Origin: a virus
Lineage: Duplodnaviria; Caudoviricetes
Direction: 5' to 3' (one strand)
IMG/VR virus record: IMGVR_UViG_3300011616_000006
Span: 1-64,000 of that record
DNA: 64,000 nucleotides
Part shown: one piece after another, positions 1 through 64,000 of the stretch
Layout: each line of letters starts with the position of its first letter
Position numbering within the stretch: position 1 is the first letter of the stretch
The notes under the pieces: model-generated
Database searches by the model: none
What the model was told of the DNA's origin: nothing
Seen by the model: only the letters and a program-made list of their open reading frames with translations
Position numbers and translations under genes: made by a program

Positions 1-41
1 GATTTAAATAACAATGTATGTGAATTGCAAATGGTCAAGGT

Positions 42-74
42 ACTTCGGTTGTATTAATACAGCCGAAGTTTTTG
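42..74. terminator. Intrinsic terminator-like hairpin downstream of the amidase
   Basis: ACTTCGGTTGTA-TTAA-TACAGCCGAAGT inverted repeat followed by a T run on +. Confidence 0.6.
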
Positions 75-104
75 TCTACCCACCCAATATTTAAGCGCTT
101 ACGC

Positions 105-665
105 TTATTTTAACCCCATCCCTACAGCTGCTCTAAAAGAATCCATGTCTTCACCATGTTTCGGAAACCAATGCATAACATCAGCATGATTTGATGCAAT
201 ACCCAATTCATATCCCTCGTAATGACATATTATATCCTTTTCAGTCAGGTTATATCGCTTGCATAGTAATACACACAATTGGACGGTGTTGTTCCATACC
301 TCATTAAAGTAAAATTCGTTTTTGTTCCTGTCATATCCAACCATATTAAAATTGCCAACATACTTAGCTCCCGGTGGTTCACATAGTTCAATACCTATAT
401 GTGTATTGTTCCCGTCACCACCACAGTGCCATCCCCGATGTGTCCATGGCAAATATTGATAAATGCTTTGATTATCCAAAAAAGCATGTACACATACTTG
501 GCGATTTATTTCACCTTTTTGAAATGACTTATTCCATAAATCAAACCACTCAAAAGCCATTATTCCGGGCTCAGCTGTCGAATGTATCATTATTCCTATT
601 GGGTTGATTTGTCGTTTTTCTTTATAACAATCATTTTCAGTCATAAACCGAGTAATTAGATTCAA
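105..665 (-). CDS. N-acetylmuramoyl-L-alanine amidase (Amidase_2/PGRP-like), catalytic domain only
   Basis: IMIHSTA, VHAF, WHCGG..N...IGIELCE and HYEG..ASNHAD zinc-amidase motifs; GAGGAGG RBS. Confidence 0.85.
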   Translation of the reverse strand: MNLITRFMTENDCYKEKRQINPIGIMIHSTAEPGIMAFEWFDLWNKSFQKGEINRQVCVHAFLDNQSIYQYLPWTHRGWHCGGDGNNTHIGIELCEPPGAKYVGNFNMVGYDRNKNEFYFNEVWNNTVQLCVLLCKRYNLTEKDIICHYEGYELGIASNHADVMHWFPKHGEDMDSFRAAVGMGLK

Positions 666-871
666 TGCAACCTCCTCTTATAGATAAGTTATTTGAATTA
701 ATTTATCTATATATCATAAATTATTGTACTTCACCATTCTTAATTTTTAGACAATCGATCTACACTATAGCTTTATCAACAATAGTTTTAGCTAAAATGT
801 TCGTTTTCCATACATACCACAATAACCAAAAATGTTTTTTATTCATCTCTACCGTAAAAGTGAACACATAT

Positions 872-2554
872 CTACTTCCCCCATTCATCTATATAGGCTC
901 TGGCTAAATCCTTAACATTGTTGAAAATGGCTGGCTCATTAAAATTTATATATTTTGCGATTTCTTTTCTTCTCGAAAAAATAAATAGTATTTCAAATTC
1001 TGGATCTAAACAATCTAAATCAACCTCAAAATCATATCCTGCAAAAGAAAATTTCAAATGCTTCTGGACAAATTTCACTTTTGAATAAATCCCATCTAAC
1101 TCTATACATCCCTCATAAATATCACTCACTTTGCCAGACTCTGCTATACATTCATATAAAGCTGGCAAACTTACAATGGGCAAATCTTGCACAATATCCA
1201 AATCAAAGCCCGTAAATCTATGTGAAACAATTATACCATTAATAGATTCTAAGTCCGAGTTTATCCCATGTACAGACTTGATATTATCCCAATTCTCTTT
1301 AATTGCATAAAGTTGATCCGGAAGTTTTTTTAGTGCCTTTTTCAGTTCCGCATCTACATTACGAAGTTCACAAAATGATTGTGGATAATAGAAATGCTTA
1401 ACCTCCAAATATAATGCATATCCATTTTCATCTATGATAAGCAAATCACATTCTCGAGTATGCTTTTTCTTGCCCGGAATACTTACATCAAAATTGGTAA
1501 TAACATTTGTGTAGGGAAACTTATACTTTATCATTTCTGTAATTAATGGAATAGCTCTTTCTTTTATCTTATCCTTAATCTTGAGATATCTTGGATTATC
1601 ATATTTACGGAGATATGTTAAGAATCGAGTTTCACAAGAGTCATTAAAGAGCTGTACCAAAGGGTTTACAAACATAAATCCATCTTTAGTAACATTTATT
1701 GGTGCATCAGCAACACTAGATTTAGGATACATATTATTCCCTAATGGTTTATATATATGATCTGCTATTATCTTCTCATACATCTCCTCATTTTCAGTAA
1801 TAACATATTCACGTAACCCCTTAACACCTCGTGGCGATAATAAAATCATCATTTTTTGTGAATCAACGCTAACAATATCAAAATCCGCTTTGTATAATTT
1901 AATAAACCTTCTCATAGATGCTAGAATAAAAAATATATTAACGCCCCCCCATTCTAATCTATTATATGGTTCAAAATCTGAAAACATCATATTCTCATTC
2001 CAAAAATTAAAATAAAGTTTCATTAACTTCATTGCGATATCTTCATCACATTCTTCTTGAAGTTTTCCAGTCGCGATTTGTAATATGTAACTCAATGTTT
2101 TTTTTGTTGAGTAATCCTCAATATATTTGAAATGTTTGCGAGGAATATTTTTGCTTTCAAAAGATATACTTTTATCTTCATTGACCTTAATATTTGCTTT
2201 TCCAGCATGAAGTAATGGAAACACATTACACAAAAGTGAATATTGAAATCCTAAAAAAATCATATTGAAAGCAATTCTGTACATTCTCTGATCAAACGCA
2301 TAATCAAATTTCTTTTCTTCCTTTAATTTTCGATGTGCCAAGAAGGTATTATAATCCAGCGAAAAAAGATAATCTTTTTCGTAATATGTGAATAGCATTT
2401 TTGAATCAATGACAATATCAATATAAGCTAAATTACAGTGGTAAATATATTTATTTCTTGGCAAGGTATCATCCAAAATATCATACATATATTTATCTAT
2501 TTTCCCTTCAATCTCATCTATAAGCATTCCGATCCTCTCTTGTGCTCCAGGCAT
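872..2554 (-). CDS. AT-rich protein with C-terminal PD-(D/E)XK / NERD-like nuclease motif
   Basis: 560 aa ORF; ECDLLII...LYLEVKH motif near residue 370; markedly AT-rich. Confidence 0.55.
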   Translation of the reverse strand: MPGAQERIGMLIDEIEGKIDKYMYDILDDTLPRNKYIYHCNLAYIDIVIDSKMLFTYYEKDYLFSLDYNTFLAHRKLKEEKKFDYAFDQRMYRIAFNMIFLGFQYSLLCNVFPLLHAGKANIKVNEDKSISFESKNIPRKHFKYIEDYSTKKTLSYILQIATGKLQEECDEDIAMKLMKLYFNFWNENMMFSDFEPYNRLEWGGVNIFFILASMRRFIKLYKADFDIVSVDSQKMMILLSPRGVKGLREYVITENEEMYEKIIADHIYKPLGNNMYPKSSVADAPINVTKDGFMFVNPLVQLFNDSCETRFLTYLRKYDNPRYLKIKDKIKERAIPLITEMIKYKFPYTNVITNFDVSIPGKKKHTRECDLLIIDENGYALYLEVKHFYYPQSFCELRNVDAELKKALKKLPDQLYAIKENWDNIKSVHGINSDLESINGIIVSHRFTGFDLDIVQDLPIVSLPALYECIAESGKVSDIYEGCIELDGIYSKVKFVQKHLKFSFAGYDFEVDLDCLDPEFEILFIFSRRKEIAKYINFNEPAIFNNVKDLARAYIDEWGK

Positions 2555-2668
2555 TTGTCAAAACGTTCATTTTCCCTACTCCACCATGGTAATCGGAAAC
2601 ATATTTCACCTCAACCACCCCCAAAAGCACACATACATATCCGCCTCAAATCCCCGAATCCCTTTGAT

Positions 2669-2710
2669 TTACTGCCCTTTCCTCTCCAGCAACACAACGG
2701 TTTCAACATG
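2669..2710 (-). pseudogene. Displaced original 3' end of rlmD (HVETVVLLERKGQ*)
   Basis: Reverse strand reads CAT GTT GAA ACC GTT GTG TTG CTG GAG AGG AAA GGG CAG TAA, homologous to HVESVVLMTRKNG* at the end of the intact rlmD. Confidence 0.85.
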
Positions 2711-2711
2711 C
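2703..2711. repeat. Prophage attachment core (distal end), TCAACATGC
   Basis: Identical 9-mer at 56637-56645 inside rlmD, in the same codon context (His-Val-Glu). Confidence 0.85.
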
Positions 2712-2769
2712 GGTGAGTTGAAGAGATAGATTCAGCTTTTTGGGGTTGAGTTGATGGAAATATTACTAC

Positions 2770-2814
2770 AAAATCACACCTTATAGTCTAGTTGACGTAA
2801 AAGATGTGATTTTT
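2770..2814. terminator. Hairpin ending the defence operon
   Basis: AAAATCACA...TGTGATTTT inverted repeat 25 bp downstream of the last operon gene. Confidence 0.5.
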
Positions 2815-2839
2815 AATCATCCGGACGAAATTTCTTTCA

Positions 2840-3274
2840 TTATTCCTGTGAAGTTGACTTATGTATAGATCTCACTAGGATGTCAATAATCCTCGGTGCA
2901 TATAAATCATAAATAATAGACCATGTTCCAGAATCTGAAAATGGTAATGCTACACCATCAGCATCTTCAATGCAATATTGATAAGCATTTCGATGTGTCA
3001 TAATATTTCTTATTTCTCGTATCCCATTTTCCTTATTATTCAAAAACAAGAATTCATCCTCTGTTAATATTTTCTTGTTTTTCAACTCTTCCAAATCCTG
3101 ATTAATATTCTGATTAAAATTCCCTCTTAATGATTTAAAAACCAATTCCATCGCATTAAATAAGATCAATATAGCCGCATAGTCCTCTTCCTCTTCATGT
3201 AGTCTCATAACAGTCGCAATCATATCTCCATAATAATGAGAATACCCCCAAATTATATCAATATTATTAATCAT
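2840..3274 (-). CDS. HEPN-like domain protein (putative RNase)
   Basis: RNIMTH (Rx4H) motif and N-terminal LFNAMELVFK helix; start moved to ATG 3274 (GGAGAGG RBS), overlapping the MTase stop. Confidence 0.55.
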   Translation of the reverse strand: MINNIDIIWGYSHYYGDMIATVMRLHEEEEDYAAILILFNAMELVFKSLRGNFNQNINQDLEELKNKKILTEDEFLFLNNKENGIREIRNIMTHRNAYQYCIEDADGVALPFSDSGTWSIIYDLYAPRIIDILVRSIHKSTSQE

Positions 3275-4904
3275 GTTTTTCCTCTCCATCCAAATACCCA
3301 CACAAATGTTCTGCTATTGCTTTTGCTAAAATCGGTGGCACTGCATTACCCACTTGTTGATATTGTGAATCCTTGGTTCCACAGAACACAAAACTATCTG
3401 GAAAGGTCTGTAAGCGCGCCGCTTCTCGAATACTTAAGGCACGATCATTTACTGGGTGAATCCACATAGATTTTCTCACATTAACTACTGTACCTGATGG
3501 TTCATCGTAATCCAGGCGTAAATAAATTGTATTTTGCGTTCTTGTCGGATCTGAATAACTCGTCTTTAGTTGTGCATCAAGACTATGAAAATTATTACCT
3601 TGCTTAATGGCCTTGAACCTCTGTAAAGCATCGTCTGTCGTCGCCGTTGTAACGTGGTTGCATAAAACATTGCAATCTCTCAACTGACGTCCTAAGTCAC
3701 TAATATCTTTAGGCATTTCAGAAAGGGATACGCCTTCATCTCCTGATGCTACATCAACTGTTGTTGTGGCATCTTCCAAATCTTTGATAGCGTCTTTTAC
3801 CGTACGAAATTCGTTTTCTTTCAAAAATCCCTTCGGTAGAACAACTTTATTAGTTTTTTCCTTTTTCACTCCAATAACTACAAATCGCATACGTTTTTGG
3901 GGGGCACCAAAAGTAGCCGCCGACAAAACCCCTTTTTCAATATTATAACCAATACTTGATGACCCAAGAATGGATTCAATATAATCCACAACAGCCATCG
4001 AACTAACCTTTGCAACAAGTCCTCGTTCATGTGAATATTCGGCAACTATAATCTTATTATCATGAATTTCCTTTGCTTTTGAGAGCATCCGCTGAATCAT
4101 GATAGTCGCTTCAATTGCTTGGCATAAATTATCCGCCGCTATATCAGTATGTGACACTGCAAAATATTGCTGTATAGCTTCTCCCGCAATATTAGCTTGC
4201 TCTAAAATATAATCACCATTTCCGTCTCCCAGTAAAATGGTTTCTGCGAGAGTCCGCAATCTTCTTTCGTGTTTCTTTAAAGATTTTTTCAATTTTTCTT
4301 TATTATTGCGCATTTTGTAGACCACATTAAGAACAAGATAATCTTTCTCATCCCACAGGTAATTTCCTAATAAGCGAAGATCTGTCACAATATTTTCTAC
4401 CCCTTCAAACATAAATGTTTCATCGAGCAATGCTATTTCCGCTGGGGTGATTTTAATGTTATATTTTTTTATCACCTTGTCATCATTTTCGTCCACATAG
4501 AATCGGTGGACTTCCGATTTTAACATACTCACATTTTCCATTACAAAAGCGGTTGGATTTAAATGCACTACTGCCTGCACGAATTTCTTTACTAATGAAT
4601 TGTTTTGACTTATAGCATGGTTTTTTTGACGATTAGCATTTGAAAAACCTTGGCAGGGAGGACCTCCAATAACGACATCGACTTGCCCAAGTTTCTCTTT
4701 TATTTCGTCAGTAAGTGCATCTGTTACATCATTATAAACTGTGGTATTTTTATGGTTTCGTTTATATGTCTTTTGTGCATTACGATTGCTTTCAAAGGCA
4801 GCTTTAACTTCGAAACGACCTGTTTGAAGAAATCCATAACTAAGACCGCCTGCACCAGCGAATAAATCAACCATGCTATATTTAGGTTTTTGTGTAATAC
4901 TCAT
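3267..4904 (-). CDS. DNA (cytosine-5)-methyltransferase with large internal insertion
   Basis: DLFAGAGG, GGPPCQGFS, ENV, QKRMR, REAARLQTFPD and QQVGNAVPP motifs; ATG 4904 forms an ATGA overlap with the AIPR stop. Confidence 0.92.
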   Translation of the reverse strand: MSITQKPKYSMVDLFAGAGGLSYGFLQTGRFEVKAAFESNRNAQKTYKRNHKNTTVYNDVTDALTDEIKEKLGQVDVVIGGPPCQGFSNANRQKNHAISQNNSLVKKFVQAVVHLNPTAFVMENVSMLKSEVHRFYVDENDDKVIKKYNIKITPAEIALLDETFMFEGVENIVTDLRLLGNYLWDEKDYLVLNVVYKMRNNKEKLKKSLKKHERRLRTLAETILLGDGNGDYILEQANIAGEAIQQYFAVSHTDIAADNLCQAIEATIMIQRMLSKAKEIHDNKIIVAEYSHERGLVAKVSSMAVVDYIESILGSSSIGYNIEKGVLSAATFGAPQKRMRFVVIGVKKEKTNKVVLPKGFLKENEFRTVKDAIKDLEDATTTVDVASGDEGVSLSEMPKDISDLGRQLRDCNVLCNHVTTATTDDALQRFKAIKQGNNFHSLDAQLKTSYSDPTRTQNTIYLRLDYDEPSGTVVNVRKSMWIHPVNDRALSIREAARLQTFPDSFVFCGTKDSQYQQVGNAVPPILAKAIAEHLCGYLDGEEKHD

Positions 4905-6985
4905 AGTTTGAATCCCTCCTCGTATAATCTCTCTAGCACTACAATTAGTTTCTTGCACTGAATCGGAGTAGGTACTTTTAATGGAAGTTGACAAGCTATC
5001 TTCAATGCAGTCAATTCCTCCGGAGATACCATCCTCTTGTTAGTTGCAAAACTCATTACTCTCTGCCATTGCTCTGATGGTATTTCTACCACCTTTGTCA
5101 TAGCATCAGTGTCTTTTTCAATGCGTCTATCCGCCCTTGCTTCACGAATAGCAGTTCGCATCTCATGTTTCCCAACTAGACAATCTTCAATTTCATCTGA
5201 CAAAGTGTAATCTATATTTTGGACACTGTTCCAACAGCCTTCTCTCTTACACCATTGTGTAACATTCTCTATTTCTCGCATTGGATCCGTTAACTTGTTA
5301 TAAACAAGTTCAGATAATTCCTTAAGCACATTCTGCACTGTCTCTGGAACCATTTGCCGTGTCCAAATACCTAGCAAATCCAGTTCCCGTTTAGGGAACT
5401 TTATTTTTATCAGTTTATTCATGAGTGCAATAGTATACGTCACAATATTTGCCCGATACCCCTGTTGGTACCATGCTTGGTGCGGTATCATCGACTCAGT
5501 ATACCTAAAAATCAAGCACATAGCAACGGATTCTTGAAAGTATTTATCCCCAAAAAGCAAACCTTCATCCTTCTCCCAAGCATCATTAATTTTCTTTGCA
5601 AAATCATTAAAATTTGTCTGTGCTCCCTTACTAACGATGTGAGGAAATCCATCCCATGTATTTCTCACCTTTGCTAGATCAGTCTTTGTAATAAGCTGAT
5701 TCTTTGGATTTTGAAGCAAAAATTTCTTTTTTTGGCTTGGTGTCATGCGCATTTGCTTTTGAAGAAACTGCCCTCTTGCTCTCTCATAGAACCATTTTGT
5801 TTCAAATTGCAATCCCCCCGTACCTCTTGCTCCGAGTCTTTGAGAGCAACGTTCCATTTGTATATGAAATGGATGTGTGGAAAAAAAGTCTGCATCACTA
5901 ACCTTATTTTGACTATTAGATGAACGTGATATATTTTGCACAAGAGTTGTAGCGTCCTCATCTTCTAATGTTCCTTCAATAACTGTTAACTTCATTTGAA
6001 CAAATATTGAGCTAAGGTCTACCTTGTCCCTATAGCGAGCATTTGACAAAGAAGCTGTAGTTTGACCACCATTGATAATTTGAAAATCTCTTGCAGAAGT
6101 AAGAAACAGCCCCTGCGGGGTGGACTCAAACTTCACTCCCATTGTTGTTGCCGATATACCATTATTATAAGCAAAAAATCTTTCTGGTTGCTGTAAAATT
6201 GTAGTGCGAATTTTCTTATTTACCGCTACTTTAGTTGAAAGAAAAGAACGAACATTTCCCTCTAACAATGAACTACCATATTTATCATATAAATCAGCAA
6301 GTACCTTTCCTGAAATAATGCAAAGATAACTTTTAAAATCTTCTGTCACAGCACCACTTGCTTCCAAACAAGGAATGCCATTTTCTGTGTGGTCTTTAAA
6401 ATCAATCTCAATAACTTGTCGCCCAGCATCAGAACCGCATAGTTGAAAGAGACGTTCTATATCCCAGATTTGACACTCAGATGGAATACCACATATTTCA
6501 GGTGATTCAAGAATTTTAATCGATGTACTAATATTGGCTGTTGTAAAAATCAACAACTGATATTTGCGTATTATATTTTTCCTCTCTCTAATTAAATCCA
6601 CTAGATCAGAGCAAGTTCTACTCATTTCTACATTTTTATGTAACTGTGCGTTAAGAGAATTCTCAACAAAATAAATAAGTTTGTTCTGCAATTGCCTGGC
6701 TTGAGTTTTTGTAAGAACACGTTCATCATCAAAAACATCATAATCAGCTATAATCAAGCTCATAGTTTTATCAAACTCATCATAAACATATCCATCAACG
6801 CGAAGCTTTCGGTTTTGCTTCCCAACCCCCTCAAAATATGATGATGTGAAATCCAATAGATAATCAGCTTCTTGTAGGTAATGTGCAAATGCTGTTACAA
6901 AAGATGCACAGGAACCTTCGCCGGTTACAGCTGCATCAGCTTTAATATCTTCAAGAAAATCTTTTCGGAATTCCTGTGCGTCCAT
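4901..6985 (-). CDS. AIPR family protein (MzaE-like)
   Basis: LLEGNVRSFL, FFAYNNGI, QIINGGQTT and NSQNKV..ADF motifs. Confidence 0.9.
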   Translation of the reverse strand: MDAQEFRKDFLEDIKADAAVTGEGSCASFVTAFAHYLQEADYLLDFTSSYFEGVGKQNRKLRVDGYVYDEFDKTMSLIIADYDVFDDERVLTKTQARQLQNKLIYFVENSLNAQLHKNVEMSRTCSDLVDLIRERKNIIRKYQLLIFTTANISTSIKILESPEICGIPSECQIWDIERLFQLCGSDAGRQVIEIDFKDHTENGIPCLEASGAVTEDFKSYLCIISGKVLADLYDKYGSSLLEGNVRSFLSTKVAVNKKIRTTILQQPERFFAYNNGISATTMGVKFESTPQGLFLTSARDFQIINGGQTTASLSNARYRDKVDLSSIFVQMKLTVIEGTLEDEDATTLVQNISRSSNSQNKVSDADFFSTHPFHIQMERCSQRLGARGTGGLQFETKWFYERARGQFLQKQMRMTPSQKKKFLLQNPKNQLITKTDLAKVRNTWDGFPHIVSKGAQTNFNDFAKKINDAWEKDEGLLFGDKYFQESVAMCLIFRYTESMIPHQAWYQQGYRANIVTYTIALMNKLIKIKFPKRELDLLGIWTRQMVPETVQNVLKELSELVYNKLTDPMREIENVTQWCKREGCWNSVQNIDYTLSDEIEDCLVGKHEMRTAIREARADRRIEKDTDAMTKVVEIPSEQWQRVMSFATNKRMVSPEELTALKIACQLPLKVPTPIQCKKLIVVLERLYEEGFKL

Positions 6986-6990
6986 TTATT

Positions 6991-7926
6991 TCACTCCTTT
7001 AACCAATCTGCCAGTGATGGCAAACTTAATTCGTAATGTAATGATGCAATCTGTGATGCCACTGTTTTACGTGTAACCCGCGGAAAGGTATCATCCACAC
7101 AATACCGCTGTGTAGCCGAGCAATAATATTTTTGTTCAGAGTATTCCTGCAAATCTATGTATCCGTATGAGTACAATTTCGCACAAAACAAATCTAATGC
7201 TTCTCCATCAATTTTCTTACTGATGCGCTGAACTACTTCATTTAGCGAAATTGCACCTGCCTTTTCAGGCGCAACCTTGTCAATTCTCTTAATTACTAAT
7301 TCTCCCGCATCCAAACAATCAAGTTGTTCTAATGAGGAAATAGTTACATTTATAGCCGATGCACCAATACATTTAACTTCAAACCATCCATCAGAATACA
7401 TGAAATCTTGGTCTGCACCATCAGCTCCTACCCAGCCTTGTATAGCTGTCAATGTGAATTCATCAGAATCTATGCGTTCTTCTAAAAATAGTAATTCTCC
7501 GAGCAATCCTTTTTGAACACTCTCACTCATCACTCCACCACGTTGCGCTTCTAGTAGCTTGCTCCATTGCTTATATCTATTTATAGCTAATACTAACGCT
7601 TCTTTTTCATCTGTTGCCATTCTGGAGTATTCTATGACATCACAGCAGAGTATAGCAAACACATCTTGTTGTTCGTTTCGGAGTAACTCAAAAGATAGCG
7701 TCCAACGATCATCACTCTCTCGTCGTCGGCGACTTACTGCCATAGATTTCGACGATTCAATTGCATTTATTTCTGCATCACTAACGAGCAATAATGTTTT
7801 TTGACTAATAGATTGATAACCTATATACCATTCCAATGGATGCTTAGTATCAACTCGCAAAAAACCGCCGTCCTTGAATTTGATACCATCCCATTGCTTC
7901 TTAAGATTCTCTGGCGTTATCTTCAT
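6991..7926 (-). CDS. PD-(D/E)XK motif protein (DUF4420-like, MzaD-like)
   Basis: GLLGELLFL, W.G....QDF...FEVK and ISSLEQL motifs. Confidence 0.85.
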   Translation of the reverse strand: MKITPENLKKQWDGIKFKDGGFLRVDTKHPLEWYIGYQSISQKTLLLVSDAEINAIESSKSMAVSRRRRESDDRWTLSFELLRNEQQDVFAILCCDVIEYSRMATDEKEALVLAINRYKQWSKLLEAQRGGVMSESVQKGLLGELLFLEERIDSDEFTLTAIQGWVGADGADQDFMYSDGWFEVKCIGASAINVTISSLEQLDCLDAGELVIKRIDKVAPEKAGAISLNEVVQRISKKIDGEALDLFCAKLYSYGYIDLQEYSEQKYYCSATQRYCVDDTFPRVTRKTVASQIASLHYELSLPSLADWLKE

Positions 7927-10700
7927 TCGTCGTCCTCCTCATCTACATTATAGTAATTGCGGAACTCAACCAAATTGACCATGTAGTTCGCTGTTTTTTC
8001 TTCTCCATTGGCTGGAATTCCAATGCCAAGGGCAAAGAGATAATTAGGCACATTTACACCCTCATCAATTTGACTTCGAAGAATTCCCTTATCATCTTTT
8101 TTTACTTTGTCCACACAAACAACATGTAATATAAGGAGTGGATTACGCTTAATATTGAGATATGCCTTATCTGGAATATGGCGTGCTTTTGGCTTTGTTA
8201 TCCGAAACTTATCTTCAGCAATTTTCTTTTCATCTTCAGTCAAACCAATTTTTGCTGCACCACCGGCACCAACGCGAACCTTTGTTCCACTAATGCTAAT
8301 TTGTCTATTTGTTGCTTTAACGGCACGCTTTTCAGGTTTTATTTGTAAATCTTCTTCACCGCACTTTATCTTATAAGTTTCATCATCACTTCCTTCAGCA
8401 ATGAATACATCCCAATTTCCCATATCAACATCATCTCTTATAAAATCAGCCAATGCTACACCTTGGAAATTGAGTTGCCACGGATGAGTTACAAAATCTC
8501 GGAGAAGTTGCTCAACCTCGTCTTTGCTAACACCTTTCCAAAAATAACGGGCATCATTGCGCTTGGTGCGTACTCCTATATCGGGCAAACGTTTGACAAA
8601 ATCTTTAAAAACTTCTTCATTCGCAATTAACGAACTCTCATCAGATTTTAGGCGGGGTGTTTCAAGTAAGCGCCCTGAAACAGTAATAGGACGCTTCACA
8701 AATGTCGCTGCACGCATCTTATTTCTTGCAGTAACAATCAAAGATGCTGGATCTTGACGAACTTTGAGTCCGAAATCCATCGGTGTTAGGTTAGCGTTCT
8801 TCATTCGTGCAATTTCCAGTTTCAATTCCTCAGAAGCACTCGTTATGTAGCCATACCAATCAATCGCCTCAACACTAATCCAAATTTTAAATAAATCCTC
8901 ATAGTTTGGGCGATATCCGAACCACCGTCCCATTTGGAGCAATGTATCATACATCAGAGAACGACGATAAAAATAACTTACACATAATCCTTCTAAAGTT
9001 AATCCTCTGGAAAGGCTATTACCACCAACGGCAATGACCCGAAGACCGTCTTCTTTATGTTTAAAATAATCAAGGCTTGTTGCCCCACTCTGTTGGTTGA
9101 CAGCTCTAACATCAACCGGAGATACCGCTTTGAAAAGGTAACCTGATAAAAACGTATGCCACGATATTGTGACTCCAGACTTGCTTGCCGCTTCATAAAG
9201 CTTGTGTTTTGTCCATACTTCCTTAAGATATGCAATGTTTGATATCTTATCACTTTCGATTTCTAAAAGACTAGCGTAGTTTTGTAAATCCGAACGCACC
9301 TGTATTACCCAAGCTGTTGCTAAATCACGAATTTCATTTTGAACATCTGTAAAACGACTGACATGAATCATCATTGAACGATGTGATCGAACATCTCCTC
9401 GAAGATCCCGTATACCATTGACTAACAAAAAATATGCCATGGCTTCCTTCATGCTCGGTGGTAATTCCGTCACAAGGTGTCCTTTGCGATGATTAAAAGG
9501 AAAAAAAGAATTCATTTCCATTGGATAAATTGGTTCGAGAACGTCCTTGTACTTGGCAACTTCCCCTTCGTCACCACCAAAAATGTCTTCAGCTCCAATA
9601 TAATCTGTCGGTGGTGATAGAGCATAAATAAAGTCTCTCGGAAAAAGGTCATCCCCCCTCATTTCATCCGCACTATCAGGATTAATGAATATATTCGCAT
9701 ATGGTGTGGCAGTAATACCAAGATAAGAGGCTTGACGGAATAACTTAAGCAATTCTCGAATTGCCTTATTTATAGCTGTCGGGTCTTTTTCTGGATCGTT
9801 TGTATTTACAGATGCATTATCAGCTTCATCATCTATAAGTAAAAGAGATTTACTGATTGCACCTCTAGTATCAGCATTATTGCTTTTTAACCAACGAATA
9901 AGGTTGTTAAGTATACTCTTGTTCTTCTTGATTACAAAAACCACAGTTGTATTCACACTATGTAGAGAAAGACTAAGTTGGCGCAAAATATTTTTATCAA
10001 AGTCTTTTACAACTGAGGTAAAAGACTCAATCCTTTTTTCCTGCCCATATTTACCTACACCGACAGGGATATTTTCAATGTCACGTTTTGGGTCAAGAAG
10101 GTACTCGCTCTTTCTCCCTGAAAACTCTGCATCTAAACGCTCCTGTGTTTGTTGACGAAGATTTTCCATCATACCTGCAAGAACAATAATAACGTTATAG
10201 CCTGTGTCTGCCGCCTTGTTGCATATAGCAGTATAATTGGCCGTTTTCCCGGATTGTACATCACCAAGTACTAAACCGCGTCGTTGAAAGGATTCATCAC
10301 TTAAAGGATCTCCTAGCAAATCAACAATTTCATCAGATACACGATCAAGGCTACCTGTTACACGTGCATTCCAGCCTTTTACCTCTTCAAGATATGTCTT
10401 GTATCGTTTCCAAAAAAAGAAATCTAAGTCCGCACGACGCGCTGGAAGCCATGATTGATGCGGGCATTTACTATCAACGATAGCAATTCCTAAATCCATC
10501 TGAACAACAACCTTGACCTTTAGCCTGCGCCTAATCTCTGCGAATTCTCCATCGCTTACAGGATACAATGGCTGAATCAATTCACGTATCTTAATCGCCA
10601 TCTCCTCAAATTGTGCCTCAGTTGGCGGTGAATCCGGATACTCTTTATTGATGCTAGAAGAAATCATACCTTCCAATTGTTCAACATTACTTGCTGCCAT
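7923..10700 (-). CDS. Z1 domain SF2-helicase-like/endonuclease protein (MzaC-like)
   Basis: GDVQSGKT, IDDEAD, TATPYAN, SRGLTLEGL and DTLLQMGRWFGYR motifs. Confidence 0.92.
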   Translation of the reverse strand: MAASNVEQLEGMISSSINKEYPDSPPTEAQFEEMAIKIRELIQPLYPVSDGEFAEIRRRLKVKVVVQMDLGIAIVDSKCPHQSWLPARRADLDFFFWKRYKTYLEEVKGWNARVTGSLDRVSDEIVDLLGDPLSDESFQRRGLVLGDVQSGKTANYTAICNKAADTGYNVIIVLAGMMENLRQQTQERLDAEFSGRKSEYLLDPKRDIENIPVGVGKYGQEKRIESFTSVVKDFDKNILRQLSLSLHSVNTTVVFVIKKNKSILNNLIRWLKSNNADTRGAISKSLLLIDDEADNASVNTNDPEKDPTAINKAIRELLKLFRQASYLGITATPYANIFINPDSADEMRGDDLFPRDFIYALSPPTDYIGAEDIFGGDEGEVAKYKDVLEPIYPMEMNSFFPFNHRKGHLVTELPPSMKEAMAYFLLVNGIRDLRGDVRSHRSMMIHVSRFTDVQNEIRDLATAWVIQVRSDLQNYASLLEIESDKISNIAYLKEVWTKHKLYEAASKSGVTISWHTFLSGYLFKAVSPVDVRAVNQQSGATSLDYFKHKEDGLRVIAVGGNSLSRGLTLEGLCVSYFYRRSLMYDTLLQMGRWFGYRPNYEDLFKIWISVEAIDWYGYITSASEELKLEIARMKNANLTPMDFGLKVRQDPASLIVTARNKMRAATFVKRPITVSGRLLETPRLKSDESSLIANEEVFKDFVKRLPDIGVRTKRNDARYFWKGVSKDEVEQLLRDFVTHPWQLNFQGVALADFIRDDVDMGNWDVFIAEGSDDETYKIKCGEEDLQIKPEKRAVKATNRQISISGTKVRVGAGGAAKIGLTEDEKKIAEDKFRITKPKARHIPDKAYLNIKRNPLLILHVVCVDKVKKDDKGILRSQIDEGVNVPNYLFALGIGIPANGEEKTANYMVNLVEFRNYYNVDEEDDE

Positions 10701-12162
10701 GCCTCGTGTCTCCTTTTCGATACTTATTTATAAGCTGAGGATAGTGAATAAATGGGTCTGAAGTAGCAAGACTTTCTAATAACGCAGCTTTTCCCGCATC
10801 TGTTGAAATCTGCTCGAGCAAACCAGTCAGAATCCTTTCAACCTCCTGTATGCTTGTTTCCGTTTCATTTTCAACCTGCCTCTCGGAAGTCAAATCAATA
10901 TATAGTTGGTTGAGCGGAATGTTGTTTTCAATAATTCTTAGCAACGATTCCATATTATGCTTTACTTGTGGTGTGGAATCCGAAAACATATCAACCAATG
11001 GGTGATCACGATTGATACTGTAATAGAAACCTCCCTGTTTTCCTTTGAATCGATCCCAAATATGAACGACCGAATCGTGAGTTTCCTTCTTTCCTCGATA
11101 CTCCCAAGTTCTCTTACTATATGCCGCAAGCCTCTCTATTACTGATGTAAGGTTATTTCTTACCTCCTCAGGTGGCATTGCAGTTGATTTCTTAATATCC
11201 AATGTCCAAAGGTCATCTAACTCATTCGGAATATCCACTTGAACCCTTGCTAATTTAGACAGCTCGCCTTGCCGCATCATGCGAAACCATGTTCCCCAAA
11301 CCAAAAGTCTTTTATTGCGGTATATATAGAAGCCTTGTCTTTTACGAAGACCTTCTTTCCCGCCAAGTGCTGTTATCTCATTTGCCGACAATGCCGATAT
11401 GTGGGGAAGTATGTATGGACGAATAATAACCGCTACTCCTTCAATATTCATAACTTCATCTGCCATCACCTGTGTATTTCGCCTCGCCAAAAAAGGGTCT
11501 GCTGGTTCAATAGGGACGTTGTTCATTTTAATCTGCATCTTCTTAAGACCATTTTCACCATCAATATACCGATGAAAAACCAAGGAAAGATGCGAACGAA
11601 CATCATCCATCTTTTTTCCCATCGAGCGATTGAAATCAAGTTCTCCAATTTTGAGTCTATCGAGATTTTGCCATATAACAAGTGTTCCCGAATCCAGTTT
11701 TTTTAACTCTTCAATGCATGGGATAGCTTCTATCTCATCATCTGAATCAAGAATCAGCAATGACCAATCCTTAGTATTAATAACATGGTCAATATCCCAA
11801 CGCCGCCCTTCAATATGCTCCCCTTGTTTACTAATAACTGTCAGTATTCGACATTGAGAAAGAGAGGCCGTTTTTAACCCCAAACCAAAACGGCCGAGAT
11901 CACTGGCTTCACGTTTTTCATTCGGACTTTGACTACCATAACGCATAGCTGCTTCAAGTTCAGAAGCAGTCATCCCTATACCATTATCCAAAATTGCAAT
12001 ATACGAATCCCCAACTGGAAAGAAAAAAATATCAACACACGAAGCAAAGGCTGATACACTATTATCAATAATATCAGCAATTGCTGATTCAAGCGTATAA
12101 CCTATCGCGCGAGTAGATTCTATAAGAGTTGGTGCATAAGGTGGCAACGGAACACTTTTCAT
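10687..12162 (-). CDS. MORC/MutL-like GHKL ATPase (HATPase_c_3; MzaB-like)
   Basis: ADIIDNS, DNGIGM, GRFGLGLK and GT motifs. Confidence 0.9.
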   Translation of the reverse strand: MKSVPLPPYAPTLIESTRAIGYTLESAIADIIDNSVSAFASCVDIFFFPVGDSYIAILDNGIGMTASELEAAMRYGSQSPNEKREASDLGRFGLGLKTASLSQCRILTVISKQGEHIEGRRWDIDHVINTKDWSLLILDSDDEIEAIPCIEELKKLDSGTLVIWQNLDRLKIGELDFNRSMGKKMDDVRSHLSLVFHRYIDGENGLKKMQIKMNNVPIEPADPFLARRNTQVMADEVMNIEGVAVIIRPYILPHISALSANEITALGGKEGLRKRQGFYIYRNKRLLVWGTWFRMMRQGELSKLARVQVDIPNELDDLWTLDIKKSTAMPPEEVRNNLTSVIERLAAYSKRTWEYRGKKETHDSVVHIWDRFKGKQGGFYYSINRDHPLVDMFSDSTPQVKHNMESLLRIIENNIPLNQLYIDLTSERQVENETETSIQEVERILTGLLEQISTDAGKAALLESLATSDPFIHYPQLINKYRKGDTRHGSK

Positions 12163-12205
12163 ATGTATCTCCCTTTCCTTTTTCTTGTTAGTAATGTATT
12201 TCCAC

Positions 12206-12448
12206 TCATTTTAGTAACTGTATTTTATACCTCTGCTGCCCAGAAGTAGTTTTCTCAATCGGCTGCATTCTACCGGTATTCCTATTTACATGGTTAAGAA
12301 ACAGCGTACCAAGTAACAACCTATCCTTGCGTGGTATTCGATTCCACTCATATCCTTTAAACAATTCTTTCACAAGAAAGATCTCACCGTCATTTAGATT
12401 CTCAGTTTCCTTCAGCGCAAATTCTAATAATTCATTGACATCGTACAT
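12206..12448 (-). CDS. DUF1413-like small winged-helix / ssDNA-binding protein
   Basis: 80 aa; F.VKELFKGYEW..I....R..LG..F...QQRY pattern; AGGAGG RBS. Confidence 0.7.
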   Translation of the reverse strand: MYDVNELLEFALKETENLNDGEIFLVKELFKGYEWNRIPRKDRLLLGTLFLNHVNRNTGRMQPIEKTTSGQQRYKIQLLK

Positions 12449-12493
12449 CTTTATCCTCCTGACAATCGCAACAACAACGTTGTTAATAATACT

Positions 12494-12521
12494 ATTATAC
12501 TCATTTCTGTGACTTTGTCAA
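12494..12521 (-). promoter_or_regulatory. Consensus sigma-A promoter for the defence operon
   Basis: TTGACA (12521-12516), 16 bp spacer, TATAAT (12499-12494). Confidence 0.8.
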
Positions 12522-12530
12522 TCCATAGAC

Positions 12531-12575
12531 AAAAAACAGCCCCATCCACAAGCCATTTCTAGCCGTGAATGGGGC
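12531..12575 (-). terminator. Intrinsic terminator after the recombinase module
   Basis: GCCCCATTCAC...GTGGATGGGGC followed by TGTTTTTT on -. Confidence 0.8.
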
Positions 12576-12590
12576 AGTCCTTTTATGACC

Positions 12591-14156
12591 TTACAACTCA
12601 ACTTCAATCTCTATTCCAGACTTAAACCGAACCAACAACTGCTTATCATGCACCATGACACGTTCCACCAACTTTCTAACCAGCTTATCGTCATACTCAG
12701 TAATGCCGTTGCCTTGCTTTTTCAGAAATTTCTCCATGTCCTTAATCCGCTGCCTTTTGGTGTGTCGTTCTGCGTTATGCTCCATTGTTTCCTGCTTGAG
12801 CTCTCGTAGGCGGTAAATTTCATCAACCATCGACTCGTAACCCTCTTTTGAATTCGCTTGCTTGATAAGTTCATTTTGCAGTTCCGTAAGCTGATGCTCA
12901 ATACTATCCGTATCCTTATCAAACCTCTCACCAAGAACCGTGGCAATGTTGTCCATGAGTATCCCAAGGAATTCATCCCGTTCCGAAACAGTCTGGTTTA
13001 TCGCCTTCAAAACAGCATTCTGTAAATCTGATTCAGCAATAGTAGGTGCTGTACATTCAGCTCCCTTTTCCTCCAGTCTACTCACACATCGCCAGACAAT
13101 AGATTTCTTACCCCTATTATTCCAATGTACTCGGCGATAAATATCACCGCATTCGCTGCAAAATACAATACTTGAAAGTGCATATCTGGAGCTGTAAACT
13201 CGCTTACTGCCATTTCCCGTCCGCAGATTAGCTCTGCGGGCAATCTCCTCCTGCACCTGCATATATAATTCCCTCGGAATAATGGCTTCATGAGAATTTT
13301 CTACATAATATTGTGGAACAATGCCGTTATTGACCACTCGCTTCTTTGAAAGAAAGTCGACCGTGTATGTCTTTTGGAGTAAGGCATCGCCAATATACTT
13401 CTCATTCTGAAGAATTTTCTTAACCGACTCTGGTCTCCATCTTGGTTTGTTTGCCGCCGTCAGTATGCCATCTGCTTCTAGTCCTCTACCAATCTGCAGA
13501 AGGCTTGCTCCTTCCAAATATTCTCGGTAAATCCGCTTTATAATCTCCGCTTCCTCTGGAACAATCACCAACTTTTTATTCTCGTCCTTGGTATAGCCCA
13601 TGAAACGGTTATGATTGATTTGCATCTGCCCTTTTTGAAAGCGGAAGGCGATACCCATTTTTACATTTTGACTGGTGGAGCGTGATTCCTCCTGAGCAAT
13701 AGACGCCATAATAGTCAGCATTAGCTCTCCCTTGCTGTCGGTGGAAATAATGTTCTCTTTCTCAAAAAACACTGGGATATTCTTTTCTTTCAGCTGTCTT
13801 GTGTAGTTCAAAGTATCAAGTGTATTTCTCGCAAATCTGCTCACGGACTTGGTTATCACATAATCGATTTTACCAGCCATGCAATCTTCAATCAGACGGT
13901 TAAAATCTGTTCGCTTCCTTGTAGTAACGCCACTGGTAGCCTCATCTGCATATATGCCAGCAAACTCCCATTCTGGATTCTGTTGTATATGACTCGTGTA
14001 ATGACTAACCTGAGCTTCATAGCTCGTAAGCTGTTCTTCATCATCCGTTGACACTCTGCAATATGCCGCCACTTTTAATTTTTCTCTGACCACACCACTC
14101 ACAGTAGATGCCATCCGTGATCGTGCCGGAATTACTGATATTATAGGTTGCTCCAT
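12591..14156 (-). CDS. Large serine recombinase (resolvase + recombinase + Zn ribbon)
   Basis: YCRVST, KSVSRFARN, NEKYIGD, CSECG..WRC motifs. Confidence 0.95.
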   Translation of the reverse strand: MEQPIISVIPARSRMASTVSGVVREKLKVAAYCRVSTDDEEQLTSYEAQVSHYTSHIQQNPEWEFAGIYADEATSGVTTRKRTDFNRLIEDCMAGKIDYVITKSVSRFARNTLDTLNYTRQLKEKNIPVFFEKENIISTDSKGELMLTIMASIAQEESRSTSQNVKMGIAFRFQKGQMQINHNRFMGYTKDENKKLVIVPEEAEIIKRIYREYLEGASLLQIGRGLEADGILTAANKPRWRPESVKKILQNEKYIGDALLQKTYTVDFLSKKRVVNNGIVPQYYVENSHEAIIPRELYMQVQEEIARRANLRTGNGSKRVYSSRYALSSIVFCSECGDIYRRVHWNNRGKKSIVWRCVSRLEEKGAECTAPTIAESDLQNAVLKAINQTVSERDEFLGILMDNIATVLGERFDKDTDSIEHQLTELQNELIKQANSKEGYESMVDEIYRLRELKQETMEHNAERHTKRQRIKDMEKFLKKQGNGITEYDDKLVRKLVERVMVHDKQLLVRFKSGIEIEVEL

Positions 14157-14932
14157 TTATTCTCCTCCCCATATTGTTTATCGTTTATCAACACAAACGT
14201 CAGCGTGCCGCTTGATGCAACCTCAATGCGTTTGATTATGTTCGCCATAAATTCGCCATCAAACTCCGTTGGTATATTCTGCAGTGCAGCAATTAACTTT
14301 CCTGTTTGATATTTAAAATCATCAATCGTTGTCTGCGAATATGCATACTCTGCTTGTTTGAATGGGTCATCAAATTTTTTCCGGATTTGAATGTCTGTTT
14401 TATCGGACTTCGATTGTACATCGGAAATATCTATCTGAGCGACCATTTTTATTAGCGCATCTTCTAATCTGTTTTCAGAAAACGTTGGGCCGTCACAATA
14501 GCTTACGCCGTCCAATGCTCGTCTGCTGCATATCCAACGTTCTTTTCTGTGTTCCCAATATCTCCGATATTCACTTCCACACTTAGAGCAGAATATTTTT
14601 CCCAAGAAAGGAGAACGTCCAGAACCGTCTTTTGAAAAATAATTTTTATCCCGACCAAGTGCCATGGCTTTCAGTTGTCGAATCTCATAGGCTTTGTTCC
14701 ATAGTTCTTCGCTGACGATGGCTGGATAAAAGTCATCACCCATATAGAGCCTTCTGTCTAGCATTCTCCCAAGTGTTGCATGTGTACGATCAATCCCAGC
14801 TTTATTACCAGCCTCCTGTATGGCACATCCTGACACATACTCCTCAAAGAGGATTTGAATTTGTTTTGCTTTAACAGTATCCAGCACAGCCTTGCCATTT
14901 TCAATTTTATAGCCATATGGTATGTGTCCCAT
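14141..14932 (-). CDS. Recombinase/Zn-ribbon protein lacking the catalytic resolvase domain
   Basis: PYGY, YMGDDFYPAIV and CSKCG motifs; no YxRxS; translationally coupled to both neighbours. Confidence 0.85.
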   Translation of the reverse strand: MGHIPYGYKIENGKAVLDTVKAKQIQILFEEYVSGCAIQEAGNKAGIDRTHATLGRMLDRRLYMGDDFYPAIVSEELWNKAYEIRQLKAMALGRDKNYFSKDGSGRSPFLGKIFCSKCGSEYRRYWEHRKERWICSRRALDGVSYCDGPTFSENRLEDALIKMVAQIDISDVQSKSDKTDIQIRKKFDDPFKQAEYAYSQTTIDDFKYQTGKLIAALQNIPTEFDGEFMANIIKRIEVASSGTLTFVLINDKQYGEENKWSNL

Positions 14933-16503
14933 TATCTCACCATCCTTTCCTTTAGAAATAATCCGCATTTCAATTGAAAACCAACTTCTGTCGGTGAAAG
15001 TACAGTAATGCCATCTGCAAACTCCACAAAAATCTCATCGCTGTATTCTTCCGTGATTTCCGTCTTATTAAGATGCTTAAGCAGTGCTTCCGCTTCATGA
15101 AGAAGACTTCTTTCACCATCTACATAACAATGCATTGCCAGTGCCTCGTCTTTCAACTTAGTAATCTCCATTTGGAGCAGGTTATACTTTTCGTTAAAAA
15201 GAGCAGGCTCCAAGTAGCCTTTGGACATGAGTCCTGTTAGCACTTGTACCTGCTCAGAGTTTTCTCTTATTTGTTTTTGGATTACCAGTAATTCTGAATT
15301 ATTTTCGTTGCCCTCAGTGTTCTTTAGCTCTGCAATCAGTGGCTTTAATATTACATTTCTTCCGCTATAGAGCCGATTCATCATTGTCACAAAAGCAGTT
15401 TTCAGGTTATCCTCACGGATATAAATCATGGAGCATTCTGTACCGCCCGAATCAATATGCTTGTTACAGCACCATGCGATATACTCACTAGGCCTATGTT
15501 TCATATGAATTCTTCTTTTGAAAGTCCCACCGCATTCGCCACATATAATTTTACTTGAAAAGGCATATCGTTTTCCGTATTTCCTGCTACCTTTTTCAAT
15601 CCCTTTCTCTTTTCCATGCTGCATTATAATGCGGTCCACTGCCACAAAGTCCTCACGGCTGATAATCGCTTCATGATGATTCGTAACATAATATTGCTCT
15701 TCCTCACCGTTATTTTTTCTTCTTGTAAAACTATCATCGGTATAAGACTTTTGAAAAAGTGCATCACCAATATATTTTTCATTTTCAAGAATTGCCCGGA
15801 CACTTTTATATGACCATGCACCACCACGCTTTGCTAAGATTCCATCATCGTTAAGTCTGTTCGCAACCGCATGTGTTCCGCTCCCAGCTAAAACCTCTGC
15901 AAAAATACGTTTCACAATCGGTGCTTGTTCGGGGTTTGGAATTAGCGTCTTTCCATCATAATCATATCCATATGGTGAGCTTCCAAGTTTGTATGTCCCA
16001 TTTTGAAAACGTTTCTTAACACTCCACTTGTTGTTCTTGGATATGGACACCGACTCCTCTGCTGCAAGGGAACTAAGGATGGACAAAATCAATTCACTGT
16101 CCATCGTGCCAGTGTTGATGTTTTCCTTTTCAAATATGATGGAAACACTGAGGTCTGTCATCTTACGAACAATCTCTAAGCAATCTTTTGTATTTCTCGC
16201 AAATCGACTAATGGATTTTGTAACAATTAAGTCCACTTTGCGATTTTCGCAGTCACGTATAAGATCTAAGAGACCATTTCTATTATCCTTTTTTGTTGCA
16301 CTGACCCCTTCGTCAAAATATAAGCCTACAAAGTCCCAAGCAGAGTTGGATTTGATATAAGCTGTATAATGTGTTCTTTGATTTTCAAGACTTGACAATT
16401 GTTCTGTGCTGTCCGTTGACACTCTGCAGTATGCAGCAACACGGAGCTTTCTTTGTGGTGCAAGTGATGAATCAGCAATCGAATTTATTTTCGTCACTTT
16501 CAT
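14932..16503 (-). CDS. Large serine recombinase
   Basis: YCRVST, KSISRFARN, NEKYIGD and CGECG motifs; AGGAGG RBS before ATG 16503. Confidence 0.95.
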   Translation of the reverse strand: MKVTKINSIADSSLAPQRKLRVAAYCRVSTDSTEQLSSLENQRTHYTAYIKSNSAWDFVGLYFDEGVSATKKDNRNGLLDLIRDCENRKVDLIVTKSISRFARNTKDCLEIVRKMTDLSVSIIFEKENINTGTMDSELILSILSSLAAEESVSISKNNKWSVKKRFQNGTYKLGSSPYGYDYDGKTLIPNPEQAPIVKRIFAEVLAGSGTHAVANRLNDDGILAKRGGAWSYKSVRAILENEKYIGDALFQKSYTDDSFTRRKNNGEEEQYYVTNHHEAIISREDFVAVDRIIMQHGKEKGIEKGSRKYGKRYAFSSKIICGECGGTFKRRIHMKHRPSEYIAWCCNKHIDSGGTECSMIYIREDNLKTAFVTMMNRLYSGRNVILKPLIAELKNTEGNENNSELLVIQKQIRENSEQVQVLTGLMSKGYLEPALFNEKYNLLQMEITKLKDEALAMHCYVDGERSLLHEAEALLKHLNKTEITEEYSDEIFVEFADGITVLSPTEVGFQLKCGLFLKERMVR

Positions 16504-16585
16504 ATCAATTTCCGCCTCCTTTCCAGCCGAATTTGGCTTCGGCTTGTGTGACATATTAACTCTAAAGGGCTATAATAGCAAGCAA

Positions 16586-16747
16586 TCAAGCCATTATTTC
16601 AGCCAGTTTCGGTGTAAAAGATTGACGATTTAATCGGTCTATTTTTGTGTACTCTTCCTGTGTAATTAACCCTTTTTCAAGCATCATTTGAAGTAGCTTT
16701 ACGGCTCGACTGTAACCAATTTCATTATAAAACTGCTCTTGTGACAT
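16586..16747 (-). CDS. SHOCT domain protein (candidate recombination accessory factor)
   Basis: MLEKGLITQEEY motif; directly upstream of the recombinases. Confidence 0.75.
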   Translation of the reverse strand: MSQEQFYNEIGYSRAVKLLQMMLEKGLITQEEYTKIDRLNRQSFTPKLAEIMA

Positions 16748-16845
16748 AAACGATACCTCCCATAACAGCAAGGCAGCTCCCCGATTATCTCAAAGAACCG
16801 CCTATACATTTTGTTTAAAACTTGAAGAGAGTGATTCCATTCACT

Positions 16846-17808
16846 CTAAACCTTGGTACAGTAATCAAGGGATATCCAACCAGCACCAGACTTTAGCTTC
16901 CCCCATCCGGCAGTAGAGCCTTGGCCGCTTTGCTCCTCAACAATGGTGAAAGTTCCAATGCCTGTGTATTTACCAGTTTTAGCATGATCCGTACTGGGGC
17001 CTTTGCGGATATTCAAATCTGCAATTTTCACTCGCACTTGATAAGGAAGCAATGAAGTGGTGACTCCCGAACTGCTACCATAATAGACCACCTTACCATT
17101 CATATTAAAAACTGAGTACCCAGCATTTTCATCGGCACATTTCTTGGCATTATCCCAAACCATAAACGCACCCTTCTGCGACTTGGTATCACCCCAGCTT
17201 TTACGGACACGGTACAAAGACGCGGCAGGGGAACTGCCTGTGCCTGTATTTCCCAACCTCACTTTAAATGCTCTCCATTTCGATTCATCACCGCTGTCTG
17301 CATTCCATCCGATGATACCCGGACACGGCTTGCCATTGACATCATAGTGCCGGATAACTTGATCCGCTTTGATACCGTATGTCCCCATCAGATATTTCAC
17401 AAGCTCCGCAGCTCTCGATACTACGGCATCAGTATAGCTGTAATACTTATCGTTTGCATTGGTCATTTTTCCAGTGCTGTTGGTAGAACAAATTTCAATG
17501 CCGATGCTGTTTGAATTCTTTGCCACACCATAAAGGGAGCCGCCCTTGTTGTTATACTTACTGCCGCCGCAGTGCCAGCAATAGCGATTTACAATATCCG
17601 GATTACACTGAATGATAGTTGCATCATCTACAATAAAATCAGCCGACGCACTGGCACTTGGATTCATGAACCATCCGGCAGTATTCGCCGCCGCTCCTGC
17701 TTTTGATGTGACTCCTGCAGTATAATGAATCACAATGTATTTAATTGCCCTGCCGCTGGCAGATGTGGTGTTTGCTGTACTTGTCTTTTTTGTAATCTGA
17801 ATCGCCAT
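16846..17808 (-). CDS. Endolysin: Amidase_2 plus C-terminal SH3b-like domains
   Basis: IVIHYTAG, SIGIEIC, RHYDVNGKPCPG; LNIRKGP...WGKLKSGAGWISL. Confidence 0.92.
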   Translation of the reverse strand: MAIQITKKTSTANTTSASGRAIKYIVIHYTAGVTSKAGAAANTAGWFMNPSASASADFIVDDATIIQCNPDIVNRYCWHCGGSKYNNKGGSLYGVAKNSNSIGIEICSTNSTGKMTNANDKYYSYTDAVVSRAAELVKYLMGTYGIKADQVIRHYDVNGKPCPGIIGWNADSGDESKWRAFKVRLGNTGTGSSPAASLYRVRKSWGDTKSQKGAFMVWDNAKKCADENAGYSVFNMNGKVVYYGSSSGVTTSLLPYQVRVKIADLNIRKGPSTDHAKTGKYTGIGTFTIVEEQSGQGSTAGWGKLKSGAGWISLDYCTKV

Positions 17809-18227
17809 TATTTGTCCTCCTCATTTTTTCCGTGATCATGTAGTTGTGCCAATGCCTCACGTAACTTCTCTGGCACCGGCAGACCTAATCGGGTAGCATT
17901 TTCAAGCAAAGAAATCCCTTCGTTGCTCAAATAAAAGAAAATAACAGCAGTCCGAAGAATACTGCCATCTCCAATAATTAAGCTGTCTAAGATATGTCCG
18001 ACACCGACCATAATGAAAATCAGGATTTTCCGAAACAGCCCTTTAAACCCGACCTCACTGGAAAGCCCCTTTTCTGCAATAGCACACATAATTCCCGTCA
18101 GATAATCAATTATCACAAAGGCGAGCAGGGCATATAAAAACCCGTCAAATCCGCCTAAAAACCAACCCAAGAAACCGCCAGCAACAGCAATTCCCCCTTG
18201 AATCCAGTTCCATATTTCTTTCATCAT
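17808..18227 (-). CDS. Phage holin (toxin secretion/phage lysis holin family)
   Basis: IDYLTG...SSEVGFKG...NEGISLLEN..LG motifs; adjacent to the endolysin. Confidence 0.9.
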   Translation of the reverse strand: MMKEIWNWIQGGIAVAGGFLGWFLGGFDGFLYALLAFVIIDYLTGIMCAIAEKGLSSEVGFKGLFRKILIFIMVGVGHILDSLIIGDGSILRTAVIFFYLSNEGISLLENATRLGLPVPEKLREALAQLHDHGKNEEDK

Positions 18228-18307
18228 TAAAACCTCCATTTTTGAATTTTGTGTATATAAAAACACCTGCCATTTCTGACAAGTGCTGAATTATAACTTT
18301 TTACTGG

Positions 18308-18736
18308 CTATGCATGAACTGTCCATCCATAGACACCCGGTTCCCACACATTTCCGTCTATATCAGAAACCCAAACCGCATTCTTATGGGAAACTTTATC
18401 ACCTTTCACATATGCATCTGCCGCCCCAAGCGGCTGTACCCACACCGGAATTCCACCCTCATTAAAACCAATCCGCTTATATAATGCATGTGTCTTATCT
18501 GGTGTCCAGTTTTCTGCACTGGTGTGCTGTTGCAGAACAAAATAAAGATTTGTGTCTCCATTATCATCTGCACCGTATTTAATGATGTGGCCAGAACTAT
18601 AATCTGCCCCCACAGTCCACAGTTCATATAAATCAGCAATCACCAAAGCATTTTCTTCCGTAATAGGCGCTGTCTGTACCAGTAACTCAATTGCCCTACG
18701 AAGCTGAAGGGCTACTGCCATCCGCTTATCATCCAT
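18308..18736 (-). CDS. Carbohydrate-binding (CBM5/12-like) phage protein
   Basis: LY.VLQ.HTS...W.P and WVQPLGA.DAY.KGDKV...W.S....NVWEPG motifs. Confidence 0.7.
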   Translation of the reverse strand: MDDKRMAVALQLRRAIELLVQTAPITEENALVIADLYELWTVGADYSSGHIIKYGADDNGDTNLYFVLQQHTSAENWTPDKTHALYKRIGFNEGGIPVWVQPLGAADAYVKGDKVSHKNAVWVSDIDGNVWEPGVYGWTVHA

Positions 18737-18899
18737 CTGCATCCACCCCCAATATTGCATCCAGCAACGCAAAAAGTTCTGTGCCAAAAGCGGTGCTTTC
18801 TGTCTCTGCATTCTCTGGCGGCATTTCCTCTATCGGTACGGCTTTGGTGTTTTCTTCTGGTTCGGTGTGCAGCTGTTCAAATTCTTCATTCGTCAGCAT
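18729..18899 (-). CDS. Small acidic hypothetical protein
   Basis: AGGAGG RBS before ATG 18899; overlaps both neighbours. Confidence 0.55.
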   Translation of the reverse strand: MLTNEEFEQLHTEPEENTKAVPIEEMPPENAETESTAFGTELFALLDAILGVDADG

Positions 18900-19329
18900 G
18901 GCAATCCTCCTGTGATATTTCCGTCTCGAAAGTATCGCACAGTGCATCATATAACGCGGCATTTTCACCTTCCAGTTCTTCATCATAATCTGTGATAATC
19001 TGCCACATAAGCGTGAGATGCTCTGTATATGTGCCACCCTCAATCTCCGCAGACTCAGAAAACAGTTTTTCCCGTTCTGAGAGGTACTCCTTCACTAGAT
19101 TGTCTTTGATCAAAAAGCTCCCTTCATCAGAAATCTTCGGTTCACCCTTATCATCCAGCATAGCATATTCTTTTAACAACTCCACCTCGCTTTCATGCAG
19201 AGCCGCGTAAGCCTCTGATACTAATGCGAGGAACTTTGAGCGCGCGCGACTCTTTTGTCCCTTTAGTTTCATTCCCTGCAAGAATGGAAGCAGCGAAACA
19301 AGATAGCGGTTTTGTAATTGAATCCTCAT
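18886..19329 (-). CDS. DUF1617-like phage protein
   Basis: LKGQKSRARSKFL motif; located between tail fibre and lysis genes. Confidence 0.65.
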   Translation of the reverse strand: MRIQLQNRYLVSLLPFLQGMKLKGQKSRARSKFLALVSEAYAALHESEVELLKEYAMLDDKGEPKISDEGSFLIKDNLVKEYLSEREKLFSESAEIEGGTYTEHLTLMWQIITDYDEELEGENAALYDALCDTFETEISQEDCHADE

Positions 19330-19378
19330 ATGATAATCCTCCATTTTCATTTCTGTAAGCCAACTTATAGGCTTTTGG

Positions 19379-22300
19379 TTATAATGATGTGCTCATGCTC
19401 GAAAGTCCGGTGCTGCTGTAATATGTCCAGGAGACACCGCCATTCGATGTCGATTTCATTGTACTAATCCAGCCTTTATTCAGCATACTGATCAGGGAAT
19501 TCACCCGGCTGATTAATTCGCCTACTCGGTTCACGATATTGGTACAGGTGTAGTACGTCCCATTTGTAATGAAGTATAAGTGGGTATCACCAAAGGTCAC
19601 TTTTGATTTTCCATTCGTACTGCTCCATGCTGGATATGTTCCTCCTCCCGACAAAGCATTGTCAGTCAAATAAACACCTCGATTGCCGGACGTATAAAAG
19701 TTATAACCGTTGGTACGCAAATGCGCTCCAAAATGAATCCCTGCACTTCCATTTACCACACCTTTCGGATCAAGCGTTAAAAACCGGGTGTAGGTTCCTG
19801 ATGTTCCCGTCCGGTATGCCCATGTTGCATAGTCACCCTGTCCATTCAAGTGAGTGGCAATTCCACGTCTGGTGTTGTTGCTTGCATCAACCGACTCGCC
19901 CATTGTTCCGATAAAGCGGGTACCATAGTAAAAATTCATACCGCCGGAATCAATATATCCTTCCAGTGTACTGCCGCTGTACCAGCTTATTTTTGTCGGT
20001 GTAATGCGGATGCTGCTGGTCCATCCAGCAAGACCTACCTGTATGGCATTGGTCGCCAGTTTGTCTGCCGTGATAGAGTTGGCTCCAATTCGAGCCGCCG
20101 ACAACGTACCTGTCGTGATTTTTCCAGCGTCCAGTGTCGCAATCTTGGCACTTTGTATGGTCGCATCGGCAATCATGGCATTCTTAATAAATCCATTGGC
20201 AATCGTCAGCTTATCCGATGTAATGGAACCCGCCGCAATCCGTGCCGCCGATAACGTCCCCGTGTTTATCTTCGCTGCATCAAGGTTGGCTATTTTCGCA
20301 TTGGTAATTGCCGCATCCGTAATCTTCGCAGTGGAAACCGAAAGATCGGCAATCTTAGCCGTTGTGATGGCAGCATTTGCAATCATGGCAGTCTGAATCA
20401 CTGAATTATCAATGGTTGTTGTTCCAGTAATACGGATCTTGTTACCGCTGATTAAAATGCCTTCTGTTGAAATGTTAATCTGATTGATAACATCGTTTTT
20501 AGAAACCCGCAGGTTAATCAGATCCTTTTGCATAAGCATTGCTGAATAAATCGTATCACCCTTTGAATAATCTTGCCTGACCGTGCCGGGATACACATTT
20601 CCAGTGTAGCTGTCCGGATCAATAGTGGTTGATACCCGTACTCGCATTTTTAAAGCGTTGGCCGGAACAGTTGCTATACCAGAAGTGCTTGAGTAAGAAA
20701 GTTGCTTTAACAACCTATCGGTCATCGGGTTTAGGAGAAAGGGTGTTGTGCTGCTGTTATAAATCCCTGCATACGATCCAGTCTTAATGGAGAAAAAGGC
20801 GAGATACATACTGCCGCCCGTAATGCCTGCTTGCTGCTCTTCACTAAGTGCCCATTCATGCACCGTTGCCGAGGTGGCTGTAACAACACCAAGCTCCTCC
20901 CAACTTTCGTTTGAATATAAAAGGACAACATTATTGGAAGAATCTTTATATCCGCTCCAGCGAATTACTGCCGGCACCGCTTTGCTCTCCAGTGGGAAAC
21001 GATAGATGATAAGATAATCTCCCGAACTTGTGTAAGGGTTTGTTCCCACAGAACCAGTGATGCTGAGTCCTTCCACCTCTTTGCCAATTAGATAGGATAC
21101 GATACTGTCATTCGTATATGCTCCGGCAGTCAGAGTTTCCGCATACTGCTTTGCCGCCGGTATGAATTCTGCATACGGCACCGTTAGGCTATACCAGTGA
21201 AAATACATGGATACCGCTGTACCGTCTGCCAACTGAGGAATATACTTCTCGGTGGGTTTAACATCAATATATCCGCTCCGTAGCACAGAAGTTGATGCCG
21301 TTTCTTCACCGGTTGATGTATTAAGTGTTCCTCTCTCCCAGCGTGATACTTTATACGGCGCACCGATTAGCGTCTTTGTTTCTGTTACAGTAAAAAGCAG
21401 TGTGTCTGTAGTTGCCTGAACTTTAACCATGTTTGTAAGTTTGCTTAAATTGATATACCCACCTACAGTCTCTGTCGGCAGCAAGTAACAGTCTATCGTT
21501 CCCGGTGCAACAGTAGTAGTAAATCGCACCCTCAGATACCGGGCATTCGCTGGCGCGGTAAACGGAGTTGTACTGTTCCCAATGGATGAATAGGAAATAA
21601 AGGTCTTATCTTCCCGGTAATAATACAAATAGGCAGTGCTGTATTTGCTGTATGCACTGGCTCCTTCGTAGGTCTGGAGCAAATATCTCTTGCCGGACAC
21701 CACATCAAACCAGCCGCTGCGCACATAACTTGTGCTGTTTGATTCTGCGCCGGTGGAGTTTGAAAGCGTCCCTTGCTGCCATGGTGTCTGTAAGATACCG
21801 GCTCCAGCCAGATCATTGACGGCCTTGCTTTGTTTCGCCAGCGAAAGCGTGAAGGAATCTGCATTCTGCACGATTGCTGTCTCCGCCGCAGTAACTCGCC
21901 CAGTGAGTAAGTCCACGGTATTCTGATTTGCCTTGCTGGCAATCTGTCCAGCCTGAACCGTGAGTGTTGCTTCTGCAGTGCTGACACGGCCAGTCAATGT
22001 TGTCAGATTACTCGCATTCAAAGAAATTACAGACGCATGCTGTGTCACTGTCGTTTGCAGTGATTCAGCAGCGGTCTTTGCTTCAAATGCCGTCACAAGG
22101 GAACTATTTAGGGCATTCGCTAAAACCGGAGTAGAATGGGTAAGTGAGCCATTGCTGTAAGTCGCCACTACCCGTGTCCAATAATACCGCCCATTCACCC
22201 ATGCTGGAACCGTATCGCTCCAGCTTCCTCCAGATTGTGCAGTTTTGGAGGTAGACAAATAATACTGCTCCCGCACCGCTGTGATAGTTGGTGCATCCGC

Positions 22301-24151
22301 TCCTTTCGCACCTGCAGAACCAGTATTTCCAGTGTCACCCTTATCACCTTTGTCGCCTTTTGTACCATTTGTGCCTTGCTTTGAAACACCATAGCTGGTT
22401 ACTGCAGAATTATCCTGCAGGGTAAGGACGGTGCGGGTCCATAAAAACTGTCCGGCACTCACGGTCGGAACAGATGCCTGCCATCCACTACTTGGAACAG
22501 TCGTACCGCTGGCTGAAACAGCGTAGGAAACGGCTGTAGATTTTACCGACTTGTTATAGGCATTCATGGCTGTTGTGCTTGCTGTTTCCGCCTTTGTTCC
22601 TGCATCAGTGGCTTCATTTAGGGCAGATACTGCATTATCAAAGGCTTGGTTCGCTTTTTCAAGAGCATTTTGAGACTCTGTGCGAGCCTGATCCGCTGTG
22701 CCTTGAGCCGCCTGACCTGCCGCCAGCGCTTCCTCTCCGGCAGTCTGTGCCGCTTCACCGGCCGCTAACGCCTCCTCCGATTTTGCTTTCGCTTCTTCCA
22801 CCATCGCCGCCGCTTCTGCAAGCTCGGCTTTCATCTGCTCCTGTGTCAGATCAGTAAGTAATGGATACCACTGCGTAACCCCTTCTCTTGTCTCATACAC
22901 CCAAAGCTCCAGCTTGTCGCCATTTTCCTTATACCATAAATCACCGGGGCGCGGATGGGTAGGTGTCGCCGCACCATAAAAATTGGTGTTCTTTCCATTG
23001 GCAGACTGTAGTGCATAATTTGCCTCTGCTGCCGCTTGCTTAATGCCTGTTTCCACCCGCTTGATGTCTTTTGCAATATCGGTGAACTTCGGTGCATAGT
23101 TCCCCAATGTAACGGAGATGTACGCATCCAGCAGCGGATCATATTTGTAGCCAACCACACGTGCGTTAATCTCAAAGCCGTCCCGTTCATGAACCACTGT
23201 TACCGTATCCCCGATATGAACCGTTTCCAATGCGGCAAAGTTCTTATATTCTTCCGTTTTGGCTAGTGGAGCAAATGCTACGGAATAGGATGCCTTTGGC
23301 AAATCGATATGGTTCTCAGAAAACTCTTTTTTTGCCAGTGCTCGCAGTAAAGTGTATGCCTCCGACAAAGGAACTGCATCTTCTGCATCAGCATACTGTC
23401 CCACTGCTGCTTTGACTGAATCGTATTTAATCACACGAATTTTTGGCTTTGTATACTGGTTGATGCGCGGACTGTCTATATATTTCTCCGGCAGCAAAAG
23501 TCCGTCAAATCCCTGCGGCATAATCCGAGTACAAGCCGATTGGACATCCACATCAGCAGTGTAACCAGTAAGGTTCTTTCGATCACGAATGCTCACTCCA
23601 TTATCACTGCCACGCACCGTCCGCATGGCGATATGAAAATTATCCCGAATAATTTCCCCGCCCCACCGGGCGAGAAAACCATTATCCATATTGGCATTCA
23701 AAAGCACCTCTGCAGGATTGACACGAATGAGCCGTGCGCTTTCAACTGTCGAAATATTAGAAGTGGCGGTGAATGCGTGCTGGTATTGCGTTGCATTCAA
23801 TATTTGTGTCACTGCCCCTTGACCAGTTTTATTTACAACAAAGGTATCTTCAATCAGATTATCTACAAGATCATAAAAAACATGATAGGCAGTGAAATGT
23901 GTCATCCCTGACAGTCCTTTTCGCACAAAAGCGATTCGAAAAATCTGATCATTCATATCTGGTACCGGACATTTTATCAGCCGCTCTGGAATGATTTTAT
24001 CGGCATAAGATGCACGGGATGGATAGTCAAATTCCAATAGGAACAATCCGTTTAATTCTTCCGTAACTGCTGGCGCTATGATATGGCCATCAAGGATACA
24101 TATGCCATTATGCGTAAAATCGGTTTCTGTTTTCTCATATAAAACTATCAT
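19379..24151 (-). CDS. Tail spike/fibre: N-terminal Tal/endopeptidase-like region, coiled coil, collagen-like repeat, CBM-like modules, ITTAKI repeats
   Basis: EELNGLF.LEFDYP, RWGGEI.RDNF, TRIMPQG; GTKGDKGDKGDTG; ATGA overlap with the Dit gene. Confidence 0.9.
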   Translation of the reverse strand: MIVLYEKTETDFTHNGICILDGHIIAPAVTEELNGLFLLEFDYPSRASYADKIIPERLIKCPVPDMNDQIFRIAFVRKGLSGMTHFTAYHVFYDLVDNLIEDTFVVNKTGQGAVTQILNATQYQHAFTATSNISTVESARLIRVNPAEVLLNANMDNGFLARWGGEIIRDNFHIAMRTVRGSDNGVSIRDRKNLTGYTADVDVQSACTRIMPQGFDGLLLPEKYIDSPRINQYTKPKIRVIKYDSVKAAVGQYADAEDAVPLSEAYTLLRALAKKEFSENHIDLPKASYSVAFAPLAKTEEYKNFAALETVHIGDTVTVVHERDGFEINARVVGYKYDPLLDAYISVTLGNYAPKFTDIAKDIKRVETGIKQAAAEANYALQSANGKNTNFYGAATPTHPRPGDLWYKENGDKLELWVYETREGVTQWYPLLTDLTQEQMKAELAEAAAMVEEAKAKSEEALAAGEAAQTAGEEALAAGQAAQGTADQARTESQNALEKANQAFDNAVSALNEATDAGTKAETASTTAMNAYNKSVKSTAVSYAVSASGTTVPSSGWQASVPTVSAGQFLWTRTVLTLQDNSAVTSYGVSKQGTNGTKGDKGDKGDTGNTGSAGAKGADAPTITAVREQYYLSTSKTAQSGGSWSDTVPAWVNGRYYWTRVVATYSNGSLTHSTPVLANALNSSLVTAFEAKTAAESLQTTVTQHASVISLNASNLTTLTGRVSTAEATLTVQAGQIASKANQNTVDLLTGRVTAAETAIVQNADSFTLSLAKQSKAVNDLAGAGILQTPWQQGTLSNSTGAESNSTSYVRSGWFDVVSGKRYLLQTYEGASAYSKYSTAYLYYYREDKTFISYSSIGNSTTPFTAPANARYLRVRFTTTVAPGTIDCYLLPTETVGGYINLSKLTNMVKVQATTDTLLFTVTETKTLIGAPYKVSRWERGTLNTSTGEETASTSVLRSGYIDVKPTEKYIPQLADGTAVSMYFHWYSLTVPYAEFIPAAKQYAETLTAGAYTNDSIVSYLIGKEVEGLSITGSVGTNPYTSSGDYLIIYRFPLESKAVPAVIRWSGYKDSSNNVVLLYSNESWEELGVVTATSATVHEWALSEEQQAGITGGSMYLAFFSIKTGSYAGIYNSSTTPFLLNPMTDRLLKQLSYSSTSGIATVPANALKMRVRVSTTIDPDSYTGNVYPGTVRQDYSKGDTIYSAMLMQKDLINLRVSKNDVINQINISTEGILISGNKIRITGTTTIDNSVIQTAMIANAAITTAKIADLSVSTAKITDAAITNAKIANLDAAKINTGTLSAARIAAGSITSDKLTIANGFIKNAMIADATIQSAKIATLDAGKITTGTLSAARIGANSITADKLATNAIQVGLAGWTSSIRITPTKISWYSGSTLEGYIDSGGMNFYYGTRFIGTMGESVDASNNTRRGIATHLNGQGDYATWAYRTGTSGTYTRFLTLDPKGVVNGSAGIHFGAHLRTNGYNFYTSGNRGVYLTDNALSGGGTYPAWSSTNGKSKVTFGDTHLYFITNGTYYTCTNIVNRVGELISRVNSLISMLNKGWISTMKSTSNGGVSWTYYSSTGLSSMSTSL

Positions 24152-24840
24152 AAGTATCTCCACCTCGGTTCTATTTCAATTTTTGTAATGCCGCTGCTCC
24201 ATGATATTGCTGTGGCTCCTGTTTCAAAGGTGGGGAACACACCTTGCATTTGACGGTTCTGCGCGGTGCTTCCTTGAAAACATTCCATCAGCTCACTATC
24301 CAGTGTCAGATTCCCTGCCAGTATATTGACCTTTGTCTGTTTACCTCCTACGGTAAGTGTCTGGTTTCCCGTTCCATATACCTTGATTTTAGGCAGGGCA
24401 TAAACGGTGCCTTTATTAGTGACCGTTCCCGATTTTGTCATCGTGATGGTTTCTGTATTTCGCATATAACGAAATGGATCGCAGACAAAGGTAATCGAAA
24501 ACTCACCAAGTGTAGACAGCTTGCGTACCATTGCATCAGTGTGTACCTGTTTAATGCGAAAGAATACTTTGTTATCCTCGCTAAAATAGACTGTCTTGGC
24601 CCCATGGATAACGGGAAGCACCTCCCGGAAACGACCATGCAGATTTTTACCAAGCAACGCCGCCTTCATCTGGAATGTAATATCCTCCCAGCCTTTTAGC
24701 AACGTCAGTGTTCCTTCACGACCATCCACCTGCACAGCCTCAATAATCCGCTTTGCCGGAGGGATAACCGGCGGTTCGGTAATCCGAAGTCCTAACGCGG
24801 TTCGGGAATGAATGGTTTCGTTTAGTATAAATGAGTTCAT
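24148..24840 (-). CDS. Distal tail protein (Dit)
   Basis: V.GREG.L, FVCDPF and IEIEPRWRYL motifs; follows the tape measure gene. Confidence 0.85.
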   Translation of the reverse strand: MNSFILNETIHSRTALGLRITEPPVIPPAKRIIEAVQVDGREGTLTLLKGWEDITFQMKAALLGKNLHGRFREVLPVIHGAKTVYFSEDNKVFFRIKQVHTDAMVRKLSTLGEFSITFVCDPFRYMRNTETITMTKSGTVTNKGTVYALPKIKVYGTGNQTLTVGGKQTKVNILAGNLTLDSELMECFQGSTAQNRQMQGVFPTFETGATAISWSSGITKIEIEPRWRYL

Positions 24841-24843
24841 AAG

Positions 24844-27366
24844 CTACACCCCCAAGATAAGCCGCTGCTGACGAAGCAAACCCAGATTTTTATCAATTTC
24901 CGGTGTCAATCTGCCGACCAGTGTGCCATCATCCAGCACTATCTGAATATTTAAGGCTTCTAAAAGTGCCGGGAACATTTCTGCCATAATGGCGGCGATC
25001 CCGTCCAGCTTGAAACCAAGGTCAGCAATGGAAACCGCCGCCCCCGCACCAGAAATTGCTGTATGGATACCAGCATCAATATCAAAATTGGGGCCATCCA
25101 GGGATGTTGGGATTGCCTCCTGCATCTCCTCGCTGACGTGTTCCATTGCCTTTTCAAACCCGACACCGATACCTTCTCCAAGGTTGCCGCCGATTTCAGC
25201 GAACAAGGTGGAGGGGGAATGGATACCAAAGAAATCCTTTATCCGGTCAACCACACCGCCAAAGAAACCAGAAATCTTATCCCACAGCCAAGCTCCAGCA
25301 TCCGATATGCCTTGCCACAAACCTTTAATCAGATTGGTTCCCACTTGGACAATCTGCCCAATTGACCCGGAAAACGCATTGACAATTCCTGATATGATCT
25401 GCGGTACGGCTTTCACAATTTCCACAATGATAGTCGGCAGGTTCTGAATGAGCGCTACGAGAAGCTGAACCCCAGCCGCAATGATTTTGTCAATGTTCCC
25501 AACAATGGCATTGACCAGACTGGTTACTATCTGTGGAATTGCCGCTACAACGGTGGTGATGATTTGCGGCAAGTTCTGTATTAATGACACCAACAGCTTA
25601 ATCCCGGCATCTATCAATTGGGGAATGGAACCGAGTACCGCCGTCAGCAATCCATTAATAATCTGTGGAATCGCTGCTACAATCGCCGCAATAATCTCTG
25701 GCAGAGCCTCCACTAGCGAAGTCAAAAGCTGTATGCCTGCTTCGATAATCTGAGGGATGGCACTGATGATAAATTCCACCAAGGCGGTAATGATGGCTGG
25801 TAACGCTTCTATTAATTGCGGAATTGCATCCAAAAGTCCCTGTGCAAGACCAAGAATCAACTGCAGTGCTGCCTCCAGCAGCATGGGTAGATTATCAACC
25901 AATCCCTGCACAATCGTTGTGATTGCCGTGACCGCTGCGGGAATTAACTGCGGCAATGCTTCTCCAATCCCCTGCACCAAAGCAGTCACCAGTTGTACCG
26001 CCGCTTCAATCAACAGTGGCAGGCTTTCGATGATTGCCCCAACAATAGTCATGATAGCCTCAACCGCCGCTGGAATCAGTTGTGGCAAAAGATTCAGTAT
26101 CGTTTCCAACACTTGTGTAAATAATTCGGTTACTGTTTCAAGCAGCATCGGAAGCAAATCCCCGATTGCAGATAAAATAGCACCTGTCGCTGTGGGCAGT
26201 GCGGCTACGATGTTCTCCAAAATCGGAACGATATTTGCGACTACTGCCTGAAAAGCATCCACAAGGTTTTGTGTTAAATTGGTCATATCCGCGTCGGCAT
26301 TTCCAAGCCCGGCTGTAAAAGAGCCGAGTGCCGCCTGCAGCAGTCCGATAGAACCGGAAATAGTCTGAGTGGACTCCTTTGCAAAGTTGCCTGCATATTG
26401 CTCTGTGTTCTCAAAGAACATCTGCATAGCAACTTCTGCTTTTTCTGCTTGCGTTGCTGTCGCCCAAGTAAAGTCCAGTCCTTTGGCCAGAGCATAGGCT
26501 TCAATGTTGGTAGCGTTCATGGCTACACCCAAGTTATCCATCATGGTGAAGTTGCCCTTTGCTGCACCTGCAACCGAATCCAGTGCCACCTGCATATCAA
26601 TGCCCATGACCGACGCCATGTCTGCCGCTCTCTGCATTGCTTTTTCAGTCAGTTCCAGTGATTTCTGCTGCTCAACACCAGAGCCTTGGAATAAGGCGCC
26701 CATTTTATTGGCGGTGGCCAGATATTCGCTCTGGGATACACCGAGATTCTTATATGCCTCTTCACCTGTCTTTTGGATAGATGCCGCGTATTGCCCGAAC
26801 ACCGCCTCCGAGCCGCCAAGGTTCTGCTCCAGTTCTCCGAACTGCTGGACAACTTCTTTTCCCAGCTTGATGGCTGCAGCTCCGGCGGCGACTGCAACCG
26901 CGCCCATGGCGGTACCAATGCCTTTTAAGATACCGCCGAGTTTATCGAACTTACCTCCAGCTTCCTCTGCACTTTCACCGGTATCCTCCAGTTCTTCGCC
27001 AAGGTCATCCGCACCGTCTGCCGTTTCTTCCAGTTCCTGCTCCATGCGGTTCAGTTCAGCCTGCGCATTATTAAGCTGGACTGCCCATGCCTGTGTCCGT
27101 CTGTCATTCTCACCAAAGGAATCGGTGGCATTTTGCAGGGCTGACTGCAGTGTAGAAATCTTCTCTTTCTGTGCATCGATCTCTTTATTCAGCACTTGGT
27201 TTCTTGCAGCAAGCGCCTGTACGGATTTATCATTTTTGTCAAACTGCGAAGATACTAAGTTCATTTCCGATCCTAAAACCTTGAAGGACTGGTTAATATC
27301 ACGTAATGCATTCTTAAATTCACGTTCGCCTTCAACACCGATACGCAAACCAAAGTTATCAGCCAA
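24844..27366 (-). CDS. Tape measure protein
   Basis: N-terminal coiled coil, 11-residue LP.II.A repeats, FGIHSPS; TTG start with AGGAGG RBS. Confidence 0.92.
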   Translation of the reverse strand: MADNFGLRIGVEGEREFKNALRDINQSFKVLGSEMNLVSSQFDKNDKSVQALAARNQVLNKEIDAQKEKISTLQSALQNATDSFGENDRRTQAWAVQLNNAQAELNRMEQELEETADGADDLGEELEDTGESAEEAGGKFDKLGGILKGIGTAMGAVAVAAGAAAIKLGKEVVQQFGELEQNLGGSEAVFGQYAASIQKTGEEAYKNLGVSQSEYLATANKMGALFQGSGVEQQKSLELTEKAMQRAADMASVMGIDMQVALDSVAGAAKGNFTMMDNLGVAMNATNIEAYALAKGLDFTWATATQAEKAEVAMQMFFENTEQYAGNFAKESTQTISGSIGLLQAALGSFTAGLGNADADMTNLTQNLVDAFQAVVANIVPILENIVAALPTATGAILSAIGDLLPMLLETVTELFTQVLETILNLLPQLIPAAVEAIMTIVGAIIESLPLLIEAAVQLVTALVQGIGEALPQLIPAAVTAITTIVQGLVDNLPMLLEAALQLILGLAQGLLDAIPQLIEALPAIITALVEFIISAIPQIIEAGIQLLTSLVEALPEIIAAIVAAIPQIINGLLTAVLGSIPQLIDAGIKLLVSLIQNLPQIITTVVAAIPQIVTSLVNAIVGNIDKIIAAGVQLLVALIQNLPTIIVEIVKAVPQIISGIVNAFSGSIGQIVQVGTNLIKGLWQGISDAGAWLWDKISGFFGGVVDRIKDFFGIHSPSTLFAEIGGNLGEGIGVGFEKAMEHVSEEMQEAIPTSLDGPNFDIDAGIHTAISGAGAAVSIADLGFKLDGIAAIMAEMFPALLEALNIQIVLDDGTLVGRLTPEIDKNLGLLRQQRLILGV

Positions 27367-27384
27367 ATCGCCACCTCCTCTCTG

Positions 27385-27594
27385 CTAAATGCCGTCCGGG
27401 ATAATTTCATCAATGAATAGTTCTCTTTTGGGTTTTGCCATACCAAGAAACTGCTTATGACACTCCCATAAATCCAACAAAAATCCTAGCGGCATCAACC
27501 ATGTTTCTTCTTCTGAGCGGTTTAAATGAACAGTCCCGTAATATAAAAGTCGAGTAAACAACTCTTCGTCATCTACTCGACCAATGCGTTTTTT
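27385..27594 (-). CDS. -1 frameshift extension of the tail assembly chaperone (gpGT-like; KKRIGRVDDEELFTRLLYYG...IIPDGI*)
   Basis: A_AAA_AAC heptamer at 27594-27588, 14-bp hairpin at 27549-27581, open -1 frame to TAG at 27385. Confidence 0.8.
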   Translation of the reverse strand, partial: KKRIGRVDDEELFTRLLYYGTVHLNRSEEETWLMPLGFLLDLWECHKQFLGMAKPKRELFIDEIIPDGI

Positions 27595-27974
27595 GATGCG
27601 GTTCCTTTGGATACGCTATCCTCCGAAAGAATATGGCGATTTGTTCCTTTGAACATCGCCTCTGTAATCGCACTCTTATAAGTCGCCAGTTCCAAAGGCG
27701 AGGTAAGAAGCTCAACCTCTTCCTCTGTTAGCGGCTCTTTCTGAGTGTCCTTGTTTTTCAGATTATGGATCAGGATACTCTGGTTGGAAAGTAGCGTAAT
27801 CAGCCATATAATCTCATCCAAGGCCAATTCAAAGTTCTCAGACTTCATCAGCTTATCACCGAGATTTTCAAGCCCGCCATACCGCTTTGCAATTTCCTTT
27901 GTTGCCCTTGTTGTTAGAATCATTTCAAAATCCCTGCCGCCGATAGTGATTACAGCGCTTCTTTCATCTGCCAT
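27573..27974 (-). CDS. Tail assembly chaperone (gpG-like)
   Basis: Between major tail and tape measure genes; ends with a slippery site. Confidence 0.85.
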   Translation of the reverse strand: MADERSAVITIGGRDFEMILTTRATKEIAKRYGGLENLGDKLMKSENFELALDEIIWLITLLSNQSILIHNLKNKDTQKEPLTEEEVELLTSPLELATYKSAITEAMFKGTNRHILSEDSVSKGTASKNALVE

Positions 27975-27979
27975 ATAAA

Positions 27980-28576
27980 TCAATCTCCTTCACTTTCAAA
28001 TACCGGCTCATACACCTTCTGATACCAGTTCGTAATTGTTTCCTCAGACACACCCGCATCATCTGCATTCACTTCGGCTTTCCATGGATGGTTCCCATTG
28101 CCGTCCAGTTTATTTCGGCGTGAAATTGTCCCTTCAATGCTCGGTGTGGAAAAGGTAATGCTGTCACCCTTGGTAGCAAGGTTTGTACTTGGTACGCCAA
28201 ATTTCACACGGTACAGCCAAAAATAACGGTATTTGCCGTTTGCTTTCTTTGCTCTGAAGCCGATCGCTACCGAGTCACCGCCGTCCTCGCTGGATGAAAT
28301 CAGAACCCCATTTTCATCTGCCTTTGCTCCAGTCAATTCCTCGGCAGCTGTTCTCCCAATATCGTCCACCCCAAGCGTCAGTTTTCCGTTTTTAAACTCC
28401 TTGATGATTTCAGAAGCGCCATCATCGGCGTAGAGCGTTGCCTCCGCAAGCTCCACGGATAGTTCTGCTGAAATTGCCTTTGCCAATATGACGGGTGTCC
28501 CATAAGTTTCAATACCCGTTGTCGGTACTTCTGTAATCGGTGCATAATAAAGGCGGTCAAGTCCGATTGTTGCCAT
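27980..28576 (-). CDS. Major tail protein (phi13 family)
   Basis: IGL..LYYA, LYADDG and AIGFR.KK.NGKYRYFWLY motifs. Confidence 0.92.
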   Translation of the reverse strand: MATIGLDRLYYAPITEVPTTGIETYGTPVILAKAISAELSVELAEATLYADDGASEIIKEFKNGKLTLGVDDIGRTAAEELTGAKADENGVLISSSEDGGDSVAIGFRAKKANGKYRYFWLYRVKFGVPSTNLATKGDSITFSTPSIEGTISRRNKLDGNGNHPWKAEVNADDAGVSEETITNWYQKVYEPVFESEGD

Positions 28577-28579
28577 AAA

Positions 28580-28924
28580 TCATTCCTCCTTCACTTCATA
28601 TTCTTTTGCTGTGTCAATGCCGTAATGATGGTATCCGGTATCATCCTCATGCCCGATATACCGCCTGTCTGTGATTGTAATCTCTGCGTTCAGTAACGTT
28701 TTTACAATCTGATTTTTTCGTTTCTGATAGTTATTCTTGGAAAACAGGGATAGCCTTGCTTCTTGTGTTTCAAACTGCGGATCGTTGTCAGCGAAAACTT
28801 CAAACACATCTGACATCGGAGTAATCACGAGATACTCTTCTGGTGCTGTTCCTTTAAACACACCAGTCTCGACACGAATGCCGAGACTGGTCATGATGGT
28901 ATTCAGTTCCTGTAATATACTCAT
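28580..28924 (-). CDS. Tail terminator-like protein
   Basis: FADN and EDDTGYHH motifs; position in the neck-tail module. Confidence 0.75.
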   Translation of the reverse strand: MSILQELNTIMTSLGIRVETGVFKGTAPEEYLVITPMSDVFEVFADNDPQFETQEARLSLFSKNNYQKRKNQIVKTLLNAEITITDRRYIGHEDDTGYHHYGIDTAKEYEVKEE

Positions 28925-29352
28925 ATTCGCCCAATCTCCTCATCCAGCTTTGCTTTCATGACAGCAATACACTCTTTCCTACTGGAGGATTTCGCTGGTT
29001 TTAAGAACGGCTTTGCTGGCTGGCCATGCTTACCATGTTCGATGATATTGGCAATTTTAGCATTGCTCCCTCCGCCAGAACGAGGCTCGGCAAATCCAAT
29101 CTTTACGTTATAATCACCGTTTTTGTCCTGCTTTGCAGAAGTCACACCCAAAGCAGACGCAAGCTCACCAGTAGATTCAGATGGATATTTTGTTCCCCGT
29201 CCGATGGCGGACTGGAGATTGCTCCTTACTTTACTGACCACTACCTCACCGCCAGCTTCTAGCACTTTAGGAATAATAACATCCGTCTGATCTGCAAGCT
29301 GTGAAATCTTCAATAAAAAATCTTCCGGCATCTTCATTGTTGCTTTCGCCAT
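28921..29352 (-). CDS. HK97 gp10-family tail component
   Basis: STGEL, EHG..GQPAKPFLKPA motifs. Confidence 0.85.
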   Translation of the reverse strand: MAKATMKMPEDFLLKISQLADQTDVIIPKVLEAGGEVVVSKVRSNLQSAIGRGTKYPSESTGELASALGVTSAKQDKNGDYNVKIGFAEPRSGGGSNAKIANIIEHGKHGQPAKPFLKPAKSSSRKECIAVMKAKLDEEIGRI

Positions 29353-29356
29353 ATCG

Positions 29357-29692
29357 TCACCTCTCAGTCGCTTCTATTTTTTCAGCCAGCACTTCCACAT
29401 ACATTCCTCTGCCTTTTACATCCTCCACTGACAAAATTCGAAACCGCCCATCCTCACAGGTAATGACTAGGGACGTGGCGATTTCAAGTGTGGGCAGCTT
29501 GCGGAAACAAAACAAGGCGGTCGCGGTGGAGAATGTTGCCCGATTTGCCCATTTTTCATTGCCATGCCGATCCTCTTTGTATGCCCGTACACTTGCAAGC
29601 ACCGTATCACCGGTGTTTACAAATCCCTCGTCATCCTTTATCGACTCGGTAGAAATAATATCAATAAAGGCGTTCATCTTGCCAAAACTCAT
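29357..29692 (-). CDS. Head closure / head-tail adaptor
   Basis: Position, size and the RFRILSVEDVKGRGMYVEV motif. Confidence 0.8.
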   Translation of the reverse strand: MSFGKMNAFIDIISTESIKDDEGFVNTGDTVLASVRAYKEDRHGNEKWANRATFSTATALFCFRKLPTLEIATSLVITCEDGRFRILSVEDVKGRGMYVEVLAEKIEATER

Positions 29693-30039
29693 GGCTGCCA
29701 CCTCCGATCCAGGCGAAGGAGCAGATTGACTGTATTCCAAACCTGCTGTCCAGCACCTACGTTGTCAGCAAAGAAACCTCCGGTCGAACCATCTCTACTC
29801 TCATAGAAATGGCTCGACAGCATAATGACGGCTTGCTCTGTGGTTGGCGGGAAGCGTGACGCTTCACTCATTTCGCCTTCGGCTGTTTCTCCCGAATAGT
29901 ACCCTTCAGATAAATGCTGATAGCTTTCCGCATAGGAAACAGCAGCGCGGATAAATCCCTTTAGCAGTTCATCATCCACATCGTGTTCCAGTATGAGATT
30001 GGCTTTTACTTTTGGAAGTAAATCATCAATTACAGCCAT
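29689..30039 (-). CDS. Head-tail connector (gp6-like)
   Basis: VKANL....DDELL..FI.AA and AVIMLSSHFYESR motifs. Confidence 0.85.
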   Translation of the reverse strand: MAVIDDLLPKVKANLILEHDVDDELLKGFIRAAVSYAESYQHLSEGYYSGETAEGEMSEASRFPPTTEQAVIMLSSHFYESRDGSTGGFFADNVGAGQQVWNTVNLLLRLDRRWQP

Positions 30040-30041
30040 AT

Positions 30042-31217
30042 TTAAGCCATCTGCAAAAGCTGAATGCCTTCGGAAAGAATGACCTTTCCGTCAACACGTT
30101 CGGTCGCAAGGAATCCCACCTGCCCATTTCCAGCATACAGTTCGTTAAGCCTTTGCAGTGTTCTGCCTGCACGGTCGGCAATCCAGTAATTAGAGAAATC
30201 GCCAAAAGCAACAGGCAACGCACCTGTGTCAATGGTTGGTGCATAAGGACTGGTATAGAGCGGATAACCGAAAAGTCTATCCGGCTGGCCTTGTACCAAA
30301 GCAGGCTGCCAAAGATACTGCCCGTTTGAGTCCTTCAGCTTACGGAATGCCGCCACTGTAGAATCGTTGGTAAGAAATACAGCATTTCTGCGATATGGAG
30401 TTTTGAGAGAATACACAAGGCTGATAATATCATCAAAGGTAACTGATGCACCGCTTGTAGTTGCACCCACATGACCACCGCTTGCAGTAAAAATACCAGT
30501 CGGTCTGCCTGTGCCGGTACCGATGCAGAAAGCCTCCTCTTCAGCCACACCGATTGCTCTTGAAAATTCAGCGGCAAGATAAGCCTCCAGATTGAACATA
30601 TTGTCGGCAAGCAACTCCACGCTCACTTTTACAAGATCGGTCAACTTATAGGCATCCAAGGTTTTCTGGTCAAAAGTCACTCCGCTTTCAGGAATAGCGC
30701 CATTTTCAGCTACCCAAGTCGCAACGGAAGGTGTGGCTGCAATGGGAACCTTACGCTCAACAGAAGTAGTGATGGTTTTTGCCAGCTTACGGATAATGTT
30801 ATCCTCATTAAGTCCTTGAACGATTGTGGTCTCAAATTCAGTCGGTACAAGATAGCCGCCATCAGCGTCCACACCCTCAGATAAAACATTTGTGACCTGT
30901 CTGCCTCTCATAGCAGCAAAGAAATCACGGCGGTACTCATCACGGGCGCGGCCGGTCTTGGTATCCTCGCCGGGTTTCTGCGGCTGATTCGTGATTGCAT
31001 TAGAGGTAGGGGCATTCAGTTCGGCATCAATCGCCGCTTGACGTTCCAGTCTTTCCACCTCTTTGCCAAGAGCCACAACATCGGACTCCATCCTTTCATA
31101 GGTAGCCGTATCCTCGGCAGACAAAAGTCCGTCATTGCCACGCTTAGTATCAAGATAGGCTTTTGCCGCCTCCCATGCCTTTGCTCGTTTTTCACGCAGT
31201 TCTAAAATCTTGCTCAT
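30042..31217 (-). CDS. Major capsid protein, HK97 family
   Basis: GGYLVP, WVAE, LKDSNGQYLWQP and FGDFSNY motifs. Confidence 0.95.
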   Translation of the reverse strand: MSKILELREKRAKAWEAAKAYLDTKRGNDGLLSAEDTATYERMESDVVALGKEVERLERQAAIDAELNAPTSNAITNQPQKPGEDTKTGRARDEYRRDFFAAMRGRQVTNVLSEGVDADGGYLVPTEFETTIVQGLNEDNIIRKLAKTITTSVERKVPIAATPSVATWVAENGAIPESGVTFDQKTLDAYKLTDLVKVSVELLADNMFNLEAYLAAEFSRAIGVAEEEAFCIGTGTGRPTGIFTASGGHVGATTSGASVTFDDIISLVYSLKTPYRRNAVFLTNDSTVAAFRKLKDSNGQYLWQPALVQGQPDRLFGYPLYTSPYAPTIDTGALPVAFGDFSNYWIADRAGRTLQRLNELYAGNGQVGFLATERVDGKVILSEGIQLLQMA

Positions 31218-31238
31218 AGTAATAAATCCTCCTTAAAT

Positions 31239-31931
31239 TTAGTGGGAAATTAAAGAGAGCCGCTTTTCCAGCGACTCAATTGGGGTATCTGTCTTCGGTT
31301 TATTTTGCTTTGGTTTTACTTTATCCAGCAGGTAATTGGTGACTGCCTTGCGGCTGAATGCAAAGGTGATATTCTCGCTCCCTTGCCGTTTTTCATCTTC
31401 CAAGATGCCATCCACAAATCCAAATTCAATGGCTTTATTGGCTGACATCCATGTTTCGGCATCCATAAGATGAGCCAGTTTGGTGCGTGACATTCCGGTA
31501 CGAATCTCATACGCATTGATAATGGATTCCTTTACCTCCTCCAGCATAGCAATGGCTTTTTTCATTTCCTCGCTGTCACCAATAGCAACCGTTAGTGGAT
31601 TATGCACCATCATAATTGCCGTAGGGGCCATAAGCACCTCAGTTCCAGCCATTGCAATGACGGAGGCGGCGCTTGCTGCCATACCATCAATCTTAATGGT
31701 GACATTTCCCTTATAATCCATCAGCATGGCATAAATCTGACTTGCCGCTACGCAGTCGCCTCCCGGTGAATTCAGCCAGATGGTGATATTTCCTTCCGCA
31801 GAAAGCAGTTCACCCTTAAAGGCAGCCGGTGTGATATCATCATCAAACCAGCTCTCCTCGGCAATCACACCATCAAGGTATAGAACACGGTTGTCATCCA
31901 CATCTTTTGCCCAGTTCCAAAATTTCTTCAC
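31239..31931 (-). CDS. ClpP-like head maturation protease
   Basis: NSPGG, AASAAS, MVHNP and ETWMSA motifs. Confidence 0.93.
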   Translation of the reverse strand: MKKFWNWAKDVDDNRVLYLDGVIAEESWFDDDITPAAFKGELLSAEGNITIWLNSPGGDCVAASQIYAMLMDYKGNVTIKIDGMAASAASVIAMAGTEVLMAPTAIMMVHNPLTVAIGDSEEMKKAIAMLEEVKESIINAYEIRTGMSRTKLAHLMDAETWMSANKAIEFGFVDGILEDEKRQGSENITFAFSRKAVTNYLLDKVKPKQNKPKTDTPIESLEKRLSLISH

Positions 31932-33187
31932 TTTGTTTCCTCCAATCCATCCTGATTTTGATTTGCAAACAGTCCAGCATCTTTTAACTTGGTCATGTTG
32001 CCGTTGATAAGGTACAAATCCCCACCCTCCTCCTCTGAAATACGGTTCATATTTTCAAGCTCCCGGATATCGTTTGCTGACAGCCAGCCGTTCTGCCGGC
32101 CGGTTGCATATCCAGTCATACGACTTTGATAATCACCTCTAAGCAGACCATCTAAATTGAACTTTACGAACACTGACGATTTCTCCGATGGAAGAATCAA
32201 CGATTGCTGTAAACTCTGCTCCCAGCGCACCACCCAAGGGTCAAGTGTGTATTTCACGAACTCCAACGACTGCTGCTCAATGTTGCTGAAACTGGATTTA
32301 TCAAGGTCGGCAAGCATATGAGGCGGCACTCTGAAAATACGGGCAATCTCATTAATTTGAAATTTCCGTGTTTCAAGGAATTGTGCCTGCTCCGGAGGGA
32401 TACCAATGCTTTGATACTTCATTCCCTCTTCCAACACAGCCACACGATGCTGTTTTCCGTTACCTTGATAGGCAGCATTCCATGATTCCTTAACCTTCTG
32501 CGGGTCCTTAATGACACCGGGATGCTCCAATACACCGCCGGGATTTGCACCATTGGCAAAGAAGGTCGCACCGTATTCCTCTGTAGCAAGAGCCATACCA
32601 ATAGCATTTTTCGCCATGGCAATCGGACTGTATCCAACAAGACCGTCAAAGCCAAGACCGGGGATATGCAGAACTTCATCTCTCCGCAGCATGACGACTC
32701 CATAATCGGGACTTAATTTACTCTCACCACTGTCACGATAGTAGGTGTAGATGAGTTCTCCGTTTTTTGCTCTGGAAACATCCATCTTGCTGGGGAGCAG
32801 CGGATACAGTGAAAGCACCCGCCCTCTGCCATCACGGATAATCTGTGCGTAGGCATTTCCCCATAATAAAAGATGACTCATCAGTGTTTCTCTGAACACA
32901 AATGAAGTCATCTCTGGGTTTGGCTCATCATGGAGCAGATAATACAGCGGGTGGTTTGTGATCCTCTCTTTTCCGCCATCACTGCGATACTGGTAAACAT
33001 GAAGTGGCAGTCCAGCGACCGCCTCACCGAGTATACGCACACAGGCATACACTGCTGTGGTCTGCATAGCAGTCCGTTCATTAACTGACTTGCCGGAAGT
33101 CGTGCCGCCAAAAAGGAAGTTGAACGAACTCCCGGCTCTGTTCTGTGGCTTATCCCGTGAACGAAATAAGCCTGAAAATATGCTCAT
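31928..33187 (-). CDS. Portal protein, HK97 family
   Basis: AVYACV, PNPEMT, GNAY, IARIFRVPP and SNIEQQ motifs. Confidence 0.95.
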   Translation of the reverse strand: MSIFSGLFRSRDKPQNRAGSSFNFLFGGTTSGKSVNERTAMQTTAVYACVRILGEAVAGLPLHVYQYRSDGGKERITNHPLYYLLHDEPNPEMTSFVFRETLMSHLLLWGNAYAQIIRDGRGRVLSLYPLLPSKMDVSRAKNGELIYTYYRDSGESKLSPDYGVVMLRRDEVLHIPGLGFDGLVGYSPIAMAKNAIGMALATEEYGATFFANGANPGGVLEHPGVIKDPQKVKESWNAAYQGNGKQHRVAVLEEGMKYQSIGIPPEQAQFLETRKFQINEIARIFRVPPHMLADLDKSSFSNIEQQSLEFVKYTLDPWVVRWEQSLQQSLILPSEKSSVFVKFNLDGLLRGDYQSRMTGYATGRQNGWLSANDIRELENMNRISEEEGGDLYLINGNMTKLKDAGLFANQNQDGLEETK

Positions 33188-33192
33188 AAGCA

Positions 33193-33221
33193 TTTACCTC
33201 CATAGAAAAATATTGTATAAT
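33193..33221 (+). promoter_or_regulatory. Antisense-oriented sigma-A promoter in the terL-portal spacer
   Basis: TTTACC-17 bp-TATAAT. Confidence 0.6.
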
Positions 33222-33227
33222 ATAAGG

Positions 33228-33500
33228 GCATAATTTGTATGTGTCTCTGGGTGGGTGCAATTCCCGCGACTCCCAACATTTTCATCAACTCCATCGTTTC
33301 TAGTGTTACTGCCTTTTGGGTAGGTATCATCAGAGCGATAGCAACTAATGTATTTCCAAAATTAAAGGAGAAGATGCCTATGTTAGTTATTTTTATCGTT
33401 GCTCTGCTTGGCACCGCGGGAGTTACCGTAGTTTGGCAGGGTTGTATAGCAACCAGCAGAGTAACAACCAAAATCCTAAGCCTCTTGGAGGCTTTTTTAT
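33228..33500 (+). ncRNA. Candidate ~270-nt structured RNA (or small hydrophobic peptide mRNA)
   Basis: Bounded by a promoter and a terminator; T-loop-like hairpin and several long stems. Confidence 0.4.
33478..33498 (+). terminator. Intrinsic terminator of the antisense unit
   Basis: AAGCCTC-TTG-GAGGCTT followed by TTTT. Confidence 0.7.
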
Positions 33501-35101
33501 TATAAAATCAATAATCCCCTTTCCGCATAAACACTACCTCCCGTGTCGTTACCACAGCGAATGGAACGGTCAAGCGCCATTATGGTTGCTACGGCACCGT
33601 CAATTTTCTCTGTAGATTTTTCTTTGTCTGGCTTGATGTTGCCGGCCGGGTCACTCTTGATAAAAATGTTATCCATCATCCATCGCAGAACCGGATGACC
33701 GCCGTGTGCCAGTTTTTCTTCCAGTGTCAGCTTCATTAGTTCCTTAGTCGGTGGAGACATATCCTTAAATCCCTGCCCAAAGGGAACAACAGTGAATCCC
33801 AATCCCTCAAGATTTTGTACCATCTGCACTGCACCCCATCGGTCAAAGGCAATTTCACGAATATTGAACCTTGTGCCAAGTTCCTCTATATATTTTTCGA
33901 TGTAGCCGTAGTGAACGACATTGCCCTCGGTAGTCAGCAGAAATTCTTGCTTTTCCCAAAGGTCATACTGTACATGGTCACGGCGGACACGAAGATCGAT
34001 GTTGTCCTCCGGCATCCAAAAGAAAGGAAGAATCTGATATTTATCCGTTTCATCTTCAGGCGGAAATACCAACACAAAGGCTGTGATATCCGTAGTCGAA
34101 GATAAATCCAAGCCACCATAACAGACACGACCTTCCAACGATTCTGGAGAAACGGGGAAGGCACAGGCATCCCACTTTGCCATCTGCATCCAGCGGACAG
34201 CTTGCTTTACCCATTGATTCAAACGAAGCTGACGAAAGCTGTTCTCTTCAGCAGGATTCTGCTTTGCTGATTCACAGGCCGCCTCTACCTTATCAATACC
34301 CACTGTGATGTTCAGTGAGGGGTTTGCTTTCTGCCAGACCTTTGGGTCCGTCCAGTCGTCCTCTTCTTTTGCACCATAAATCACAGGATAGAAAGTCGGG
34401 TCATGCTTTCGCCCCTCTAAAATATCCAACGCCTTCTGATGAGTTTCATAGCAGATGCTGTTGGTATCGCTGCCGGCCGTAGTGATAAGAAAATACAGCG
34501 GCTGCATTCTCGCATCACCGGAACCCTTGGTCATAACATCAAATAGTTTTCGGTTTGGCTGGGTATGGAGTTCATCAAAGACCACACCGTGTATATTAAA
34601 CCCGTGCTTTGAGTAAGCCTCGGCACTTAGCACCTGATAAAAACTGTTGGTCGGAAGATATATAATTCGCTTGGTGGAGGCAAGGATTTTCACCCTACGG
34701 GATAATGCCGGACACATCCGCACCATATCAGCAGCAACCTCAAAAACAATACTGGCTTGCTGACGGTCAGCGGCACAGCCATACACCTCGGCACGTTCTT
34801 CACCATCTCCGCAGGTGAGAAGTAAGGCCACTGCAGCAGCTAACTCCGACTTGCCTTGTTTTTTGGGGATTTCAATGTAGGCAGTGTTAAATTGGCGGTA
34901 TCCGTTTGGCTTTAACACTCCAAACAAATCCCGGATAATCTGCTCTTGCCAGTCAATAAGAGTGAATGGCTTTCCTGCCCATTTACCCTTGGTATGTGAC
35001 AGAGCCTCAATAAATGCCACGGCATAATCAGCGGCATTACTGTCGTATGCAGAGTCAGCCGACATGAACCTAGTAGGTTTGTATTTATTCAGTTTTCGCA
35101 T
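33500..35101 (-). CDS. Terminase large subunit
   Basis: PKKQGKS Walker A, FDELH, GGLDLS..D, FDRWG and KIDG motifs. Confidence 0.95.
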   Translation of the reverse strand: MRKLNKYKPTRFMSADSAYDSNAADYAVAFIEALSHTKGKWAGKPFTLIDWQEQIIRDLFGVLKPNGYRQFNTAYIEIPKKQGKSELAAAVALLLTCGDGEERAEVYGCAADRQQASIVFEVAADMVRMCPALSRRVKILASTKRIIYLPTNSFYQVLSAEAYSKHGFNIHGVVFDELHTQPNRKLFDVMTKGSGDARMQPLYFLITTAGSDTNSICYETHQKALDILEGRKHDPTFYPVIYGAKEEDDWTDPKVWQKANPSLNITVGIDKVEAACESAKQNPAEENSFRQLRLNQWVKQAVRWMQMAKWDACAFPVSPESLEGRVCYGGLDLSSTTDITAFVLVFPPEDETDKYQILPFFWMPEDNIDLRVRRDHVQYDLWEKQEFLLTTEGNVVHYGYIEKYIEELGTRFNIREIAFDRWGAVQMVQNLEGLGFTVVPFGQGFKDMSPPTKELMKLTLEEKLAHGGHPVLRWMMDNIFIKSDPAGNIKPDKEKSTEKIDGAVATIMALDRSIRCGNDTGGSVYAERGLLIL

Positions 35102-35132
35102 ATCAGCCAATCCCTCCTTCTTGATTAATGGC

Positions 35133-35161
35133 AAAAGAAAAGAGCCTCAACAGAAGCTCTT
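35133..35161 (-). terminator. Terminator closing the amidoligase-GGCT cassette
   Basis: AAGAGCTTC-TGTT-GAGGCTCTT followed by TTCTTTT on -. Confidence 0.65.
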
Positions 35162-35181
35162 AAAAGTTATGTGTTTCGTGA

Positions 35182-35385
35182 TTATTCCTGTCCGCAGCGG
35201 TGTATGGTTTCAAGAATTGAATCCTGCTCCGCAGTTCCCACGCCAATACTCTCCAGAGCCTCACGTGTGCCGCAGTCGGGGCAGATAAGCGTTTCATTGT
35301 CCTGTCGGGAAAGGGCAGGCGCACCGCCGTAAATCGCCCCACAACGGGGACAGGTTTTAAGCCTGATTTCATTTGTATTCTTCAT
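35182..35385 (-). CDS. Small zinc-finger protein
   Basis: CPRCG...PALSR.DN.T.ICPDCG; AGGAGG RBS. Confidence 0.75.
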   Translation of the reverse strand: MKNTNEIRLKTCPRCGAIYGGAPALSRQDNETLICPDCGTREALESIGVGTAEQDSILETIHRCGQE

Positions 35386-35845
35386 CGCAATGCCTCCTGC
35401 TGTTTTCCACAGCCGTATATAAAATCTCCTTATCAAATCCGAATGACCGGTAACCCTCAAGGCAGGTTCGCATATAAAAATCGCTCGGTATTCCAAGCGG
35501 TCGCTCCTCGTGCATGATATACACGAAGATACCCCTCACTCTAATTTTTCCGGTTCTGATTCCAGTGATGGGGAGTTTCATTTCTGCCTTGTAATAAAAG
35601 CTGGGGTACCCCTCGTAGCGGTCCAGAGCAAGTTCATCTGATTCTGTTACTTCCCATACTGCAACAGGAACTTGGCATCCGTCTTTTGGCTCAATGGTAA
35701 GATAAGAGCCTGTTTTACTGCCTTTAAAAAGCAGTTCGTAATCGTCAATTATTGATGTTCCGATAATCCTAGCCTGTGGGCATCGCATCCGCATCTGCCG
35801 AATGTTTAGGTTGCTTCCGTAAGCAATGTAATATCTTTTTTTCAT
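35369..35845 (-). CDS. Gamma-glutamylcyclotransferase (AIG2-like)
   Basis: YIAYGSNL..QM..RCP and LDRYEG.P.FY motifs. Confidence 0.9.
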   Translation of the reverse strand: MKKRYYIAYGSNLNIRQMRMRCPQARIIGTSIIDDYELLFKGSKTGSYLTIEPKDGCQVPVAVWEVTESDELALDRYEGYPSFYYKAEMKLPITGIRTGKIRVRGIFVYIMHEERPLGIPSDFYMRTCLEGYRSFGFDKEILYTAVENSRRHCDEEYK

Positions 35846-35950
35846 AATGGTATCCGTCCTTTCCGAAGGGATCACCCTTCTACCACCTTAAGACCGCCGC
35901 AGCGGTCAAACTGTTTTTAAGGTGGCAGAAGGCTAACTCCTGCGTGTCCT

Positions 35951-36898
35951 TCAAGCGGCTCTGCCGTTTCTAAAGGCTGTGTCGCCTGCTAGTCTTTTTG
36001 TAAGAATTTCTCTTGCTGTCTTGAACTCGTCTCCGATAAATCCAAGCCTTAAAAGCCAAGTCCTCATTGCGTATTTAGGATTTTCATTCTGCTGTGGCTT
36101 TGGGCTGGCTGTGCGTACCGTCTTTGCCATTTGGCTGAGTGCAAGGCAAAGTTGGATGTAGCTTTTTAGCTGTCCGGCATGAAGTCCATTAAGTTTTCCG
36201 TCTGTAGGTGCATCAAACTGGAAAAGTCTAAATTCAATTGTTCCCTTTGTGAAGGTCGCATGGTAGTTGAGCATATGGTATCGGCTATCGTTGTAATGGT
36301 GGTCTCTGCCGTAGTTTGCTCCGTTTGAGGAGTACCAAATGTCTGCCATGGCTGATATGGTTTTCGGTTTTCTTTTGTTGACCTGCTCTAAAAATCTTGG
36401 GTCAACCGTTCTGCAGTAGCGGTTCATCCTGCCTCGGTCAAGGTCAAGAGCATCGGCAATCAAATCCTCGTGGCTTGCCATGATATTTGCAAGGTTTCTC
36501 ATGGTTTGCGGTGTGTGTCCGTTTGCTCCGATGTGGATGTGAACCCCGCACCCTCTGGAGGCATCGCTTTTTGCTCCTGCGTGGCGAAGTTTGCGGATAA
36601 GCTCCTGTAAGGTTTCAATGTCGCTGTAGTTAAGAATCGGTGTAACTAGTTCGCATTTTTCGTTGTCGGGTCCCGCAATGCTGACATCCTTTTGGAATTT
36701 CCACTCCCTGCCGTCTGCGTCCCAAGCCGACCAAGTGCTGTAGCCGTTCCTGCCTGCCGTGTTTTCGTAGCGGTGTGTCCCAAAGAAAGCGGCTGCATGC
36801 CTCGCTGCTTTTTCTCTGCCTATATTATTCATCTCGACCTCAACGCCGATGGTCTGCTTTTTCATTTCTTCAATCTGGTTTGCAATCTTTTCATTCAT
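35951..36898 (-). CDS. Amidoligase_2 family enzyme (COOH-NH2 ligase)
   Basis: GVEVE, D.SI, ELVTP, CGVHIH, RY..LN and TIEFR motifs. Confidence 0.9.
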   Translation of the reverse strand: MNEKIANQIEEMKKQTIGVEVEMNNIGREKAARHAAAFFGTHRYENTAGRNGYSTWSAWDADGREWKFQKDVSIAGPDNEKCELVTPILNYSDIETLQELIRKLRHAGAKSDASRGCGVHIHIGANGHTPQTMRNLANIMASHEDLIADALDLDRGRMNRYCRTVDPRFLEQVNKRKPKTISAMADIWYSSNGANYGRDHHYNDSRYHMLNYHATFTKGTIEFRLFQFDAPTDGKLNGLHAGQLKSYIQLCLALSQMAKTVRTASPKPQQNENPKYAMRTWLLRLGFIGDEFKTAREILTKRLAGDTAFRNGRAA

Positions 36899-37023
36899 CG
36901 TATTTTCCTCCGCTTTCGCTGTGTTTTTCCCTTTCGGTGTGTACATATTCGCTCTTTTCACAGATAATAGCAATACGATTATTACACAATCATTCGAGTG
37001 GTAAATTGTGTATATTATGGTGG

Positions 37024-37248
37024 TTATTCAGCCACCTTTTTAACAATATCCTCACCATAAACAACATGAAGTCCACTCCCATTATCCCAGTGCACCATAA
37101 TGGATGCAGTATCATCAATGCCCGTTACTGTACCAAACGTTCCAATGGGTGGAGCCTGCGGGTCATTCATTTTCACAAGCTCCACTCTTGTACCCATTGG
37201 ATAGGATTTACGAATACTCTCTACAATTTCTCTACTCGGAAATCTCAT
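37024..37248 (-). CDS. DUF4314 protein
   Basis: YP.GTRVEL..M.DP...P.G..GTV..IDD.....V.WDNGS.L. Confidence 0.85.
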   Translation of the reverse strand: MRFPSREIVESIRKSYPMGTRVELVKMNDPQAPPIGTFGTVTGIDDTASIMVHWDNGSGLHVVYGEDIVKKVAE

Positions 37249-37951
37249 TGTCAGCACCTCCCTTAAAAGCCGAAGAACCTTCAAGATTGCGAAGTAATAT
37301 CTTCCGTTCGGCTTTGTACTCATCACCAATGAATCCTAATCGGAGCAGAAAGCAACGGAATGCATATTTTTCATTGCTCACAGGCTTTTCCTTGGCAGTG
37401 ACACGTTTTTGCTCCTTTGCCATATCGCAAAGAGCAGTGATGAATTTGGTGTAGGCTCTTACTAAGGCTGCATCACCCTGCGGGTTAAACCAAGGGAATG
37501 AAACTTTATCCTCCGTTATCTCAATCGGCAAATCAGCCACCCCAAGTGCCTTTTTAATCAATGCCGATTTACTGGTAACCAGCTTGTTAAGATTTTCAAT
37601 AGCTGTGTCAGTAAACCCATCCCTTGGCATTTGAATAACCAAACCATCAATCCCAGTAGTTTCAGTATCTTCCTGCGATTCTTGTTCTCTTGCTGCAAGC
37701 CACTGCTTTCTGATTTTCTCCGAACCTGCGACAATGCCTCGGTCTGCAAGCTGCTCCAGCAGACTTTCAACCTTATCTTCATCTACTCCATCATCAAAGG
37801 AAACTGTGCCGTTTTTGTCAATCGTAAAATCGCCAACTTCATAAGCCGCACTCGGCATTCCGAGGTATTTCGGTTTCAATCCCAAAATCTCGCCCATAGC
37901 TGTAACCAGTGCCTTTCTTTCGCTTCCGGTAACATTGAAATTAATCTTCAT
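37232..37951 (-). CDS. Conserved phage 'virulence-related' protein
   Basis: RKALV..., YLGMPS.AY, FPWF and NEKYAFRCFLLRLGFIG motifs. Confidence 0.8.
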   Translation of the reverse strand: MKINFNVTGSERKALVTAMGEILGLKPKYLGMPSAAYEVGDFTIDKNGTVSFDDGVDEDKVESLLEQLADRGIVAGSEKIRKQWLAAREQESQEDTETTGIDGLVIQMPRDGFTDTAIENLNKLVTSKSALIKKALGVADLPIEITEDKVSFPWFNPQGDAALVRAYTKFITALCDMAKEQKRVTAKEKPVSNEKYAFRCFLLRLGFIGDEYKAERKILLRNLEGSSAFKGGADNEISE

Positions 37952-38041
37952 AGTGAAATCCTCCTTGTTTTTGGTAGTCACATATTCGCTCTAAAGCTGT
38001 GAAATAGCAAGGAATTTCGCTATAAAACATCTACCTAATTA

Positions 38042-39976
38042 TCAATGGCTGTCTTGTGTACAATACACAATCCCTGCCATAACAAAGCAGACACACGGAA
38101 GTGCGACTCCGTTGCCCCACATCTTGTATTCCGCCGAATCGGTATGAGGGTTTTTCAGCCATTTAATGATCTGATTCCTGCTTCTTGACTTTTTGCCGTT
38201 AATCTTGGCATAGGTATCAAACACCTCTGTCCAGAAAACAATATCCTTTTCGGTCGGCTCTGGTGTTCCTATGTCAGCACACCAATCAGGAGGAAATCCT
38301 TGAAGCAAGGCACACTCAGTCGGTGTCAGCCTGCGGACAAGATATTCCATATCACCCTTATCATTAATCAAGGGAGGGTCTTTATAGTCTGTGGCAACAA
38401 GTGTATTCGCAAGTTCCTCCTCAGCAGAGGTAAAAAAAGATGCTTTGCTTGCACAGTAGGTCGGTTTCGCAACTGCTCCGGGACCTTTGGCAACCACGGT
38501 TGGCTCTAATTCTTCCTCAACCGCAAAATCATATAGAGCATTTTCACCTTGGTTGAAAGCTGCACGGTCAATGCCATAAGCCACTGCATGGCGGTCGGCA
38601 GTATTTAAAGTAAACGCTGTATTTTCATTGATGCCACTGCCTTGGGGGCCGTTCTTTTCCTCTCTACCAATCATAGAACCCTGCACACAAACAGCAATCC
38701 CGCCTTGATTACAAGTAGGATTTCCTCCACCAGCATCCAATGTTCGTGCGGTGTCGGCTTCATAAATTCCGCTATGGGGATTATCCGACTTCATCGCATT
38801 ACTGGCCTGAGAGCAGATGCCATAGGCTTTGACTGCTAATTCATTGCATCGATTCTCGCCAGCATCAAAATTGTTCAGTGTATTGGCGATTTCAGCCTGT
38901 TCCCACTTCTGTCCCTCATTCGTATTGTGGGGACGAGTACCTTTGCGAAATGGCACAAATACCGATTGGTCATTGACGGTGGATAGCGTAGCTGACTGAT
39001 CTTCTTGAATCAACGCACCTTTGCCGCCGCCTTCACAGCCAGAGCGGATTTTCATAGTTAGCGGAACATTTCCACCGCCGGTCCCCATGCTGCTTGATAG
39101 GGTTTGGACAACACCATCATCGCTTATTTTTACTCTACTATCGGCGGCATGATTTTCAATTGCCACTGCGGTTTGATTATCGCCCGGTGCGGCTCTCAAA
39201 GCCCCCGTGTATTCTTCCCAAACATGACCACCTAGCCTTGAGATTGCTCCGGGTTCAAATGCGACTGCCGTTCCAGTGCAATCCGCAGCACCTCCGGCAG
39301 CTCCTTGCCCCGTGCTGAAGCCCTGCGGAGTATACCCTGACAGGCGTTCGAACTCAAATAATACTTTTCCGGCACATTCGCCTGCAAAATCTGCGACAAG
39401 GTAACAGCGACGCCTTCGTTGGGCGACTCCCCAAAATTGCGCGTCAACAGTACGCCATGCGATGGAGTAATTATCTCCCACGATTTCACCTGCAAGAGAC
39501 CATCGGTCTTTTTCTGGCATAGGAATAACATCGGTTTCATTTTTGATTTTTGTAATCTCTGTGAGGACTTGGAGGAAGTCCCTGCCTTTGTTGCTGGAGT
39601 AGGCGCCGGGGACATTCTCCCAGCAGATCCATCTCGGATATTTGCCATTGGTTGCACACCTCATTTCTTTTATAATTCTGACGGCTTCAAAAAATAGCGA
39701 AGACTGTTCACCCTCTAAGCCTTCACGTTTGCCCGCCACTGAAAGGTTGGTACATGGGCTGCCAAAGGTAATGATGTCCACAGGCGGGATTTCTGCCCCA
39801 TTCACGGTGGAAATATCACCTAAGTGCTTTACCTCCGGCAGGCGTTTGGTAGTTACTCGGATAGGGAACGGTTCAATTTCTGATGCCCACAGCGGTTTAA
39901 TGCCATTTAAAATGGCTCCAAGCGGAAAGCCGCCGGAGCCGTCAAATAGTGAACCGAGAGTAAGCTGTTTATTCAT
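38042..39976 (-). CDS. Phage DNA (cytosine-5)-methyltransferase with long multi-repeat variable region
   Basis: SLFDGSGG, GSPC, ENVPG, QRRRR, RRLTPTEC..LQGFP and WGNGVA motifs. Confidence 0.92.
   Translation of the reverse strand: MNKQLTLGSLFDGSGGFPLGAILNGIKPLWASEIEPFPIRVTTKRLPEVKHLGDISTVNGAEIPPVDIITFGSPCTNLSVAGKREGLEGEQSSLFFEAVRIIKEMRCATNGKYPRWICWENVPGAYSSNKGRDFLQVLTEITKIKNETDVIPMPEKDRWSLAGEIVGDNYSIAWRTVDAQFWGVAQRRRRCYLVADFAGECAGKVLFEFERLSGYTPQGFSTGQGAAGGAADCTGTAVAFEPGAISRLGGHVWEEYTGALRAAPGDNQTAVAIENHAADSRVKISDDGVVQTLSSSMGTGGGNVPLTMKIRSGCEGGGKGALIQEDQSATLSTVNDQSVFVPFRKGTRPHNTNEGQKWEQAEIANTLNNFDAGENRCNELAVKAYGICSQASNAMKSDNPHSGIYEADTARTLDAGGGNPTCNQGGIAVCVQGSMIGREEKNGPQGSGINENTAFTLNTADRHAVAYGIDRAAFNQGENALYDFAVEEELEPTVVAKGPGAVAKPTYCASKASFFTSAEEELANTLVATDYKDPPLINDKGDMEYLVRRLTPTECALLQGFPPDWCADIGTPEPTEKDIVFWTEVFDTYAKINGKKSRSRNQIIKWLKNPHTDSAEYKMWGNGVALPCVCFVMAGIVYCTQDSH
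39232..39540 (-). CDS. Out-of-frame embedded ORF, M.EcoHK31I beta-like polypeptide (start uncertain, 39540 or 39657)
   Basis: N.GESP.....TLSQIL....PEKYYLS..AC.GILRRA..RGK.LP..L..ALERQ in an alternative frame over motif VIII. Confidence 0.6.
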   Translation of the reverse strand: MKPMLFLCQKKTDGLLQVKSWEIITPSHGVLLTRNFGESPNEGVAVTLSQILQANVPEKYYLSSNACQGILRRASARGKELPEVLRIALERQSHLNPEQSQG

Positions 39977-41210
39977 CACTGCTCACCCCCGGTACGTTTG
40001 CATATTCAGTTTTCTTACCGTCACGAATGAGATACACCTTATCTGAACTCGACTGCTCAATATATCTCTTCACAATAACATCGCAGTATTTTTCATCCAG
40101 CTCCACCGTGTAACATACACGGTCAGTTTGCTCACAGGCAATCAATGTACTGCCTGAACCGCCAAATGGGTCAAGTACAATGCAACCTGTCATACTGGAA
40201 TTGGTAATCGGATAAGCAACAAGGGGAACAGGCTTCATGGTTGGATGGTCACCATTCTTCTTTGGCTTATCAAACTCCCAAATGGTGGATTGCTTGCGGT
40301 CAGAGTACCACGAATGCTTACCAGATTTCTTCCAACCAAACAAAACAGGCTCATGCTGCCAGTGATATGGTGAACGACCTAACACCAACGATTGCTTTTT
40401 CCAGATGCAAGTGCCGGAAAGATAAAATCCAGCATCTGAAAATGCCCTGCGGAAATTTAAACCTTCCGTGTCAGCATGAAATACATAAATACTCGCATCC
40501 TTTGCCATCGCCTTTTCTGTGTTAGTAAAGGCATCAAGCAGAAATTGATAAAACTTCTCGTCTGCCATGTTGTCGTTCTTGATTTTGCCCGCCGAACCCT
40601 CGTAATTTACGTTATATGGCGGGTCCGTCACCACAAGGTTCGCAGAATTTCCGTTCATCAGAACTGTAAATGTTTCAGCCTTGGTGCTGTCACCACAGAC
40701 CAGACGGTGCTTACCCAAGAGCCAAATATCACCGCTCTTTGTAACGGCAGGCTTTTCAAGTTCACCATCAACATCAAAATCATCATCTTTTACATCTTCA
40801 TCTGAGGTCATCAGCTTATTAAGCTCTGCATCATCAAAGCCAAGAAGTCCGATATCAAAATCGGCACCCTGCAAATCCGCAATTTCCACCGACAGCATTT
40901 CTTCATCCCAACCAGCGTTCATCGCAAGACGGTTATCTGCAAGAATATATGCTCGTTTCTGTGCATCTGTCATATGCTCGACAAACACACATGGCACTTC
41001 GGAGATTCCTTCTTCCTTGGCAGCAAGAATGCGACCATGTCCAGCAATGATGTTATAATCCTTATCCACGATAACGGGATTTACAAATCCGAACTCCCGC
41101 AGGCTGGCGCGAAGCTGAAGAACCTGTTCTTTGCTGTGGGTACGGGCATTTCTTGCGTAGGGTATCAGCTTTTCGATACCCACTTTTTCAAATCGTTCTG
41201 TAGATTTCAT
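39969..41210 (-). CDS. ParB-like N-terminal domain + N6/N4 DNA methyltransferase
   Basis: AGHGR...LADNR; DPPY, HPTMKP and DPFGGSGST motifs. Confidence 0.92.
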   Translation of the reverse strand: MKSTERFEKVGIEKLIPYARNARTHSKEQVLQLRASLREFGFVNPVIVDKDYNIIAGHGRILAAKEEGISEVPCVFVEHMTDAQKRAYILADNRLAMNAGWDEEMLSVEIADLQGADFDIGLLGFDDAELNKLMTSDEDVKDDDFDVDGELEKPAVTKSGDIWLLGKHRLVCGDSTKAETFTVLMNGNSANLVVTDPPYNVNYEGSAGKIKNDNMADEKFYQFLLDAFTNTEKAMAKDASIYVFHADTEGLNFRRAFSDAGFYLSGTCIWKKQSLVLGRSPYHWQHEPVLFGWKKSGKHSWYSDRKQSTIWEFDKPKKNGDHPTMKPVPLVAYPITNSSMTGCIVLDPFGGSGSTLIACEQTDRVCYTVELDEKYCDVIVKRYIEQSSSDKVYLIRDGKKTEYANVPGVSSDE

Positions 41211-41213
41211 AAT

Positions 41214-41789
41214 CTATCGCCCCTTTCTTCCGGAGAGCAGTGCCTCCATAATGTCATCCTGCGGGTTTCCTGTGAAAGCCGTGGTGCAGTTTTGTTTTAC
41301 GATATCAAATATTTCATACCAGATAAGATTTGCCTGTTTCTGAAACGACTGGCTCATCTGTACAAAAGGACTTGCAATCGCACCGCCTGTCGTTGGGTGC
41401 TTGCCAAGCAGACCGTAAATGCTGATAGCCTCCTCGCACTGAATGTAACGAGTGAAAGCCTGTGCGTAGGATTCTATCAATCGGGGATTGACAAACTTCT
41501 CACAGCCACGCTCCTTCAGCCATTTCCATGTTTCGATGTACAGTGCATCCGCTCCCAGCGGTTTGCCGTCCTTTTGTCTGGAACTGAGATAATCACTCGG
41601 TGATGGCATATCCTCACCTGGCATATCCGATTCCACTTCCAAGTCCGGAGCCTCCAGCACCGTTTCCTGTGGCATGGTGACTTCCAGCACTTTTGCCGCC
41701 TTTCCGTTTGCAATCTTATCCGCTAGAGGTAGCGGTTTATCCCCGGCTCGCACACGGCGACCGCCTCTGTTCGTTCCGTCTTTCGCCAT
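41214..41789 (-). CDS. Terminase small subunit (P27 family)
   Basis: MAKDGTNRGG.R..AG; position between HNH and the MTases. Confidence 0.85.
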   Translation of the reverse strand: MAKDGTNRGGRRVRAGDKPLPLADKIANGKAAKVLEVTMPQETVLEAPDLEVESDMPGEDMPSPSDYLSSRQKDGKPLGADALYIETWKWLKERGCEKFVNPRLIESYAQAFTRYIQCEEAISIYGLLGKHPTTGGAIASPFVQMSQSFQKQANLIWYEIFDIVKQNCTTAFTGNPQDDIMEALLSGRKGR

Positions 41790-41839
41790 ATGCCTCACCT
41801 CCGTTTATATGGCAGGGGGTTAATACCCCGTTTGAACTG

Positions 41840-41915
41840 GAATTTTTTCGCGCGTGACCCCATGCCCGTTCCACGGCCGAAAGGCTGTAGAGATTCAGAC
41901 CGCCCCTCCCGGTCA
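41840..41915. other. Probable cos packaging region
   Basis: GC-rich non-coding stretch between HNH and terS (GGGAGGGGCGGTC...GGAACGGGCATGGGGTCACGCGCG on -), the usual position in HNH/HK97-type phages. Confidence 0.45.
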
Positions 41916-41924
41916 GAGAGAAAA

Positions 41925-42284
41925 TCATTTCCTGCTCCAGCGACCACCTTCACGAGCGGTGATCTCGGAATGGCAGGAGGTACAAAGGCTCATGAGATTA
42001 TGAAAATCATGAGTGCCGCCTTGGGATAACGGCTTGATGTGGTGTACTTCTTCGGTGGGTGTCATCTTCCCGTTCTTCTCGCACTGCTCACACAGCGGAT
42101 GCAGAGCAACGTAGCGGTCACGGATTCTTTTCCACGACCTGCCGTACCGTTTCTTGGTGGCAGGGTCACGTTGATACTTTTCGTATCGTTTGGCTTCTTG
42201 TTTCTCATGCTCCTCACAGAATCTGCCGTGGGACAGCTTGGGACAGCCGGGATGAGAGCATGGTGTCTTTGGTTTGTATGGCAT
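41925..42284 (-). CDS. Packaging HNH endonuclease
   Basis: CEQC, EVHHIKPL..GG.H...NLMSLC..CH motifs. Confidence 0.9.
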   Translation of the reverse strand: MPYKPKTPCSHPGCPKLSHGRFCEEHEKQEAKRYEKYQRDPATKKRYGRSWKRIRDRYVALHPLCEQCEKNGKMTPTEEVHHIKPLSQGGTHDFHNLMSLCTSCHSEITAREGGRWSRK

Positions 42285-42416
42285 CTGAATCACCTCCGTG
42301 GCAAACCAAAAGCCCTCAGAGCGTGTTGCTCCAAAGGCTTCCGTTGTTTTTATAGTTTTTGATATTACTATCATACCACGTCCAATTGCAAAAATCGTCC
42401 GTGATTTTGGACATCA

Positions 42417-42875
42417 TCACTTACCATACAACAGGGTGGTCAAATGCTCCAATGCACGATTTTTCTTTTTGTAGGCGGAAGTCCGTTCAATGTGATAGCG
42501 GTCACAGATATTACCAACGGCATCAATCTGCTTGCCATCATCGTTTAAATAAAACTCCGACAACACAAACTGTTCATCATCTGTCAACGCATCCCAAGCA
42601 GGGCGAAACCACTCCATGTACTCCAAGGCACGGCGGTAACGTTCTTTGAGTACGTCAATCTCATCAAGAGATGATGCCAGCCTCGTTTCTGTAGCATGAG
42701 GGTCTTTCTGTCTTGGTAATCCTGTGGGAACACCAGATGGTAATGCCATCATACTGTCACGCATATCTGCAACATCCTCTTTGTAGTTCTGTATGATATA
42801 CTCCATGCTGGAGTAATCTTTCAGCGCATCAATCGCGGCTGTCTTTTTGTCTAAATATATCCAAGCTATCGTCAT
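42417..42875 (-). CDS. RinA/ArpU-like late transcriptional activator
   Basis: C-terminal L...EQ.VL..FY....sigma-4-like HTH; immediately upstream of the packaging module. Confidence 0.7.
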   Translation of the reverse strand: MTIAWIYLDKKTAAIDALKDYSSMEYIIQNYKEDVADMRDSMMALPSGVPTGLPRQKDPHATETRLASSLDEIDVLKERYRRALEYMEWFRPAWDALTDDEQFVLSEFYLNDDGKQIDAVGNICDRYHIERTSAYKKKNRALEHLTTLLYGK

Positions 42876-43164
42876 AAGCTTTTACCTCCAAGGAATCAAG
42901 AATAGACTTCACTTCCTCGACACTGGTAACCTTGCAGGCTTCGCCCTTCGCAGCTTTAATTTTCGTAATCGTTATTTCTTGCAGCTTCGTCAGCCTCCCA
43001 GATGGCGTCTTTACTTCAAACGCTACGAACCTGCCGTGGTAACAGCAGATAATATCCGGGATGCCGGCTGTACCGTACATACCGCCATGCTCTTTCCAAG
43101 CAAAGCACATGGGTACAGTCTTTAAGTACCGCATAATTGCGGTGACAATGTCTTTTTCAATCAT
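42829..43164 (-). CDS. VRR-NUC domain nuclease
   Basis: GIPDII...FEVK...GRLT.LQ. Confidence 0.9.
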   Translation of the reverse strand: MIEKDIVTAIMRYLKTVPMCFAWKEHGGMYGTAGIPDIICCYHGRFVAFEVKTPSGRLTKLQEITITKIKAAKGEACKVTSVEEVKSILDSLEVKAYDDSLDIFRQKDSRD

Positions 43165-43181
43165 GGTACACCTCACGTTCC

Positions 43182-43321
43182 TTACGGAATTACGGATTTG
43201 ACGAGTACATATATTTCTTTTTTAATATAGCGGATTTTCTCATAAATCCCTCTTTATCCTCACACTCTGGACTATGCGTGTAAAGAAAATGAGAAACCCG
43301 TCAATTCCGTCATTGCGTCAA
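43182..43321. repeat. Inverted arrays of T(T/G)ACG(G/C)A repeats around an AT-rich core: candidate replication origin
   Basis: TTACGGAATTACGGATTTGACG at 43182 and its inverted counterpart CGTCAATTCCGTCATTGCGTCA ending at 43320. Confidence 0.55.
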
Positions 43322-43327
43322 ACTGAA

Positions 43328-45817
43328 TCATTGTTCCAACCGGATTCCTTTCCAAGTCCGGCGCTTGCCGAGCCGATCCACACCACGCTTAATATCGGGG
43401 TATGCCAACTCGAGGTCTTTGTTAAAATTCTTCTGTGATACCGGCGATAATCCAGCATTGTTGCAATATTCCTTGTACTTCATGAATAACTCGGTTCGCT
43501 CTGTTTCACCATCGGGGGTCATTTCACAGCTTTCCTCCACAAAAGATAAAACACTGTTGCTGTCAATGCGGTAACGCTGAAGTTCCGCTCTGGTACTTTC
43601 TGTTTCACTGAAATGAAAGCGATTTTGAATAAGCCTCTTCAATCCTTCCACAGCGAACATAAAAATACCGTCTGCTTCGGCAGCGAACTTGTCAAGAAGT
43701 GCCGCATCCTGTTTTTCTGTTGGCACAGGCTTAGAGAATCGGATAATAATGAGCCTGCGGTAAAATCCTTCAGATTTATCGCCATAGTTCCGAGGGATTG
43801 AGTTGCACGAAAATAACAGCCTTGCATACGGCTGAAAAGTGAATGGGTCTTTGTTCTTCCTCTCTGCCGTCAGAAAATCCTCGCCGACCAATGCCTTAAA
43901 TATGCCGTTGTCATCAATGTTCTTGGTCGGAAGGTCAGCGAAAATATTCGCCAATTTCCCAAACAACTCCGCCGTCTTAAATCGCTCATTTAGGTTCTGC
44001 CACGGAATATTGCTCACGTTCTGCTGCCCCAATAAAATCTCATTCAAAGTCAATAGCAGCTTAGATTTACCCGCTCCGGGTTCTCCCACAATCACAAAGG
44101 ATTTCTGTGCCTTATTCACGGGAATGAGAAAATAGCCAAGCATTTCCTGCACCAGAGGAATTTCTGCTTCGTTCAGCGATTCGGTCAGAAACTGCCTAAA
44201 GCGAGGACAATCAGCATTCGGCGTGTAATTGACATTTAGCTGTACGGTTGATAAATATTCCGGGGTATGCGGTGCAAAGCTGTCATTCAGGACATTGTAC
44301 AATCCATTCTTGACGTTGAGGATATACGGATTGCTGTTGAGTTCTCTCAAAGGCTTAATAATTAGCATCCTCCACTGACCGTCTGCATCCACAATATTTC
44401 CAAGCGTTGTGTACCTCGAAAGCAAACGAGAGCGTACAAGAGATTTTGCCTCCAAGTCAGAGACCTCCCTGTACACACCATCCCTGTAAACGTAATACTG
44501 CTCGGCGCTGTAAAATGCCTGCACCTCTTTTCCCATATGCTCCGCCAACACGCCCGGCAGGAACTTGACACCTCCTCGATCCGTTAATTCGTACCAATCA
44601 GGAAGTTCATATCCACTAGCCTCACGCTTAGTTTCCTTGCTCTCTGAAAATTTCTTGTAGGCATCCTTGTGAAAAGAAATCAGCGGTTTCACGTCACCCG
44701 TCTTAAAATTAAAACGTGCCTTGATTTCATAATTGATAAATGGCTCGGCAATAACAGGCTCAATGTTGTAAAGATAAGCCGATATGAAGTCCTTTGCGGT
44801 CTGTATATTTTCAAGCGGCATCTCCTGCACGTCTTTCTCCTGTAGAAAAACACGAAGGTCAGCAATATCCAATGCCTTGTAACAAAGAGCGGCAGGTGAC
44901 TTACAATTGCACGAACCGTCCTCCATCTTTGGGCATTTAAAGCCAAACTCGGCAATCTTACTGCAAGTCATCGGCTTCGTACCGGACGATAGAAAATGAT
45001 TAATCTTATCCTGCGTTTCTGCTCTGCTGTATTTTGGGTATGGCTTGGAGAGTGCATGAATCGCACTCTCTCCACTATCAAATACTGCAAGGTTTGTAAT
45101 CATCGCATACCACTGATTTTCAGGGAGCGTCTTTCCATTGTCCTTACAATGCTGAATAAAGGAACAACGCCTGCCGACCAATGATAAGCCTTTTCTTGCA
45201 CCTTTAGGCACAGGTGCTTTTATCTGCTGTTCATCGGGAATCTGAGGCAGATGGACCTCCAACTCCGCTTGAGTGTATCTCAGTTCCGGATTAAACTTGA
45301 TGCATTCCACCATAACAGGCTCGGCTTTGCAGTGATTAAATCCGGGTAATCGGAACACACGGCTCTCATTGATGCAAGCCGAATCACCGTTAAACTGTGA
45401 CACAAGACGCTTCTGTACTCGGCGGAAATCCTCTAGCTTTGCATCTTTCACCAGCCAGTAGCAATGCAACGATTTCTTGGTACGGACAATCATAGACGGC
45501 GGCAGCGGAAATGCCTCAATCTGTGCCATCTGCTCTTCAAGAGATAAACTGTCGCACTCCACAAATTGGGCATTAATTCTTGTAATATCTGCATCTTCAT
45601 GACCACCGAAATTGATAACAAAATAAATCCCTCGGTTCTGCTGATTGTGTTTCTTCAGCGTATCTACCATGCCTGCAATCTTCCCAGCGGCACACTCTAA
45701 TTTCGCACCCTTAAAAGCACCTGTCTTACGGTCATCAAATACCCTTAAGCAAACAGTTTCACTTGGGTCAAAGAACGGGCGCAGAAACTCTTCTAGCGGT
45801 ATGGATAAAGGCTTCAT
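43328..45817 (-). CDS. Primase-helicase (RepB-like primase + D5/P4-family SF3 helicase)
   Basis: FVECD, HCYW, RVFRLPG; GEPGAGKS; RRLIII.F. Confidence 0.92.
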   Translation of the reverse strand: MKPLSIPLEEFLRPFFDPSETVCLRVFDDRKTGAFKGAKLECAAGKIAGMVDTLKKHNQQNRGIYFVINFGGHEDADITRINAQFVECDSLSLEEQMAQIEAFPLPPSMIVRTKKSLHCYWLVKDAKLEDFRRVQKRLVSQFNGDSACINESRVFRLPGFNHCKAEPVMVECIKFNPELRYTQAELEVHLPQIPDEQQIKAPVPKGARKGLSLVGRRCSFIQHCKDNGKTLPENQWYAMITNLAVFDSGESAIHALSKPYPKYSRAETQDKINHFLSSGTKPMTCSKIAEFGFKCPKMEDGSCNCKSPAALCYKALDIADLRVFLQEKDVQEMPLENIQTAKDFISAYLYNIEPVIAEPFINYEIKARFNFKTGDVKPLISFHKDAYKKFSESKETKREASGYELPDWYELTDRGGVKFLPGVLAEHMGKEVQAFYSAEQYYVYRDGVYREVSDLEAKSLVRSRLLSRYTTLGNIVDADGQWRMLIIKPLRELNSNPYILNVKNGLYNVLNDSFAPHTPEYLSTVQLNVNYTPNADCPRFRQFLTESLNEAEIPLVQEMLGYFLIPVNKAQKSFVIVGEPGAGKSKLLLTLNEILLGQQNVSNIPWQNLNERFKTAELFGKLANIFADLPTKNIDDNGIFKALVGEDFLTAERKNKDPFTFQPYARLLFSCNSIPRNYGDKSEGFYRRLIIIRFSKPVPTEKQDAALLDKFAAEADGIFMFAVEGLKRLIQNRFHFSETESTRAELQRYRIDSNSVLSFVEESCEMTPDGETERTELFMKYKEYCNNAGLSPVSQKNFNKDLELAYPDIKRGVDRLGKRRTWKGIRLEQ

Positions 45818-46236
45818 GGCATCAACTCCTCACATTTATCACTAAAATATCGAATTGGTATTCCTCGCTTTTTTGCTTTTGCAATCTCGGTCTGCATACC
45901 GCTAGAAATCTCCGAACCAAACACCCATAACTGGTCACACTTGCCCATAATCACTAATCCAAAGAAAATGCCGATGCTACGCTGTGCCTTGTCACTGTCA
46001 TCCAAAATCTGCGGATACAAAAGATGTGGGGCAAAGGGGATCGCTCCTTGCTTCACAGCAAACCTTGAATAGTGTCGGGCATTTTCAAGATTCTGCTCTA
46101 CATCACCGGCAAACGGTGAGCAGATGAATACCAGTGGTCGATATTCCTTTTGCTTTTCTTCACGGGTTACTTTTGATAATGCTTCATAGGTGGTCGGGTC
46201 ATAATAACCCTCGCTGTTGTATTTATTTACACCCAT
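45814..46236 (-). CDS. DUF4406-like (nucleoside deoxyribosyltransferase-like fold) protein
   Basis: FICSPFAG, APHL and CD.LWVFG..IS.GM..EI motifs. Confidence 0.8.
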   Translation of the reverse strand: MGVNKYNSEGYYDPTTYEALSKVTREEKQKEYRPLVFICSPFAGDVEQNLENARHYSRFAVKQGAIPFAPHLLYPQILDDSDKAQRSIGIFFGLVIMGKCDQLWVFGSEISSGMQTEIAKAKKRGIPIRYFSDKCEELMP

Positions 46237-46238
46237 AA

Positions 46239-48164
46239 TCACTCCTCCATCTCTTTCATATTTCCAAATCTTGTGCCAACTGCTGCCTCTGCGATAACCG
46301 GAACATCAAACTCGGCAAAGGGCTGTGATTCCATACAAGATTTTACAAAGTCTATTGTTTCTGACACCTTACTCTCTGGTAGCTCAAACACCAATTCATC
46401 ATGAATCTGCAGGAGCGGCCTAAGCCATGGTCGGTCAGGCAATCCGATAAGAATTCTGCCAAGTGCTAGTTTCAAAATGTCCGCTGCCGTTCCCTGAATT
46501 GGTGTATTTAATGCACATCTCTCGGCAAAGGACTTCTTTCCCCAATCAGTCGATGCAATATTGGGTAAATAACGTCTCCTGCCAAGCCAAGTTTCAGTGT
46601 ATCTGCGAAAGCCTGCTTGCTGCTTGGTTTCCTCCTGCCAACGGGTCAGTTCGGAATATCCAGCCTTGAGATTATTGATGATTCGTTCGCACTCAGCCAG
46701 TGATGTCGGCAGCCCTGCCTTGAACTTCAGCGTTCTCTGCAGTCCTTTGGGGAACAGACCGAAGAATGTGCCGAAGTTGCAGTTCTTGGCGATGGTACGG
46801 CGCTCTTTGTAATCGGGAGCATCCTTATCCACCGCCTGTTCAAAAGGAATATGATAAATAACCGCTGTGGTTCGGGCATGAATATCACCACCGGAGCGGT
46901 AAGTCTCCAGCATTTTTTCATCCCTGCAGTAAAATGCACCCACTCGCAGTTCAATCTGCGAAAAGTCCAGTGACAATAAAACCTTGCCCTCCGGTGCAAT
47001 AAAGAAGTTACGGATACCAACCTCATCCGCTCCGGCACGGGGCATATTTTGCAGATTAGGATTCCTCGCTGCGAATCTTCCCGTTTCTGTTGTCAATGGC
47101 ATAAGGTCTGGGTGTATGCGGCCGGTAGCAGAATTTAGATATCCTAAATATCCGTCAATATATGTGGACTTGATTTTACCCCATCGGCGATATTCCTGAA
47201 CTAGCTTGAACAGCGGCATATACTCCGGCTTGTTTTCTTCGCACCATTCAGAGAGCAGAACCATCACTTCATCGTCCATTGCTTCTTGGAACTTTGCTGT
47301 GGTCTTAAAAACAGGCAGCTTTAAATCGTTGTATAAATATTTCTTAAAAGCAGCGGTGCTGGCATTCGCCCCGATATTTACATCACCTATGATAAATGCA
47401 ATATCTTCACGCAACTTCGCCAGATGTTCTTCAGCCTCGGTCTGTTTCTCTCGCATTAAGATTTCATCAGCAAGTAAGCCATTGTATTTCATGATGCCGA
47501 CATACACCGCCGTGGGTGATTCGATTTGCTCTACAATAAAACGATGCTTTGGCAGAAAACGGTCAAACCAGTTATTAAACAAATGATACAATTGCAAAGC
47601 ATAATCAGAGTCGGCACAGGCATAGCGAATTGTTTCTGTGTCCTGCGGATCGAGTTCATCAAAGGAACTGCCACCTGTAACCTCGCCAAAAGACGGCAGT
47701 TCCACACCAAGCAGTTCTGGCACTAAAGTTTTCAGACCGCTGTCACCCAGAGTACGGAAAGCAGTATTGCTTTTCAGTGTTAGCTGTGATGCGGCAATCG
47801 TATCGTAAACAGGTGACTGCACCACAATCCCTCTTGCATAGAGGAACATGGACTCAAAACTGAGATTGTGCGCTATCTTGATGATGTTGATACTCTGGAA
47901 AATCTCATTCATAAGCCATTGCCAGATTTCTTCCTGATTGATGGCATTCTGTCCAATTCGGTGTGTCAGCGGGACATATACTCCCGTACCTTCAGCAACC
48001 GAAAAGCTAATGCCGACAATATGAGATTTATGTGCATCAAGTGCCGCCTTTGGTTCTTCACGATATGCTTCATCTGGTGCAGTTTCAAAGTCGAAAGCAA
48101 CTGGGGAAGCCCCAGACAAATATGTCTGAAGCCCCGCCAGTGCTGTTACACAGCGATATCCCAT
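46239..48164 (-). CDS. Family A DNA polymerase with 3'-5' exonuclease
   Basis: DFET, HNLSFE, YACAD; TGR...NPNLQN, DFSQIELR, R..AK..NFG, IHDE. Confidence 0.95.
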   Translation of the reverse strand: MGYRCVTALAGLQTYLSGASPVAFDFETAPDEAYREEPKAALDAHKSHIVGISFSVAEGTGVYVPLTHRIGQNAINQEEIWQWLMNEIFQSINIIKIAHNLSFESMFLYARGIVVQSPVYDTIAASQLTLKSNTAFRTLGDSGLKTLVPELLGVELPSFGEVTGGSSFDELDPQDTETIRYACADSDYALQLYHLFNNWFDRFLPKHRFIVEQIESPTAVYVGIMKYNGLLADEILMREKQTEAEEHLAKLREDIAFIIGDVNIGANASTAAFKKYLYNDLKLPVFKTTAKFQEAMDDEVMVLLSEWCEENKPEYMPLFKLVQEYRRWGKIKSTYIDGYLGYLNSATGRIHPDLMPLTTETGRFAARNPNLQNMPRAGADEVGIRNFFIAPEGKVLLSLDFSQIELRVGAFYCRDEKMLETYRSGGDIHARTTAVIYHIPFEQAVDKDAPDYKERRTIAKNCNFGTFFGLFPKGLQRTLKFKAGLPTSLAECERIINNLKAGYSELTRWQEETKQQAGFRRYTETWLGRRRYLPNIASTDWGKKSFAERCALNTPIQGTAADILKLALGRILIGLPDRPWLRPLLQIHDELVFELPESKVSETIDFVKSCMESQPFAEFDVPVIAEAAVGTRFGNMKEMEE

Positions 48165-48952
48165 TAGTGACCTCCTTGTAACGGCTCAATAATCTCGCCA
48201 GTTTCGGGGTCAATATTTTCCATTGGCATTTCATCCATTTCCTCTACACTGTCATAATCGAACGCCACATTTTTGCTGAATTCCTTGACCTGCTCACTCA
48301 TTTTATTGATAAGGGCAAACTCATCTGCTGTAAGCGGACGGTCGACAGCGAACTGTGCCTGTGAATAGGCAAGACCGCCACTGTTGGTGGCTTTCTTCAG
48401 AGAAAAGCGAGTGACCACACTGTTGGACTTTCTACCTTTGCCGAGCAAGCGTTTAATATATTTGGTGAACTCCTTTAACGAACCAGTCGGCAGGGAAAGC
48501 AATAACGGGAAAATCTCACCTTCACGGAGCAGATAAATCCTGCGGCGGTTCTTACACGCTTTGGAATTGTTCTCGCCAGAGCCGAACTGATTGTATGGAC
48601 ACTTCTTGCAGTTCCCGCCGGGATCACCCTCACCGACAACACCGTCAAAACTGCCGCAGTCAGGTGGATTATTGCCGCCAGTGTATTTCTCTTTGTAATA
48701 AGCCATCAGCGGATGATGGAACAATATCACTGCACTAAATTCCTTAACGCTTTCTGCCTCAGCTGGGTCTTCGCCGGGAACCTCATATACCGTACTGCCT
48801 GCTGACGGAATCTTAATACGCTCGAAACTCATATCTAATCCGTCAAGCTCCTCGGCCATCATTGCCGCCATATCCACGTTCGCTAACCCTGTATATCCGC
48901 TCTCCTGCGGTACCAATGCCTGTTCATTTTTTGATTCATTCTTCTTAGCCAT
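48164..48952 (-). CDS. Phage replication protein, probably ssDNA-binding (acidic tail)
   Basis: PPDC.S.DG, C..CP.NQFGS...KACK motifs; acidic C-terminus with DPETGEII. Confidence 0.6.
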   Translation of the reverse strand: MAKKNESKNEQALVPQESGYTGLANVDMAAMMAEELDGLDMSFERIKIPSAGSTVYEVPGEDPAEAESVKEFSAVILFHHPLMAYYKEKYTGGNNPPDCGSFDGVVGEGDPGGNCKKCPYNQFGSGENNSKACKNRRRIYLLREGEIFPLLLSLPTGSLKEFTKYIKRLLGKGRKSNSVVTRFSLKKATNSGGLAYSQAQFAVDRPLTADEFALINKMSEQVKEFSKNVAFDYDSVEEMDEMPMENIDPETGEIIEPLQGGH

Positions 48953-48977
48953 AATCTAAAACCTCCATAAATTTGAT

Positions 48978-49391
48978 TTATTTTGCTTTACGCACTCCAA
49001 CCGTTGTCTTCTCAAATACATTTACTAAGCCGTTCAGCCAATCTGGTAATACATCCTCGTTCTCACCAATTTGCTCCTTGACAAACGAAGATAGAGAATT
49101 GGCATTGACGGTTTCATACACCAAATCGCCATAACCTTGCTCACGAAGAGCTGCATACAGTTCCTCCTTGGAACCGGCGACTGCCGAAGCACGGGTCTTG
49201 GTAGTCAGACAGAACATCGTGCCGGAGCGAGTGAAATTCTGTGTTTCCGTTTCTGCCATAAGCTCTGAAAGACGATAATCCGTCTCATCAATCTGAGCAT
49301 TAATTTCCTTAAGCTGTGCCTCTGCCTCTGATTTGTCATCACGCAGGCTCTTCAGCTTTTCAGCCAGTACAAACATTTTTTCGTTATCCAT
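48978..49391 (-). CDS. Conserved phage hypothetical protein (coiled-coil N-terminus)
   Basis: In the replication operon, with RBS. Confidence 0.7.
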   Translation of the reverse strand: MDNEKMFVLAEKLKSLRDDKSEAEAQLKEINAQIDETDYRLSELMAETETQNFTRSGTMFCLTTKTRASAVAGSKEELYAALREQGYGDLVYETVNANSLSSFVKEQIGENEDVLPDWLNGLVNVFEKTTVGVRKAK

Positions 49392-49400
49392 AAATATCAA

Positions 49401-50852
49401 TCATCCTTTCAATGAAAATGGGTTTTGTCCTCGCCGATAGTCATCTACCAGCGTTCTTGCTAAATCTGCCTTAGAGCGGAGTGCCTCTAGCACCTTTTCA
49501 TCCACTGTGCCTTTTGCCACAAGATAAATGTAGGTGCAGTTTTCTTTCTGTCCAACACGATGAATTCGTGCCTTTGCCTGTTCAAAGTTGCTCATGCTGT
49601 AATCCTCAGAATAAAATACCATGGTGCTTGCAGCAGTCAGAGTAATACCAAGTCCTGCCGTGGCAATCTGCCCGATAAAAACTTGTGTGTTCGGGTCATT
49701 CTGAAATGCTGTAACCTGCTCTTCACGGTCTTTGACACCGCCCATGATGCAGGAATAACCGATGCCGCATTTTTCAAGCAACTTGCTGATAGCGTTGATT
49801 TCCGCTACAAACCGAGCAATAATTACCAGCTTTTTTTCTTCCTGCAGAACTTGCTCTACAATATCCTCCAGTGCCGACAACTTTGCTGTGCTGATTCGCT
49901 GCGGAGCATTACCCTCATCATCGCCGATAAAACCGCCTGTAAGCTGCGATAGGCGAAGTAGGCGAGTAAGAACATTTGTGACAGTAACTTCACTCTTACC
50001 AAGCTCTGCATAGGATTCCTTTACCAAGTCGTTATACACTCTTGCGGCGGCAGGCTCTAAATCCACATAGCGAATGATATCTGTCATCTCTGGCAGGTCA
50101 AGGCATTCCGCCTTTGTTGCCCTGAAAGCGATGCAGTGCAGACGTTTCATCAATTCCTGCTCCATGTTTTTCTTCATTACTGGTGTGTGATTGCCATAAC
50201 CAGTCATGTCAAAGTAACGGTTTCGGAAGGAATAAAAGCTGTTACCGAAGATAGCCGGGTTCACGAATTTGTACTGCGAAAACACATCGATTGCTTTGTT
50301 CGTGATAACCGTTCCAGTAAGCAGCAATCGGTAGCCTGCCTTTGCACCAATTCGGTGCATTGCTTTGGATGCTGAGATATTATGAGTCTTGATTTTGTGT
50401 CCTTCATCAGCAATGATGAGATTGGGATTCCAAGCAGTAATCTCTTTTTCTAATCGCCATGCCGATTCATAATTGACCACTGCCACCTGCAGTGGTGGGT
50501 AATCCATACACTTAAGTTCTTCAGCCTTCTTTGCTCCGCTGCCACTTAATACCGATAGGGAATACTTGAAATCTGCAAACTTCTGAAATTCCTCATCCCA
50601 AACACCAACAATTGAAAGCGGAGCAACTACCAGTACCCGGCGGATTTTGCCGGACTGATACAATGCACCAGTAATCGCAATGCTGGTAATGGTCTTGCCG
50701 GTACCCATTTCCATGAGCAGTGCTACTCCTTGACTTCGTGCCTCGTGTTCGCCCAAACCAAACTGCCTGCAGGCAAAAGCAAACGCCTCCCTCTGATGCC
50801 GATACGGCGATGCCTTAATCGGCATGGGCGGATACGAGTTGTTTTCCTGCAT
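49401..50852 (-). CDS. SNF2-family helicase
   Basis: EMGTGKT, DEGH, LTGT, GLGITL and QA.ARIHRVGQ motifs. Confidence 0.93.
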   Translation of the reverse strand: MQENNSYPPMPIKASPYRHQREAFAFACRQFGLGEHEARSQGVALLMEMGTGKTITSIAITGALYQSGKIRRVLVVAPLSIVGVWDEEFQKFADFKYSLSVLSGSGAKKAEELKCMDYPPLQVAVVNYESAWRLEKEITAWNPNLIIADEGHKIKTHNISASKAMHRIGAKAGYRLLLTGTVITNKAIDVFSQYKFVNPAIFGNSFYSFRNRYFDMTGYGNHTPVMKKNMEQELMKRLHCIAFRATKAECLDLPEMTDIIRYVDLEPAAARVYNDLVKESYAELGKSEVTVTNVLTRLLRLSQLTGGFIGDDEGNAPQRISTAKLSALEDIVEQVLQEEKKLVIIARFVAEINAISKLLEKCGIGYSCIMGGVKDREEQVTAFQNDPNTQVFIGQIATAGLGITLTAASTMVFYSEDYSMSNFEQAKARIHRVGQKENCTYIYLVAKGTVDEKVLEALRSKADLARTLVDDYRRGQNPFSLKG

Positions 50853-51009
50853 CTTCTTTTGCACCTCCACTTTCTGCTGACCTCTGCTCTAACAGAATCA
50901 GCTTTTTTGCCAGCCGCTTTGACACCAGACTGATTGCCGTAAGTACACCGACAAGTTCTTCGGTAGTGTCAGCTTCATGAGTCAAAGCAGCAGTTGATTT
51001 TTTCTCCAT
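50815..51009 (-). CDS. Small hypothetical protein
   Basis: GAGGTG RBS; overlaps the helicase start. Confidence 0.55.
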   Translation of the reverse strand: MEKKSTAALTHEADTTEELVGVLTAISLVSKRLAKKLILLEQRSAESGGAKEDAGKQLVSAHAD

Positions 51010-51098
51010 TGATTTCACCTCTTTCTGAGGGATAAAAATACCCCCTCACTCTATAAGGAAAGTAAGGGGGCAGGCGGCAACCCTAATTCAAAAACTTT

Positions 51099-51500
51099 TT
51101 ATGAATTGAGTAGCTTTTTAAGTTTTTCTAATATTCGAACTTTCTTTTTATGTACCGCTTGGTGAGATATGCCCTTTTGATTAGCCACTTCACGCTCTGA
51201 CTTTTCTTGATAAAACAAGGCATCTATCAGACTGCGCTCATCCGCTGTTAATTCATCTAAAGCAGTTAAAAGAATATCCAACAACAGCTTGTCCTCTACA
51301 ATTTCATCAACCAGTTTCTGATTTGTGTCAGCTTGTCCATCAAAATCGTTCTCAAGCATGAAATCGTAAGAACATTCCCTTGTAGCTCTCACAACATCTT
51401 GTTTCTCTTCTCGCCACTCGGCACGTTTATATGTACGATACACTTCTTCAGTCACTGGTATCTCTTTGCCGTCAAGCCAGATATACCACTTTTTACTCAT
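51099..51500 (-). CDS. Sigma-70 region 4 / ECF-like transcriptional regulator
   Basis: AL..L...ER.LI.ALFY...SEREVA...GIS..AV.K...RIL.KLK. Confidence 0.85.
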   Translation of the reverse strand: MSKKWYIWLDGKEIPVTEEVYRTYKRAEWREEKQDVVRATRECSYDFMLENDFDGQADTNQKLVDEIVEDKLLLDILLTALDELTADERSLIDALFYQEKSEREVANQKGISHQAVHKKKVRILEKLKKLLNS

Positions 51501-51598
51501 TGCACTTCCTCCTTTCCTTGAAATTCAAAGAAAGGGGAAGAGGAGGTGCTCTCGCCCTAAAGAACGGGCGTTCGTCAGAAAATGATAAATTTCGCAAC

Positions 51599-51642
51599 AA
51601 AAAAAGCGTGGAGATAAACCTTTCGGCTAAGCTCCACGCTTT
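51599..51642 (-). terminator. Leader terminator upstream of the sigma-like gene
   Basis: AAAGCGTGGAG...CTCCACGCTTT followed by a T run on -. Confidence 0.75.
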
Positions 51643-51860
51643 AAGTATTATTATGTAGTTGTTTGGTTCCTTTTGTTGCTTGAATAAACAACGCACGGCG
51701 GCCACCTCCTTGGTGCCGCCGTGCAAATGAGCGCAACAAATCATTTAAAATGACCTTATACGCACATCGCTATCTTATCTTTTTTATAGATAGACGGCGT
51801 CTCTTATTTTGATGAATACTAGTAATTTGATATTAGTAGTTAACAGGCTGTCACAAAGAC

Positions 51861-51905
51861 AAAAAGAGCCGATGTACCGTGATTTCTCACAAGTTCATCG
51901 GCTCT
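51861..51905 (-). terminator. Terminator after the KTR gene
   Basis: AGAGCCGATG...CATCGGCTCT followed by TTTT on -. Confidence 0.75.
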
Positions 51906-52083
51906 GCGTCTTAGCGTCTGGCTCTTTGATGACATTTATTTGTAAATCTTTAGCTTGTATTAAGCTCTCTTGTTTGCATTTCGGACAGTAAAGCGGAAAG
52001 TTCATCAGAACGGTATCCGCTCTAATCCTGTCACGGGTTTTACTGTTGCAAACAGGACACATTATCCATTTTACTTTTTCCAT
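51895..52083 (-). CDS. Cysteine-rich KTR domain protein
   Basis: WI.CPVC.SKTR..IR.DT.L.NFPLYCPKCK. Confidence 0.9.
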   Translation of the reverse strand: MEKVKWIMCPVCNSKTRDRIRADTVLMNFPLYCPKCKQESLIQAKDLQINVIKEPDAKTQSR

Positions 52084-52174
52084 AGGCTTCACCTCTTTGT
52101 ACCATAACCACTCCATTCACCCAATCAATGGGGAGTAATTGCGACTTCAGATTATTATGGTCTTATATAATTAC

Positions 52175-52987
52175 TTAAAATAAACTATTTACTTCGTCTA
52201 TCAGATTTCTCAAATGATGACATGCTTCTAACAAATCAGTACCAATCAACGAAAAGATAATATTTATTTTTTCGTTGTAATTATCAGGATGAATTAGAAA
52301 CCTATCTATCATTTGTACAGCTTTTTTCTCATTGAGGCAGTATTGTTCATTTAGTGCAAAAAGCACTTGATTGAGTGCAGAAATAGAACGTACAAGGTGA
52401 GCTACCACATAATAAACATCGTTTCTTGAAACATTGTTTTCAGCAAACATTAGAGAAAAACCAGCTTCGAAAGAAAAGAAATGTATTATTGGTTCCTTCA
52501 AATTTTGTGGATACTCCTCTGCAATCTTTTTTAGTTCTTTTATTTCATCACTTTTACTCCACAGCAGTTTACAAATAGCAAGTTCACCCATATACATTAC
52601 ATTGAGATAGGCATGTGGATGCCCTGTTTGATAATGTGAAGTGACAATTCCTTCTCGGCAATCTTGAATAGATTTTTTCACTCGGCTTATATCCCGCAAA
52701 ATAAGGTCAATATGCACACTGTCAGTACTAAGCCAACATCCGCCATTCACCCATGCTCCCCACTCTCCGGGTCTTGCAAGTAGGTTTGGTCTATGCTCTT
52801 GGTCTAAAAATTGCATTCGTTCTTCTAACAAAGACAAGTCAAGCGTTCGTTTGTCGTAATACAATCCAATATCAATATCAGAGTCAGGATTGTGAGTACC
52901 CCTTGCACGTGATCCGCCAAGTACAATTGCCTCAAGTCCTTTTATGTCCTTTAATGAATTAACAATATTTTCAATAATACTTTTCAT
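52175..52987 (-). CDS. Nucleotidyltransferase domain protein (Pol-beta superfamily, DUF4037-like C-terminus)
   Basis: LGGSRARG....DSDID motif; WG.WVNGG.WL; Q.LFALN..Y..NEK. Confidence 0.85.
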   Translation of the reverse strand: MKSIIENIVNSLKDIKGLEAIVLGGSRARGTHNPDSDIDIGLYYDKRTLDLSLLEERMQFLDQEHRPNLLARPGEWGAWVNGGCWLSTDSVHIDLILRDISRVKKSIQDCREGIVTSHYQTGHPHAYLNVMYMGELAICKLLWSKSDEIKELKKIAEEYPQNLKEPIIHFFSFEAGFSLMFAENNVSRNDVYYVVAHLVRSISALNQVLFALNEQYCLNEKKAVQMIDRFLIHPDNYNEKINIIFSLIGTDLLEACHHLRNLIDEVNSLF

Positions 52988-53066
52988 TTTTCTCCTCTTC
53001 TAATAAAAATGTTAAATTGATTTATAGATTTGTCACTTCGGGAGGATTTGTCCCAAAGTGTCCCCT

Positions 53067-54530
53067 CTACTTCAATTTGTGTATTTTGCAATCCCGTATC
53101 TCATATACAATATCCGCCACATTATCAATTAACTTTTTATCATGCGAAACAAATAAAATTGTTCCTGCATAATTCTTAATCATACTTTCCAATGCTTCCA
53201 TACTAAAGATATCAAGATAATTAGCTGGTTCATCCATAAGCAAGATATTATACCGTCCTAACAACATTTTAGAAAGCAGTAGTTTAATTATTTCACCGCC
53301 AGATAATACAGATAGGTCTTTATTGATATCATTTTGTCTAAATCCCATTGATGCTAAGACCCCACGTATTTCTGATACTTGATAATCACAATCCTCTTGC
53401 ATAAAAGAAATAACAGATTGATTTGCTATAAACTGATATCCTGTTTGAGCAAAGTAGCCAATTACCGCCTTTGGTGAAATGGTAAGCATTTCGTTGTTGG
53501 ATAAAACCATCTTTAATAATGTGGTTTTACCCGTTCCATTACCTCCAGTCAAAGCGACTTTTGCACCAAGAGGAATATTAAAGCTGGCACTTTCAAATAT
53601 CACACGCTCTCCAAATTTCAAATTGATATTATCACCCACAACTGGAAATTTATTGTGTAATTCTAAGGCTTTACTTTGTCTGAAACGAATATTGACAATA
53701 CGTTCGGAGGCACTAAGATCCCCCATTTTCTCGATTTTGCGTTCCATGTTTAAGGCGGCATTATATATTTTTTTCTGTTTGCTACCAGTACTTTTCTGAT
53801 GTCCTAATCTGCCGGTACTTTCATTAGAATTTTTCTTCACAGTTCCTTTTTGTTTATTATCAATCTGTCGTGCTTGATTCCGTTTCTCTTCTGCTGCACG
53901 TTCTAATCGCTCACGTTCCTGTTTAATCTGTTCATATTGCTTAGCTTTCTGTTCACGTTCTACCTCTTTTTGATTAAGATAATCACTATACCCACCCCAA
54001 TATTCAGTAATTTTTCCGTCTTTTAGTTCCCATATTTTATCCACAACCTTATCCAAAAAATAACGGTCATGACTAATAATCAACAATGCCCCATCAAACG
54101 ATTTTAGATGTCCAATTAATAACTCTATTCCCGCACGGTCAAGATGGCAAGTTGGCTCATCTGCAAACAAAGCATGAACTTGCTTGGATAAAGCTATTGC
54201 AATTTTAGAGCGTGTTTCTTCACCTCCGCTCATAGTATCTTTCTGTAAGCCGGACACACCTAAGCGTGATAGCATAGCGGGGTCATAAGCTTCTTCTAAC
54301 ATAATACTTTCAAGTTGTTGTATATAAGCTATTTCTCCAAAACGCTGTATTTTACATTCCGACGGGGCAATTCCCCCAGCTAGAATATTTAAGAGAGTGC
54401 TTTTTCCTTCACCATTATTGCCGATTAAACCAATTCGGTCATATGAGTACAATTCTAGTTCATCAATATCTAAAACATCACGTCCTGTATATTCAACGCG
54501 GATGTCATTTGCTTTTATAATTAATTCCAT
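53067..54530 (-). CDS. msr: Msr-family ABC-F ribosomal protection protein (Msr(D)/Msr(E)-like)
   Basis: 487 aa, two ABC domains ([19 protein letters not shown]; [16 protein letters not shown]); [12 protein letters not shown]. Confidence 0.92.
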
Positions 54531-54650
54531 ATTTTCCTCCTATCACATTGCCATGCAGAATCAAACCCTTTTCTGTTTTGAAACAGGCCGTTCTGCAACT
54601 GCTGATTTTCCTACTACTGTAACGCTAATGATTAAAGATAATTTTTCTTA

Positions 54651-55856
54651 TTAATCCAATTTTCTGATTTCAGCAATCAAGGGACAAATTGCAGCAATGA
54701 TGATAACTAAAATACCTGATATGAGAAACCAAATATTCACACCGATTCTATCAGCAAAAAAACCGGAAAGGATTAAACCAATAGGCATAGCCAGTGACAC
54801 AACACTCCCTGTAAGAGAAAACACACGTCCTAAATATTCAGGTTTGATTTTTTCTTGAAAAAGGGCTGTTTGAACACCACTGTAAAACGGAACTGATAAA
54901 CCCATCATTGCACAACAAATTACGAAAATAATAAAGCCATTTTGGGGAAGCAATCCTGAAATAGTTAAACTTATTCCCATCATGAAAATAGATGCTGTTA
55001 TTAGCAAAACTCGTTTTTTTAATCTACCCAAAAGTCCTAATATCAGACCTCCTGCCAACATGCCAGAGGCGTATGCTATTTCGGTAATTGATATATGCAA
55101 CGGTGTACCCCCAAAATATTCCATGCTGATTAAAGGGTATAGTGCGTTAATTGGCATATAAACAAACATATATATAGTGCCAATAAGCAACAATGCAAAT
55201 AGTCCTTTATTTCCTTTCAGAGCAAGAAAGCCTTCTTTCATCTCTTTCATAAAGTTAAATTTCGCACTTTTTTGTTCTTTGTTAAGTTTGGGAATACGCA
55301 CAAATGCCACTGTGATACACGCAATAATCGCGCCTAAAATGTCCACGCCAATGATTGCATTTAATTCCCAAACAGAATATAAAAATGCCGCTACGGCAGG
55401 ACTGAGTATATAGCTTATTGACTGCAAGGATTGACTGTAACCTGCGCATTTCGTCAGCTGTTCTTCCGGCACTATAAGAGGTGTAGCCGCACTCAGTGCA
55501 GGAGAATGAAAAGCCGTTCCAAGGCTTCGGATAAACAACACTACCATAACCATCCAAACTGAAAGTTCCATATGCAAAGCAATAACAGATAGTACAGCGC
55601 CTGCTGTTGCAATAATCAAATCAGCACCAATCATTATCTTTTTTCTATCATAACGGTCAACTAATACCCCTATCATAGGTCCGAAAACAGCATATGGGAG
55701 AAATCCAACTAATGAAGCAATCGAAAGCACCATCGCCGAACCTGTTTTTTCTGTAAGGTAAAATATTAACGCCATTTGCAGAACAGCACTAGTAATCAGA
55801 GATACTGCCTGACCTGACCATATTGTAAAAAAAGTAAGTTTCCAATTCCTTTTCAT
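54651..55856 (-). CDS. mef: Mef(A)-family macrolide efflux MFS transporter
   Basis: GQAVSLITSA, PEEQLTKCAGYSQSLQS and EKIKPEYLGRVFSL, all characteristic of Mef(A)/(E). Confidence 0.95.
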   Translation of the reverse strand: MKRNWKLTFFTIWSGQAVSLITSAVLQMALIFYLTEKTGSAMVLSIASLVGFLPYAVFGPMIGVLVDRYDRKKIMIGADLIIATAGAVLSVIALHMELSVWMVMVVLFIRSLGTAFHSPALSAATPLIVPEEQLTKCAGYSQSLQSISYILSPAVAAFLYSVWELNAIIGVDILGAIIACITVAFVRIPKLNKEQKSAKFNFMKEMKEGFLALKGNKGLFALLLIGTIYMFVYMPINALYPLISMEYFGGTPLHISITEIAYASGMLAGGLILGLLGRLKKRVLLITASIFMMGISLTISGLLPQNGFIIFVICCAMMGLSVPFYSGVQTALFQEKIKPEYLGRVFSLTGSVVSLAMPIGLILSGFFADRIGVNIWFLISGILVIIIAAICPLIAEIRKLD

Positions 55857-55899
55857 TTTCTATCGTCTCCTGTATTCATTATCTTGTTTTAAATTTATG

Positions 55900-56100
55900 T
55901 TATCAATGATAATGGAAGCAATAAAAAAGCAGACCCAAGTCCACAATGTGACTCTGATCTGCATACATACAATATAGAAGCAGGCTAAAGAAAGGTATAG
56001 TCAAAATGACCATTCCTTACCGTAACTAATGCTCAATACTGCGAAAATACGCACAACAAAAAAGCCTATCATCATGGATAGATTTTACTTTTTTATTGCC
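55900..56100 (-). promoter_or_regulatory. mef leader/attenuator region
   Basis: Hairpin with U-tract (CTATC..GATAGGCTTTTTT, ~56058-56086) and further stems between the leader peptide and mef. Confidence 0.65.
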
Positions 56101-56103
56101 CGA

Positions 56104-56130
56104 TTATCTCAAACGCATTGATGCTGTCAC
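56104..56130 (-). CDS. mefL: Macrolide-sensing leader peptide MTASMRLR
   Basis: AGGAGG, then GTG ACA GCA TCA ATG CGT TTG AGA TAA; same peptide as the mef(E) leader, with an RLR arrest motif. Confidence 0.9.
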   Translation of the reverse strand: MTASMRLR

Positions 56131-56171
56131 GGTATTGTTTCCTCCTGAATCTTATTTTTTAATTATCGGTT

Positions 56172-56200
56172 ATTATATCATAAAAAGTTTGACCCGTCAA
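56172..56200 (-). promoter_or_regulatory. Sigma-A promoter of the mef-msr operon
   Basis: TTGACG-17 bp-TATAAT with extended TG. Confidence 0.85.
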
Positions 56201-56406
56201 CCTAAAACCGAACAAACAAGGATTTTTTGTCTGGATATCTAAATCGTCAAAGTAGAAAACATCATAAATTGTAAATATTGTCAAGAGTGACCTCGTTACA
56301 CTCGGCGACAAGCGCCCTTGATCATTGTTTTCTTTTTTAAATTTACGAAGCCTTTTTATTCCGCTCTCCTGTTTCCGAGAAAGAAATAAAGCAGGCACAA
56401 CAATAT

Positions 56407-56522
56407 CAGTGGATATGTTCCCTCACACAGGCAACCCCCAATTTCAACAGTGGATATATTCCCACACACTTCCAAGCCTTGAGTTGACTATATTTTTTAT
56501 CAGTAGATATGTTTCCGCACAA
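56407..56522 (+). repeat. Three 22-bp degenerate direct repeats, each an inverted copy of the rlmD attachment arm
   Basis: CAGTGGATATGTTCCCTCACAC (56407), CAGTGGATATATTCCCACACAC (56448), CAGTAGATATGTTTCCGCACAA (56501) vs rlmD GAGTTGATATGTTTCCGCATAC (56670-56649, -). Confidence 0.85.
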
Positions 56523-56523
56523 C

Positions 56524-56567
56524 AAAAAAAACGGCAAAACCAGTTTCATAACTAGTTTTGCCGTTTT
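56524..56567. terminator. Bidirectional terminator supplied by the element downstream of rlmD
   Basis: AAAACGGCAAAAC...GTTTTGCCGTTTT. Confidence 0.8.
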
Positions 56568-56602
56568 CTCAATTTTCTCTAAACCCCCAGTAAATCAGCC
56601 TT

Positions 56603-57760
56603 TCAGCCGTTTTTCCTTGTCATCAAGACAACACTCTCAACATGCCCAGTATGCGGAAACATATCAACTCCCCAAGCCCCCTTAGCTCCATACCCCAACC
56701 TCTCAAACACCTTCAAATCCCGCGCCAACGCCTCCGGCCCACAAGAAATATAAACCACCTTCCGTGCCTTCACCGCTGCCACAGCCCTCATAAACTCCTC
56801 CGTACTACCACTCCGCGGCGGATCCATAAACACCACATCCAACGTCTCCCCCTGCTGCGCCATCTGATTCATAAACTTCCCGGCATCATTACAGAAGAAC
56901 TTAATATTCTTAACCCCATTAATCTTAGCATTACTATTAGCATCCTTGACCGCATCCTTATTCAGTTCAACGCTAATCACCTGCCCGGCCTTCTTACTGG
57001 CAATAATCCCAATTGTCCCGATCCCGCTATAAGCATCCAGCACAGTCTCTTTCCCGGTCAGCCCGGCCAACTCAATTGCCTTCTGATACAGTACCTCCGT
57101 CTGAACCGGATTCACCTGATAAAACGACTTCGACGATATCCGGAACCGGCAGCCGCACAACACATCCTCAATATATCCTTTCCCATACAGCACCTGCTCC
57201 CGATCCCCCAGCACCATACTCGTCACACGCCCGTTAACATTCTGAATCACGGTAGTAATCTCCGGATGTTTCTGCCGCAGCGCCTTCACAAAATTATTCT
57301 TCGACGGGAAAATCGGCGATGCCGTAACCAGCACCACCATGATCTCATTCGTAGCAAACCCACGCTTGACCAACACATGGCGCAAAAGCCCATATCCACT
57401 GTCCTCATCATAAGTACGAATCTTAAACGATTTCAGCATCCCGCGAATTGTACCGATAATCTCATCCGCCTTTTTATCCTCAATCTTACACTGCTCCACC
57501 GGCACCAGCTTATGCGTCCCGGCCTGATATACACCCGAGATCGCCTCGCCCTTACGGAAGCCAAACACTGCATGAACCTTATTCCGGTAATGATAAGGAT
57601 TGTCCATTCCGACAATCGGATATACCTTACAAAAACTCCCCAGCAGCTTCTGCATATTTGCCTGTTTCACTTTCAACTGTTCCTGATATGGCACATCCAG
57701 ATACTGACAGCTACCACACTGCTTAAATACCGGACATCCCCCATTCTTCTTTCCCGCCAT
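56603..57760 (-). CDS. rlmD: 23S rRNA (uracil-5)-methyltransferase RlmD/RumA (no TRAM domain); C-terminus supplied by the prophage
   Basis: C....CGSC, SFYQVN, DAYSGIG, DPPRSG, YISC and DMFPHT.HVE motifs. Confidence 0.95.
   Translation of the reverse strand: MAGKKNGGCPVFKQCGSCQYLDVPYQEQLKVKQANMQKLLGSFCKVYPIVGMDNPYHYRNKVHAVFGFRKGEAISGVYQAGTHKLVPVEQCKIEDKKADEIIGTIRGMLKSFKIRTYDEDSGYGLLRHVLVKRGFATNEIMVVLVTASPIFPSKNNFVKALRQKHPEITTVIQNVNGRVTSMVLGDREQVLYGKGYIEDVLCGCRFRISSKSFYQVNPVQTEVLYQKAIELAGLTGKETVLDAYSGIGTIGIIASKKAGQVISVELNKDAVKDANSNAKINGVKNIKFFCNDAGKFMNQMAQQGETLDVVFMDPPRSGSTEEFMRAVAAVKARKVVYISCGPEALARDLKVFERLGYGAKGAWGVDMFPHTGHVESVVLMTRKNG
56637..56645. repeat. Prophage attachment core (rlmD-proximal end), TCAACATGC
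   Basis: Direct repeat of 2703-2711. Confidence 0.85.
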
Positions 57761-57843
57761 TTTTTCTCCTTAGACTCCTGCACAAAATATACTTGCAAAT
57801 TATTTTTATTTTTTGTAAACTGAACGTAAACATTCAGGACGGC

Positions 57844-57957
57844 GGGAAATGGCAAGGAGAAACAGTCGTCAAGCTCGCTTGTAAGACTGTTTTTCCTTGT
57901 CATTTCCCATCGGATGAACATCCGATGCTTCTTGAATGGCTTTTCACATTCAAGAAG
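57844..57957. repeat. Three tandem palindromes between divergent rlmD and proX
   Basis: 24-bp imperfect arms 57844-57867/57885-57908; CATCGGATG-AA-CATCCGATG; CTTCTTGAATG-N8-CATTCAAGAAG. Confidence 0.7.
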
Positions 57958-58017
57958 AGCTCTCCGGCCCCCTCACGACTATAACTCAACACAACCCCAA
58001 AGGAGGTACCAAACCCC

Positions 58018-58611
58018 ATGACCCAATTCTCCACAACAAACACCACACCAACACCAACCGACCCGCCACTATTCCAGGGCCGTCCCACCGATACCACAGG
58101 CCGCATCCCCCAGGAAACCCGCACCTACGACCTCCTGGACCAACTACAGATCCCATACGACCGTCTCGACCACGAACCAACCGCAACCATCGAAGCCTGT
58201 CACGACGTCGACCGGATTCTCGACATAGAGATCTGCAAAAACCTGTTCCTGTGCAATGCCCAGAAAACGAAATTCTACCTGCTAATGATGCCCGGCACAA
58301 AAAAATTCAAAACCGCAGTCCTCTGCAAACAGATCGAAAGTCCCAGACTCTCCTTCGCCGCACCAGAATTCATGCAGAAATTCCTCGACATCACACCCGG
58401 ATCAGTCAGCGTCCTCGGCCTGATGAACGATACCGACAGCCAGGTGGAACTCCTGATCGATCGCGACGTCATCGAGTCTCACGAATACATCGGCTGTCAC
58501 CCATGCATCAACACCACCAGTCTAAAAATCCGCACCACCGACCTTCTGAACAAATTCCTTCCATTCATCAAGCATCCCTATAAATTAGTAGACCTGCCAG
58601 GCGAAGCGTAA
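58018..58611 (+). CDS. Prolyl-tRNA editing protein ProX/PrdX (YbaK superfamily)
   Basis: CKNLFL, RLSFA, PGSVS and HP.INT.S motifs. Confidence 0.88.
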   Translation: MTQFSTTNTTPTPTDPPLFQGRPTDTTGRIPQETRTYDLLDQLQIPYDRLDHEPTATIEACHDVDRILDIEICKNLFLCNAQKTKFYLLMMPGTKKFKTAVLCKQIESPRLSFAAPEFMQKFLDITPGSVSVLGLMNDTDSQVELLIDRDVIESHEYIGCHPCINTTSLKIRTTDLLNKFLPFIKHPYKLVDLPGEA

Positions 58612-58651
58612 CCGCTCCGCCATGACAGGCCCCCACCCTTTTTATATTCAA

Positions 58652-60454
58652 TTATTCCAATCCAACCGGTCTGGTCGCTTCTTTCAGCCACTTTGCCTCC
58701 TCAGCAGTCAGATGCGGAGCGATTTTCTCATATACCTGAGCGTGATACTCATTCAAATATCTGATATCCTTTTCCTCCATCATCGATACATCAAGCGGAT
58801 CCAGATCCAGCGGTACATAAGTCAAGAACTCAAACGTCAAAAACTGACCATATTCGTTCTTTTCATCTTCTTTACAGTATATCAGATTTTCCGTCCGAAT
58901 TCCATGACTTCCTTCAATATAAATACCCGGTTCATCGGAACACACCATTCCCGCCTCAAACGGATGACTGTCCTGACGTTCCGGCACTACACGGAAACGG
59001 ATCCCGGCCGGTCTCTCATGCACATTCAGCAGATATCCCACACCATGTCCGGTCCCATGATTATAATCAATTCCCCGCTGCCACATCAGTTCCCGCGCCA
59101 CGTAGTCCAGACTCAAACCACTGCACCCGCGCATAAATTTCACATGCCCCAACCGCAGCATACTCATCACCGTCAGCGTATAATGCTCACGCTCCTGATC
59201 GGTCACCGGCCCCAGCGACATCGTTCTGGTCACATCGGTAGTTCCCTCCAGATACTGTCCGCCGGAATCAACCAGATACAGCCCCTTTGGTTCCAGATCT
59301 GAACAACGATCACGATTCGCATGATAATGAACCACCGCCGCATTCGGCCCATACGCCGAAATAGTCGTAAAACTCAGCTCAATCGCGCCCTGCTCCATTC
59401 TCAGCTCTTCCAGATGATCCGAAACACTGACCTCAGTCATCGGAATCCTGCCGATATTTTTCTTAATCCAGTACATATACTTCGTCATGGCCACACCATC
59501 TTTGATATGTGCCAGCTTCATATTTTCAATCTCCACCGGATTTTTCATCGCCTTAGCCATAACGGTAGGATTCATCTTATCAATAATCTGATTACTGTCA
59601 TCCAGATACTGCACCACTGCATAATTAACTTTGCCGGTTTCCAGCAGCACCCGCTCATTTTTCAGCTGTTTCACATCGGAATAAATCTGCTGATACGGTT
59701 TAATCGTCACCCCCAGCGCATCCATATAAGCTTTCACATCACCGGACACAACTTCCGGATTGATATAAAGCGTCAGCGCATCAGCCGTTATCATAAGATA
59801 AGACAATGCAACCGGATTACACGGAATATCATTTCCCCGAATGTTCAAAAGCCAGGCAATATCATCCAGTGTCGTCAGAATATGAACCGTAGCGTGTTCC
59901 TCTGCCATATCATCCCGAAGCTTCTTAATCTTATCAGCTGAAGATTTTCCCGCATACTGCTCCTGCAGTATCCAGATCGGTTCTGCTCCAAGCGGCGGCC
60001 GGTTCTCCCAGATTTCACCAATCAAACTTTCAGTATATGCAATCGCTACATTCCTGTCCTTTAAACCATCTTCCATTTCCTTACCGGTCCGGGCATTCAC
60101 CACCCGTCCGTCAAATCCCAGAATACCGCCATCAGGCAGATTCTGCTGCAGGAATTTAAGAATCGACGGCACATCCGGCTGCCCCATCCGCATCAGCTCA
60201 ACACCGCTGCCATCCAGCTCTCTGGATGCCTGAACAAAGTACCGGCCATCCGTCCACAGACCGGCCCAGTCTTTCATTATCAAAGCCGTACCGGCAGACC
60301 CGGCAAATCCGGTAATATATTCACGGCAGGCAAAATGTTCCCCCACATATTCCGATTCATGATAATCAGAGGTCGGTACCAGATACGCATCCATGTTCCG
60401 TTCCTTCATGAGATCTCTTAAATCTTTCAAACGCTCACTTACACTCTTATTCAT
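58652..60454 (-). CDS. Aminopeptidase P family (M24B)
   Basis: D.H.SEY, WTDGRY, DSGGQY.EGTTD.TRT, HGTGHGVG..L.VHE and EPG motifs. Confidence 0.93.
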   Translation of the reverse strand: MNKSVSERLKDLRDLMKERNMDAYLVPTSDYHESEYVGEHFACREYITGFAGSAGTALIMKDWAGLWTDGRYFVQASRELDGSGVELMRMGQPDVPSILKFLQQNLPDGGILGFDGRVVNARTGKEMEDGLKDRNVAIAYTESLIGEIWENRPPLGAEPIWILQEQYAGKSSADKIKKLRDDMAEEHATVHILTTLDDIAWLLNIRGNDIPCNPVALSYLMITADALTLYINPEVVSGDVKAYMDALGVTIKPYQQIYSDVKQLKNERVLLETGKVNYAVVQYLDDSNQIIDKMNPTVMAKAMKNPVEIENMKLAHIKDGVAMTKYMYWIKKNIGRIPMTEVSVSDHLEELRMEQGAIELSFTTISAYGPNAAVVHYHANRDRCSDLEPKGLYLVDSGGQYLEGTTDVTRTMSLGPVTDQEREHYTLTVMSMLRLGHVKFMRGCSGLSLDYVARELMWQRGIDYNHGTGHGVGYLLNVHERPAGIRFRVVPERQDSHPFEAGMVCSDEPGIYIEGSHGIRTENLIYCKEDEKNEYGQFLTFEFLTYVPLDLDPLDVSMMEEKDIRYLNEYHAQVYEKIAPHLTAEEAKWLKEATRPVGLE

Positions 60455-61871
60455 CAGCTGCATCTCCTTCATTGATTGCATTATGAATTGCCTGGGCAAT
60501 TCCCTCGCTATAAGTCGGATGGGCCCGCATCGCCTTGTCAAGCTGGCTGGCTGTCAATCCGTTGGCAATAGCCGTAGCCATCTCACCAATCATGTCCGTA
60601 GCCCGGGGACAAACCATCTGCGCCCCGACAATGGTATTGGAATAAGCCTCAAAGATCAGACGGATAAAACCGCCCTCCTCCTTGGTAATAATCGATTTCC
60701 CGTTACCATCCATAAAACACACACCGCACCGTACTTTCATGCCCAACTTAACCGCTGCTGCTTCAGTGATTCCAACCGTAGCAATCTCCGGCTTGGTATA
60801 AATACAGTTTGGGACAATCGGCAGCGGTACATACATACCATTTGGAACTACTTCCAGCATAATACTGTGTTCCTTACCGGCAAGCTTTTCAACCACATAT
60901 GTACCCTGAGCAGCCGCCACGTGAGCCAGCTGTGTCTTAGCAATCACATCACCAATCGCATACACGCCCGGTTCGCTGGTCATAAAATCCTTGTCCACCA
61001 CCAGCTTGCCATATTCATACGCCAGCGTAACATCCCCACCGGTCAGATTATCCGTATAAGGAGTTCTTCCGATCGCAATGACAACCTGGCTGGCTTTCAT
61101 TTTATGTGTTTCTTTCGTTTTATGATTATATAAGGTACAATTCAAGTCCTCGATCTGCTCAATAGTAGTATTACAATGTATCGCTATCCCTTTGGCCCGA
61201 AGCGTCGTCTCCAGTGCCTCGGCTACCTGAATATCCATCGGCCCAAGCAAATGCGGCCCCTTTTCCACAATCGTAACCTTGGAACAAAGCGCCTGGAAGA
61301 TCGTAGCGAATTCCACCCCGATCACACCACCACCGACAATCACAATCCGGTCAAAGTTCCACTCCTTTGCCGCCAGCAGCCGGTCACTGTTTACCACCCC
61401 CGGCCCGTCGATTCCCGGAATATCCGGCATCATCGGCTGGGCACCGGTCGCAATAATAACCGATTTCCCTTGCAGATACTCACGGCCCTCTTCATTTACA
61501 ATCTCCACCGTCTTATCACGACGGATCTTTGCTTCTGCTCTGATAAAGGAAACCTTGTTCTTCTCAAACAGCTTTTCAATCTCACTGCGGTACTTAAGCA
61601 CGGACCGTCTCTTATAGCCCTGCATTTTCCCAAAATCAAAAGAAATAAAATCCGTAGAAACACCAAAATCATCACATTGCTGCATCATCGAAAAAATATT
61701 GGATGCGTACAGGAGAGCCTTGGTCGGTATACATCCGCGGTTGAGACAAACACCACCAAGCTTATCCTTATCAATTACGGCAACACTCATGCCCAATTCA
61801 GCTGCCTTCAGTGCCGCGGTATATCCACCCGGCCCGGCTCCGATCACAATCAAATCAAACTGTCTAGTCAC
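60447..61871 (-). CDS. lpdA: Dihydrolipoyl dehydrogenase
   Basis: GAGPGG, GGVCLNRGCIP, GGGVIG.E and HPTYSE motifs. Confidence 0.9.
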   Translation of the reverse strand: MTRQFDLIVIGAGPGGYTAALKAAELGMSVAVIDKDKLGGVCLNRGCIPTKALLYASNIFSMMQQCDDFGVSTDFISFDFGKMQGYKRRSVLKYRSEIEKLFEKNKVSFIRAEAKIRRDKTVEIVNEEGREYLQGKSVIIATGAQPMMPDIPGIDGPGVVNSDRLLAAKEWNFDRIVIVGGGVIGVEFATIFQALCSKVTIVEKGPHLLGPMDIQVAEALETTLRAKGIAIHCNTTIEQIEDLNCTLYNHKTKETHKMKASQVVIAIGRTPYTDNLTGGDVTLAYEYGKLVVDKDFMTSEPGVYAIGDVIAKTQLAHVAAAQGTYVVEKLAGKEHSIMLEVVPNGMYVPLPIVPNCIYTKPEIATVGITEAAAVKLGMKVRCGVCFMDGNGKSIITKEEGGFIRLIFEAYSNTIVGAQMVCPRATDMIGEMATAIANGLTASQLDKAMRAHPTYSEGIAQAIHNAINEGDAADE

Positions 61872-61877
61872 TAAACG

Positions 61878-62675
61878 TTACTTCCTTTCCATCCTCTCAA
61901 ATAACCCTAAGGCCTGACAAGCATTCCAGACTCCATCTTCCCCGATATCTGTGGTCACATAGTCAGCCACCTGTTTCAGCGGTTCAATGCTGTTCCCCAT
62001 CGCAATCCCGACTCCCGCTGCCTGAATAATCTCATAGTCATTCATACTGTCGCCAAATGCCACCGTATCCTGTATCGCCACACCATAATGTTCACACAGC
62101 CGTTTCAGCCCTTCCGCTTTGGAAGCCTCTTTCTCGATCACATCGGCTCCATTCCCGCTTGAAAACATCGGCAGTTTTACCTCCGGAAATGCTTCCGCAA
62201 CCATCTCAACCCACTTAGCCTCACCAATATACGTCAGCGATCGGATCGGCATGTCAAGCAGCAGATATGGATCCAGATAAGTCCGGTTCGATTCAGCAAA
62301 TCGCATTTTGTCATGCCGTGTCACATATTCCGGATTCACATAATAATCCTCAGTCCCGGTGGTAAGCCCCAGCGCAAACTTCTTGCCCTCCGTAAATCGC
62401 AGCAGCCGCGCTACCAATCCCCTCTCCATACAATGCTCATAAATAGTCTCCTCACCAATCGTAATTTTATTGCCGTTCAGATGAATGATCGCATCCGGAG
62501 TAATCAGATCTTTCAGCCCCGCACTGAACTTGCTGTCCATATCACGCCCCGTCGCTATGACAATGTAATACTGTTCCCGCAGCCGCTCAACTGCGCGGTA
62601 TGCACTGTCAGGAATCTTCCATGTATGATGATCCAATAAAGTCATATCCATGTCAAAACTGGCTATTGCTTTCAT
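61878..62675 (-). CDS. Cof-type HAD hydrolase
   Basis: DMDMTL, ATGR, K, FGDSMND motifs. Confidence 0.9.
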   Translation of the reverse strand: MKAIASFDMDMTLLDHHTWKIPDSAYRAVERLREQYYIVIATGRDMDSKFSAGLKDLITPDAIIHLNGNKITIGEETIYEHCMERGLVARLLRFTEGKKFALGLTTGTEDYYVNPEYVTRHDKMRFAESNRTYLDPYLLLDMPIRSLTYIGEAKWVEMVAEAFPEVKLPMFSSGNGADVIEKEASKAEGLKRLCEHYGVAIQDTVAFGDSMNDYEIIQAAGVGIAMGNSIEPLKQVADYVTTDIGEDGVWNACQALGLFERMERK

Positions 62676-62803
62676 ATTGTCTCCTTACTGCATTTCTAAA
62701 CGATTCTATACATTAACCTCTACCCCCAATCTTAACAAAATAAAAACCTGCTGTAAACCTCTTTTCAAATTGGAATTTTTCTGTTATAATAGCAAAGCAG
62801 TTA

Positions 62804-62877
62804 CGGAGTATGGCGTAGTTTGGTAGCGCGCTCGGCTGGGGGCCGAGAGGTCGCAGGTTCAAATCCTGTTACTCCGA
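62804..62877 (+). tRNA. tRNA-Pro (GGG), CCA not encoded
   Basis: Acceptor CGGAGTA/TACTCCG, anticodon arm CTCGG-CTGGGGG-CCGAG, T arm GCAGG-TTCAAAT-CCTGT; TGTTATAAT promoter just upstream. Confidence 0.95.
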
Positions 62878-62939
62878 TTTTCCCTTTAATATCAAGGGTT
62901 TGCGAGAAATTTGTGGATAAAATGTTTGATTACCTTTGA

Positions 62940-63998
62940 TTACTTTTCTGTCAGGATAGAGCTTTCTATCGTATTGTTTGCGCCTACAAACTGGGACATA
63001 GTAATCTCTTTAGTAACCATGCCTACCATAAGTTTCTTTTCTTCTATATTAGTAATGTCATAGGTGTAGTATTGCTCATTAACCTCCTCGGTATGACCTA
63101 AGAGGGCACTAACAACAGTTGATGATACACCATTACATTTTAATTTAGATGAAAACGTCCTGCGGTAAGCATGAATGCTCTTCACCGGAATTCCAAGCTG
63201 TAAACACTTATTCTTCGCACACGAAGATATCACTGATGCTCTCACACGGCCTTCCTCATTCTGAAATATGAATTCCCCCAGATATCCATATTCCTTTTCA
63301 ATTTCCCTTACTTTTATGAGTAGGGCTTTTGTTTCGTCCGTTAGAGGCATAAACCTTTTCTTCTCATTCTTTGTCTCCCCAATAAAGCATTCTTTGGTTT
63401 CCCGGATATACTTTTCAGAGTGACTTATTTCAATTATTCCATTTTGTATATCTGCCCACCGCAATGCCGCTATCTCACTCACTCTCAGTCCTGTGAGACT
63501 TGCAAAATGTACTGCGTAAGTTGGAATATAATCGGGATGATCTTGATAGTCTTTGGCGAATCGTTGAAATAGAAGTCGGTATTGATCTTGAGAAACGGTT
63601 CTTTCCTCAGCTGTCTTGACTATTTTCTTGCAGAATGGATAAAAAGATTTTGTTTCAATGTTTTCGAATGGATTTTCCTTTATTAACTTGTTTATCTTCG
63701 CGCTCTTCAATGTGTTTCGAATATATCCACACAATGTTTTACACGCTTTAGGGGATAGCTTCAACTCTTTAATAAGCTTGATAATGAAGGCACTAATGTT
63801 TTCTTCGTTCATTTCTGAAAGTGGCATTATCTCAAAATCTCGCCCTTTGAAAAAACGTTTGTAATCACTTCGATACTTATCATGAGTATTAGTTGTGGAG
63901 AAACGAATTGAGTATACATCAAACCATCGCTTATAAGCTTCCTTAAAGCTAATTCGATCACTATGATTACTTTTTTGCTTATAGTAATCAATAATCAC
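62940..63998 (-). CDS. Tyrosine recombinase/integrase (probably 5'-truncated by the window edge)
   Basis: TGLRVSE, ETK, HAYRR, LLGH and Y catalytic motifs; convergent on the tRNA 3' end. Confidence 0.9.
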   Translation of the reverse strand: MIIDYYKQKSNHSDRISFKEAYKRWFDVYSIRFSTTNTHDKYRSDYKRFFKGRDFEIMPLSEMNEENISAFIIKLIKELKLSPKACKTLCGYIRNTLKSAKINKLIKENPFENIETKSFYPFCKKIVKTAEERTVSQDQYRLLFQRFAKDYQDHPDYIPTYAVHFASLTGLRVSEIAALRWADIQNGIIEISHSEKYIRETKECFIGETKNEKKRFMPLTDETKALLIKVREIEKEYGYLGEFIFQNEEGRVRASVISSCAKNKCLQLGIPVKSIHAYRRTFSSKLKCNGVSSTVVSALLGHTEEVNEQYYTYDITNIEEKKLMVGMVTKEITMSQFVGANNTIESSILTEK

Positions 63999-64000
63999 TT

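Follow-up and report, generated by a model that had tools for sequence, protein, structure and literature searches.

An rlmD-integrated prophage and its right arm

The window, by which we mean the whole 64-kb stretch of DNA that was analysed, contains a prophage of ~54 kb that sits within the last codons of an rlmD/rumA-type methyltransferase gene. The prophage frame proposed in the sequence-only reading was borne out: the same 9-bp block is present at both junctions, the phage brings its own replacement 3′ end for the gene (translated as HVESVVLMTRKNG-stop), and the displaced host end is left at the other junction (translated as HVETVVLLERKGQ-stop). Synteny with genomes of the same genus extends over rlmD and its upstream neighbour but not over the left flank. 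The following features were located at the two junctions.

56603 to 57760, minus strand: rlmD/rumA-type rRNA uracil-5-methyltransferase gene, the integration target (Pfam PF05958 and methyltransferase families)
56637 to 56645, unstranded: crossover identity block at attR, TCAACATGC on the plus strand, identical to the 9 bp at 2703–2711
2703 to 2711, unstranded: crossover identity block at attL, TCAACATGC, the 9 bp common to both junctions
56603 to 56636, minus strand: phage-borne replacement rlmD 3′ end, the P′ half of the att site; its translation ends in ...HVESVVLMTRKNG-stop and a homologous block is kept in all related ends
2669 to 2702, minus strand: displaced original rlmD 3′ end (B′ arm); reads HVETVVLLERKGQ-stop over 2669–2711, like the intact rlmD ends of relatives
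56649 to 56667, minus strand: rlmD target half-site beside the crossover (B arm), the model of the repeats, coding for V-D-M-F-P-H-T
2712 to 2810, minus strand: prophage P arm with two decayed repeat sites (2756–2766 and 2797–2807) and with TGAGTTGA at 2714 and 2747 (plus strand), from an alignment to the L126 P arm
56526 to 56569, unstranded: phage-borne hairpin terminator ending rlmD transcription
56586 to 56608, unstranded: conserved block CCCAGTAAATCAGCCTTTCAGCC across the replacement stop codon, nearly invariant in 12 aligned ends

Repeat search recovered the three 22-bp copies reported previously in the P′ arm, which start at 56407, 56448 and 56501 (41 and 53 bp from start to start) and are separated by spacers of 19 and 31 bp. 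Together with a short box between the second and the third copy, they define four elements.

56410 to 56428, plus strand: R1, outermost arm repeat, T-N-GATATGTTCCC-NNNN-AC (repeat search; score of 24.1 with the foreign-site matrix described below)
56451 to 56469, plus strand: R2, middle arm repeat, GATATATTCCC-NNNN-AC (same position in 12/12 related ends; core identity 0.97)
56480 to 56488, plus strand: X box, TGAGTTGAC, between R2 and R3 (GAGTTGAC invariant, exactly 28 bp after R2 in 12/12 ends)
56504 to 56523, plus strand: R3, innermost arm repeat, GATATGTTTCC, abutting the terminator (core identity 1.0; 132–136 bp from the crossover core in 12/12 ends)

The inverted match of the repeats to rlmD was confirmed, with 79% complementarity between the arms 56408–56431 and 56646–56669 and with 17 matches out of 18 between 56502–56519 and 56652–56669. 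Counted in the register used originally, copies 1, 2 and 3 match the rlmD 22-mer at 17/22, 16/22 and 18/22 positions, in agreement with the earlier counts, and a register shifted by 1 nt gives 17, 17 and 18 of 22. The translations VDMFPHTG, VDIFPHTS and VDMFPHN(K) are correct, and the bias of the differences towards third codon positions is real, given that all four variable positions within the first 18 bases are third positions. A coding role of the array was considered and rejected, because 41 and 53 are not multiples of 3 and the copies therefore lie in three different frames, giving no single peptide. Within the 64-kb window, the exact core GATATRTTYCC is limited to four occurrences, namely the three repeats and the rlmD site. 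A 17/22 match to the rlmD half-site (GTTGATATGTTTTCG...) was also observed inside the HATPase gene (10975–10996, minus strand), where it reads VDMF in frame; its matrix score is 12.9–15.1 and the match is probably due to chance.

Two claims about the surroundings of the array held only in part. The terminator at 56526–56569, which had been called bidirectional, is clear on the minus strand, for rlmD, and has a weaker T tail on the plus strand. The positions given for TGAGTTGA (56480, 2714 and 2747) are right, but three copies are at chance level, 2.8 being expected in the window. As far as alignments can tell, the significance of TGAGTTGA rests on conservation and not on count, with GAGTTGAC recurring exactly 28 bp after R2 throughout the twelve ends. 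The X box also reads as a −35-like TTGACT.

Several side observations were made around the junctions. The block CAGTAAATCAGCC at 56586–56608 is almost invariant in 12 related arms. A 10-mer, CAGTAAATCA, is also found inverted at the displaced host end (2672–2681, minus strand), spanning the Gln and stop codons, possibly by chance. Beyond the displaced rlmD end, two further rlmD-end-like relics lie in gene orientation on the minus strand (2590–2645). The first is composed of AATATGTTTCC-GATT-AC directly followed by CATGGTGGAG, reads NMFPITMVE-stop and has a matrix score of 13.2 (2595–2605); the second is GATATGTATGT at 2632–2642. The left flank bearing these relics is not syntenic with relatives, and the contig stops within it at window position 49; the flank may be what is left of another stacked element.

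Beyond the left-end cargo, two full-length large serine recombinase genes flank a short paralogue, and all three are transcribed towards the left junction and the P arm, in the same order as in relatives.

14932 to 16554, minus strand: first large serine recombinase gene, 540 aa (Pfam Resolvase, Recombinase and Zn_ribbon_recom)
14141 to 14968, minus strand: middle recombinase paralogue, 275 aa, with DNA-binding domains only and without a catalytic domain (Pfam Zn_ribbon_recom and a weak Recombinase match; aligns to residues 187–388 of the 521-aa recombinase)
12591 to 14156, minus strand: last large serine recombinase gene, 521 aa, nearest the P arm (Pfam)

The middle gene of related phages encodes a protein of ~140 aa consisting of the recombinase domain alone, compared to 275 aa with a zinc ribbon here. 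A second recombinase–paralogue–recombinase module is present in the genome that holds the window (contig C28, 71103–75188), the last recombinase of which is 50% identical to the 521-aa protein; no repeat array was seen at this module (C28, 71–75 kb), the target of which may be the rlmD paralogue at C28:16879. The four core half-sites of the window system are unlike one another, which fits two recombinases sharing the work, by analogy with binding assays in streptococcal phages (PMC13651849).

The cargo at the right end comprises mef (54651–55856), an msr(D)-like ABC-F gene (53067–54530) and a nucleotidyltransferase gene (52175–52987). The mef leader matches Rfam sRNA_1300 (55920–56127, outside the array) and is accompanied by a strong promoter at 56200–56172, and the region upstream of mef is 71–75% identical to streptococcal and Erysipelothrix phages. 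A defence island at the left end (3267–12162), between the P arm and the recombinase genes, encodes a C5 cytosine methyltransferase and AIPR, DUF4420, Z1 and HATPase_c_3 proteins.

Conservation of the repeats in two arm architectures

Pattern scans of species genomes and metagenomes and a BLAST-type search of 400 same-order genomes yielded eleven further element ends. With the window, the set consists of twelve ends, the others coming from two species genomes, one further genome contig and eight metagenome contigs. The repeats are present in these related ends at fixed positions, as had been expected of a functional array, and the landmarks coincide in register: R1 at 79, R2 at 120, GAGTTGAC at 148, R3 at 173 and the crossover core at 305–309. 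Exceptions concern R1 only, which is found at 69 in two elements, has an extra copy at 39 in one and is absent in one. R1 and R2 are 41 bp apart except in two elements, where the distance is 51 bp (41 bp plus one helical turn); the R2–R3 spacing is 53 bp. Among the 7–8 non-redundant ends, pairwise identity reaches 0.97–1.0 in the R2 and R3 cores, 0.88 in R1 and 1.0 in the downstream AC and in GAGTTGAC, compared to 0.29–0.52 in the spacers. As judged from these alignments, R1–R3 are shown to be under purifying selection with their helical phase kept, given the identity of 0.88–1.0 in the motifs and of 0.29–0.52 in the spacers. The terminator stems of related elements differ in sequence yet still pair.

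Six of the 12 ends adjoin a host rlmD-type gene, and in each of these the coding motif lies inverted at 330–332, encoding the host peptides VDMFPHTG, VDMFPNTS, VDMFPQTV, IDMFPRTN, VDMFGQGV and VDMFCMCN. The DNA adjoining the other six is not rlmD, and in several of them it leads on to cargo and a serine recombinase gene; all six are attP-like or mosaic junctions, and repeat-like sites are absent from the P arms of these six possible free attP forms. The window-type architecture is rare in IMG/VR, where a scan requiring the X box between two repeat cores returned no match, and was found in only 2 of the 400 genomes of the same order. In the element L002 (= L024, genome G050), a second, partial copy of the module was observed ~1.1 kb upstream of the array (395–530), with a GACATGTTTCC-like site, a terminator, a CCTTTCAGCTATCT block and a small gene between; this has the appearance of an arm that was duplicated or stacked. 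The genome holding L023 also carries the three-gene module, and the recombinase genes at the L031 and L028 junctions are only 31–35% identical to those of the window, so that the arm module may, on sequence comparison, travel between different enzymes.

The invariance of the X box and R3 bears on the proposal that the array works through transcription, either as an outward promoter formed by X and R3 (TTGACT-18-TATGTT) for a short RNA or an rlmD antisense transcript, or as an RNA itself. A 9/12 promoter-like match is indeed found at 56484–56513, and both hexamers are invariant in the 12 ends. Against this, the −10 hexamer is poor, R1 and R2 have no −35 partner, the sites of the second group described below have no X box, and a transcript would run directly into the terminator. 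The small-RNA array suggested in the sequence-only reading fared no better, as the consensus fold is negligible and not conserved (−2.8 kcal/mol), no Rfam family matches the array and the promoter-like match is weak. We regard any such transcriptional role as highly unlikely. A further candidate, in which R2 and X would be the relic of a hybrid site composed of a target half and an inverted P half, is suggestive in its layout but was rejected since the pseudo-core matches at only ~4/10 positions and does not generalise.

A second architecture was found by scanning IMG/VR for two cores 25–55 bp apart. The scan gave 69 loci, of which 31 (30 distinct arms) are attachment sites and the remainder are unrelated coding repeats. 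In these 31 contigs, the crossover core is preceded by two sites, or by three in two of the contigs, in the orientation of the rlmD motif, so that the order is sites, core and then a replacement end reading HVE... The sites start 54–55 and 93–96 nt from the core; in variants these distances are 104/54 and 114/64, differing in 10-bp steps. Spacings are thus 39–41 or 50 bp and the nearest distances to the core 54–55 or 64 bp. An inverted copy in the P′ arm is present in only 2 of the 31 contigs. Read 5′ to 3′, the motif points at the crossover in both architectures. The window itself retains traces of the P-arm arrangement: its P arm carries two decayed sites that match the motif core at 8/11 and 7/11 positions and both keep the downstream AC; they lie 56 and 97 nt from the crossover core, where intact sites stand in relatives (matrix score 8.4 for the site at 56 nt). 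In several elements, R2 of the window type equals the distal P-arm-group site over 17 nt.

The recombinase–short paralogue–recombinase module was identified in 10 contigs of the P-arm group, 2.6–7.4 kb upstream and co-oriented. The encoded proteins are 58–68% (last gene), 48–56% (first) and 41–51% (middle) identical to those of the window. Because the three-gene module is shared and its last gene is 58–68% identical, these phages are, by sequence, the closest relatives of the window prophage. We read the two architectures, from sequence alignment, to mean that the sites switched arms in the course of evolution and that their presence in at least one arm is required. No arrays are seen in PV036457, PV036455 and Javan105, the phage records closest in recombinase sequence, all of which stop at the last recombinase gene; similarly, phage phi1605 has its mef cassette directly after the recombinases and is uninformative on arm sites.

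These comparisons also bear on whether the repeats are mere scars, that is, non-functional pieces of the rlmD 3′ end captured or duplicated by aberrant recombination and passively inherited. The P′ arm plainly derives from rlmD coding sequence, rlmD-end-like relics are present in the left flank (2595–2605), and the 17-nt identity of R2 with the distal P-arm-group site suggests common descent. Passive inheritance is nevertheless very improbable, since the motif columns are kept at 0.88–1.0 identity next to spacers at 0.29–0.52, the spacing changes in 10-bp steps, and where sites have decayed, as in the P arm of the window, intact ones stand in the other arm.

Target mimicry and the proposed reader of the repeats

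The same logo, T-N-GATATGTTYCC-NNNN-A-C, was obtained from 29 distinct window-type sites and from 53 P-arm-type sites, and the T at −1 and the A/C at +5/+6 are shared by both groups even though they lie outside both search patterns. The logo bases are codon positions 1 and 2 of V-D-M-F-P-x-T plus the third positions of GAT and ATG. They are better explained as the bases that do not vary among rlmD alleles, on which a recombinase can rely across hosts, and the third-position pattern therefore needs no sampling of host alleles. The idea that the repeats were drawn from the alleles of different hosts is not supported, as the bases kept are those invariant among alleles, and the repeats do not track the allele of their own host: they match it at 4.75 of 14 variable positions, compared to 4.3 for other hosts. 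A record of earlier hosts is disfavoured by the same comparison, as well as by positions that are fixed by descent.

A position matrix was built only from 42 IMG/VR sites of the P-arm group and run over the 6.55-Mb genome that holds the window (13.1 million positions). The half-sites of the three rlmD-family genes of this genome took ranks one to three, with 30.8, 27.7 and 27.3 bits, the half-site in the window being second (27.7 bits). R1 ranked fourth (24.1), R3 eleventh and R2 twelfth of the 13.1 million positions. Since a matrix derived from foreign phage sites gives the top three places to the rlmD half-sites, phage arm sites and target half-site are, in terms of sequence, the same recognition element. 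The target motif is also shared by the two further rlmD-type genes, of which one has another serine recombinase gene at a distance of 10 kb (C28:16879; C52 19564, 29373–30602), and no repeat array was seen beside either paralogue. The hosts of L034 and L023 have natural targets that lack the CC invariant in the repeats, indicating that the repeats are more constrained than target recognition alone would require.

This extra constraint is one point in favour of a different binder, such as an excisionase-like directionality factor, a phage regulator or a host nucleoid protein, with the likeness to rlmD being a consequence of captured sequence. Conservation and phasing demonstrate function without naming the protein that binds, the arm module also stands beside recombinases only 31–35% identical to those of the window, and the same arm contains further conserved blocks (X and the CAGTAAATCAGCC block). 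The logo, however, keeps exactly the informative positions of the target half-site, and a phage-site matrix picks the three rlmD-type targets as the best in 6.55 Mb, an agreement that would be hard to maintain across long divergence without a shared reader. Binding by such another protein is consequently possible but rather unlikely.

The very close likeness to the target half-site, in an rlmD hotspot crowded with stacked elements (PMC13651849), also brings to mind decoy or immunity sites, which had been put forward previously and which would titrate the integrase of incoming rlmD-targeting elements or draw their insertion. The repeats have neither a crossover core nor a second half-site and so cannot recombine, and secondary insertions within them were looked for and seen in 0 of the 12 ends. 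In the larger group, moreover, free phage genomes carry the sites in the P arm, and a decoy for the lysogen makes little sense there. Decoy sites are hence among the least probable accounts.

Among the four functions raised in the sequence-only reading, accessory recombinase-binding sites are the only one that the comparison favours, given the conserved motif, the helix-phased spacing, the diverging spacers and the presence of sites facing the crossover in either arm. We propose, with a probability of roughly 0.55, that R1–R3 are arm-type accessory binding sites for the DNA-binding domains of the prophage recombinases or of the middle paralogue that lacks a catalytic domain. Each repeat would copy the outer 17–19 bp of the rlmD target half-site without the crossover core and would bind one DNA-binding module, that is, a recombinase domain with or without zinc ribbon, which is also the reader of the rlmD half-site. 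The bound module may belong to either full-length recombinase or to the middle paralogue. With sites whole helical turns apart, the bound proteins would sit on one face of the DNA, and the occupied array might fold the arm onto the core complex and thereby influence synapsis or the choice between integration and excision, in a manner likened to the arm sites of lambda Int or to the accessory sites of resolvases. Both the identity of the reader and the effect of binding are inferred from sequence features.

The middle paralogue, with its DNA-binding domains only, is the obvious candidate reader of R1–R3. Against this assignment, the middle proteins of relatives are only ~140 aa long, and phages of the phi-m46.1 type appear to have a middle gene too, yet phi-m46.1 and phi-SsuSC05017_rum lack the sites. 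Besides the CC kept more strictly than in natural targets and the arm module beside recombinases of only 31–35% identity, three further observations weigh against accessory sites in general. The sites are single half-sites and not dimer sites; streptococcal phages of the phi-m46.1 type, with the same target and related recombinases, have no significant mimic sites; and the distances to the core differ greatly between the architectures (~45–85 bp versus 123–217 bp), so that there is no single fixed geometry.

Relation to known attachment systems

Large serine integrases have been described as needing no auxiliary DNA (PMC3783163). In the only DNA-bound structure solved for a large serine integrase, that of LI, each of the 25 bp of the half-site is touched by the recombinase and zinc-ribbon domains, with the zinc-ribbon motif at positions 16–24 in attP and 11–19 in attB (PMC3783163). 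The copied motif lies ~13–28 bp from the crossover, depending on the crossover point within the 9-bp block, and by analogy with this structure is within reach of the two domains. A118/LI, phiC31 and Bxb1, which share the Resolvase, Recombinase and zinc ribbon architecture of the window's enzymes, have simple att sites of 40–50 bp. Unlike such sites, in which the conserved sequence stays within ~25 bp of the crossover, the phased elements found here extend to 100 bp in the P-arm group (31 contigs) and to 230 bp in the P′ arm of the window type (12 ends).

The arm-type sites of lambda attP are direct repeats in the phage arms, three of them in the P′ arm, opposite a simple bacterial site. Likewise, the repeats of the window are direct repeats confined to the phage arms and absent from attB, tens to hundreds of bp from the crossover, with three in the P′ arm. 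In lambda, the tyrosine integrase has a separate N-terminal domain for reading the arm sites, which differ in sequence from the core sites, whereas the enzymes here are serine recombinases with no separate arm-binding domain known, and the arm sites are not distinct from the core-type half-site but copy it.

Closer in enzyme family, sites II and III of Tn3/gamma-delta res and site II of Sin carry the crossover half-site motif, on one side and at fixed spacing, and Sin site II uses direct repeats. Such accessory sites are dimer sites in both partners and serve as a topological filter for resolution. The window's enzymes belong to the same serine superfamily, and the repeat logo likewise equals the target half-site motif, recombinase binding being a prediction from this match. 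In contrast to the res-type sites, those found here are single half-sites 39–53 bp apart in the phage partner only, the bacterial site having just its own half-site, and they belong to an integrase system.

The nearest described elements are phi-m46.1 and the rum prophages of Streptococcus suis, which share with the window the insertion in the last rlmD/rum codons, the replacement gene end, the three-gene recombinase module and the mef-msr cargo. Both phage integrases of phi-m46.1-type phages bind the att sites and are needed for excision (PMC13651849). The phi-m46.1 recombinases are only ~36–40% identical to those of the window, and S. suis relatives of this phage annotate a hypothetical protein between the two recombinases, so that the middle gene is apparently present there too. 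Copies of their own rum half-site in the adjacent arm were not above shuffled controls for phi-m46.1 and phi-SsuSC05017_rum, and the phi-m46.1 attL arm has no mimic sites; on account of the null result for these two phages, no covariation across lineages is claimed. The streptococcal rum phages have conserved arm repeats of their own (L021, 1480–1560; L022, 1900–1990), an inverted pair GGTGGGTAC...GTACCCAC flanking TGGAAA-type boxes plus a third repeat, TGGAAATAGAA, and in neither phage are these significantly like the rum half-site. Arm repeats are not described in the literature on phi-m46.1 and the S. suis rum prophages, and target-like arm sites are not mentioned in that on rumA-targeting elements, recombinase triplets, the gut phage order of the closest records or serine-integrase site recognition, the coverage of which is incomplete.

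A bolder extension of the accessory-site proposal, which we put forward only tentatively from the sequence comparison, is that this lineage builds a higher-order, lambda-like intasome around a serine-integrase crossover. The middle paralogue or spare recombinase subunits, seated on the phased half-site copies, would then control synapsis or direction, and evolution could relocate the sites between the arms with their function retained. If true, this intasome would be the first large-serine-integrase system dependent on auxiliary DNA sites.

Large serine integrases are valued, and in wide use for genome engineering, on the understanding that two short sites suffice and that auxiliary DNA is dispensable. 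Phased copies of the target half-site, together with a DNA-binding-only paralogue, in a widespread lineage of gut and streptococcal phages suggest that this enzyme family is subject to a layer of control that is still unstudied and that may act on directionality, target capture or regulation. These phages bring resistance cargo (here mef-msr) and defence islands to a shared hotspot, and the control of their integration therefore bears on the spread of this cargo.
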